A DNA stretch of 33,221 nucleotides, from positions 1-33,221 of the forward strand of contig JWZX01002530.1 of assembly GCA_001275005.1 (NCBI GenBank), read 5' to 3'. The notes beneath the pieces are model-generated. The model ran no database searches. It saw only the letters and a program-made list of their open reading frames with translations, and had not been told where the DNA came from. Origin of the DNA: Chrysochromulina tobinii (taxonomy: Eukaryota). The position numbers and the translations under genes are program-made. Positions 1 to 33,221 of this stretch are shown here, piece after piece. The first letter of the stretch is position 1; every line of letters begins with the position of its first letter.

Positions 1-229
1 GCAAGTACGGAGCCTCGTGCTATCAGAAGAACCTCGAGCACCTCGCCAAATTCGAGCATCCGCCTGCCTCGGCCCGCGCAGCCACGCCGGTGCCGCGCAG
101 CCACGCCGGTGCTGCCGCGTGGCATGGCCCCCCCCACGCTCTCCGACCCCGGTGGGGGGCAAGGCGCGTGTACTTCCGCCGGCAAAGAAGCCCAAGAAGT
201 CGATCCCCGTGAGCGACGAGGACGACTGA
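1..229 (+). CDS. 3' end of a gene encoding a PBZ (poly(ADP-ribose)-binding, APLF-type) zinc finger; partial, probable intron 90-163
   Basis: The frame starting at base 3 reads (C)KYGASCYQKNLEHLAKFEHP, matching the PBZ consensus CxYGxxCYxKNxxHxxxFxHP. A phase-0 GT(90)...AG(163) intron joins it to ARVLPPAKKPKKSIPVSDEDD*, stop at 227-229. Confidence 0.75.
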   Translation, partial: QVRSLVLSEEPRAPRQIRASACLGPRSHAGAAQPRRCCRVAWPPPRSPTPVGGKARVLPPAKKPKKSIPVSDEDD

Positions 230-458
230 GCCCAGCAGGCCGAGGTGTCGGCACAGCTCGCACACGCACAGCGCGATAATCTCGTGTCGTCACGCGCACG
301 GTAAACTAACTTCGTATAAACATGGGAAGGCGAGGCGCGCGCGCTTCGCCTCGCATGCGAGCGCCGCCCAAACTCTTGATTGTGCCCGCCACGCGCTTGA
401 TGCGATTCGGGTGACCATCGTATCACCGCATCGCTTCAAGCGATGCGGCCTGTCACAG

Positions 459-1213
459 GAGCCTAAGCTTGACTTCTTTTTGGGCACGTCTCGCCTTTTC
501 GGACGCGAGTCCTGGGGCCTTGTGCTGGCCGCCGCCATGGGGCTGCCCGTGAAGAGCCTGGAGCCTCTGGGCATCCGTGGTGACTATGGCTTCCCCTCGC
601 CGTGTGGGAGATGGTATGATCGCGACATGGTATTGCCAGTCATGCAATGAGCGAGGCCAGCAGTACGGGACGAGCTCGAAGTCGAGAAGCAGAAGATCAT
701 GGATTGGCAGCAGGCCCAGGCTGCCGCCATGCAAAATCCCCGCATGATGCGTCTGCATGCCCCTGGAGCAGGCTTCATGAGCACGCGGGATTTTTCCCTG
801 CGGCTTAATTCCGAGGCAGGCCTCCAGCGGGAGTGCGGCCCGCAGACTGGCGCCGCTCAGCACGTCTACCATATCATTGCGAATGCAAGTGAGTCGCCTT
901 GCCGCCTTTTCCTGTCCTGCCCTCACTCACCCATGCCATACTCCCTGTCACACAGATGGCGCTTGGCGGGCCAGATCACGTTGACAACTACCTATTCGCA
1001 TTAGGTGGCAGCTTCAACATGTCCGTCTCAGCCAGACTCGACTCCTTCAACTGCTACATGGCAGGTCGCCTGAAGGCGGAGGCGGCAGTCAAAATCGCCC
1101 TGCGCGTGGCCGCCGACCCGAATCTCCATAAGCATATTCCGATTAGAGATAAAGAGAAGGGTATCCGAACCCTTTTCCAATTTAAGCCGCGAGCCCACCC
1201 ACACGACACGTAG
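459..1213 (+). pseudogene. Hypothetical spliced gene interrupted by an in-frame TGA (648-650); possible pseudogene
   Basis: Acceptor-like CACAG ends at 458. ORFs 411-650 and 699-1004 share one frame separated only by TGA 648-650. A GC-AG intron 885-955 (GCAAGT...pyrimidine tract...CACAG) joins that frame in phase to ORF 899-1213. No family recognised. Confidence 0.35.
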
Positions 1214-1290
1214 CACCAGTCCTGCTGTCAACCCGCATCTCCCCACGACTTTCCCGTGATTCCCCCCCATCCCCCCTTTTGCGCGGATGC

Positions 1291-2856
1291 ATGCGGAGGA
1301 GCGCCGTCGCGGTCCAAAATGTTTCAGAAGCAGCGCCCCCGCGTGAACTCCGGCTCTTAGGCGGCCGGCGCAAGGCGGAGCAGCCGCCCGCGCCCGAGCC
1401 GGGCTTTCTCGCGCAGACGCGACGCAACCTCGAGACGCTCAACATGGACGAGTGCAAGACGGCGCTCTACAAGGCGACGACCGACGACCCGCTGCCACCA
1501 AAGGAGAAGCACGTGCTCACGATCGTGCGGCTCGCGGGCGAGGAGGAGACGGCGGCGCAGGTGGATGCGGAGCTCACCAAGCGGTTGCAGGCGTGCCGCT
1601 CGTCAGCCTCGGCGACGGTCGCAGCCAAGGCGCTGCTCGTGCTCCACCGCGTCGCGAGTGCAGGGCACGTTGCGTCGCTCTCCCAAGCGGTGCGTGAGCT
1701 CGCTGCGGTGTGCTGCGAGCCGCAGGGCCGGCACGCGCAGGGCGAGTACGTGAGCGAGTGCGCTGCTTTCATGCGCGAGCTGTGCCTGTGGGGTGGCGTT
1801 GGAACGCTCCGCGACGCCGACGGCCTCGCTGGCCGTGCGTGGGCGAGCCGCACCGTGCGCGAGCTGGCTGCTGAGCTGCCGCGACTGCAGGGGCTCACGG
1901 CCGTCGCGCTCGAGTGCGCGAGCCTCGGCCGCTCCGCGAATGGCGCGCTGCAGGCGCTGCGCGTCGAGATCGTCGAGGATGCACTCTGTCTCTTCCGGCT
2001 CGAAGCGAACGCCGCAGCGACGCTGCAAGCGGGGCTGATGGCGCTGCCACCCGCGGCGGTGGCGGCGCGCGGCGGTGGCGCGCTCGAGCTTCTCGAGACG
2101 TTCATGATGCATGCGCGGCGCGCCGTCGCCCTCCAGGGCGCGCTGGCCGACGACGTCTTCGGCACCCAGCCGACCGCGGGGCTGGACGCTGTCCTCGAGC
2201 GGCGCCGGCTGTGGCCATCGCCTTCGTCGGCGACTTCCGCGCACGCCGAGGCGCCGGCGCGCGCGCGCGAGCTCGGCGACGACGGCGGAGACAGCGACGG
2301 CGGCGGTGGCCGCGGCGCCGTGAGTACACGCACGTCGTCCTACGACGGATGGGGCACCGCTCGCAGCCCACTGCCTGTTCCGTTGAGGGAGTCGCTGTCG
2401 GTGCGAACCGACGGCGGCACCCTGGACGACGAGCGCGACGCGCTGCTCCGGGCGCTTCTCGAGACCCTCCCGCCTCTGTCTCTCGCGTCGCTCTGTGAGA
2501 AGACTCTGGGGCAGAGCGTCGAGAGTGCAGTGCAGCTGAGCACGATGCAGTTGCGCACCATCGGCACCGCGCAGGCCATCCATGCCGCAAGGCTCGCCAA
2601 GAGGCCGGCCGCATGCCTCCTGCCGCAGCCGAGCGGCGGCGGCAGCCTCCAGCCACTGGCATCGGCACGCCCCGGGCTCGGCCGCGGCGGCGGCGACGGC
2701 GGCGGCGGCTCTTCGTTTTCTTCTGTGGAGCGCCACTTGCCAGCGCTCGATTTGGAAGCACTCCGACCACCATTCACAGGTGCCATTCACAGCCCAAGCC
2801 GATCAGGATCCATCTCACGAGCGAGGTCCGCGTCGCGCACCAGCGGCGGTGGTGAG

Positions 2857-2892
<36 letters not shown>

Positions 2893-5800
2893 GGCGGGAG
2901 CTCACCGCGCGGCGAGAGGATGGCGCTGCCGCCACTGCCTGTCCCGCTGGCAGAGATGCACCCATCCCTGTGCCTTGATCCGAGCTTCTCTGACGCCGCA
3001 CTCGGAGCGTACGAACTGCTACTGCTCGGCTGCGGCTCGCTCGGCGCGGGCGTGCGCGTGAGCGAGGTGGTGCCCGGCGGTGCAGCGGACCGCGCAGGGC
3101 TCAAGGTGGGCGACGTGATGTTCACATGCAATGGTCAGCTATTGCTCGGCACGCGCATAGCCAGCACCGCGCTGCGGAGCGCCGCGGACGCACATTCACA
3201 GCGCGCGCTGATCACACTCCTCGATGGGAGGGAGTTCGTGCTCGCCGGCCGCAGCGACTATCCGCCCACCAAGGCGAGTGGTGGCAAGGGGGCGGTGCAG
3301 CTGCCATTTGGGCTGCTGTGCGAGGCGATCCCGCGTCCAGGCGAGATGCCGACTCCTCCATCAGTCGAGGCACTCGAGGCGATGCTCGCTGTGATCCGCG
3401 GTCGCCTGGGCATCTCGCTTCGACAGCACAAGTGGCTGCTGCCCACGCTGAGGCAGCCCCTCGCGTCGGACGTGGCACTCGCATCGCCGCCCGCGCCCGT
3501 GGCGCCCGCGTACCGAGCGCTGCTGCTGCTGCATGCGGCGCCGATCTCGGGCAACCACCCGCGCCCTCCCGAGCTCAAGAGTTTCGTCACGCGCCAGGTG
3601 GGCTTGCTGCGCAATGCTCTGAGCAAATGCGACGACACGAGCAGCGGCGGCGCAGCGGCGCTGCGGCGGCTCGAGGCGCAGGCGGGCCGGCTACTGACGC
3701 TCCGGTTCGCGCCCGAGGCAGGCGCTGACGCGGGCGCGTCCGAGGCGCGAGCGATGGTCGCCACGCTGCGCGAGATCGGCGTGATCAGTGGCGTCGGCGC
3801 CGGCGGCGTCGGCGGCGTCGGCGCCGGTGGCGCCGGTGGCGTCGGCACGCTCGTATCTGCTGAGCTCGGCGACGAGATTGAGGGCGGCAGTGCGGGTTCT
3901 CCTCATGGCGGCGCCGCTGGCGGGCTAGTAGCGCTCCTACCGCGCTGGCCTGATGCTGTCGGGTACCGTCTTTACTGCGCCCTGCTCGAGGCACTCTTCG
4001 AGGCCGATGAGCCCTCAGAGCTCGCGGCCGACGCAGAGGTGGTGCTTGCTTTGCTCAAGTGCACGTGGCAGCCTTGCGGCATCGACGAGACACGCCACCG
4101 CCTTGCGCTGCTCTCGGTGGCCTTTGAGCATTACCAGCAGGCGGGTGCGCCGCAGCTGCTGCCGCGCATCCAGCGGTACGTCGACGAGCTCCAGGCGGCT
4201 AGGGGCGGCGGCAGCGGCGGCGGCAGCGGCGGCGGCAGCGGCGGCGGCAGTGGCGGCGGCGGTGGTGGCGGTGGCGGCAGCGGTGGGGGATGGACGAGTA
4301 CGCGCACCTCGGAGGTGCTTGCGGGCATGGCAGGCTACCTGAGTGGCAAGCTGCGTGATTATCGTGGCAACTTTGGCTGTCACACGGAGGAGTTGCGAGC
4401 ATGCGTCACACTCTGGCGCGCATGCCTCGTCGGCCTGTCAGACAGCCACCAGGTGCGCAACGTCCTCGATGAGCAAGCTCGAGGGCTCATTGAGGCCTCG
4501 ATGCAGCGCCACGTGAAACGGCTGCGCCTCGCCGTCGCAGCCGACCGCCAGGCAGCGGCGGATCATCGGGAGAGCTTCGGTGGTTTCATGGACGACGAGG
4601 CGAGCGGGCCGGCAATGGGCGAGGAATTCGAAGGTGCCCTCTGTCAACTCGTGAGTACCCTCGCCGAGGAGGTCGAGGTCGAGGTGGAGTTCGCCTCGTG
4701 CTTTGACGACTGCGTGGTGCGCCGCCCTGCGGACGAGCACCGTGCCGGAGGCAGCACCGGCGGCGGCCAGGGTGGCGTGGCCAGGAGCTCGGTAGAAGTT
4801 GCGAGAGGCGCTGGTGGCGGCGGCGGAGGAGGCGGCGGAGGAGGACGCGGCAGCGGCGGCGGCGGCGGCGTCGGCGGTGCGCGCGCAGCGTCGCCTGCGC
4901 TCGCGCACGCGCTGCGTTGCCTCGAGTCGTCCATCGAGTCCGACCTTGAGCTCTGCCTCGCCGCCTTCACCACAATCTCCTCGGGCACGATGGCGGTGGT
5001 CGAATCGCTCACTGAGCTTCACAAAGCATTCAGCCGTGCGGGGGCGCTCGAGCCGCTGCAGCCGTTGCGGACGCTCTGCGTGCAGCTCAGTGACGGGTGG
5101 GTAGCCCAGTTACCTGCTCTGCTCCAGTCCACGCTGAGCCGCGCTCTCGAAGTTGAGACTTGGGCGGCCATCTCAGACGCTGCACTACGCACGGGCTGCG
5201 TGATCGACATCTTCACTCAGCTCGATCGGCTCTCGCAAGTGTACGTGGCATACTGCGTCAACTTGCCAGTGAGCCTGCCGTCGTACTGCTATCAAGACTT
5301 CGTCGAGGTCGTCGAGCTGCAGGTGATCAACCTGGCCAGTGCGCTCGCCGCCAGCGTTCCAGCGCTGCCCCCCTCCGTGCTCCAGCGCATCCGCCGGGGC
5401 TCCTCCTTCGTACGATCGGCAGCGTCCGGCGCCCAAGTCGGCGCCCAAGGCAGCGCCTCGAGCGAGTCGCCCTCGATCTCGCCGTTTCAGCTCGCTCACG
5501 AAGCTCGGGGTGGCGCCCGGGGCGGCGCCTCCGACAGCGGCGGTTGCGGCGGCGGCGGCGGGACGGCCAGCATCCCGGTGCGTCCCGTGGGCCGTACCAA
5601 GGAACTCGACGAGATGACGCTGCGTCAGCTCTGCCTGCGACTCAACAACTGCGAATGGGCAGCCGAGCAGCTACTAGCCCTCGCCTCGCGCCTTCGGGCT
5701 GGCGTGCCTGCACTGGGACGGCTGCCCGGGAGGGCCGTCGAGCAGTGCGAGCAGTCGTGCCGCGACCTCCTCTACTACATCGCTGCCAAGGTGGTGTACT

Positions 5801-6156
5801 ACGAGCTCGAGCCCGCGCTCGTGACGGCGCTCTACCTGCCGCGGCCCGAAGAGGCGCGCTTGAGTGGGCTGCTCGGGCTGCTCACGCCGCGCCTGGCGGA
5901 GATGTGCAAGCTCGCCGCGCCACGCTGGACGCAAGGGCTGCTCGAGGGCGTGCTCTCAACCCTCGCGATCGCGATTGCCGCCGTCATCGAGCTCCCCGAC
6001 CGCCACTTCGAGCCGCACCACAAGGCACTGCTCGAAGAGGACGTCAACCTGCTGGGCGCGGCGTTCCTCAAGGCGACGGGGGGGGCGCTCGAGGAGCCGA
6101 TCGTCCGCGCGGCTCTCTCGGTCATCCGCGCCACTGGCGACGAAGCTACCGGCTGA
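1291..6156 (+). CDS. ANTH/ENTH + PDZ + MUN (DUF810, PATROL1/unc-13-like) multidomain trafficking protein, about 1620 aa, apparently intronless
   Basis: ANTH-type start ALYKATTDDPLPPKEKHV...AAKALLVLHR; PDZ signature GVRVSEVVPGGAADRAGLKVGDV...NG (~3050-3140); DUF810/MHD-like motifs LLKCTWQPCGI, ETWAAIS...VIDIF, LCLRLNN, YIAAKVVYYEL...LY. First ATG at 1291. Confidence 0.8.
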
Positions 6157-6408
6157 GACACGAACGTCCTTACCGCGACGCGAGATGTAGGCTTTGGGTT
6201 GTAGACGTTAGTTTTCAAGAGAATATAGAAGATAGAAGATGGCCATGGCCTTCGGCCTGTGATCGTTAATATTCGACGAACACTCGCGTAGCGACGTCGG
6301 ACGACGGCGAGAAGGAGGATGTCGACGTGCCAGCGACAGTCTCGTGCGGTCGTGGTGTGTTTCTCCCCACGCACGGCACCACAGCTCAGTGCAGGCACAG
6401 AGCCCGTG

Positions 6409-7068
6409 CTACGAAAAGTCTTCCCAGCCCGGATGCCCGCACTGAGCGAGAGCGTCCTGAAACAAGCAGTTTCCGGCGCCCCAGGGCGGCTGCAGCTCGT
6501 AGTCGCACCGCCTGTGCAGCACCAGCTGCCCGGCCACGGCACCCAGCGGCAGCAACAAGTGCCACGCGCTGTGCCAGCGCACGAAGGCGTCGCAATCGCC
6601 ACGCCGGAACGCGGCGGCACTGCGTTGCTTGCACACGAGTGCGAGCACCACGCCACTACCGAGGCAAACCGGCGACTCGATTGGAAAGTTGGAGTAGCCC
6701 ATGCAGCTCATCACAACCACACCAGCCTGTAGCATCGTGTTCACAATGGCCAGCACCCGGTCTGCGGTTTGCCAGCGACTCTCCCGGCCCCACATCTCCA
6801 CGTCGGCCATGAAGCTCATAAACCCGTTGCACACCACCGCGAAACCGGTGCAGCGCCACGGAAAGAGTGGTAGCCCACGCTCCAAGGGTTCGGGCCGCAC
6901 AACGAGCAGCCCACCAGCGACGCAGTAAGCAAACGGGCTCGCATAGTACCATACGGTACTCTGGACTCGTTCGCGCCACTCCGGGAACAAATCGGACGCG
7001 TCACCGTCCGTAGATCCGCCCGCCTCCTCCTCGTCGGGGTTCGACGTGAGCAGTCGTTCTTCGTCCAT
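6409..7068 (-). CDS. Multi-pass membrane protein, CREST-superfamily-like (hemolysin III/PAQR/alkaline ceramidase type motifs)
   Basis: 219 aa with about 5 hydrophobic segments; motifs SFMAD, WQTADR and a C-terminal HSAWH (HxxxH). Confidence 0.6.
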   Translation of the reverse strand: MDEERLLTSNPDEEEAGGSTDGDASDLFPEWRERVQSTVWYYASPFAYCVAGGLLVVRPEPLERGLPLFPWRCTGFAVVCNGFMSFMADVEMWGRESRWQTADRVLAIVNTMLQAGVVVMSCMGYSNFPIESPVCLGSGVVLALVCKQRSAAAFRRGDCDAFVRWHSAWHLLLPLGAVAGQLVLHRRCDYELQPPWGAGNCLFQDALAQCGHPGWEDFS

Positions 7069-7285
7069 GTGGACGAGAGTTTCCGCCGAGATCCGACTCT
7101 TGCCGAGAGTTTCCGACTGTGAATACCGAATTCGTCACAGTCGTTGAGTTCTCGTCTGCTAGTATGTGTACTAGAGAGAGGTGTAGGTGAGAGGTGTATT
7201 GACGCCGTGCAATTCAACCGCACCGAGCTTCGCTCCTCCGCGCCACCTCGTGCCCGCTGCCGACCCTAACTTTGCATCTACCATC

Positions 7286-7946
7286 TTAATCGGCTACGCA
7301 CGACAACGCGCCGTAACCCAACGCGGGCAAGGACCCACATGCATCGGCATCGGCTGGCCGTGTGCGTGCCGCGATGCCCGCGCTCGTGTTGATGAGCTCG
7401 CCATCAGGCACCTTGAGGAAGGCTCCGTATGCAGCGAGCTCAGAGATGGCGGCGGCGTGAATCCGATGCACCGTACCATCTGTGTGCTGCACCACGGCGT
7501 CGTGAGTGACTGGACGCAGCTTGCGGTACAACAGGTGGAACTCTCGCCGTACCTCGTCGCGCAGCAGGCCACGCACGCCCTCCGCGGTCGTCGTCGGCAT
7601 GCCACCAGACGCGTGGCGGTCCTGGAGGATTCCGGAACCTGTGCGAGGACGAAATACATTCTTAGCGATGAAGCCATCCGCGTCGGCGTGGACGAGAGCG
7701 GCGGCCTCCTCGCTCTCGCGGTCGCTTGATCGAAGTGACCATTGCTCGGGAAGCACCGAGCGCACCGCGGCTACCTCGAGCGGGTCGGGTAGAAAGCGTT
7801 CAACGCCGCCCGGTCGTGAAAGCGCGTAGGCCACTGCACGTCGGTGGGCGAGGCGGCATCCCAAGTCGGAAGAGATGATGGCACGCGAGCTCTCGATCTT
7901 GCAAATGGTCTCCCACTCAGCCCAGAGCTCACGAACCCGTTGTGCC

Positions 7947-7988
<42 letters not shown>

Positions 7989-8698
7989 CCGATCTCGACT
8001 GCCTTGTCATCAGCATCCCCTATCGGCACACCGAATGGGTGCGAGAAGTCGTATCTGCTGTACAATACAGAGATACGATGGGGGCCCAGCCGCAGATCTT
8101 TGGTGGCGCTGTCTACCACAGCCTCTGCAAGGTCGTTCATGCTCACGTACAGGACGTGCCGAATGCCGTACTCGGATTGGAGCCTACTCCCCACACCTCG
8201 AACATCCTCGGCAGTTCGCCTCGCGAGCCCGCTCGTCGGCTTTGTGAGGACTGCGACGCACGGCTCGTCGGGATGGACGAGCGCGGCGGCCGCCGCAATG
8301 GCCGCGCAGTGCACATCAAGTGGCCCTGGCTGAATGCCGCGTGCACCCTCACAGAGCAAGCGGCGGTGCAGAACGTCCACGTGGTATGGCTCGCCTGCTT
8401 GCACGTTTCCAACGGTCAGAAGGCATCGGCCTGGGACGACTTCGAGGTAGATCGAATTGGGAAGGAGCAGTCGGGGCTTGTGAGCCGCATATGGTGCCAT
8501 TCGTCGGTAGACTTCAAGCTCCTTCGCCTGCCATTTGCATGAGGGGATGCGGGAGCGAATCGCATCGGTGACGAATTCGACGTCGCGGGCCACCGCATCG
8601 TACAGCCGGTGGAGAGTTGGTTGCAGAGCGCCCAGCGAGTGTATCAGTGCGCTGTCACACCGCCGAGGCGTGAGACAAGACGACCGAATGCCCAACAT
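7286..8698 (-). CDS. Divergent eukaryotic glutathione synthetase-like ATP-grasp protein
   Basis: Collinear GSS-like blocks: ISVLYSRY, KIESSRAI...LSRPGGVERFL, ISELAAYGAFL, INTSAGIAARTR...GYGALSCV. Several canonical active-site motifs are altered. The 5' end is uncertain. Confidence 0.7.
7949..7987. repeat. (GCT)n trinucleotide microsatellite encoding poly-Ser in the GSS-like protein
   Basis: About 13 perfect GCT units; reads as a poly-Ser run on the minus strand. Confidence 0.95.
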
Positions 8699-8885
8699 GC
8701 GCGCGATGTGAGATTGAATTTAATTTATTGTGTGAAGATTCGTCACACCGAGTTTGGTGCTCAATTTGGTTCCGTTCCCACTCCCTAAACTTCTGCCTGG
8801 CTACTGCTCGCTCGCAGGATTGCATTTGGGGATGATGCCAATCTCGAGTCCATCCGAGCCTACAAGCCTGAGAGCCCATCGATGC

Positions 8886-9881
8886 TCAGTCCAGACGCAG
8901 TAGCCACGTGTCGTCGAGGCGCAGAGGCGCCTCATCGGTGCCCGCTAGCCCGCCAAAGAGTAGCGCCTCCCTGTCGGAGATCGCCGTCGCCGCTGCCCAT
9001 CCGCGCGCCTGTGGTTGCGGCCCGTCCTCGATGACGAGATGCACGGGTGCGCCGCCGGCGGTCACATCGAGCGCGACCAGGTCGGCAGCAAAGCCGCCCG
9101 CGCCTTCGTGCCCTCTATCCGAAGGGCTCACCTCCCCCCCGAAGAGACACACGAGCGGGCCCGAGGGGTGAGCCAAGCTGAACGAGGCACTCACGGACCG
9201 CGGACGCAGCCAGTTCGAAGGGGCGCGTGTCCAGGATCGGTTCGCACGATCGAAGCGCATGAGGTCGTTGCTCTCCGCACCTGTGAAGCCGCACGCGACC
9301 CACAGGGCGTGGCCGTCTGAGGCGGCTTCGAACGAGGCGCCTCCACGACCACTGAGGCCGGGCGGGTGTGGAAGCGTCGACCAGCGCCAGGAGGTGCGAT
9401 CAAGCTCGTGCAGAGTAGCCAGGCGACCGTCGGCGCCACAGCCACCGAAGACGTATATCTTATCGTCCAACGCCGCCAGCTGGTGGAAAGAGCGCGCTGC
9501 AGGTGGCGTGCCGGCAGTGGAGGGCTGCGCCCAGATGCCGGTGCCCACATCAAAGAGCCACAGATCATTCAACAGCCCCTCCCCCATGTCCAACCCCGTC
9601 CGACCGCCAAAGATGACGAGCTGGTCGTGGGAGACGCACTGCGCATGAGCCACCCGCGGCACCGGTTCGGGGCTCGCGACCGACGGAGTAATCGCCTTCC
9701 AGGAGGCGCCCGCATCTGCGACATCCAGAGCGTACACCTTGCTATCGATGGCATGCCTCGAGGTCTTCTCTCCGCCAAAGAGCAGCCCTCGCCCCCGAAG
9801 TGCTGAAAGGCCAAACGAAGAGCGCGCGCCAGGCAATGTTCCAACGGTGAGCTGAGTCCATCGGGCCGTCAAGCGCCGCAT
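8886..9881 (-). CDS. Kelch beta-propeller protein, nitrile-specifier protein-like
   Basis: Six kelch-type blades (PxARSxH...YVFGG...ND(L)W) and the FGGEVSPSDRGHEGAG loop typical of specifier-like kelch proteins. Confidence 0.8.
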   Translation of the reverse strand: MRRLTARWTQLTVGTLPGARSSFGLSALRGRGLLFGGEKTSRHAIDSKVYALDVADAGASWKAITPSVASPEPVPRVAHAQCVSHDQLVIFGGRTGLDMGEGLLNDLWLFDVGTGIWAQPSTAGTPPAARSFHQLAALDDKIYVFGGCGADGRLATLHELDRTSWRWSTLPHPPGLSGRGGASFEAASDGHALWVACGFTGAESNDLMRFDRANRSWTRAPSNWLRPRSVSASFSLAHPSGPLVCLFGGEVSPSDRGHEGAGGFAADLVALDVTAGGAPVHLVIEDGPQPQARGWAAATAISDREALLFGGLAGTDEAPLRLDDTWLLRLD

Positions 9882-10142
9882 TTAGAAATGGGTCCCCCAC
9901 CCTATAGAAAGGAGATACTATGTAGCCACAGGTGTGAGCTCCTTGACCAGAACAAGGTGTGAACTCGACGGCGGGCGAGCGGACGACGTTCTGGCACACA
10001 AACATCATCTCTTCACATGAAATGGCCATGTCAATTCACGGATAAGTGCGCACACGAGGGCGGACTGCTGCGCCGAGGCCGTCCACACAGTCGTGTCTCT
10101 CGTTCGTGCCTCTTGTTCGTGCCTCCGGGTAGAATTCCTAGC

Positions 10143-11963
10143 ATGCCAAAGGCTGCCGCCCCGACCATCTTCTTCGCGAATCGAGTGCACCACCGTAATG
10201 AGGTGGAAGGGCTGGAAAAGGCGGCGGCCATGGCCGGCTGGCGCGTGACCAACAAGGCGGAAGCGGCCACTGCCATCTGGGACGTGCGAACATTGGCCGA
10301 CGTTACCACCACGGAGCCACTGCCGGGGCAGCTGATCAATTGGTGGCCGGGGATGTTGCACTGCTGCCGTAAGGGCCTGTTCGCCCACCTCATCTCTCGC
10401 CTCCGTGCTCTTCTCCCGCCCGGCTCGCTGCTCGATGACGGCAAGTTCATCCCACCCCAATGGGCGCTGCCTCGGCAAGTGAGCGAGCTGGCAGCGGCGG
10501 TCGAGATGCGCGCGGCCGAGGCAAAGAAGCGCGGCAAGCCGGCCCCCGTCTACATCGTCAAGCCCGATGCGGGCTCGCAGGGCGACGGCATCGTGCTCAC
10601 GTCCGACCCATGCAAGACGAGCTGGGACGCTTCCAAGGAGCGAGTCGTACAGCAGTACCTGGGCGCACCCTTGCTGCTCGACGGCCTCAAGTTTGACCTG
10701 CGCCTGTACGTGCTCGTGACGTCGACGTGCCCGCTGCGCGTCTTCTTGTTCCGCGAGGGCCTGGCAAGGTTTGCGGTCGACGCCTACGTCGAGCCCACCA
10801 GGGAGAACATGCGTAACGCCCATATGCATCTCACTAACTATTCGCTCAACAAAAAGTGCGAGAACTTCAAGCACTCCGACGCGGCCGATGGCGGCGACGA
10901 CGGCTCGAAGCGGACGGCGTCGTCGGTCTTTGCAGCGCTCAAGGCTTTGGGTCAGGTGGCGGACGTGGAGGCACTGTGGGAGAAGATTGGGGCGCTCGTG
11001 CGACGCTCGCTCACCGTGCTGCAGCCGGTCTTCACAACCAGCGCCACGCCACAGCCGTGCTTCCAGATCCTCGGGTTCGACGTGCTGCTCGACAGCAAGG
11101 TGCAGCCTTGGCTCCTCGAGATGAACGACCATCCGAGCATCCGGATCGATTTGAGCTTCGACGAGCCGGGGCAGTACTCGATGAATGGGCTCAATTCGAT
11201 CCCATCGCCCGTTGATGAGGCCATCAAGGTGCCCATGCTGGCGGCCGCGCTGCGCGTCGTAGCTCACGAGCGGGGTTTGCGTGCGCGGCGACGGCGCAAG
11301 AGGCAGGCTGCGGAGCCCCATTCCGAGGTTGACGACGCTCCGGATGAGCCGCCAGCTGCGGGCAAGCCCTCGCCGGGGCGCATTGCGGACGACGACACGG
11401 ACGACGCCATGGACGACGGCGCAGACGACGGCGCAGACGACGGTGCGGACGCCGGCGCAGACGCCGCCATGGACGACGTCGCGCGCTTCGCGTCGGGTGG
11501 CGCACAAGGAACAGGTTTCTATGAGCTTCCCATCGACGCGGAGGATGAGGAGGGCTTCGCCTTGATCTCGCGGCTGACCGCGCTCTTCGTCAGACACACC
11601 CCACCATCCGTGCGGCGGGAGGAGAGCGATCCGCGGGTCAGGTCGATGGCCTCGTCCGACCCGCTTGCCGTGCCAGGCCCGCGCTGGAAGGGCACCGCCC
11701 CGTTCGTCAGCTTTCTGCAGGCCGGCGGGCTCCTCCCCAAGGGATTTGGCGGCGGGCTCCTTCCGAAGGCTTCACTCTCCAGGCCGGATGTAGATATCAT
11801 TGTGCTCTCCGTCTGCGGCAAGGGCGGATCGATGGACGTCGTCGACTTTTCCGAAGCGTGCGCGAAGGTCGCGCGGCGCGTGTGGCCGGATCGCGCCGAC
11901 GCGCACCCGTCTGAGCTTCTGATCGCCTTCCTCGACACCTTCTTTCCGAGCGAGTGTGTATGA
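10143..11963 (+). CDS. TTLL11: Tubulin polyglutamylase, TTLL11-like
   Basis: YIVKPDAGSQGDGI, VVQQYL...LLDGLKFDLRLYVLV, HMHLTNYSLNK, FQILGFDVLLD, WLLEMNDHPS. C-terminal helical block (DVDII...FSEACAKVA) resembles the TTLL11 C-terminus. Start at 10143 preferred; the ORF is open from 10017. Confidence 0.85.
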   Translation: MPKAAAPTIFFANRVHHRNEVEGLEKAAAMAGWRVTNKAEAATAIWDVRTLADVTTTEPLPGQLINWWPGMLHCCRKGLFAHLISRLRALLPPGSLLDDGKFIPPQWALPRQVSELAAAVEMRAAEAKKRGKPAPVYIVKPDAGSQGDGIVLTSDPCKTSWDASKERVVQQYLGAPLLLDGLKFDLRLYVLVTSTCPLRVFLFREGLARFAVDAYVEPTRENMRNAHMHLTNYSLNKKCENFKHSDAADGGDDGSKRTASSVFAALKALGQVADVEALWEKIGALVRRSLTVLQPVFTTSATPQPCFQILGFDVLLDSKVQPWLLEMNDHPSIRIDLSFDEPGQYSMNGLNSIPSPVDEAIKVPMLAAALRVVAHERGLRARRRRKRQAAEPHSEVDDAPDEPPAAGKPSPGRIADDDTDDAMDDGADDGADDGADAGADAAMDDVARFASGGAQGTGFYELPIDAEDEEGFALISRLTALFVRHTPPSVRREESDPRVRSMASSDPLAVPGPRWKGTAPFVSFLQAGGLLPKGFGGGLLPKASLSRPDVDIIVLSVCGKGGSMDVVDFSEACAKVARRVWPDRADAHPSELLIAFLDTFFPSECV

Positions 11964-12566
11964 TACGGTACGGCTCGCGTCAGAGCCGCTGACTAAAGCC
12001 TCAGGGTATCTGAAATAGATCCGGGCTTGAAGCATAACGCTGATTGTGATTCGAGATTGAATTTGAAACCACGAAGCCGCTTAAGCCCATAACCACACGA
12101 CAGGACATACGCAGTTGGAGTCGTGCGGGTCGCTTACGCCCGCGCCGTATCAAAAATAGCGGATGGTGTGTAGGAGAGCCAGACATGATGGAGCCAGAGC
12201 GTCCGACCGGACCCCGATCGTCGGACGGCTCGGACGCGCGCACGCCCGGCGCATGGCCCGGCGTGACCGCACGGGCACGGTGTAACTTAGACTTCAATTT
12301 TCTGTACTCGACTCTACATGATTGTACGTCTCCGCGAGCGGAGAGGCTTCCGCTAGTCACGCGCCAACTCTGCCAACTGCAACTCTCACGCAGACGAGCC
12401 CGCGTCTGCGTCTCATGCCCCTCGCTCTCCACGCAACACGGCTCCACGCCTCTCTGCGTCGCTCACTGGTCACCGCCCTCTGCGACGCTGCCAAACTCTC
12501 AAGGCGGAGCAGGTGTCTCTTCCAGCAAGTGCCGCCCTCTCGGCTTGTGCTGTGGCGCTAATACGC

Positions 12567-14138
12567 CTACGGGCGGGCTGCTGGACCAGCTGGGCGGCAC
12601 CGCTGCGCCTCCTGCCACGTGCGGATCTGCCTACGCACAGTGTGATTGGGGAAGAGCATCTTGACCTCGAGCTCGGCGCCCGTCATCGGGCTGGTCGAGT
12701 GGCCGACGAGCCAGTCCTCGATCGCACGCCGCTCGTACATGTGGCCGTCCGCAGCCGAGACCGGGTCGATCATGAGGTTGTGCGTGATGGGGCAGATGAA
12801 GTCGTCGGGCGGCTCCTCCGCCGCTGCGGCCTCCGTTGCAGCGTGCGCCTTTGCTGCTGACGCATTAGCCTCTTGCTCCGCCTGATTGCGAGCGTGCTCT
12901 TCTGCCTCCGCCTGGGCGGCCTTGGCCTCCGCCTCCGCTCGTGCCGCGGCCCTCGCCTTTGCCTCAGCCTCAGCGGCGGTCATTGCCGTTGCCTCGGCCT
13001 GTACCTGCGCCTTCGTCTTGGCCCCCGCTACTGCCGCAGCTTTCACCACAGCGCTGGCGTGCTCCACGCTGGCGTTGGCTGACGCCTCTGTAGGAGCGCC
13101 AGCCTTCTTCTTGGCCTTGATCTTGCCCTTCTTGCTCCGCGCTTTCTCAGCCTCGCTCTCTTCTTCAGCCAGCAGCGCTGCCATTGCCGCATCCGCGCGC
13201 GCTGCCGCGGCCGCCAGCGCAGCAGCGTCCTCGACCTGAGCCGAAGCGTTCTCGGATGCACCTTTGCGCGCTTTGGTCACACGCGGCCGCTGCGCCTCGG
13301 CCTCGAGCTTTGGTCTGCCTTGCGTGACGTTGTGCATTCGAGCGAGGTAGCTCTGTGCGTCAGCATCTCCTTGCGCGGCCGCGAGGCCAAGCAGCCGCCG
13401 CGCCTCAACCGCATCCTTGGGTCCGCCACGCCCTTCGTAGAGCATGCGAGCGAGACCGCACTGCGCGTCAGCAACCCCCTGCGCGGCCGCGAGGCCATAC
13501 AGCCGCCGCGCCTCCACCTCATCCTTGGGTCCGCCACGCCCTTCGTAGAGCCCGTGAGCGAGGCAGCTCTGCGCACCAGCGTGCCCCTGCGCGGCCGCGA
13601 GGCCATACAGCCGCCGCGCCTCCACCTTGTCCTTAGGTCCGCCGAGTCCTAAGACGAGCATGCTAGCGAGGCGGCACTGCGCGTCAGCGAGCCCCTGCGC
13701 GGTTGCGAGGCCATACAGCCGCCGCGCCTCCGCATCATCCTTGGGTCCGCCACGCCCTTTGTAGAACATGTTAGCGAGGCGGCACTGCGCATCAGCGTGC
13801 CCCTGCGCGGCCGCGAGGCCAAGCAGCCGCCGCGCCTCCACTTCGTCCTTGGGTCCACCGAGCCCAGAGCCGAGCATGTCAGCGAGGCGGTACTGCGCAT
13901 CAGCGTGCCCCTGAGCGGCTGCGAGGCAAAACAGCCGCCGCGCCTCCACCTCGTCGTTGGGTCCGCCGTATCCTTTGTTGATTTGTTTGTAGAGCATGAA
14001 CGCGAGGGAGAACTGCGCATCAGCATGCCCTTGCGCGTCCGCGAGGCCAAACAGCCGCCTCGCCTCTGCCTCGTCCATCGGTCCGTCGTGCCTAGACACG
14101 AACAATCGCACTTTTTGAGATACAGAGATTGCATGCAT
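12567..14138 (-). CDS. SEL1-repeat protein with Ala-rich coiled coil and C-terminal U-box (E3 ubiquitin ligase)
   Basis: About 7 SEL1 repeats (36 aa/108 bp: EARRLxGLAAAQGHADAQxxLAxML..GxGGPKD); U-box PDDFICPITHNLMIDPVSAADGHMYERRAIEDWL...SPMTG...LFPNHTVR. Start at 14138 or 14078. Confidence 0.92.
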   Translation of the reverse strand: MHAISVSQKVRLFVSRHDGPMDEAEARRLFGLADAQGHADAQFSLAFMLYKQINKGYGGPNDEVEARRLFCLAAAQGHADAQYRLADMLGSGLGGPKDEVEARRLLGLAAAQGHADAQCRLANMFYKGRGGPKDDAEARRLYGLATAQGLADAQCRLASMLVLGLGGPKDKVEARRLYGLAAAQGHAGAQSCLAHGLYEGRGGPKDEVEARRLYGLAAAQGVADAQCGLARMLYEGRGGPKDAVEARRLLGLAAAQGDADAQSYLARMHNVTQGRPKLEAEAQRPRVTKARKGASENASAQVEDAAALAAAAARADAAMAALLAEEESEAEKARSKKGKIKAKKKAGAPTEASANASVEHASAVVKAAAVAGAKTKAQVQAEATAMTAAEAEAKARAAARAEAEAKAAQAEAEEHARNQAEQEANASAAKAHAATEAAAAEEPPDDFICPITHNLMIDPVSAADGHMYERRAIEDWLVGHSTSPMTGAELEVKMLFPNHTVRRQIRTWQEAQRCRPAGPAARP

Positions 14139-14265
14139 TCTCGTCGCAAACTTGTAAAGGCGCGACCATGACACATTGTATCTTCATATTCGGATTCCGA
14201 ATCGGTTCCCGAAAAAAGAAGGAACCCGAGTCCCGAACCAGCGTAACAGCCTGTTCACACGATTC

Positions 14266-16701
14266 ATGCGCGACGACCCTCGCGGCGCTCGCTTCGTCGG
14301 CCTGGGCCTGACCGAGCTTCCGCGATCTACCTTCGAGGCACCGATCACATCTCTACAATTGGCTGGCAATGCGTTTCAGGTCCTGCCGCCGCAGCTTGCG
14401 GCGTGTCCAAGCCTTACCGATCTCGGCTTGGACTCCAACGAGCTGCGTGGTCTGCACCCGGAGACGCTGTCTTGCCTGTCTTCGCTGCGAGCGCTGTCGC
14501 TCACCGGCAATCAGCTCACCGAGGTGCCTCCGGAGATTGGCAAGCTCGGGGCACTCGCGCTCGGCGGAAACGAGATTTCCGAGCTGCCACGTGAAATAGG
14601 CAACTGCTCCTCGCTGCGCACGCTGACGTTGTCGGAGAACGCGCTCACGGCGCTGCCTAGTGAGCTGGGCCGGCTCCAGATGTTGCGCACGCTGCGCCTG
14701 GACGGCAACCCGTCGCTCACGTGCCTGCCCGACTCGCTCTGTGACCTTCGAGCCCTCGAGGCCCTCTCCGTATGTGCATGTGGGCTGCGCGATCTGCCGG
14801 GCAGATTGGGAGAGATGAGCGCGCTCTCGACGCTCTTGGCGAATGATGACCGCCTCGAGGGCCTGCCGACCAGCATAGGTGGTCTGCAGCGCCTCCGCAC
14901 TCTCGGCCTCTCTGGCAACCGGCTCCGCACGCTGCCAACCGCTCTCGGCGCGTGCGCCGCGCTACGCACGCTCTCCCTCAGTGCGAATCGTTTGAAGGAG
15001 CTGCCGGCGGAACTGCGCGGGCTCTACAGGCTTGAAGAGCTGCTTCTTGACGACAACCCTTTGGACGCCTTGCCAGCCGAGCTGCCGCCGGCGCTGCGCG
15101 TGCTAGGCGTGAGCGTGTGCACGGGCGTCCGTGTGCTGCCAGTGTCTCTCGGAAGCCTTTCGCAGCTGACCCAACTGGCGATAGGAGCGGCTCGGTTGGA
15201 GGCTCTGCCTGCGTCCACGACCCTGCTCGTTCGTCTCCAGACCCTCATCCTGAGCGGCAACCTCCTCCGTACGCTCCCGCCGAACCTCGGCGCCCTCGCG
15301 TCCCTCGCGACCCTCGATGTGTCCGATAACCGGCTCGAGAAGCTGCCAGAGTCGATTTGTTCCTTGGGCGTGCTCACGACGCTTCGGGCGGCGGAGAATG
15401 GCCTCGAGGCACTCCCGGAGCTCGTGGGCGATCTCAGGTCACTGCAGGTGCTCAGCATCGCCGCCAACCGACTCCGACGCCTCCCCGACTCGATCGGCAA
15501 CCTCACGTCGCTGCAGTTCCTCGATGTGTCTTCGAACCGGCTCGAGGAGCTGCCGGCGACGATGGGGAGCCGTTGGAGCGAGCTTCGTCAACTCTTCCTC
15601 GATGACAATGAGCTCTCTTCGCTCCCTGCCTCGCTCGGCGAGCTGCGTGCGTGTGAGGAGCTCGGCCTCGCCGTCAATTCCCTAACGGAACTGCCAACGT
15701 GGCTGCTCGAGGGCTCGCTGACGAAACTCCGAACGCTGCGGCTGCACTCCAACCTGCTGCCGCATCCGCCAGCGCCACAGGATTGGAGTGCGCTGTCCAT
15801 CGCCGCCAATCGCCTCACGCTCTTTGACAACCCGCGGTGTGCGACACTTCCGAGACACTTCCGAGACACTTCCGAGACACTTCCGTGCGGCCATCAGGCC
15901 GTGGGAGGAATTGGCATGCCGCTGCCACCTCGTGCGGAGAAGAGCAGCCACTTCCGAGACACTTCCGAGACACTTCCGAGACACTTCCGTGCGGAGAAGA
16001 GCAGCCCACGGGTATGCCCAACGCAACGCCCAAGTATCGCCCTTCTCCTGCCCGGCCTTCTACGCAACTATGCTCACGGCGCGCACTGGAGACGCTTCGT
16101 CAGCGCGCTCTCCGCCGCGTACGAGGTGCAGGTCTACATGTGCCTCTGGGCCATCCGAGGCTCGCCAGCCAACCACTTTGCCCAGAGCGCCGACAAGGAG
16201 CACGCGGCGAGGGTGGACCTTGCGGCTCTCGCGGCGGCCTACCCGTCCGCAGCCGCCGTGGAGCTCGTGGAGCTCGAGCATTGGATCGACCGGGACCGCG
16301 AGGGCCACGACGGGCGGTTCGCCAACCAATGGGCGATGGTCGCGCGCTGCTGGGCGCTGATGGAGCGCTCGGTACAGCGCTCGATCGAGCCCGCTGCGTG
16401 CCCAACGTATGTCATCCGAGCTCGGCCAGATTTGCGAGTGGCATGCCTACCGCTGCCACTCGAGCAGCCGTCACCGTACCTCGCCATCCAGGAGCGCCTG
16501 TGGGGCAGCGACTGCTTCTTCTACGGCGACTACGAGAGCATGCGCACCATCTGCACGGAGCTTGCCCCGCACTACGACGAGTACACCCACGCGCTCGGCC
16601 ATGCGTCGAGCGAACCGATGCTCCAACACCACATCGACCGACACGGTCTCGCGGAGCGCATGCTACGGTTCGCCAGGTGCGTCAGCATCGACCGGACGTA
16701 A
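14266..16701 (+). CDS. Leucine-rich repeat protein with C-terminal glycosyltransferase-like domain; probable in-frame intron 15837-16004
   Basis: Roughly 20 LxxLxLxxNxLxxLP repeats (~14300-15830). C-terminal domain IALLLPGLLRNY...QWAMVARCW...YVIRARPDL...SDCFFYG...SEPML. A 168-nt GT...AG segment contains the intervening repeats. Confidence 0.85.
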   Translation: MRDDPRGARFVGLGLTELPRSTFEAPITSLQLAGNAFQVLPPQLAACPSLTDLGLDSNELRGLHPETLSCLSSLRALSLTGNQLTEVPPEIGKLGALALGGNEISELPREIGNCSSLRTLTLSENALTALPSELGRLQMLRTLRLDGNPSLTCLPDSLCDLRALEALSVCACGLRDLPGRLGEMSALSTLLANDDRLEGLPTSIGGLQRLRTLGLSGNRLRTLPTALGACAALRTLSLSANRLKELPAELRGLYRLEELLLDDNPLDALPAELPPALRVLGVSVCTGVRVLPVSLGSLSQLTQLAIGAARLEALPASTTLLVRLQTLILSGNLLRTLPPNLGALASLATLDVSDNRLEKLPESICSLGVLTTLRAAENGLEALPELVGDLRSLQVLSIAANRLRRLPDSIGNLTSLQFLDVSSNRLEELPATMGSRWSELRQLFLDDNELSSLPASLGELRACEELGLAVNSLTELPTWLLEGSLTKLRTLRLHSNLLPHPPAPQDWSALSIAANRLTLFDNPRCATLPRHFRDTSETLPCGHQAVGGIGMPLPPRAEKSSHFRDTSETLPRHFRAEKSSPRVCPTQRPSIALLLPGLLRNYAHGAHWRRFVSALSAAYEVQVYMCLWAIRGSPANHFAQSADKEHAARVDLAALAAAYPSAAAVELVELEHWIDRDREGHDGRFANQWAMVARCWALMERSVQRSIEPAACPTYVIRARPDLRVACLPLPLEQPSPYLAIQERLWGSDCFFYGDYESMRTICTELAPHYDEYTHALGHASSEPMLQHHIDRHGLAERMLRFARCVSIDRT
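15842..15990 (+). repeat. 11-bp tandem repeat (GACACTTCCGA)n in two blocks, probably intronic
   Basis: About 4 units at 15842-15885 and about 4 at 15949-15989. The second block is flanked by the direct repeat CGTGCGGAGAAGAGCAGCC (15931 and 15988). Confidence 0.9.
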
Positions 16702-16961
16702 ACACGTAATGCGCGACCTTCCAGATGTGAATTTAGGATGGCTGTGATAAGCATAAGAGGGTCCAGGGGTCCCCGAGCTAGTGGTAACCGCATCCGTATG
16801 TACGCCGGTCCGGTGACCTGGGCAATTATAACCATTGGCTGTGAATTCAGGTTCGTCAATACTAACAACTTGCTCGTTTCCGCAAACCGCGGAATCCCGA
16901 AAACTATCCCGAAGAATAAAATTCGCGTGAAGAGTGTGGTGACCTCCTCGCGGGCTTCTTC

Positions 16962-18122
16962 ATGCTAGGCTGCGGCGCTACAAGAGCGCCGAGCAGCAAG
17001 GTGCATATCGGCTCCGAGGACGACGACGCCACCGACGGGTGCGGCAGCGCCATCGGCTGCGGCAAACATCATGGCACGAGTGCTGCCAGCGCCGACGAGC
17101 GGCTCTTCAGCGTGGGTGCTCTGGAGGCTAGAAGCGAGAGCATGTGCGCTCAAATCGCCGCGTCGAACGGCATAATGTTGGAGTGCCGGCCGATGCTGTG
17201 GCCGGCACTCGTGGGCCTCGAGCCTTGGGCCGACGACAACCTCATCATCTCTGACGACGACGACGCATGTGAGGCAGAGTACGCCTTGCTGGCCTCCCAG
17301 GTGGACACTGTTGATCCCTCGCTGGTCCGAACGATTGACGCCGATATCCCGCGGACGGACATGAGCGGCGAGCGGCGGGTCTCCCTGCGTGCGCTGCTGC
17401 TCGCCCATTGCGTGCTCGAGCCGGCCTGGGGCTACTTCCAAGGTATGAATGAGGTGGGGTGCGTTCTACTTGAGGCGTGCGAGGGCGGCGGTGGCACGGG
17501 CGGCCTTGGCCGTAAGTTTTGGCTGTTCCGTGGCGTGCTGGCGCACTCGTCCGATAACTGGGCTCGCTCTGACCTGGGCGGCGTGTGGCGTCAGGCGCGC
17601 GCCGTGCAGCACATCCTCGATCTCGTCGACAAGCCCCTGGCTGCCAAGCTGCGCGCGGTCGAGGGCGCGAGTGGGGGCCCCGTCCACGAGCAGCCGCTCA
17701 CCTTCCTCTTTGGGCCGATCTTTCTGCGGCTCAAGCGCGAGATGGCTGACCTTGAGCAGTGCATGCGCCTGTGGGAGGTGTGCTGGGCGTCTGGTCGTTA
17801 CTTCCACGTCCTCGTGATCGCTGCGTTCGTGTGCATGCAACGCAAGGCCATCCTGCGCCTACTCTCGCACCGAGGGATCGCCGAGCTGCACCGCCTCTTT
17901 GGGTTACTGCACGGCTCGCAGCGTGCCGCACCACTGCTCGAGGCGGCGCGCAAGCTGCAGCAGCGCTTGGGCGTGACGCAGGCGCTCGAGCAGATCATGA
18001 CGGCAGAGATTGTGTCAAGGCCCGATCATCGGCATGCGGAGCCTCGCGGCAGCGGCGACATAATCCCGACCCCCTCAGCCACCAGCAGTAAATTCTCTGG
18101 CCGTGGACCACTTTCCGCGTGA
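16962..18122 (+). CDS. TBC-domain Rab GTPase-activating protein (GYP7/TBC1D15-like)
   Basis: Arginine finger IDADIPRTD, glutamine finger GYFQGMNE, and LRLKRE...MRLWEVCW. Confidence 0.88.
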   Translation: MLGCGATRAPSSKVHIGSEDDDATDGCGSAIGCGKHHGTSAASADERLFSVGALEARSESMCAQIAASNGIMLECRPMLWPALVGLEPWADDNLIISDDDDACEAEYALLASQVDTVDPSLVRTIDADIPRTDMSGERRVSLRALLLAHCVLEPAWGYFQGMNEVGCVLLEACEGGGGTGGLGRKFWLFRGVLAHSSDNWARSDLGGVWRQARAVQHILDLVDKPLAAKLRAVEGASGGPVHEQPLTFLFGPIFLRLKREMADLEQCMRLWEVCWASGRYFHVLVIAAFVCMQRKAILRLLSHRGIAELHRLFGLLHGSQRAAPLLEAARKLQQRLGVTQALEQIMTAEIVSRPDHRHAEPRGSGDIIPTPSATSSKFSGRGPLSA

Positions 18123-18697
18123 CAGGGAGCTATGTGATGCGTCAGGCATCATTTCCGAGACGGCACCGCGGGATCAAATCTCAATGCAAATCTCGAGTCT
18201 CGTTTGTTTCCCCCTTCGCCTATTCGAGGCGCTCGCTAGCGCCTAGCCCGGCCTCAGCTGTAGGAAAACGCATATGGCATAACCGAATCCCAGTGGCAAT
18301 GCGCAACGGCAACCTTGGTGAACATGGATAGAACATGGAAGAAAGCCCCCGCGAAGGAAGCCCTGTGCGCTGCGTGGCGTGGGCCCGGACGGCCGCCCGC
18401 GGCCGCCCCCCCCCCGGCCTGGACGTGGATCACGCCAGAATTCAATCGATTAGACACTCAAAAAAATTTTCCATCGTCGGTCCAAAGTCAACCCTTTCTA
18501 CTATACGTACCGAACACTCTACTGTAATGTACCTGCAGCGACCGAGCGATCCGCCCCGGGGCCGCGCCGCTCGCGCACCTTTTTGTGCTGTGAGCCTGTG
18601 ACCTTTTCGCTAACTGATCTCTCTCTACTCTCATCGTCCGCATCTCCGCCTGCTCGGTCAGCCGAAGCCCGCGGGCGTCGCCCTTACCCTGGCTCGA

Positions 18698-20236
18698 TCA
18701 CCTCAGCCGATCAGGGCGTGCGCCCGTTGCTAAGTCGGGCCGCTGCGCCAGCCGCGCGCGCTCATCGAGCCTGCGGATCTGGTCGTCTAGGGCACCGGCG
18801 AGCTGCGTGTGCGACTTGCTATGACCCGAGAGGGCCTGTCGCACGCGGTCGGCGGAGGCACTCTTGGTGGCGATGTCGGCCTCGACGAGGTGCAGCTCGC
18901 GCTGCATGGCGCCGATGTCCTGCTGAAGCCCGAGACGGCGCCTGAACGCTGTCTCAAGTCCACGCATCACATCGTCATAGAAGCCCAAGTCGGCGCGTTC
19001 CGGATTCGTGAGAGCGCCGCCGCCGTGTTGAGCGCCGCCGCCGCCGCCAGCACTCACCCCCTGGCGAAAGGAGGAGGGCTCGAAGGCAAGGCCGACCGCG
19101 CCGGCGGACAGTGCATCCGCGCCCAACCCTCCGCGTGACGCAGGTCGCTCGAGCGACGCACTGAGCGAGGCAGCAGCGCCGGCGCCGCCACCGGCGAGGC
19201 CACGCTCACGCTCGCGGTAGAGGCGGCCCGCGTCACGGAATTGGAAGCCGCCGCCGACCACGAGACGCTGCTGGCGCTCCGCCGCCGTCTCTGGCGCTGG
19301 CTCGTGTGGCACAAGCTTTCGAAGGAAGTAGCGCGCGAAATCGGCGCGGTTGAGCGCTCCCGAGCCGTCAGCATCGATGGCGTGGACAACGTCCAAAAAG
19401 GCGGCCGGGTCGGCGAAGGGGCCCATCGAGAGCATCTCCTGCACCTGCGGCTTCTCCTTCATGCCAGTGAGCACGTCCACCTTCGATAGCTGCCCGTTGC
19501 CGCTGACGTCAAGGAGATCAAATGCGAGATTGACGAGAATCTTGAGCGCCTCCGTGTCCACGTCGCCGCGCACCGAGCGACGGATGGCCTCGTCGACCTC
19601 GGCCTCGGTCTTGCCCGCGACAGGAACGCCGAGCGACTGGGCGATGCGCTCCTTGTGCTTCAGCTGCGTCGACCTGAGGCTGTCGCTGCCGCCGCCGCGC
19701 ATCTCCCGCTGCTGCGCCCACCCGACGCTGGCGGCGCTGGCGCCAGCACCGCCGCTGACAACCCCGCTCGAGGCGGCCGCGAGCGGGCCAGCACGTTGCG
19801 GAGGCAACACAGTAGTATGAAGCGGTGGTGCCTCGCGCGCCTGGAAGCGCCGAACCGCGTCAAGGTTGTTGCGTGCGGCCGTGATCTCGAGCAAGGTGCG
19901 CGATGACGGCGTGTGCCGCTGCACCAGCTCCTTGATGCGCACGACGCGCTCGAAGCCCGCAGCGGCCTCTTCGAGACGATGCTGCTTGAGGTGCAGCACC
20001 GCGAGATTGTTCAAAGCGCACGCCAGCTGCGGATGTTCTGCGTCGTCCGAGTAAATTGCCTCGCGCTGCTTCAGAGCGGCCATCAGGTCACGCTCGGCCT
20101 CAGCGAGCTCTCCGAGGCGCATATGCTCGATGCCGTCGGTCTCCAGCTTGTTGACCGCGATTCTGCCCGGAGGCAGCGGCGCCGATGGCGGCGGCAGCTG
20201 GTTGGAGTACGCCGATCGGTTCGATCGACCGTCCAT
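18698..20236 (-). CDS. TPR + EF-hand pair + C-terminal coiled-coil protein
   Basis: Kinesin-light-chain-type TPR (HPQLACALNNLAVLHLKQHRLEEA); EF loops DVSGNGQLSKVD and DADGSGALNRAD; heptad-rich C-terminus. Confidence 0.8.
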   Translation of the reverse strand: MDGRSNRSAYSNQLPPPSAPLPPGRIAVNKLETDGIEHMRLGELAEAERDLMAALKQREAIYSDDAEHPQLACALNNLAVLHLKQHRLEEAAAGFERVVRIKELVQRHTPSSRTLLEITAARNNLDAVRRFQAREAPPLHTTVLPPQRAGPLAAASSGVVSGGAGASAASVGWAQQREMRGGGSDSLRSTQLKHKERIAQSLGVPVAGKTEAEVDEAIRRSVRGDVDTEALKILVNLAFDLLDVSGNGQLSKVDVLTGMKEKPQVQEMLSMGPFADPAAFLDVVHAIDADGSGALNRADFARYFLRKLVPHEPAPETAAERQQRLVVGGGFQFRDAGRLYRERERGLAGGGAGAAASLSASLERPASRGGLGADALSAGAVGLAFEPSSFRQGVSAGGGGGAQHGGGALTNPERADLGFYDDVMRGLETAFRRRLGLQQDIGAMQRELHLVEADIATKSASADRVRQALSGHSKSHTQLAGALDDQIRRLDERARLAQRPDLATGARPDRLR

Positions 20237-20252
20237 TTGTCTAACCGCCTCG

Positions 20253-20296
20253 AGTCAAGTCAAGTCAAGTCAAGTCAAGTCAAGTCAAGTCAAGTC
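20253..20296. repeat. (AGTCA)n pentanucleotide microsatellite just upstream of the TPR/EF-hand start codon
   Basis: About 9 perfect units, ending 16 nt before the minus-strand ATG at 20236. Confidence 0.95.
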
Positions 20297-20524
20297 TCGA
20301 AAAAGCGCCACGCCGGGCGCTTTTCGGGCCGCAACAGGGCCCCCGACTGTGTCGGCAGTGTGCCGGGCTGCGGACTAGCGGCTACCGGGACAGATTTCTG
20401 TTCTTCACCGCTGAGTTGATTCGTGAGTTCATCTTTCGTCAATGATCGTCAGTCTCAGAGGACGCGTGCTCGAAACCATTCTCGGAATTATCCTAAAAGA
20501 ACGTCCGTCTTTATCGAGAGGCGA

Positions 20525-21663
20525 GCTCGAATCCAATCGCGGAACATCTGAACACAATCGCAGCTTCGCGCACTCATTCGCACGGCAAGCCAACATGCTC
20601 TCCTGCGTCCTCGCCGCCTCCCCCGCTCTGATGCTCGGCCCGGTGGCCGCGCCAGCCCTGCGCCACGCATCACCCACGATGCAGCAGACCTTCCAACGCG
20701 AGCAGGTCGGCTACGGGACCGCGACCTACACCGGCGGCGTCGTGCCCACGCGCATGGCGCCCGTCAAGGCCGACTCCACCATCCTCGTGCAGGGTGGCTC
20801 GCTGCGCACGTGGTCATACCGCTCGCCGTCCGTGGAGCAGGTGCAGGTCGTCCTCAGCACCGAGGGCCGCCCGCTCGACGCCGACATCGAGCTCTGGCAC
20901 GGCCCCGACAACACGCCCTGCAAGATGCGCGTGTACGTCGAGAACGGCCAGCTCCGCCCCTTCTCGGCGGTGATCGAGACGCCGCGCGGCCCGAACACCG
21001 TGGCCATCCGCAACATCGGCCAGATCGAGTTCCCCATCGCCGCCAACGTCGTCGCTGACCAGGTCGACAGCCCGTCCGCCGACTGCATTGCCGCATCGAC
21101 GACCATCCAGGGTGGCGCCCTGCGCACGTATCCCTTCGACCCGACCGTCGACAGCGTCCAGGTGCTGCTCAAGACCGACGGCCGCCCGCTCAACGCGCGC
21201 ATCGAGCTCCTCCAGGGCCCGAACAACAACAAGCAGGTCATCGAGCTCTACACTGAGGACGGCCTCGACCGGCCATTCTTCGCCATCCTCGAGACCCCGG
21301 GCTCGGGCAACGTCGTCCGCATCGTCAACACCGCGCCGATCGAGTTCCCCATGACCGCCGGCGTTGTACCGCACTCGATCAATACGGACATGTCCGCGGC
21401 CGACGTCGTCATCGGCGGCGACATTGGCCGCTAATGTGCAGGCCGCACGGCCGCGCCGCGCACAAGGATTGAGTCCCACACGCGCGCGCGACGATACCTT
21501 CAGATGTCTGGGCTGGCGGCCACGATCGGGATGGGGCGCGCACGCCGCGAAAGAGCATGAAGAGAGTTGCGAGCCGTGCTTCGCGGAGGAGGAGGAGGCC
21601 CGGGAGGAGAGGCCGGGCGTTCATCGTAGGAGCTGAGAGAGATGAGTCGGTCGTGCCCGTCCG
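20525..21663 (+). repeat. Left arm of a ~1.1-kb inverted duplication (gene plus UTRs)
   Basis: Aligns by eye to the reverse complement of 24980-26076, from the 5' flank GCTCGAAT(C/A)CAATCG...CACAATCGCAGCTTCGC to the 3' flank GTCGTGCCCGTCCG. Confidence 0.92.
20595..21434 (+). CDS. Uncharacterised algal protein, 279 aa, two internal repeats (QGGxLRT...GRPLxAxIELxxGPxN...ETP), probable plastid presequence; copy 1
   Basis: Strong GC3 codon bias; hydrophobic N-terminus then Ala/Pro/Arg/Ser segment ending ASPTM; two clearly homologous halves of about 100 aa. Confidence 0.9.
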   Translation: MLSCVLAASPALMLGPVAAPALRHASPTMQQTFQREQVGYGTATYTGGVVPTRMAPVKADSTILVQGGSLRTWSYRSPSVEQVQVVLSTEGRPLDADIELWHGPDNTPCKMRVYVENGQLRPFSAVIETPRGPNTVAIRNIGQIEFPIAANVVADQVDSPSADCIAASTTIQGGALRTYPFDPTVDSVQVLLKTDGRPLNARIELLQGPNNNKQVIELYTEDGLDRPFFAILETPGSGNVVRIVNTAPIEFPMTAGVVPHSINTDMSAADVVIGGDIGR

Positions 21664-22720
21664 GGTGCACGCACATTCACATATCCAATGAGCATATTGT
21701 GAGTCATGGGATCCATCTAGGCAACATAGGTCACCCAGAGAGAGTTGTACTGTACAAATCTGAGAGAGAAATTCGGACGTGTGACAGACTTTTCGCCTTT
21801 CTTCGGGGAGTGAAACACGGGTCACGCTCGCACGCGCGGCCGCCCGAAAAATCTCACGAAAACGGAAAAGTAACCGTATGTACCGTTGGATGAGGTTAGT
21901 TATCGTTATCGCCCCCCCAGTGACTGAGCACGTGATTACTCATAACATCGCGGCGCGACCGGTTCGCGCCGCGCGCGCGCGCGCTCTCGACATTTTTTCC
22001 CATGGGCATGGCAGTTGGCACACGTCGGTGTACGTTTATATTTTCGGGTGATACTTATCCGGGGAAAGAGCAAAGACGAAAGTGTTCACTTTCGTCTCAT
22101 GAACTCATCTTCCGGTGCGTCCCACCGGAGATGAATCATGGTTGTGATACATCGCATGTTCGATAACTTCAGGTTCAGCTTCATCATCGCGCATGATCGG
22201 CAAGCCCCCCTCGCCATGCCCCCCTCGCCTGACTGCGGTGGCTGCCGAGTTTATACGCTGCTCCTCGAAACATCTTGACCTACTACAATTTGTAGTTCTT
22301 TCATCGGTCTCTCCTATTCAAGAAGACTAGGATGCGACACATGCATCACCAGATGCACATGCTCTGCGAGCTCCGAAAGCATCCTTTGGAATGCCGGCAG
22401 CCTCTCGGCAAACATCGCCTCGCACCTTCCTTCTCTTCCTTCTGTACTCCTCTAATCGCTGTATGAAATATGAAGGCTCGGCACGCCGCGAGCTCCGCCT
22501 GGCGCGCCTCTCCGACAGCGCCCGTCGTCATCATCGTCATGTGGCCGCCCCTGCCATCTCGCGCCGAGCTCGCCAGGCCGTAGAGTGCTCCTCGCCATCG
22601 TATGCCATCTTTCATTGGTTCTCCTCCACTCTCCTCAACGCCATCGTGCAGGCCGATCGCCCGATCGTCCGGCGCCTGCATTCCAGGCTCCATACAGGAG
22701 ACACCCCGCGAGCAGAAGGC

Positions 22721-24382
22721 TTAGCGGGCCCAGCTCGGCGCGTCGAGATTCGCGAGCCACGCGGCCTTGGCGCTCTCAGCACCCGCGACCGGCGCGCTGT
22801 TCGGCATGAAGGCTGGCGCATAATTGGACGGGAGGCTTCGGGTAGGCACGACACGGCCGGCCGGGGCCGGCGCGTTGCTCGACCCCCATGCTGGCGCGTC
22901 GAGCTTCGCAAGCCACGCGGCTTTGGCGGCAGCCTCGTTCGTCGAGGCGCAAGCGGGCACGGCGTACGCGGGAGCGAGCGCAACCGGCGCGGGCGCCGAG
23001 GCATGCATAGCACCGAAGAACGCGTCGCGCTCTGCAAGCCATGCGGCCTTGGCAAACGCCTCAGCCGTGGTGGCGGCAGCGAGGTCCAGTTTGGCGAGCC
23101 AGGCGGCCTTAGCAGCAGCCTCACGCGTGGCAGCGGTGTCAACGGGCGCGGCATTGTATGAGAACGTGGCATCGCTGACGGGCTCAGAGTAGAGTGCGGT
23201 GGGGGTTACACGACCCTGGCCCCAGGCAGGCGTGTCGAGCTTGGCAAGCCATGCGGCCTTGGCGGCAGCCTCGCCAGCAGCGCCAGTGGTGGCGGCAGCG
23301 CGGCCCCAGGCGGGCGTGTCGAGCTTGGCGAGCCAGTCGGCCTTGGCGGCAGCCTCGCTAGTTGCGGCGGCAGCGGCGTCGATCGTGGGGGTGGCAGCGC
23401 CTGACTCGGTGACGAACGCAACGGTCTTCGGGCCCCAGGTGGGCGCATCGAGCTTGGCAAGCCATGCGGCCTTGGCGGCAGCCTCGCCAGCAGCGCCAGT
23501 GGTGGCGGCAGCGCGGCCCCAGACAGGCGTGTCGAGCTTGGCGAGCCAGGCGGCCTTGGCGGCAGCCTCGCTAGTTGCGGCGGCGGTGGCGTCGATCGTG
23601 GGCGTGGCAGCGGCCGACTCAGTGATGAACGCAACGGTCTTCGGGCCCCAGGTGGGCGCATCGAGCTTGGCAAGCCATGCGGCCTTGGCGGCAGCCTCGT
23701 TCGTGGGGGTGTGGGCGGCAGCGCGGCCCCAGACAGGCGTGTCGAGCTTGGCGAGCCAGGCGGCCTTGGCGGCAGCCTCGCTCGATGCAGCCGGTCCAGC
23801 GTAGGCGGGGGCAGCCTCAACTAGAGCAGGCGCCGAGGCACCCCTGCCCCAGGCAGGCCCATCGAGCTTTGCGAGCCAGGCGGCCTTGGCGGTTGCCTCG
23901 TTCGTGGCGGCGGCAGCGCGGCCCCAGACAGGCGTGTCGAGCTTGGCGAGCCACGCGGCCTTGGCGGCGTCTTCGCTGGGAGCAGCAGCAATCGTAGCAG
24001 CCGCCGGGGCAGGGTTCATGAAGCCGGCCTTGGTGCCCCAGCTTGGCATATCGAGCTTTGAGAGCCAGGCAGCTTTGGCGCCCACGGTGTTCATGACTAT
24101 GTCGGGCGAAGACGCCTTGCCAACAATAGTGCCCGTTATGTAGGCGGACTGCAGAACATTGGGAAGGCGGCAGCAGAGAACGTGAGTCATGGATGGCAGT
24201 CGATGACCACTCTTTGAACCGTGCCGCGCGCGTGGTGTGCAGGGCGAGATCAAGGAAAGTGTCGGCCGTCAAATCCAGCACAGTGGTGCACGAGGCAGGG
24301 TGAGGTGGGGCTGCGGGAGGGCGAGCGGTCGCGCGCGTACCGAGAGCGCGACCGTCGAAGAGCAGACGAGGAGGTGAAGCAT
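22721..24382 (-). CDS. Ala-rich repeat protein with 13 AKAAWLAKLD(xPxWG) motifs and bipartite plastid-targeting-like presequence; exons 24382-24341 and 24148-22721 (489 aa)
   Basis: Phase-0 intron GTACGC...TTCTGCAG (24340-24149) joins MLHLLVCSSTVALS to SAYITGTIVGKASSPDIVM. Motif copies counted in the translation; a 213-bp (71 aa) two-motif higher-order repeat lies at about 23230-23780. Confidence 0.88.
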
Positions 24383-24979
24383 GATGGCGACCGATCGAGG
24401 GTTTGTGATGTGCGCGAGCTTGTGCGAGCGTCTCATCTGGGAAGACTGCAAAAGCTTCCCCGATGGCGAGCGAAGATTTTGGTCGCGCTCGTCAAAAACG
24501 TCGCCGTTACGGACATATAATCGTTCCAAAGGGCGTCGCAATCGAAATCTGCGCCAGAATCTCAAAATTCATCAAAACATTCGAGATTACAACCGTCGCG
24601 GTCCGATCTCACGCGGACCAATCATTCGGGCCCCTACTATGTACAAGGACAGTATCTCTCACTCACGATCACGTGTTCTTTTCATGTGGCTTCTGTTTTC
24701 AAAGTCGTGGGACGAAAAGGATGATCGGATGTTGAGCGTGTCTTTCCGCGGTGTCGTGTTACCGCTCGTGACCTCGACTCTGACCCATTTTGCTCTGACC
24801 CTGGGGTGCGGTGTGAATTAACCGAACGTTGAAACACAAAAGTGTCACAGAGCCTTCATAAACAGTAGTAATACAGGATCACGACTCTCTGGGTGGCCTA
24901 CGTTGCCTAAACCCTAATGGAATACTGTCATGCACATGGTACAAGGATCGGAAACGGTTAATGTGCGTGGCACGTCCTT

Positions 24980-26076
24980 CGGACGGGCACGACGACTGAT
25001 CTCTCTCAGCTCCTTTGATGAACGCCCGGCCTCCTCCTCCTCCGCGGAGCACGGCTTTCACTTCTCTTTAGGCTCTTTCTCGTCGCGCGCGCCCCATCCC
25101 GATCGCGGCCGCCAGCCCAGACCTCTGAAGGAACTTGTCGCGTGTGCGGTGTGGGACACAATCCTTGTGCGCGGCCTGCACATTAGCGGCCAATGTCGCC
25201 GCCGATGACGACGTCGTCCGCGGACATGTCCGTGTTGATCGAGTGCGGGACAACGCCGGCGGTCATGGGGAACTCGATCGGCGCGGTGTTGACGATGCGG
25301 ACAACGTTGCCCGAGCCCGGGGTCTCGAGGATGGCGAAGAATGGCCGGTCGAGGCCGTCCTCTGTGTAGAGCTCGATGACCTGCTTGTTGTTGTTCGGGC
25401 CCTGGAGGAGCTCGATGCGCGCGTTGAGCGGGCGGCCGTCGGTCTTGAGCAGCACCTGCACGCTGTCGACGGTCGGGTCGAAGGGATACGTGCGCAGGGC
25501 GCCACCCTGGATGGTCGTCGAGGCGGCAATGCAGTCGGCGGACGGGCTGTCGACCTGGTCGGCGACGACGTTGGCGGCGATGGGGAACTCGATCTGACCG
25601 ATGTTGCGGATGGCCACGGTGTTCGGGCCGCGCGGCGTCTCGATCACCGCCGAGAAGGGGCGGAGCTGGCCGTTCTCGACGTACACGCGCATCTTGCAGG
25701 GCGTGTTGTCGGGGCCGTGCCAAAGCTCGATGTCGGCGTCGAGAGGGCGGCCCTCGGTGCTGAGGACGACCTGCACCTGCTCCACGGACGGCGAGCGGTA
25801 CGACCACGTGCGCAGCGAGCCACCCTGCACGAGGATGGTCGAGTCGGCCTTGACGGGCGCCTTGCGCGTGGGCACGACGCCGCCGGTGTAGGTCGCGGTG
25901 CCGTAGCCGACCTGCTCGCGCTGGAAGGTCTGCTGCATCACGGGCGATGCGTGGCGAAGGGCTGACGCGGCCACCGGGCCGAGCATAAGAGCGGGGGAGG
26001 CAGCGAGGACGCAGGAGAGCATGCTGCTGAGGCGAAGCTGCGATTGTGGTGCGATGTTCCACGATTGTATTCGAGC
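24980..26076 (-). repeat. Right arm of the ~1.1-kb inverted duplication
   Basis: Reverse-complement match to 20525-21663; CDS nearly identical, UTRs with more substitutions and indels. Confidence 0.92.
25183..26022 (-). CDS. Uncharacterised algal protein, 279 aa; copy 2 (inverted paralog of 20595-21434)
   Basis: Same length (840 nt); only 4 amino-acid differences seen (P/S and T/V in the presequence, M/K, A/D). Confidence 0.9.
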   Translation of the reverse strand: MLSCVLAASPALMLGPVAASALRHASPVMQQTFQREQVGYGTATYTGGVVPTRKAPVKADSTILVQGGSLRTWSYRSPSVEQVQVVLSTEGRPLDADIELWHGPDNTPCKMRVYVENGQLRPFSAVIETPRGPNTVAIRNIGQIEFPIAANVVADQVDSPSADCIAASTTIQGGALRTYPFDPTVDSVQVLLKTDGRPLNARIELLQGPNNNKQVIELYTEDGLDRPFFAILETPGSGNVVRIVNTAPIEFPMTAGVVPHSINTDMSADDVVIGGDIGR

Positions 26077-26706
26077 ACACATCTCCCGCTTCTCCGACTC
26101 TCTTTTTCGACGTGAGATTTTCGTCGAAAATTGAAAATCCGGTGTCGCCTAAAAACAAGCGGATGTGTTACCTGCTGACAAGCCTCTCCTTTACTGTACA
26201 AAACGTGATCGCCGTGAAGTTTTTTTGTTGGTGCAACGTGCATGTATCGGTATGGGCCCGGACACCCGATACAGCATCGAGCATGTACACGCGGCTTTCC
26301 GCCCCACGCACCCCCGTGAGCTTCTTCAGGGAAATAGGCCAATACGGCTGATATCTTATTTTGATTCGAATATAACTTTGATGGCCCGTCACGCACACCG
26401 CGCCCGAGAAGCAATCGACCTACCGCTAGCGCTACCCGCTGAGAACGGCCGCTCTGGTCTGGTGTCTGGTGAACTGTCCGCCGTCTCTCCCGCCCACAGC
26501 GCACACAGGAGCGGAAATACGACGGGACGTCCAAATGTTCTCCACACGAATGGGTGAGTGACACACCCCCAGCATGCATGCATGCGACGAGAGGGCAGAC
26601 GCATAAGCATGCCATGTGCCCATCTCCACATCTTCGTGCAACTGCGCGCGCACTGCCTCTGCGCACTGCCACTGCGTGCGCCATCCTCAACATCTGGACG
26701 CCTCTC

Positions 26707-28512
26707 TCAATCTTTGCCCCGGAGGCGCTTCCACAACCCTCGTTTCTTCTTCGTCTCTGTCGCCACTATGATCGCCGCCTTTGGCGCCGCCTCCGGCAGC
26801 GCCATCAACCGATCACTCTTGGCGAGAACCTTCTCCGCTCGCTCAATGACCGACCTCTCGTCTACCGAGAGCCCAGTCGCTTGTGCAAACTCGCTCGACG
26901 TCCATTGAGCTGGGCTCCATTTGACAGGCTCTGGCTTCGGCACAGGCTCTGGCTTCTCGTCCACTGCCAATCCCGGCGCGGCATCAAACTCCTTCTTCGC
27001 CCATGGCGCTTTGAACGGCTCTGGCTTCGGCGCACGCGTTACCTTCTCGTCCACTGCCAATCCCGGCGCGGCATCAAACTCCTTCTTCGCCCATGGCGCT
27101 TTGTAAGTCGCCTTGACGATCGGCTTAGCCGCTGGTACGTCCACTGGCTTGGCAGGCTTCGCCTTTCCTGTCGTGGGTGCCGTCACGGGCGCCGGGGCTG
27201 CCGAGGATGCCTCCGTCTCGTTGCCACCGAGCAGCACAACCGCCGCGCCAAGGGCGACTACAGATGGGATTGGGTTGAAACCGCCGCCACGTTTTTTCTC
27301 AGCGGTGGCCTTCGCCTTGGGTGCAGCCTTGGCCGGAGGGGCCTTCGCGGCGAGCCTCTTCGCTTTGATCGCGGCGGCCTTCTCCGCCTCCCGCTCCGCC
27401 TGCGCCGCCGCGCGCGCCGTCCGCTCTGCCTGCAGCTCCGCCACCCGAACTTTGTTGCGCTCCCGTGCGGCTTGGGCTTCATCGATCTTATTGCGAGCCG
27501 CTGCCAAAGGCTGCGCCGCCTTGGTCGCCTTCGGCGCTGCCGCCGCCTTTGGCGCCGCCGCCGCCTTCGGTGCCGCCGCCGCCTTTGGCGCCGCCGCCGC
27601 CTTTGGCGCTGCCGCCGCCTTTGGCGCCGCCGCCGCCTTTGGCGCCGCCGCCGCCTTTGGCGCCGCCGCCGCCTTTGGCACCGCCGCCGCCTTTGGCGCC
27701 GCCGCCGCCTTTGGCGCTGCCGCCGCCTTTGGCGCTGCCGCCGCCTTCGGCGCCGCCGCCGCCTTCGGCGCTGCCGCCGCCTTCGGTGCCGCCGCCGCCT
27801 TCGGCGCCGCCGCCGCCTTTGGCACCGCCTTCGGCGCTGCCGCCGCCTTCAACGCTTTACGGCGCGCCTCGGCCTCAAGCTTCGCTTGCTTCGCTTGCTT
27901 CGCGGCCGCCTCGCCCAGGGCCCTCTTATTGGCAGCCGCCGCATTGGCCGCTCTGGCCGCCTCATTCTCCATCGCCAACTTAGCGGCCTTGGCTGCCTCA
28001 CGCTGTGCGTCGGCTGCCCGCTTGTTCGCCAGCGCCTCGGCCTTTTGGCGCGCCGCCGTCACCTTCACCAAATCTCGTTGCGCCGTCGCACGTACCTTAG
28101 CTTCACGTTGCGCCGCCAATTCCTTCGCCTTCGCTTCCACCTTGGCCAACGCCTCCGCCTTGGCGATGGCCTGGGCCTCAGCCTTGGCGGCCTTGGCCTT
28201 GGCCTGGGCCTCGGCCTTGGCGGCGATTGCCTCGGCCTTGGCTTCCGCTTCAATTGCCTGTAACCTCGCTGTAACGGCACGTTCTTTCTCTTCTGCGAGC
28301 GCCAAGCGCTCCTTTGCACTCAACTCCGGAGACGAGATGGCAAGCAAGGTCACGGCCGGCAACTGCGGTAGTGGTGTCGCCGCGATCGCTGCCTGCTGAA
28401 CCACAGGGAACGGAGCCGTCGAAAGGAGCCCCGCGATAACGATTGAGCACAGCGAAGCGGAAGCGCGTGCGCCAGCGTCATTCCCTCTGAATGGTCTGAG
28501 CGGTGCCCTCAT
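26707..28512 (-). CDS. Ala/Lys-rich protein: hydrophobic targeting segment, coiled coil, (KAAAAP)n, single TM helix, repeated C-terminal motifs
   Basis: 601-aa ORF. LCSIVIAGLLSTAP...AAIAA (AxA-type) near the N-terminus; TM-like IPSVVALGAAVVLLGG; KAPWAKKEFDAAPGLAVDEK twice plus a variant KWSPAQWTSSEFAQATGLSVDE. Confidence 0.8.
   Translation of the reverse strand: MRAPLRPFRGNDAGARASASLCSIVIAGLLSTAPFPVVQQAAIAATPLPQLPAVTLLAISSPELSAKERLALAEEKERAVTARLQAIEAEAKAEAIAAKAEAQAKAKAAKAEAQAIAKAEALAKVEAKAKELAAQREAKVRATAQRDLVKVTAARQKAEALANKRAADAQREAAKAAKLAMENEAARAANAAAANKRALGEAAAKQAKQAKLEAEARRKALKAAAAPKAVPKAAAAPKAAAAPKAAAAPKAAAAPKAAAAPKAAAAPKAAAAPKAAAVPKAAAAPKAAAAPKAAAAPKAAAAPKAAAAPKAAAAPKAAAAPKAAAAPKATKAAQPLAAARNKIDEAQAARERNKVRVAELQAERTARAAAQAEREAEKAAAIKAKRLAAKAPPAKAAPKAKATAEKKRGGGFNPIPSVVALGAAVVLLGGNETEASSAAPAPVTAPTTGKAKPAKPVDVPAAKPIVKATYKAPWAKKEFDAAPGLAVDEKVTRAPKPEPFKAPWAKKEFDAAPGLAVDEKPEPVPKPEPVKWSPAQWTSSEFAQATGLSVDERSVIERAEKVLAKSDRLMALPEAAPKAAIIVATETKKKRGLWKRLRGKD
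27529..27850 (-). repeat. 18-bp coding minisatellite encoding about 18 KAAAAP units
   Basis: Period-18 repeat (plus strand CGCCGCCGCCTTTGGCGC-type) with synonymous variation between units. Confidence 0.95.
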
Positions 28513-28686
28513 GTGTGCGGCCTTTCGAGATAATAATTAATATCCCGAGTGGCCGCCGTTACCGGTAAAAATACACCGGGAGCCGTTACCGGTCCCGGTA
28601 AAAAGTCACCGGGGGGAGCCGGGACACACATGGGACACACACGGGACACGCGGGCGCACAAGGGCACCGGTACGTTTGACAACGTG

Positions 28687-28709
28687 TTGCTTGCTTGCTT
28701 GCTTGCTTG
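28687..28709. repeat. (TTGC)n microsatellite within an ACCGG-rich intergenic tract
   Basis: About 5.5 perfect TTGC units. Confidence 0.9.
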
Positions 28710-29182
28710 TGTTGGGGTCGGGTCAGGGTCGCCGGGACACACAGAACCTCGTACATACCGGTACCACATAAGTCATAACCGGGTGCCGGTGACATTCACA
28801 CCGGGCGGAGCCGGGAGCGGGGAGCGGCCGGCACGTTTGGATGTCGATGTGCCGGTCCACTGTACCGGTACGTACAATTGGGTACGTAGATAATCAATTG
28901 CGTAGTATGTGTACAGGGTACCCGTCCGCTTACACCAAATCAGGAGCAGTTTCTCGTACATGTACGGTATCCAGCGTTCGTTTCTGGAGTACGACTACGG
29001 GTCTAGAGCCGTCCTAGACACGAAGGGCTCCTACGAGTATACCGTACACCACAGCAAAAGAAAGCAAAAGGCGCGCAACATTATGCAGAAGGTTTGGCTT
29101 GGCTCGACTTGGCTTGCGTGCGGGCCGGACAACAATGATGTGCGCTCGTGTCCAATTGCCATGCAAACGGAATGTCGGATCT

Positions 29183-29695
29183 TCAATCGCCACCAAGGCT
29201 AGCACCTTCTTGGGCGCGCCGTGACCAATCGTTCCGCGTCATCACCACGACTCCAGTTTGTGGTGCTCTGGGTGGGATGGTGTTATGGGCGAGAGAGACC
29301 GCTACGCCCTTCGGTGTGCTGGGTGGTGCCGCAGATGCCCGTGCGACTGTGAAGGCAGCCGCCACTGGACCGGCCTCGGCAATACGGCCTCTGCCGAAAC
29401 GACCGTTGAACTGCGCGCCATATGACCACGCAGCGCGCTCAGACAGCCGAGTCTCAACCTCAGCACGCCGGTCCTCACGTGCAAGTGCAGCCGCATTTAT
29501 GACCCCAATCAGAGAGTCCGGTAGTGTGACGACGGGCTCATCGTTGCCCATTCGCACGCCGCTATCGTACCAGCTGGACACCATACGCACGCGGCTGGTA
29601 CGGGCAGCTGAGGATAATTGCAAGTCGCGGATGATCGCAGACGAAGTCGATGCCACTCCCGGCCATGCAAAGAGGGCGACGAGGTTCATGGCCAT
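29183..29695 (-). CDS. Small hypothetical protein with signal/transit-like N-terminus and VSSWYDSGVRM motif
   Basis: From ATG 29695: MAMNLVALFAWPGVA (hydrophobic), a Ser/Arg-rich stretch ending RVRM, then VSSWYDSGVRM. Divergent from PNPase with about 250 bp between start codons. Confidence 0.55.
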   Translation of the reverse strand: MAMNLVALFAWPGVASTSSAIIRDLQLSSAARTSRVRMVSSWYDSGVRMGNDEPVVTLPDSLIGVINAAALAREDRRAEVETRLSERAAWSYGAQFNGRFGRGRIAEAGPVAAAFTVARASAAPPSTPKGVAVSLAHNTIPPRAPQTGVVVMTRNDWSRRAQEGASLGGD

Positions 29696-29944
29696 GGCGG
29701 AAGAAGACGGATGCGCGAGCGACGGCCGTGTGTTGCGCGAAAACATTCTTGAGAATTCCATTTTGGGACGTTTCTTCGTCAAATGCTTTTGGGTGATGCC
29801 CTTTCGTATGATGTCTCAGAGTTTCTGGAATTTCATCGCGTTCACGACGCGCCGCTTCCGGCGCCCTTGCCTTGACATGTCTCGGCGCGAGAACTCCGGA
29901 GGTCGACATCAGTCTCTTCGGCATCGATCCGCTGTCGGCGAACG

Positions 29945-32900
29945 ATGCTGCTGCTCTTGCCCTCTTTGGCGAGTATTACGTTCAACATCGGTGCCACGCA
30001 TCGACCATCGGCGTTGCCGCGTGTGGGTCCGCCTGTGCGACTCAGCGTCACGGCCGCGACACCGCTCGGTGAGGGCGAATGGGAGGTCATCAAGGAGGGT
30101 GGAGCTTTCTATGGCCGCGCGTCGCAGTCAAAGCTGCGTGTCAACGTGGCTGGCAAGGAGATGACATTCGGCACAGGCTTGATCGCACGCCAGGCCAATG
30201 CAGCCGTCACCGTCGAGCAGGGCCAAACGCACGTCTTCTCGGCCGCGTGCTTCGAGCGCAAGACGGACTTTGAGGCGATCGACTTCACGCCGCTCAAGGT
30301 GGACTACTTTGAGCGGCAGTCTGCGGCGGGACGGACGCTCGGTGGGTATATCAAGCGTGATGGCAAGCCGTCCAACCACGAGACGCTCACTTCACGCCTG
30401 ATCGACCGACCAATCCGTCCGCTCATCGCCAAGGGCTGGTCGCTCGAGACGCAGCTGACAGCGTACGTCCTCGCGTATGATGGCACGCACATGCCCGACG
30501 TGCTCGCGATCCTGGCGTCCTCGGCGGCGCTCGCTCTCTCCGAAGTCCCCTTCCCCAAACCAGTCGCTGCCGTACGCGTCGGCCTCATCGAAGAGCGCCG
30601 TCCTGAGCGCCCGGCCCCAGCGGCGGCGACGGACGACGCGGTGAGCGACGGCGCGGCGAGCGACGACGCCGGCGCCGGCGTCGTCGCCGGTGCCGCCGAG
30701 GAGGATGACTTTCTGGACGAGCTGATCCTCGACGAGCAGGTGACCGAGATCTCCGAGATCTCCGAGATCTCCGTCATCAGCTCTGATTGCCTCCCTCATC
30801 AGCTCTGATTGCCTCCCTCATCAGCTCTGATTGCCTCCCTCATCAACGCAGGTGACCTCCGAGACCTTCGAGGAGGCGACCGACGACAGCAGCGGCGGGG
30901 GCGGCAGCAGCAGCGCTCAAGACGGCGCCCAAGCGTCGTACCGGTTGGTAATCAACCCGACGCGCGAGGAGATGGCGATCTCGAAGCTCAATCTCGTGAT
31001 CGCGGGCACCTCCGACGCGGTGCTGATGGTCGAGGGCTTCTGCGACTTTTTGCCCGAGGAGACGGTCCTCGAGGCGATGGAGCTTGGCCTCAAAAGCGTA
31101 CGCACCCTCGCGCCCTGCCCAGCCGCGCGTCGCATGCAAGTGCTCACTACGGCGCCACGTCTCTTCCCCACAGGTACGCACTCTCGCATTGGCCATCGGC
31201 GAGTGGGCGGCCGCGTGCGGCTCGCCCAAGTTCGAAGCCGGCGTGCGCGCCGAGCCAGAGGGGCTCGATGCCATGGTAGAGGCGATCATCGGCGACGAGA
31301 TCGAGGGCACGCTATGCGGCCCTACCAAGGTACGTTGATGGCCACTGATGACCTGGGTTGCATGCAAGCGCTCACCACAGCGCGCTCTGCGCCCCTAATT
31401 AGGACGACCGCGAGAATTGGGAAGGGCTCTGTAATCGGGCGGTCGAGGCTCTGTGCTCCGATGCGGCGGTGGCGTCGCGCGGCGGCCTCGTCTTCGAGAA
31501 GATCGATGTCAAGTCGTCGTTCAAGCGGCTCGCGTACGCGAGGCGCCCGGGATGACGAATGATTGCGAGTGATTGCGAATGATTGCGAATAATTGCGACT
31601 GATTGCGTACGCGAGGCGCCCGGATAACGACTGATTGCGAATGATGGCCTCGGATTGCCGCTGATGATGGCCTCGGATTGCCGCTGATGATGGCCTCGGA
31701 TTGCGGCTGATGATGGCCTCGGATTGCGGCTGATGATGGCATCGGATGGGCTTCCTCTTCAGGTGTGCTGGCATCTGATGACCTTTGGATGACCTTTGAT
31801 GAGCTCTGATTGCCTCCCTCATCAGGTGTGAGACGCTACGTCGCATGGGCGTGCGCGGCGTGCGCCAGGACGGACGACGGACGACCGAGGTGCGACCACT
31901 GATGACGACCACTGATTACCACTGATTACCTCTGATTACCACTGATTGCTACGACCGAGGTCGATCGAGGTACGACCGAGATCGACGTCCGAGATCGACG
32001 TCCAGAGCGCGCAGCATGCAAGTGCTCACCACGGCGCCGGTCCTTTCCACAGGTACGCCCGATCGACATTCGGCTGGCGCCGCTGCCGCCACAAGTTCAT
32101 GGCTCCGTCCTGTTCACACGTGGCGAGACGCAGTCGCTCGCAACGACGGTCCTCGGCGATGACTCGATGGTGTCGCGGTACGCTGATTGCCACTGATTAG
32201 CTACTGATGGCGTCTGATGACCTATGATGGCCTCTGACGACGCCCGATGACGCCCGATGACGCCCAATGACCTTCCTCATCAGGTACGAGAACCTCGATG
32301 GCGAGCAGGGGAAGCGCTTCTACCTGCAGTACATCTTCCCGCCCTTTTCGGTGGGCGAGGTGGGGCGCAACGGCGCGCCGGGACGACGCGAGGTCGGCCA
32401 CGGCAACCTTGCCGAGCAGGCGAGCTGATGACCTCTGATTGGCCATGATGACCACTGATTGCCTATGAGTGGCCCTGATGGGAAGTTATGGCGAGCTAAC
32501 GCGTCGTCGTGGGCATGCTACCTTTTCCGAGCAGGCCCTCGCGCCCGCGATGACCAATGATGACCCCTGATGAGCACTGATTGCCCCCCTCATCAGGCCC
32601 TCGCGCCCGCGATGCCAACCTCGAGTGAGTTCCCTGATGACCTCTGATGAGCACTGATTGCCCCCCTCATCAGGCCCTCGCGCCCGCGATGCCAACCTCG
32701 AGTGAGTTCCCGTACGTGGTGCGCGTCGAGAGCCTGATCACCGAGTCGTGTGGCTCGTCCTCCATGGCGTCCGTCTGTGGCGGCGCGCTCTCCATGATGG
32801 CGGCAGGCGTCCCGCTCAAGCGCGTCGTCGCCGGAGTTGCGATGGGGCTGCTCCTCGACGAGAGTGGGGGCGGGGGAGAGCCGATCATCCTCACAGGCGA

Positions 32901-33221
32901 GCTGATGACCTCTGATTGCCCATGATGACCACTGATTGCACCCCGATGGGCGCCAAGGGAGAGCCGATCATCCTCACAGGTTCGTTGATTGCCACTGATG
33001 ACCTGCCTTGCATGCAAGCGCTCACCACAGCGCTATCGGCTCGACCGACCCGATCATCCCCACAGATATCCTCGGCTCTGAAGATGCACTGGGCACGATG
33101 GATTTCAAGGTGCGCTGCCGACGCCTCACCACACCCCCACTCCCCCCGACGCGTCACCACACCCCACTCCCCCCGACGCGTCACCCGTAGTCGTCACCCG
33201 TAGTCTTCACCCGTAGTCTTC
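29945..33221 (+). CDS. pnp: Polyribonucleotide nucleotidyltransferase (PNPase), probably plastid; partial. Exons 29945-30739, 30852-31097, 31174-31329, 31403-31533, 31826-31889, 32053-32177, 32284-32419, 32674-32896, 33066-33109
   Basis: The spliced frame gives [55 protein letters not shown]...[27 protein letters not shown]...[24 protein letters not shown] and [17 protein letters not shown]. All intron phases are consistent. Confidence 0.95.
30740..33221 (+). other. Set of repeat-rich spliceosomal introns in PNPase: 30740-30851, 31098-31173, 31330-31402, 31534-31825, 31890-32052, 32178-32283, 32420-32673 (GC-AG), 32897-33065 (GC-AG), and one starting at 33110
   Basis: Boundaries inferred from continuity of conserved PNPase sequence. 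Shared modules CTGATTGCC(T/C)CCCTCATCAG, CTGATGACC and GCATGCAAG(T/C)GCTCAC recur between introns. Confidence 0.85.
31641..31750 (+). repeat. 23-bp intronic minisatellite (TGATGATGGCCTCGGATTGC(C/G)GC)n
   Basis: About 4-5 tandem units in PNPase intron 4, preceded by 10-bp TGATTGCGA(A/G/C) repeats at about 31560-31606. Confidence 0.9.

What the first reader, a model, noticed from the sequence alone, without database searches (positions are those of the whole stretch)
22721..24382. Candidate haptophyte pyrenoid/Rubisco linker: plastid-targeted disordered protein with 13 Trp-containing sticker motifs
Seen: a short first exon missed by the ORF track restores a signal peptide ending SSA-Y plus a transit-like segment. 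The mature part is only 13 copies of a helix-prone motif (E)AAAKAAWLAKLD, usually followed by xPxWG, separated by Ala/Pro/Thr spacers, with the last copy at the extreme C-terminus. Established: known Rubisco condensers (Chlamydomonas EPYC1, Phaeodactylum PYCO1) are non-homologous, disordered sticker-spacer repeat proteins with Trp-centred motifs. WLAKLD has the same W-x-x-x-hydrophobic-acidic spacing as the EPYC1 motif WRQELE but lacks the basic residue after W. Inference: a multivalent scaffold for form ID Rubisco or another stromal/thylakoid partner. I know of no characterised haptophyte linker.
Basis: partly seen in the sequence, partly recalled or inferred. Interest (0 to 1): 0.85.

Follow-up and report, generated by a model that had tools for sequence, protein, structure and literature searches.

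The report
Haptophyte pyrenoid glue and address tag
Between two pyrenoid-shell genes of a haptophyte alga lies a gene for a floppy protein built from 13 copies of a short tryptophan motif; the same motif is attached to shell proteins and aldolases in other algal sequences, and the protein likely glues the CO2-fixing enzyme Rubisco into the pyrenoid, though binding is untested.

Summary
Observation confirmed. A two-exon gene (GT-AG, phase 0) encodes about 489 aa with 13 AKxxWLxxxD motifs, 11 with a second Trp; the motifs are under coding constraint. The host is Chrysochromulina tobinii-like.

(1) The gene lies between two PyShell (pyrenoid shell) genes.
(2) The motif defines a family (284 clusters at 50% identity). 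All three clusters with an organism name are haptophytes.
(3) The motif is appended to PyShell and to class I and II aldolases, families with pyrenoid members in diatoms, but also to SecA, cupin, WW, ERO1 and LHC domains.
(4) A second motif, GxVVPT, is shared with PyShell N-termini.
(5) Many relatives carry a Cys-x7-Cys loop just before the motif.

It fails the EPYC1 and PYCO1 motif tests, so it belongs to neither family. Best reading (0.6): a multivalent pyrenoid scaffold whose Trp helix binds form ID Rubisco and doubles as a pyrenoid address tag. Rubisco binding, localisation and splicing are untested; complex prediction and RNA data were unavailable. No description was found in the papers searched.

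The parts
24341..24382 (-). Exon 1: start codon and 14 hydrophobic residues, most of the predicted signal peptide
   Evidence: signal function inferred
24149..24340 (-). Predicted 192-nt GT-AG intron, phase 0
   Evidence: not confirmed by RNA
24092..24148 (-). End of the signal peptide and transit-like segment ending in Met, just before the first motif
   Evidence: 48 of 60 relatives with a near-N-terminal first motif have a Met within 10 residues before it
22721..24148 (-). Exon 2: 475 aa sticker-spacer region and stop codon
   Evidence: no Pfam family; AlphaFold2 pLDDT below 50 throughout
22742..24079 (-). Array of 13 AKxxWLxxxD(xPxWG) motifs; cores begin at 24079, 23965, 23890, 23770, 23689, 23560, 23476, 23347, 23263, 23113, 23053, 22927, 22771
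   Evidence: helices over 11 of 13 motifs in a low-confidence model
22841..22858 (-). Single GxVVPT element between motifs 12 and 13
20595..21434 (+). PyShell gene A (pyrenoid shell protein), stop 1286 nt from the linker's stop; GxVVPT at 20733-20750
   Evidence: Pfam PF25192 E 7.2e-90; 97.5% to C. tobinii KOO32186.1
25183..26022 (-). PyShell gene B, stop 800 nt upstream of the linker's ATG; GxVVPT at 25884-25867
   Evidence: Pfam PF25192 E 5.6e-90; PDB 8wqp E 1.3e-99; 97.8% to KOO32186.1

Best explanation
The gene encodes a protein with 13 Trp motifs on Ala/Pro/Thr spacers that is likely imported into the plastid and likely cross-links form ID Rubisco into the pyrenoid matrix, each motif predicted to form a short helix that would bind Rubisco weakly. 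SHOWN: the gene structure, the motif array and its coding constraint, the flanking PyShell genes, the same motif on PyShell and aldolase proteins, and a GxVVPT element shared with PyShell. INFERRED, step by step: (1) a bipartite leader takes the protein into the stroma; (2) in each helix Trp0 and Leu+4 lie on one face flanked by Lys-3 and Lys+3, and dock in a hydrophobic, acidic patch on Rubisco, with the xPxWG tail adding a second Trp anchor; (3) 13 stickers 20-52 residues apart bridge several Rubisco holoenzymes and drive condensation; (4) two to eight copies appended to enzymes, shell proteins and membrane proteins act as a pyrenoid address, as the Chlamydomonas Rubisco-binding motif does; (5) GxVVPT may tie the matrix to the shell. 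The candidate site is the RbcL cleft that binds PYCO1's second helix; this is a lead only.
For: Flanked by two PyShell genes within 1.3 kb and 0.8 kb. Of 122 motif-bearing cluster representatives, 70 have a motif-free stretch of 110 aa or more, and 23 of those 70 have a real Pfam domain. Of the 23, 18 are PyShell (6), aldolase class I (9) or class II (3). PyShell, FBAC1 and FBAC5 localise to the diatom pyrenoid (passages of bioRxiv 2023.10.25.564039; PMC3245544). On the aldolases the motifs sit directly after the presequence, like an added tag. GxVVPT occurs exactly 3 times in the window's six frames, in the two PyShells and this gene; in 74 of 120 PyShell N-termini; in 20 of 116 non-shell carriers (shuffle mean 0.04); and in 11 of 107 further carriers (shuffle mean 0.015). 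Spacing: 552 of 566 gaps fall in the 20-120 range used to find linkers. Leu at +4 (70%) and Asp/Glu at +5 (90%) over 688 copies echo the Chlamydomonas motif. Six of seven PYCO1-pocket residues of RbcL are kept in the haptophyte alignment, with F104 read as Y.
Against: The 18 pyrenoid-family fusions are redundant. The nine class I aldolases are close relatives of one another, and the six PyShell fusions fall in two groups. Counted by family, only 3 of 8 partner families are known from pyrenoids; the others are SecA, cupin, WW, ERO1 and LHC. None of the 107 further representatives had a PyShell or aldolase domain. Most PyShells lack the Trp motif (0 of the 120 nearest, 164-524 aa), including both in the window. 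Orthology of the tagged aldolases to FBAC1/FBAC5 was not tested. The basic residue that forms EPYC1's salt bridge is absent. The RbcL pocket may be conserved for other reasons. The hosts of the PyShell fusions are unnamed and have atypical long leaders. One genome holds many carriers, so this gene need not be the main linker. A pyrenoid in this species was not confirmed in the papers read.
Confidence: 0.6

Rival explanations
1. A pyrenoid scaffold, but the Trp motif binds the PyShell lattice or itself (Trp-Trp self-association), not Rubisco. The protein would line or organise the shell.
For: Genomic position between two PyShell genes; PyShell fusions; shared GxVVPT; PYCO1 stickers also self-associate; unexplained density on the diatom shell in situ.
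Against: A shell protein that carries up to eight copies of a shell-binding motif is less economical than one that carries a matrix anchor. The diatom aldolases were placed in the pyrenoid with no shell-specific location reported in the passages read.
Confidence: 0.17
2. A general plastid docking tag unrelated to the pyrenoid, for example for the thylakoid surface, a photosystem subunit, a lipid body or a chaperone; the repeat-only proteins are stress or scaffold proteins. The PyShell neighbours are coincidence or co-regulation.
For: The motif occurs on SecA, ERO1, cupin, WW and LHC proteins. 14 of 229 carriers have a membrane-span-like stretch, some of them spurious. 47 of the 70 carriers with long extra regions have no real Pfam domain.
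Against: The motif helix has almost no hydrophobic moment (0.02-0.06, below at least 96% of shuffles, 4 of 13 copies tested), unlike a membrane-binding amphipathic helix. The Chlamydomonas motif also occurs on membrane tethers, an epimerase and 52 of 735 non-pyrenoid chloroplast proteins, so mixed partners are expected of a pyrenoid tag too. This reading leaves GxVVPT and the double PyShell flank unexplained.
Confidence: 0.2
3. A mobile or slipped DNA minisatellite that keeps a frame open by chance; no functional protein.
For: A 213-nt tandem unit in 2.7 copies at 92% identity lies inside the gene, and copy number differs among close relatives (8-11 against 13).
Against: 26 synonymous against 5 non-synonymous differences in the core; a protein-level motif conserved across genera in 284 clusters; intact leaders on relatives.
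Confidence: 0.03

Closest known systems
Chlamydomonas EPYC1 and the shared Rubisco-binding motif (Meyer et al. 2020, PMC7673724)
   Same: Disordered Ala-rich repeat protein with short Trp helices; hydrophobic +4 and acidic +5; one motif shared by a linker, membrane proteins and an enzyme; a copy at or near the C-terminus.
   Different: No W[R/K] dipeptide, no D/N before Trp; adds a second Trp (xPxWG); 13 copies rather than 5; form ID rather than IB Rubisco; binding not demonstrated.
Phaeodactylum PYCO1 (Oh et al. 2023, PMC10288592)
   Same: Red-lineage plastid repeat protein with Trp stickers; PYCO1's RbcL-binding helix is also an Ala-led Trp helix, and its pocket is largely kept in haptophyte RbcL.
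   Different: No KWSP sticker and no Tyr self-sticker repeat. PYCO1 is narrowly distributed, whereas this motif spans at least Chrysochromulina-like, Prymnesium and Phaeocystis sequences.
Chlorella CsLinker and FLIPPer criteria (Barrett et al. 2024, PMC11570498); chlorarachniophyte PPAP28 (PMC10927497)
   Same: Disorder, repeated helices, spacing within 20-120 residues.
   Different: No sequence relation tested. Those have co-immunoprecipitation or structural support; this has none. The passages searched did not mention haptophytes.
PyShell / Shell proteins (Shimakawa et al.; Nam et al.; Pfam PF25192; PDB 8wqp)
   Same: Genomic neighbours; share the GxVVPT element in their flexible N-terminus; some carry the Trp motif as a fusion.
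   Different: The repeat protein has no PyShell domain; most PyShells lack the Trp motif.

Membership tests
EPYC1-type Rubisco-binding motif | [D/N]W[R/K]xx[L/I/V/A] core with obligatory W[R/K] | tested here: not met
   0 W[RK] dipeptides in the protein; full pattern in 0 of 122 relatives (definition)
EPYC1-type Rubisco-binding motif | Aliphatic residue at +4 and acid or C-terminus at +5 | tested here: met
   12 of 13 copies have Leu+4 and 13 of 13 Asp+5; Leu 70%, Asp/Glu 90% over 688 copies
EPYC1-type Rubisco-binding motif | One motif shared by several unrelated pyrenoid proteins | tested here: inconclusive
   Shared by PyShell and two aldolase classes, but also by five families not known from pyrenoids; localisation unknown
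PYCO1 | KWSP[R/Q] small-subunit sticker and GTGYNP self-sticker | tested here: not met
   No KWSP; no GTGYNP visible in the translation
PYCO1 | Large-subunit-binding Trp helix and its pocket | tested here: inconclusive
   Pocket residues Y89, D92, F102, L361, F366, F480 kept, F104 read as Y; motif similarity is loose; no docking
Pyrenoid linker (functional class) | Largely disordered | tested here: met
   pLDDT below 50 for 475 of 475 residues with a shallow 12-row alignment; Ala/Pro/Thr-rich, no Pfam domain; no dedicated disorder predictor run
Pyrenoid linker (functional class) | Repeated short helices spaced 20-120 residues | tested here: met
   Spacings 20-52; helices over 11 of 13 motifs in a low-confidence model
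Pyrenoid linker (functional class) | Plastid stromal targeting | tested here: inconclusive
   Hydrophobic leader plus Met-ending transit-like segment by inspection; same layout in relatives and on aldolases; no predictor, no RNA
Pyrenoid linker (functional class) | Binds and phase-separates Rubisco; localises to the matrix | not testable with these tools
Pyrenoid linker (functional class) | Absent from pyrenoid-less relatives | not testable with these tools
   Only 3 of 20 carrier clusters looked up had an organism name; no Pavlovales proteome could be searched
PyShell | Double beta-sheet PF25192 domain | tested here: not met
   No Pfam hit for the repeat protein; both neighbours meet it
CP12 (considered for the Cys loop of relatives; features recalled) | Match to the CP12 family | tested here: not met
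   No CP12 hit in the Pfam scans; the window protein has no Cys-x7-Cys pair

The most novel reading that the evidence does not exclude
Haptophytes assemble their pyrenoid with a lineage-wide two-word address code. A double-Trp helix binds form ID Rubisco and is pasted onto linkers, aldolases, shell proteins and thylakoid tethers; GxVVPT binds the PyShell lattice; and a Cys-x7-Cys loop in many family members switches the Rubisco sticker by redox. The window would hold a small pyrenoid gene cluster (shell, linker, shell).
Probability: 0.3. Interest if true: 0.92.

Novelty: new variant of a known kind. Interest (0 to 1): 0.78.

Why it matters
Haptophytes are major aquatic carbon fixers with form ID Rubisco, yet the 2023-2026 reviews and papers searched name linkers only for Chlamydomonas, Chlorella, Phaeodactylum, a chlorarachniophyte and a hornwort. 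A concrete 18-residue motif makes the open question of how haptophyte Rubisco is condensed directly testable with peptides. It also yields a ready list of candidate pyrenoid proteins, and it may address how the shell is attached to the matrix, which the PyShell paper lists as unresolved. Known linkers are narrowly distributed; one conserved across haptophyte orders would be unusual, and could serve for engineering red-type Rubisco condensates.

Tried and rejected

RNA evidence and the whole genome were not available, so splicing, expression and the genome-wide number of carriers stay open.

AlphaFold2 of a natural motif-PyShell fusion (P0099) gave pTM 0.41 with helical motifs and gave no verdict on motif-shell contact.

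ESM Atlas: no usable hit for the protein or for a tagged aldolase N-terminus. PDB: no match to the motif profile at E up to 10.

Prokaryote genomes: 223 and 75 pattern matches, none confirmed. Viral contigs: none. A motif HMM found 0 of 237 PyShell-cluster and Rubisco proteins at 12 bits.

Pfam UBA_RNF31, DUF1955 and similar short matches lie on the repeats themselves and were dropped before counting partner domains.

C. tobinii KOO35896.1 (811 aa) is not a linker-PyShell fusion. The Ala/Lys-rich neighbour at 26707-28536 has no blastp match to 229 carriers with low-complexity masking.

Literature: literal motif strings gave 3 irrelevant papers; topic searches gave no haptophyte linker. Mackinder et al. 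2016 (PNAS) was not held. From recall it screened Emiliania huxleyi for EPYC1-like repeat proteins, so a family member may be listed in its supplement. Supplements of bioRxiv preprints were closed and none of the PMC supplements were read. PMC3017763 and PMC4226036 were read in passages and did not help.

Full report
OBSERVATION. The gene is on the minus strand. A 14-codon hydrophobic exon (24382-24341) is followed by a 192-nt GT-AG intron in phase 0 with a pyrimidine-rich acceptor, then by exon 2 (24148-22721, 475 aa). Exon 2 holds 13 AKxxWL motifs 20-52 residues apart; 11 have a second Trp nine residues on, and the last lies at the C-terminus. A strict pattern gives 12 matches against a shuffle mean of 0.0005. 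Differences among copies are 26 synonymous to 5 non-synonymous. AlphaFold2 gives pLDDT 31 with helices over 11 of 13 motifs and no other structure apart from short helical extensions (shallow alignment, low confidence). The mature part has pI 8.4, near-zero net charge and no membrane span. Splicing and targeting are inferred from sequence only.

HOST AND NEIGHBOURHOOD. Of 17 window ORFs scanned, two match Pfam DiatomPyrShell, and they are the two on either side of the repeat gene. They lie 1286 nt and 800 nt away and form an inverted pair with 90.9% DNA identity over 1173 nt. They are 97.5-97.8% identical to Chrysochromulina tobinii KOO32186.1 and group with it in a tree (50 rows, using every third of the 120 hits). 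Window GC of mostly 60-70% fits the 63.4% reported for that genome (passage). The passages read do not state that this species has a pyrenoid; I recall that it does, unverified. Haptophyte pyrenoids are documented, and Pavlova lutheri lacks one (PMC5853415, passages).

THE MOTIF IS A FAMILY-WIDE TAG. Two searches returned 122 cluster representatives of 261-832 aa, all with the motif: 688 copies, consensus (S/T)E(E/D/A)(A/E)AKxAWLA(K/R)(L/Q)D-xPxWG. A profile search found 284 clusters at 50% identity among 1.84 billion proteins; all 107 new ones retrieved carry the motif. Of 20 carrier clusters looked up, 3 had organism names: Prymnesium parvum once and Phaeocystis antarctica twice. No relative was confirmed in prokaryote genomes or viral contigs. 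Of the 122, 52 are repeat-only and 70 have a long extra region. All 70 were scanned: PyShell 6, aldolase I 9, aldolase II 3, ERO1 2, SecA 1, cupin 1, WW 1, and 47 without a real domain. The 107 further proteins added one LHC fusion and no PyShell or aldolase. In diatoms PyShell and the aldolases FBAC1 (class II) and FBAC5 (class I) are pyrenoid proteins (passages). Against this, the 18 fusions collapse to a handful of lineages, only 3 of 8 partner families are known from pyrenoids, orthology to FBAC1/C5 is untested, and 0 of the 120 nearest ordinary PyShells carry the motif. Several carriers have a leader, one hydrophobic span and motifs behind it, the layout of the Chlamydomonas membrane tethers RBMP1/2; this is a resemblance only.

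TWO FURTHER ELEMENTS. GxVVPT occurs three times in the window's six frames: once in each PyShell N-terminus and once in the repeat protein. It is in 74 of 120 PyShell N-termini, 20 of 116 non-shell carriers (five of them close relatives of this gene; shuffle mean 0.04) and 11 of 107 further carriers (shuffle mean 0.015). There was no control set of unrelated haptophyte plastid proteins. The PyShell N-terminus was unresolved in the diatom structure (passages). Separately, 70 of 122 relatives have a Cys-x7-Cys unit, and 140 of 163 such units sit exactly eight residues before a motif. The window protein lacks it. A redox switch is a guess.

MECHANISM. I take the protein for a multivalent scaffold of the pyrenoid matrix (0.6). 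On a helical wheel Trp0 and Leu+4 fall on one face with the two lysines beside them and alanines opposite. The hydrophobic moment is close to zero in the four copies tested, which fits a protein-binding face better than a membrane-binding one. Rubisco is the likeliest partner because a tag shared by a repeat protein, shell proteins, enzymes and membrane proteins is what the Rubisco-binding motif does in Chlamydomonas (PMC7673724, passages). The RbcL cleft that takes PYCO1's Trp helix (PMC10288592, passages) is kept at six of seven positions in an alignment of 36 haptophyte-type RbcL sequences, 35 from loci found with a recalled motif plus one named Diacronema record. That conservation may be general. 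Rivals are a shell- or self-binding motif (0.17), a general plastid docking tag (0.2) and a non-functional repeat (0.03). No binding was predicted or shown.

COMPARISON. It works like EPYC1, CsLinker and PYCO1 by architecture (criteria from PMC11570498, passages; 552 of 566 spacings in range), but it is a member of none. It has no W[R/K] and no KWSP, no Pfam family and no PDB match to the motif profile.

NOVELTY. Literal motif strings and five topic searches found no description. I saw these as search listings, and read passages only of PMC13655443, PMC10473226, PMC13544437, PMC10927497 and bioRxiv 2023.10.26.564148. The library lacks most subscription journals and Mackinder et al. 2016, whose supplement I recall lists E. 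huxleyi candidates; no supplements were read. The scan's own notes held nothing on this sequence; one note on an unrelated diatom gene did not bear on it.

VERDICT. A real, constrained gene and a strong candidate for the missing haptophyte pyrenoid scaffold and address motif; a new variant of a known kind; interest 0.78. The central binding step remains to be shown.

Noticed in passing
window 26707-28536 (-): About 600-aa ORF next to PyShell B with no Pfam family: a leader that looks like a thylakoid signal, an Ala/Lys-rich coil with about 17 six-residue repeats, one moderately hydrophobic stretch, then three Trp-containing repeats of a different pattern. A possible membrane tether; no blastp match to the motif carriers.
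   Followed up: partly
window 20595-21434 and 25183-26022: The two PyShell genes form a recent inverted duplication around the repeat gene, 90.9% DNA identity over 1173 nt including flanks.
   Followed up: partly
proteins P0027, P0030, P0036, P0046, P0570: Motif-PyShell fusions have long leaders with a second hydrophobic stretch and recurring spacers ending in LG(V/I)GG; P0570 has a similar recurring spacer. These recall polyprotein linkers (resemblance from memory). The host lineage is unnamed and may not be a haptophyte.
   Followed up: no
proteins P0041 and P0074 clusters: Members of two different motif-carrier clusters are listed on contigs of identical length (317060 and 5926 nt), suggesting that carrier genes also cluster in another genome.
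   Followed up: no
proteins P0104, P0110: Carriers with extended N-termini that resemble, from memory, presequences of dinoflagellates with haptophyte-derived plastids; the motif may have moved with the plastid.
   Followed up: no
proteins P0115, P0121-P0123, P0618: A shared unnamed membrane domain carries the motif; in P0618 it is also joined to a chlorophyll a/b-binding domain.
   Followed up: partly
window 1186-20254 and 29876-30808: Ordinary neighbours: ANTH/PDZ/PATROL-like, glutathione synthase, kelch, TTL, Sel1/U-box, LRR, TBC, TPR/EF-hand and RNase PH genes.
   Followed up: no
window 30769-33221: Many short tandem repeats with related TGAT-rich units of 10-77 nt.
   Followed up: no

Follow-up and report, generated by a model that had tools for sequence, protein, structure and literature searches.

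Recurring cassettes and long exon-edge duplications in the introns of a haptophyte PNPase gene

The PNPase gene and its splicing

The window analysed here, a stretch of 33,221 nt of DNA, comes from a freshwater haptophyte resembling Chrysochromulina parva: the exon-1 protein of the gene under study falls in a 90% cluster that contains the EukProt C. parva model P0129. A Pfam scan finds an RNase PH domain in this protein and marks the gene as PNPase (Table 1). Excising introns 1 to 8 leaves 640 codons with zero stops, and the spliced protein matches the C. parva model at 94%, with gaps where that model splices differently; the model is likely to be in error at introns 1, 5, 7 and 8. Protein P0170, which crosses the junctions of introns 5 to 9, is identical at 191 of 191 residues over the overlap. 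The remaining best matches of the PNPase protein are haptophyte-like, and a quick tree places P0003 as its sister (support 100) and P0004-P0007 next (99).

An earlier sequence-only reading of the window had proposed at least nine introns for this gene. Eight complete introns and a ninth cut by the window end bear it out, and all of its coordinates are confirmed. The average C. tobin gene has one intron according to the available text of PMC4580454, so nine in PNPase is high. The genes around it are ordinary ones of the host, each occupying a single long ORF (33 ORFs scanned). That these neighbours are mostly intronless, as had also been claimed, has its sole support in these long ORFs, which carry whole Pfam domains.

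Splicing was followed in three RNA runs, which were compared with the window together with one DNA run; all counts of RNA and DNA support are taken from the matches listed. RNA contigs join the exons directly across introns 2, 3, 5, 6 and 7, and across intron 4 by exact spacing in one record (among the matches listed), so the RNA check that the sequence-only reading had called for bridges introns 2 to 7. RNA pieces from three runs depart from the DNA at 32891, as expected for a GC donor at 32897, the start of intron 8. The spliced form of intron 1 was not seen in the three RNA runs examined; its removal is deduced from the reading frame alone. RNA contigs X11 and X12 begin within intron 1, at 30816, and since contigs drop variants, they indicate some unspliced RNA or DNA, not habitual retention of the intron.

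Table 1. Positions and make-up of the PNPase coding region, its introns and the two units of intron 8
Feature	Position	Strand	Composition	Basis
PNPase coding region	29945..33109	+	9 exons, 640 codons; runs on beyond the window end	Reading frame, domain, C. parva-like cluster
Intron 1	30740..30851	+	Copy of the start of the downstream exon; arrays of a 9-mer and of the cassette-B end (22-mer)	Frame
Intron 2	31098..31173	+	Downstream-exon copy giving GT, then cassette C core, pyrimidine tail with AG	RNA junction
Intron 3	31330..31402	+	Cassette E (31330-31383; donor and branch-point-like motif), degenerate copy of upstream exon end giving AG	RNA junction
Intron 4	31534..31825	+	Compound: 10- and 23-mer arrays, terminal cassette B (31788-31825)	RNA exact spacing, one record
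Intron 5	31890..32052	+	Array of decamers, copies of the upstream and then the downstream exon, core of cassette C (32014)	RNA junction
Intron 6	32178..32283	+	Decamer arrays, B-type end; position probably common to another haptophyte	RNA junction
Intron 7	32420..32673	+	Cassette F with GC donor (32420-32462); degenerate copy of the upstream exon, ending at 32534; a unit of downstream-exon copy and cassette B, present twice	RNA junction
Intron 8	32897..33065	+	Units 8a and 8b	Frame
Unit 8a	32897..32979	+	Cassette F (GC donor) and perfect 23-nt copy of upstream exon end	Copy 23/23, 0/100 nulls
Unit 8b	32980..33065	+	Cassette E and degenerate copy of upstream exon end giving AG	Copy 17/19
Intron 9 (partial)	33110..33221	+	27-28-mer and 13-mer arrays; position probably common to other haptophytes	ORFs P0026-P0028 and P0173 leave the protein here

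Four cassettes and the exon-edge copies

Four cassettes recur in these introns. Cassette F is 43 nt long, begins with a GC donor and opens introns 7 and 8; the similarity of about 43 nt that had been noticed there amounts to 42/43 between the copies. Intron 3 and unit 8b begin with cassette E (54 nt), in which a GT donor and decamers precede the C core, and the resemblance reported earlier between intron 3 and 32980-33033 covers 31330-31383 at 50/54. The cassette C core occurs four times, and in introns 2, 3 and 5 its CTCAC, a branch-point-like sequence, lies 25-29 nt ahead of the AG, the label reflecting its resemblance to the general consensus. Four copies of GCATGCAAG(T/C)GCTCAC had been described, and the motif is present at 31132, 31360, 32014 and 33010 and at no other place in the whole window (at up to two mismatches), against a chance mean of 0.05; four occurrences were reached in 0/100 shuffles. 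Cassette B, 38 nt with an acceptor at its end, closes introns 4 and 7 (35/38) and is arrayed in intron 1, and all six matches to its acceptor motif lie inside PNPase introns (chance 0.00). The common ends attributed to introns 1, 4, 6 and 7 hold for the last three, which end in CCTCATCAG; intron 1 carries this sequence internally and ends in ...CAACGCAG. Neither C nor B has a copy on either strand in the other 29.7 kb of the window, and none of the four cassettes appears in the visible part of intron 9 (33110-33221).

The shared stretches account for 24-54 nt of introns that are 73-292 nt long, the other end being site-specific, and similarity reaching near both intron boundaries was not found among the PNPase introns. 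Each intron is pieced together from one or more cassettes, an exon copy particular to its site and local arrays of tandem repeats, and is not a whole copy of a family.

Cassettes E and C recur in many unrelated genes. A profile of the peptide produced by reading through E/C finds 151 proteins at E up to 10; among the best 120 of the 151, three are PNPase and 115 of the 117 others carry the E/C peptide. The proteins with this peptide have many unrelated Pfam domains, and two of them are C. parva models; the cassettes account for read-through peptides in the Chrysochromulina gene models P0339 and P0350. In the DNA run, depth is 34-53 for single-copy pieces, 941-21,977 for cassette bins and only 322 for the F bin of intron 7, with 1,714 DNA contigs matched along 3.5 kb; depth is no copy number, and these values are therefore read simply as many copies. 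Cassette F, with its low depth, may have been copied within the PNPase gene.

In most PNPase introns the edge of the neighbouring exon is present as a copy, and this copy provides the second splice site. Two arrangements are seen. In the first, the cassette comes first and the copy of the upstream exon comes last, giving the AG (intron 3, units 8a and 8b, and the first part of intron 7). In the second, a copy of the downstream exon comes first and gives the donor, while the cassette comes last (introns 1 and 2, and the later parts of introns 5 and 7). The copies are of variable length, 14, 23, 23 and 38 nt in the window and up to 18 residues elsewhere, or about 14-54 nt overall. With a null in which the same intron is compared to other coding positions (the background being shuffled pairing, not old introns), matches as good arise in 0/96 nulls for intron 2, 0/99 for intron 5, 0/204 for intron 7, 0/100 for intron 8 and 1/97 for intron 1. 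The copy in intron 1 matches at 6/6 in the window and at 20/21 and 19/21 in the strain loci L024 and L025; that in intron 2 matches at 13/14 in the window, at 28/31 in L023-L025 and over about 18 codons in the sister ORF P0003. Intron 5 holds both an upstream copy (18/23, 0/99 nulls) and a downstream copy (9/10, 2/94 nulls). The downstream copy in intron 7 is exact at 38/38, and the two units that contain it form a 77-nt tandem with 76/77 positions identical. The copy in intron 3 (17/23) passed a local-alignment test and failed an anchored ungapped test; no significant exon copy was found in intron 4 (5 nt) or, by the anchored ungapped test, in intron 6. The sequence-only reading had missed these long exon-edge duplications, which are the main mechanistic clue.

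The same anatomy can be sought in other genes through the E/C cassettes. Setting aside 2 PNPase occurrences, 40 with short flanks, 41 whose flank contains a second cassette and 20 that are redundant reduces the 151 cassette occurrences to 48 single-cassette sites. In a frame-aware likelihood test for DNA shared by both sides, with 1,066 shuffled pairs as the null, 32 of the 48 score above the null 95th percentile, 21 above the 99th and 17 above the null maximum, leaving 16 below the 95th percentile. (An unweighted peptide-compatibility test was weak and had a high null, with 11/55 sites above the null 99th percentile; the likelihood test was used instead.) An in-frame repeated peptide with 5-18 matching residues occurs at 14/61 sites, compared with 16/3615 null pairs. 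In P0315 the cassette sits between two identical 8-residue peptides, and P0375 and P0319 have tandem units spanning an acceptor (a PDB search for P0375 returned nothing at E 1e-20). The genome-wide test uses metagenome ORFs, in which chimerism across the repeat is possible, and some of the failing sites look like assembly chimeras of this kind. In DNA, a second gene at L023 shows by eye a 12/15 copy together with decamers and a B end, and at L027, from a different haptophyte, a single 99-nt intron combines an exon copy matching at 34/34 with an array of an unrelated 11-mer that ends in AG.

Age and distribution of the introns

The sequence-only reading had also proposed presence and absence in orthologs as a check, and seven outside lineages were compared: L027, P0154, P0015-P0019 with P0261, P0026-P0028, P0171-P0172, P0173 and P0005. 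Genomic origin was accepted from available DNA, read-through into an intron elsewhere, or a contig of more than 15 kb; 37 rows were examined, and rows possibly derived from RNA were excluded from the counts. Introns 3 to 5 are absent in 7/7 of these lineages, and introns 2, 7 and 8 in the 6/6 that cover them. Intron 6 is absent in 6/7, with P0005 leaving the protein there, and intron 9 is present in 2/6. Presence and absence are read from proteins save for L027, and introns 6 and 9 are therefore only probably shared. P0003, the sister ORF, lacks intron 1 and reads through its linker, and it also runs into introns 2 to 4.

This distribution bears on the proposal that the PNPase introns are old, and that minisatellites colonised them and were homogenised by gene conversion with no gain of introns at all. 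The positions of introns 6 and 9 appear to be shared with other haptophytes, decamer arrays fill introns 4 to 6, and introner surveys drop repeat-rich families as possible microsatellite expansion (in the available text of PMC9860276), all of which suits such a history. Against it stand the six positions absent from every outside lineage that covers them and the absence of intron 1 from P0003, and the site-specific exon copies would go unexplained. Minisatellite colonisation is largely refuted for the six positions, though it may still describe introns 6 and 9; as an account of the whole gene we judge it very unlikely.

Unit 8a is dated more closely by the P0298 cluster. All eight of its ORFs (8/8) pass from the exon straight into 8b without 8a, and 3/8 also show the end of intron 7. 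Unit 8a is thus a later addition, which fits its perfect exon copy against 17/19 for 8b, and it is the youngest unit.

Among close strains (L021-L025) all introns are shared wherever they are covered, and no whole-intron empty allele was found as DNA. Array lengths vary among strains, intron 1 being 112, 137 or 146 nt long, and one locus segregates one against two cassette-plus-copy units (P0426, P0428). These strains come from a metagenome scan with 80 loci: the five near-identical strains, two that are haptophyte-like, L028, from another eukaryote that is rich in introns, and 72 weaker matches, most of them uninspected. The haptophyte-like locus L026 is intronless, and both RNA and DNA origin are possible for it. 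In viral contigs, pattern scans found 10, 0 and 0 matches, of which 9/10 have unrelated flanks while L005 looks like host DNA. A scan of prokaryote genomes gave 10 matches, and the two inspected are chance matches in bacterial coding sequence.

Candidate routes of intron gain

The sequence-only reading had called these introns an introner-like family. The part that stands is that cassettes E and C occur in many unrelated genes and that most positions are absent in other haptophytes; the part that does not is that whole introns are copies of a family, and introns 6 and 9 appear to be shared. Introners of Micromonas, Aureococcus and marine Chrysochromulina MAGs are likewise recurring short sequences that make spliced introns at new sites, carrying one splice site and co-opting the other from a duplication (available text of PMC9860276 and PMC12130899). 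The marine Chrysochromulina example, in the accessible part of PMC9860276, has no terminal inverted repeats (TIRs), carries the 5' site, co-opts the 3' site and makes a 4-bp target-site duplication (TSD). Introner TSDs measure 3-9 bp in the available text of the same two papers, compared with about 14-54 nt, and variable, here, and in PNPase the likeness covers only part of each intron and the introns are compound.

It is extremely unlikely that the cassettes are classical non-autonomous DNA-transposon introners (MITEs) like those of Micromonas or Aureococcus. Such elements would be expected to leave numerous short, nearly identical copies in genes that are unrelated, and cassette B contains an internal 7-8 bp inverted repeat ending at its AG (3/2000 shuffles for the intron 7 copy, 19/2000 for the intron 4 copy), which qualifies the earlier remark that inverted repeats are not evident. 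That remark does hold for the ends of E, F and C, where the terminal inverted match is only 2 nt; the duplications are long and variable, and the cassette ends vary. Since the cassettes are not bounded by an inverted repeat and their duplications have no set length, they are not introners of the MITE type, and the earlier suggestion of a spreading route other than that of TIR introners is upheld.

Gain by repair of staggered double-strand breaks in Daphnia, as given in the available text of Li et al. 2014 (PMC4202315) and of a review (PMC3443670), leaves exon repeats of 4-12 bp around filler whose source is mostly unknown. Its hallmark, in which the end of the adjacent exon is repeated directly at the far end of the intron, is found here above the shuffled-pairing background; the repeats are longer than in Daphnia, and the filler consists of a few recurring cassettes with splice signals. 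Tandem genomic duplication of an exon segment bearing AGGT (available text of PMC3443670) also resembles our introns, in that the duplicated exon gives splice sites and splicing restores the message, but here a foreign cassette between the copies supplies the branch point and one site. As the MITE features tested and similarity from end to end both fail, we file the PNPase introns neither as introners nor as break-repair gains, though they resemble both. They are real, mostly lineage-specific introns (introns 2 to 7 spliced in RNA), and their construction from recurring cassettes and long exon duplications varies the known routes of intron gain. No description of such cassettes, or of haptophyte introns with long exon duplications, turned up in a literature search; work behind subscription, supplements on bioRxiv and the GitHub introner consensus lay outside its scope and could bear on novelty.

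A different source of the cassettes would be retroposition, with each cassette a tiny SINE-like RNA that a non-LTR or Penelope-like enzyme, acting in trans, would insert through target-primed reverse transcription, and the exon copy as the TSD. Variable duplication length, tandem-repeat tails, the lack of TIRs and cut-back 5' starts next to a steady core would follow: among 145 cassette starts, 43 have the full donor, 25 are cut back, 53 are core only, 23 are undetermined and 1 is other. The steadiness of the core is partly an effect of the E/C query, which favours copies that retain it. Non-LTR elements give rise to about 5% of classified introners in the available text of PMC12130899. The duplications reach 38-54 nt, however, against L1 and RTE TSDs of mostly 7-18 bp (available text of PMC6007223), and the same anatomy is found with several unrelated cassettes. 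No poly(A) tail occurs in the cassette copies of the window, no Rfam family reaches its gathering score (only C/D-box-like matches far below it), and no reverse transcriptase or transposase is found among the 33 window ORFs scanned. Retroposition strikes us as improbable.

The starting point might instead have been a short complete introner of about 70 nt, with donor, branch point and acceptor, whose insertion made no long duplication; the exon echoes would then have come from later events, namely tandem duplications that span splice sites and deletions or partial loss of introns. Apparently full-length copies with both splice sites do exist (P0304, P0326, P0342), acceptor-spanning duplications such as the 77-nt tandem of intron 7 and that in P0375 are real, array lengths differ among strains, and TIR-less introners are reported in marine Chrysochromulina MAGs (in the available text of PMC9860276). 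Unit 8a, which adds a different cassette and a perfect exon copy in one step, is hard to reconcile with this history, and P0315 and L027 would each require two precise events. We regard insertion of a complete introner as unlikely.

The reading that we favour, and to which we give about an even chance of being right, is that the introns arise by template-switch repair at staggered breaks, with the cassette copied from another intron and slippage then multiplying the units. Repair synthesis would switch template, copy a cassette, and re-copy about 15-55 bases of the flank, leaving the cassette between two copies of it, as expected when a staggered break is filled in with a templated patch. A cassette with a donor and branch point would then use the AG that ends the duplicated upstream exon (intron 3, units 8a and 8b), and one with a branch point and acceptor would use the GT that starts the duplicated downstream exon (introns 1 and 2). 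Because splicing removes the cassette and exactly one copy, the protein would be unchanged, and selection would keep the events in which cassette and copy together supply donor, branch point and acceptor. Insertion at an existing junction would survive easily, giving compound introns, and slippage between direct repeats would add more units. The donor may be a neighbouring intron, as for 8a, whose cassette F is identical at 42/43 to the F of intron 7, 477 nt upstream. Template-switch repair is favoured by the variable lengths, the variable cassette starts, the several unrelated cassettes and this likely nearby donor. If repair-driven copying is true, it would join the Daphnia break-repair and introner models and name the source of the filler.

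Some observations point the other way. Introns 4 and 6 have no significant exon copy, intron 3 passes one of two tests, 16 of the 48 sites in other genes fall below the null 95th percentile, and among L021-L025 no whole intron is missing where it is covered. The acceptor-spanning duplications (the 77-nt tandem of intron 7, P0375 and P0319) need no outside donor. Variable 5' ends and tandem tails suit retroposition equally well.

In current surveys most of the recent intron gain is put down to transposons, and none was found in the closest sequenced species. C. tobinii has 0 introner families in the 2025 dataset (available text of PMC12130899); C. parva and C. tobinii are in the genome list of the 2022 survey, the one place in the available text of PMC9860276 where the names were found. 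According to its available text, the pipeline of that survey accepts only families whose similarity extends to the ends of the introns, and it filters out those rich in repeats. The PNPase gene presents most of its intron positions as lineage-specific, with a readable scar of their formation. A broader reading, which we offer tentatively and think rather doubtful, is that haptophytes run a transposon-free intron factory, in which break repair copies cassettes from existing, often neighbouring introns and sets them between long exon duplications, so that genes seed their own introns with lineage-specific 10-11 nt repeats. Were this so, introner screens would miss such introns, since they require end-to-end similarity and discard repeat-rich families.

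Short arrays of 10-11 nt inside introns are a likeness between this gene and another haptophyte, Emiliania huxleyi, whose introns Read and colleagues are said to have described in 2013 as having 10-11 bp tandem repeats and frequent GC donors. We know of no link drawn between those repeats and exon duplications or intron gain.

RNA contigs and gene models of PNPase

Two RNA contigs start within intron 1 of the PNPase gene and have the downstream introns spliced, a pattern that reflects either intron retention or clipping in assembly. Measured against the RNA-supported structure, the public C. parva PNPase model (EukProt; P0129) carries surplus residues at introns 1 and 5, and at introns 7 and 8 its residues are wrong or absent.

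Read-through into two introns is seen in a set of close haptophyte PNPases (P0014-P0019, P0022, P0174, P0175 and P0261). Both introns are rich in repeats and have exon-like edges, and some records contain them while others do not (P0018 has one, P0016 the other). This could be intron polymorphism, or the RNA contigs could be partly spliced.

Repeat architecture in and beyond the PNPase introns

Cassette B, the 38-nt acceptor-bearing module closing introns 4 and 7, holds an 8-bp inverted repeat whose end is the acceptor AG. A 10-12 nt palindrome underlies the C core, the module that recurs four times in the PNPase introns and that resembles a donor site on the reverse strand. As sequence features, the inverted repeat and the palindrome suggest a possible fold-back origin. 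Host-like DNA at the end of a viral-collection contig (L005) has two near-identical 35-nt copies enclosing a 10-mer array, with the C core and an acceptor coming next.

The PNPase of another haptophyte (L027) has only one intron, built from 34 nt that repeat the downstream exon exactly and then a pure 11-mer array with an AG end; a second 11-mer array, unlike the intron's in sequence, lies at the start of that contig. Many PNPase introns of a different, intron-rich eukaryote (L028) carry local duplications that span a splice junction and comprise a degenerate copy of the flanking exon as well as the junction itself.

Other repeats and genes of the window

The two diatom-type pyrenoid shell (PyShell) genes, inverted relative to each other, share 94% identity across ~930 nt. 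Upstream of this inverted repeat, the near-identical strain L021 departs from the window sequence.

Coordinates of introns, repeats and genes
Feature	Sequence	Positions	Strand
RNA contig starts, intron 1	window	30816-30851	
Inverted repeat, cassette B	window	32644-32673	
C core with palindrome	window	33004-33019	
Host-like DNA	L005	2890-3060	
PNPase intron	L027	2619-2717	
PNPase	L028	8800-13500	
PyShell gene	window	20427-21434	+
PyShell gene	window	25183-26148	-
Coding tandem repeat, 108 nt (Sel1 repeat gene)	window	13334-13968	
Coding tandem repeat, 213 nt (ORF without Pfam match)	window	23218-23782	
Coding tandem repeat, 18 nt (ORF without Pfam match)	window	27526-27829

Follow-up and report, generated by a model that had tools for sequence, protein, structure and literature searches.

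Introns of the PNPase gene of Chrysochromulina tobinii, and of unrelated genes in this alga, probably arose as a short branch-point-bearing piece that is common to other introns, flanked by a 10- to 47-nt duplication of the target exon. An existing intron, often a neighbor, likely served as the template from which the piece was copied at the DNA level, and later rounds likely stacked into copies of exon-exon junctions. The pattern is real and lineage-wide. Its novelty is the presence of long, variable duplications in introner-like introns.

The origin of new spliceosomal introns is a long-standing open question. To our knowledge, most gained introns have no traceable source.

The PNPase gene and its introns

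The window is the whole stretch of DNA that was analyzed, 33,221 nt. It contains the first nine exons of a PNPase gene, whose introns are of two main types. In type A, the intron start is a copy of the start of the next exon. In type B, the intron end is a copy of the end of the previous exon. The features are as follows.

29945..33109, + strand: PNPase gene, exons 1 to 9; the gene continues beyond the window end
30740..30851, + strand: intron 1; repeats like the exon-2 start, followed by three acceptor-like units of 22 nt
31098..31173, + strand: intron 2, type A; copy of the exon-3 start, now decayed (31098-31111), with a core at 31132 and an acceptor tail
31330..31402, + strand: intron 3, type B; donor-bearing arm and core, with a degenerate exon-3-end copy (31380-31397) at the end
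31534..31825, + strand: intron 4, compound; donor-region repeat inside near 31607, internal AG/GT at 31762/31763
31890..32052, + strand: intron 5; junction-like copy (31956-31986), core at 32014
32178..32283, + strand: intron 6; motif array, exon copy not significant
32420..32673, + strand: intron 7, three layers; arm and old exon-7-end copy (32502-32534), exon-8-start copy (32535-32552) with acceptor 32596, 77-nt expansion (32597-32673)
32417..32462 and 32894-32939, + strand: 5' arm common to introns 7 and 8 (46 nt, 98%)
32897..33065, + strand: intron 8, two layers; intron-7-like arm and exon-8-end copy (32957-32979), then an older type-B intron from GT 32980 with a degenerate copy (33047-33065)
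33110..33221, + strand: putative start of intron 9, truncated by the window end; GT donor behind an exon colinear with homologs

Removal of introns 1 to 8 gives a 640-aa frame without stops. The RNase_PH domain (PF01138) was matched in exon 1. The set of PNPase domains is found in full-length homologs, which are colinear over junctions 2 to 8, and a homolog labelled Tisochrysis lutea has a 57% match to the gene product, which is likely plastid-targeted. An 855-aa homolog is uninterrupted on a 15.9-kb contig (P0147), which suggests that the PNPase introns are lineage-specific.

The RNA evidence consists of assembled contigs from all six RNA samples that match the region. Among the joints and pieces listed from these contigs, introns 2 to 8 are each skipped exactly at the outermost splice sites. 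The skip lengths are 76 nt (intron 2), 73 (intron 3), 292 (intron 4), 163 (intron 5), 106 (intron 6), and 169 (intron 8). Intron 7 is spliced out in RNA contigs of X12 and X16 (32416 joined to 32671), and the intron 8 skip was retrieved from samples X11, X12, and X14. Intron 1 has no spliced joint among the RNA joints listed, and the X11 to X13 contigs start inside it at 30816. It is called as an intron by the HMM described below. One X15 contig starts at 30848 and another has 30 unplaced letters past 30735, which fits intron-1 splicing indirectly. The first-pass annotation had proposed alternative use of the internal sites at 32596 and 32980. This was not borne out: their use results in premature stops, and the listed RNA joints are at the outer sites only.

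For each intron, we aligned its own junction locally and took about 2,900 windows of coding sequence as controls. Exon copies were beyond chance in introns 5 (p 0.0004), 7 (p 0.0004), and 8 (p 0.0003). They were weaker in introns 1 (p 0.007), 2 (p 0.027), and 3 (p 0.008). The intron-3 copy is an addition to the first-pass annotation. Introns 4 (p 0.63) and 6 (p 0.60) had no exon copy that was significant against their control windows. Of the earlier claim that introns 1, 2, and 6 begin like the downstream exon, the intron-6 part does not stand, as the likeness there is that of the common donor consensus only.

Introns 1 and 2 can be followed into close relatives. Intron 1 is missing from 13 of 15 read-through proteins and is present with another repeat number in the other 2. 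Within intron 2, a copy of the exon-3 start of about 19 codons is found in 13 of the 15, and the short copy in the window is therefore likely a decayed long copy.

Intron 7 contains an exon-8-start copy that matches at 18 of 18 letters. It also contains most of a 77-nt tandem repeat (32558-32634 and 32635-32711, 99%). The degenerate exon-7-end half is weak when unanchored (24/332 controls reach it). Anchored to the adjacent copy, it matches at 19 of 33 letters, which no control reaches (0/332). Intron 8 contains a perfect exon-8-end copy (23/23) with a GT at 32980. Its acceptor is a degenerate copy (17/19) with a score reached by 0/332 control exon ends. The 5' arms of the two introns are each other's nearest relatives, scoring 75 vs a best of 57 among 332 other introns. 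The junction copy and the second acceptor 77 nt upstream in intron 7 had been noticed at first pass, with the right coordinates, as had the exon-8-end repeat, GT donor, and acceptor near-copy in intron 8 and the junction-like copy in intron 5. All of them were confirmed.

The first-pass annotation had named mis-assembly as a hazard to its reading. The repeat junction at 32634/32635 is spanned by a contig in 2 of the 10 DNA samples examined, with depths of 34 and 26. In these two samples, the doubled part has depths of 75 and 55, and single-copy contigs have depths of 31 to 46. Positions 32682-33006 form one DNA contig that contains the whole exon-8-end duplication, and an unspliced RNA contig is identical to the window over 32283-32613. 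All of these contigs were built from short reads, and the window itself may derive from the DNA runs. The duplications are present in the DNA contigs and are therefore not mis-assemblies. The probability that the pattern as a whole is an assembly artefact or chance is close to nil. The assemblies are short-read and repeat-rich, but independent contigs and depths agree, the copies hold substitutions with codon bias, and the pattern recurs in many samples and in the read-through proteins of relatives.

Exon copies in the motif-selected loci

A genome-wide test was replaced by 135 loci selected with a 24-nt core motif. They contained 558 kb (462 kb nonredundant), and at least 141 stretches matched. 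We retrieved 209 unique core sites from these loci, and the sequence recurs in introns of genes that are unrelated. A core stands alone at 128 sites, and its left and right flanks match in 88 of these, vs 13/2542 shuffled pairs. Random points in the same loci gave repeats at 130/1266 with the same threshold. Type A was found at 69 of 105 anchored sites vs 5/1037 controls. The type-A copies span a continuous range of 10 to 47 nt, 65 of the 69 begin with GT or GC, and the frame is restored in 46 of 52 well-called cases. Type B was found in 8/332 introns at the threshold and in 12 at a lower one, vs 1/3313.

Intron boundaries outside the PNPase gene are predictions of an HMM trained on the motif loci. 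It recovered 8 of 8 window introns and 67 of 69 acceptors, and both ends agreed in 41 of 69. Of 479 predicted introns, 147 were dropped (no motif, short flanks, longer than 600 nt, or duplicate) and 332 were retained. Fifteen donors were shifted to the copy start before counting, in own junctions only. Any copy of a flanking exon was found in 212/332 of these motif-bearing introns vs 6/1327 foreign junctions, and 120/332 had no copy detected. A copy stands at the intron start in 99/332 (15 of them after the donor shift) vs 1/1327 and at the intron end in 8/332 vs 0/1327. Internal copies of exon starts (80/332) and exon ends (74/332) compare with 2/1327 foreign junctions each. At least two exon-start copies were present in 34/332 introns. 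Junction copies were found in 36/332 introns vs 1/1327 foreign junctions. The excess over chance on which the first-pass annotation rested its genome-wide check was found in the 135 loci.

Both motif families behave alike, with copies in 117/165 core introns and 79/133 CTGAT-array introns. The simplest architecture is seen in 64 type-A introns with one copy and one core and a donor-to-core distance of 23 to 55 nt. About 30 to 50% of a simple intron is locus-specific, and the shortest one seen has 64 nt. Mismatches in the copies are at 8.1% at third codon positions vs 4.3 to 4.6%, and 35 of 99 copies are perfect. These values indicate that the copies were exact at birth and then aged. Error-prone copying at birth was considered and rejected on the same grounds.

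Orientation is nearly uniform. Neighboring motif pairs less than 1 kb apart have the same orientation in 668/676 cases, a model-free count. Motif matches fall in sense introns in 130/137, 118/119, and 299/307 cases, counts that are partly circular because the HMM was trained on motifs. All 23 motif matches in the window fall inside the PNPase gene. One duplication-flanked core, at locus L016, is antisense and has no splice sites.

The left edge of the core is sharp. Conservation is about 90% to position -10 and then drops to background, and a palindromic hexamer stands there. Only 7 of 89 non-seed cores are without this edge. Function would account for a sharp left edge, but the end of a defined element would do so equally well, a point against the copying model. 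Terminal inverted repeats (TIRs) gave no signal in the predicted introns (5/332 vs 25/1660 controls). No poly(A) tail was seen in the core sites inspected, no terminal direct repeat was noticed in them, and a scan of viral contigs for the acceptor motif gave 0 matches. Acceptor copies hold few changes on which purine-to-pyrimidine drift could be gauged. In the comparison of internal-AG decay, non-AG ends likewise have excess end mismatches.

Alleles, local parents, and layered introns

One pair of loci holds an empty and a filled allele. Over 1045 aligned nt, L106 and L011 have 16 mismatches, and L106 contains 81 additional bases, namely a perfect duplication of 33 nt and a piece of 48 nt. With its flanking overlap, the piece has 1/53 mismatch to the intron that follows in that gene, 524 nt downstream. 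It has 0 differences from the L011 allele of that downstream intron. The next best match, from another locus, has 2 mismatches. This is the only empty/filled DNA pair and is not polarized, as exact loss between the repeats gives an identical picture. The reading of the first-pass annotation, that introns are born from repeated insertions with a long and variable target duplication, is supported by this pair and by hundreds of predicted introns.

By its sequence, the inserted piece is a fragment of another intron, often of the same gene. The best match of a piece lies within the same locus 24.6 times vs 4.5 expected (n = 275). In three loci (L057, L019, and L051), the intron holds sequence from the exon flank of another intron, 1.2 to 2.5 kb away. 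Local matches of the left arm number 6/116, all from three loci. A general test of neighbor-flank carry-over was null (8/1482 vs 22/3909). Microhomologies of 2 to 5 nt were seen in few cases, and none was locus-specific left of the donor. Local likeness may also come from later gene conversion, which speaks against the copying model.

Some introns have expanded. L030 and L060 are polymorphic by one 94-nt unit, made of an exon-start copy and a piece. This unit and the 77-nt unit of intron 7 are the same kind of event.

Every junction copy (36/36) has an AG before or a GT/GC after its boundary, and 37/332 real junctions have neither. The intron start is already an exon-start copy in 25 of the 36 junction-copy introns. 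Two stacked DNA-level events therefore suffice. A spliced-mRNA template for the junction copies is not needed and was rejected. A stepwise origin through spliceable intermediates has modest support. From the divergence of its copies, intron 7 would have begun as a type-B intron with the exon-7-end copy as its acceptor. That copy has since decayed. A type-A event would then have brought in a new acceptor along with the perfect 18-nt copy of exon 8, and the expansion would have come last. Intron 8, dated in the same way, would be an old type-B intron from 32980, later fronted by the intron-7-like arm and the perfect 23-nt duplication.

The sequence pattern of recursive splicing (zero-length exon), an internal AG and GT/GC with two intron-sized halves, was found in 51/332 introns. 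It is present in window introns 4, 7, and 8. Recursive use is thus possible.

Origin of the introns and relation to known systems

In the copying model, a nick, break, or stalled fork would be where DNA synthesis jumps to a nearby intron at a microhomology of 2 to 5 nt. Synthesis would copy roughly 45 to 60 nt of the donor intron and then re-prime 10 to 47 nt back on the target. In type A, the copy of the next-exon start gives the GT/GC, and the piece gives the branch point and AG. In type B, the piece gives the GT, and the copy of the previous-exon end gives the AG. In exons, only products that restore the frame would survive. Repeat events would be nearly neutral within an existing short intron. 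Extra units, or exact intron removal, would result from unequal exchange between the duplicates. Since no simple intron seen is as short as the piece by itself, a long duplication may also be selected. The data show the product, local parents in a few cases, and the polymorphism; which enzyme acts, what molecule is the template, and which way the polymorphism runs are inferred.

The main rival is a non-autonomous transposon that hops locally and is mobilized in trans by an enzyme with variable-length duplications (a Replitron-like HUH transposase or a non-LTR reverse transcriptase). Selection would retain only spliceable sense insertions. We regard it as unlikely. It is nevertheless a serious rival, as shown by Replitron-1 with its variable duplications and fuzzy end. 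Replitron-1 (PMC10288648) inserts after RG; one of its ends is fixed, the other is fuzzy and copied from the flank of the parent, and its duplications vary. One Replitron protein is reported from C. tobinii. Type B fits this outline, carried-over flanks were seen in the surveyed loci, and the core has its sharp left edge with a palindromic hexamer. Non-LTR elements also leave variable duplications (PMC9977147, as far as the text was available). However, the pieces have about 50 nt, and which end is fixed depends on the splice site supplied. At least two unrelated motif families behave alike, sense orientation is near-total even within introns, and the core sites inspected had no visible poly(A) tail. 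In the available Replitron text, Replitron-1 insertions are scarcer than expected in coding sequence and introns.

An RNA template in cis is distinctly improbable. Here the gene's own unspliced transcript or excised intron would guide repair or reverse transcription at an R-loop, and in the strongest form junction copies would come from spliced mRNA. It would account for the sense-only, gene-restricted, clustered pattern with same-gene bias, including the confinement of the window motifs to one gene, and an R-loop model has been published for Micromonas introners (PMC4540971). In the available part of that paper, however, the R-loop model gives clean intron insertion without duplication, whereas the pieces here are partial and come with duplications. 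Junction copies with neither AG nor GT/GC number 0/36 vs 37/332 real junctions. The halves of the intron 7 copy are of unequal age (19/33 vs 18/18), and the antisense core in L016 is flanked by a duplication. Plain tandem duplication of exons or exon-intron borders (the Rogers model and amphioxus mirages), with common motifs added later by gene conversion, is highly improbable as a full account. The 77-nt and 94-nt expansions are mirage-like (PMC3087553, available part), and 25/36 junction copies could be donor-region duplications. But in the L106 insertion a perfect duplication is accompanied by a foreign piece that is complete, and 64 simple type-A introns have one copy and one core. A bare 10- to 47-nt duplication would also be too short and lack a branch point. 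Pure tandem duplication explains the expansions only. Templated copying is the reading that we retain as the likely one.

The following comparisons hold for the available parts of the papers cited. Published introner duplications are 3 to 9 bp, and the target-site duplication supplies one of the splice sites (Gozashti et al. 2022, PMC9860276). Marine Chrysochromulina MAGs contain introners, one family of which has a 4-bp duplication and no TIR (PMC9860276, PMC12130899, and PMC11282704). The present introns are like introners in having a repeated intronic element, with one splice site carried and the other from the duplication, and both polarities have been described. They are unlike them in that duplications are 10 to 47 nt and variable rather than 3 to 9 bp and that pieces are partial, locally sourced, and stacked. 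In the broad sense they are introners, with sequence repeated in introns of unrelated genes, precise splicing, and presence/absence polymorphism (direction not polarized). They fall outside the operational definition of Gozashti et al., as likeness at both ends fails and the donor-to-core distance varies (23 to 55 nt). They also differ from MITE/TIR DNA-transposon introners, as there is no TIR signal and the duplication is not of short or fixed length. The 2022 screen requires likeness at both intron ends within 15 bases. It would likely miss the present introns because one of their ends is a locus-specific exon copy. Within the part of the 2022 dataset examined, C. tobinii appears only in the input table.

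Other systems share parts of the pattern. In Daphnia pulex, introns are gained at staggered double-strand breaks with repeats of 4 to 12 bp (Li et al. 2014, PMC4202315; review, PMC3443670). The direct repeat of the adjacent exon at the far intron end, the repeated bouts that lengthen young introns, and the population polymorphism are alike. No common element family is described there, whereas the present insert can be recognized as part of other introns and comes with a repeat several times as long. Rogers tandem duplications and amphioxus mirages (PMC3443670 and PMC3087553) likewise have duplicated exon-intron borders with spare AG/GT, vary in length, and leave normal splicing undisturbed. 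In contrast, each of the present duplications has a foreign branch-point piece inside it and makes the intron in the first place; tandem, length-variable border duplication is seen in the 77-nt and 94-nt units, as an expansion and second step only. Replitron-1 of Chlamydomonas (Craig 2023, PMC10288648) resembles the present introns in its copy-and-paste mode, variable duplication, and one fuzzy end from the parent's flank, the latter two of which were found here. The present pieces differ in having about 50 nt vs 0.9 to 3.6 kb, in lacking a transposase, and in being confined to sense introns. Non-LTR retroposition (TPRT) does not match, as no tail was seen, the left edge is sharp, and type B has the opposite end fixed. 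Work on fungal stwintrons (PMC8469720) deals with MMEJ deletion rather than with intron gain. We found no description of long variable duplications in haptophyte introns in literature that left most subscription papers outside the search, and supplements of introner surveys may bear on the novelty.

A broader reading is possible and is offered tentatively, as we put it at somewhat below even. Introns may beget introns without a transposon. Repair or replication machinery would copy the branch-point piece of a neighboring intron into the same gene, and the long duplication would add the missing splice site and length. The process would be autocatalytic and would explain intron-packed genes beside intronless ones. 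It would leave a readable record of parent and age. It would be the main intron source in the lineage, invisible to existing introner screens.

Each intron carries a dated duplication, a same-gene parent is often traceable, and variants segregate in natural populations. Mechanism, rate, direction, and splice-site selection are therefore directly testable in a culturable alga. The findings suggest that introner surveys undercount a class of introns with locus-specific ends. They also suggest that in-frame exon copies and spare splice sites mislead gene prediction in such genomes. If the copying model is true, this alga has a self-spreading route of intron making that current screens would likely miss.

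Intron motifs and splice sites of the PNPase gene

The PNPase gene contains all of the intron-motif matches of the window (23 of 23). Positions 1 to 29900 hold many long ORFs, and no match to any of the three intron motifs was found there. Genes packed with introns adjoin intronless genes in the window.

Intron 1 of the PNPase gene (30740-30851) has a weak functional acceptor, with three strong spare acceptors upstream of it. Its 3' end is read through by RNA contigs from three runs, which hints at retention or mis-splicing. The donors of introns 7 and 8 are GC. Across the 135 loci that share the 24-nt core motif, 42 of the 332 introns predicted by HMM have a predicted GC donor.

Repeats and paired genes elsewhere in the window

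The following features were identified.

15834-16005, within a long leucine-rich ORF, a pair of arrays of an 11-nt unit, both in frame
20442-21431 and 25186-26082, two near-identical genes that form an inverted pair (identical at 812 of the 836 bases aligned)
22724-24190, minus strand, a gene of repeated short peptide units, enclosed by the inverted pair
26710-28512, minus strand, an ORF of 601 aa in which an alanine-rich six-residue repeat forms a long array

A direct repeat, about six codons long, lies on either side of the second 11-nt-unit array, which is possibly an unspliced duplication-insertion. The 11-nt unit was not found in the 135 core-motif loci.

Duplications around cores and within introns at other loci

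The core motif is flanked by a 19-nt duplication at L016 +7036, and usable splice sites are absent. This core lies on the opposite strand to a nearby intron, and 11 nt of the left arm are common to both. It is a possible non-intronic, inverted copy. The cores at L111 -300 and L096 +300 also have a flanking duplication. Both inserts are a multiple of three in length and lie in open frames. They may be unspliced or may use a non-canonical donor.

Three predicted introns (L053 -240, L056 +1999, and L011 -8529) each contain three to five stacked units, each unit consisting of an exon-start copy and an acceptor. These arrays resemble the mirages of amphioxus, which are tandem, length-variable duplications of an intron-exon border.
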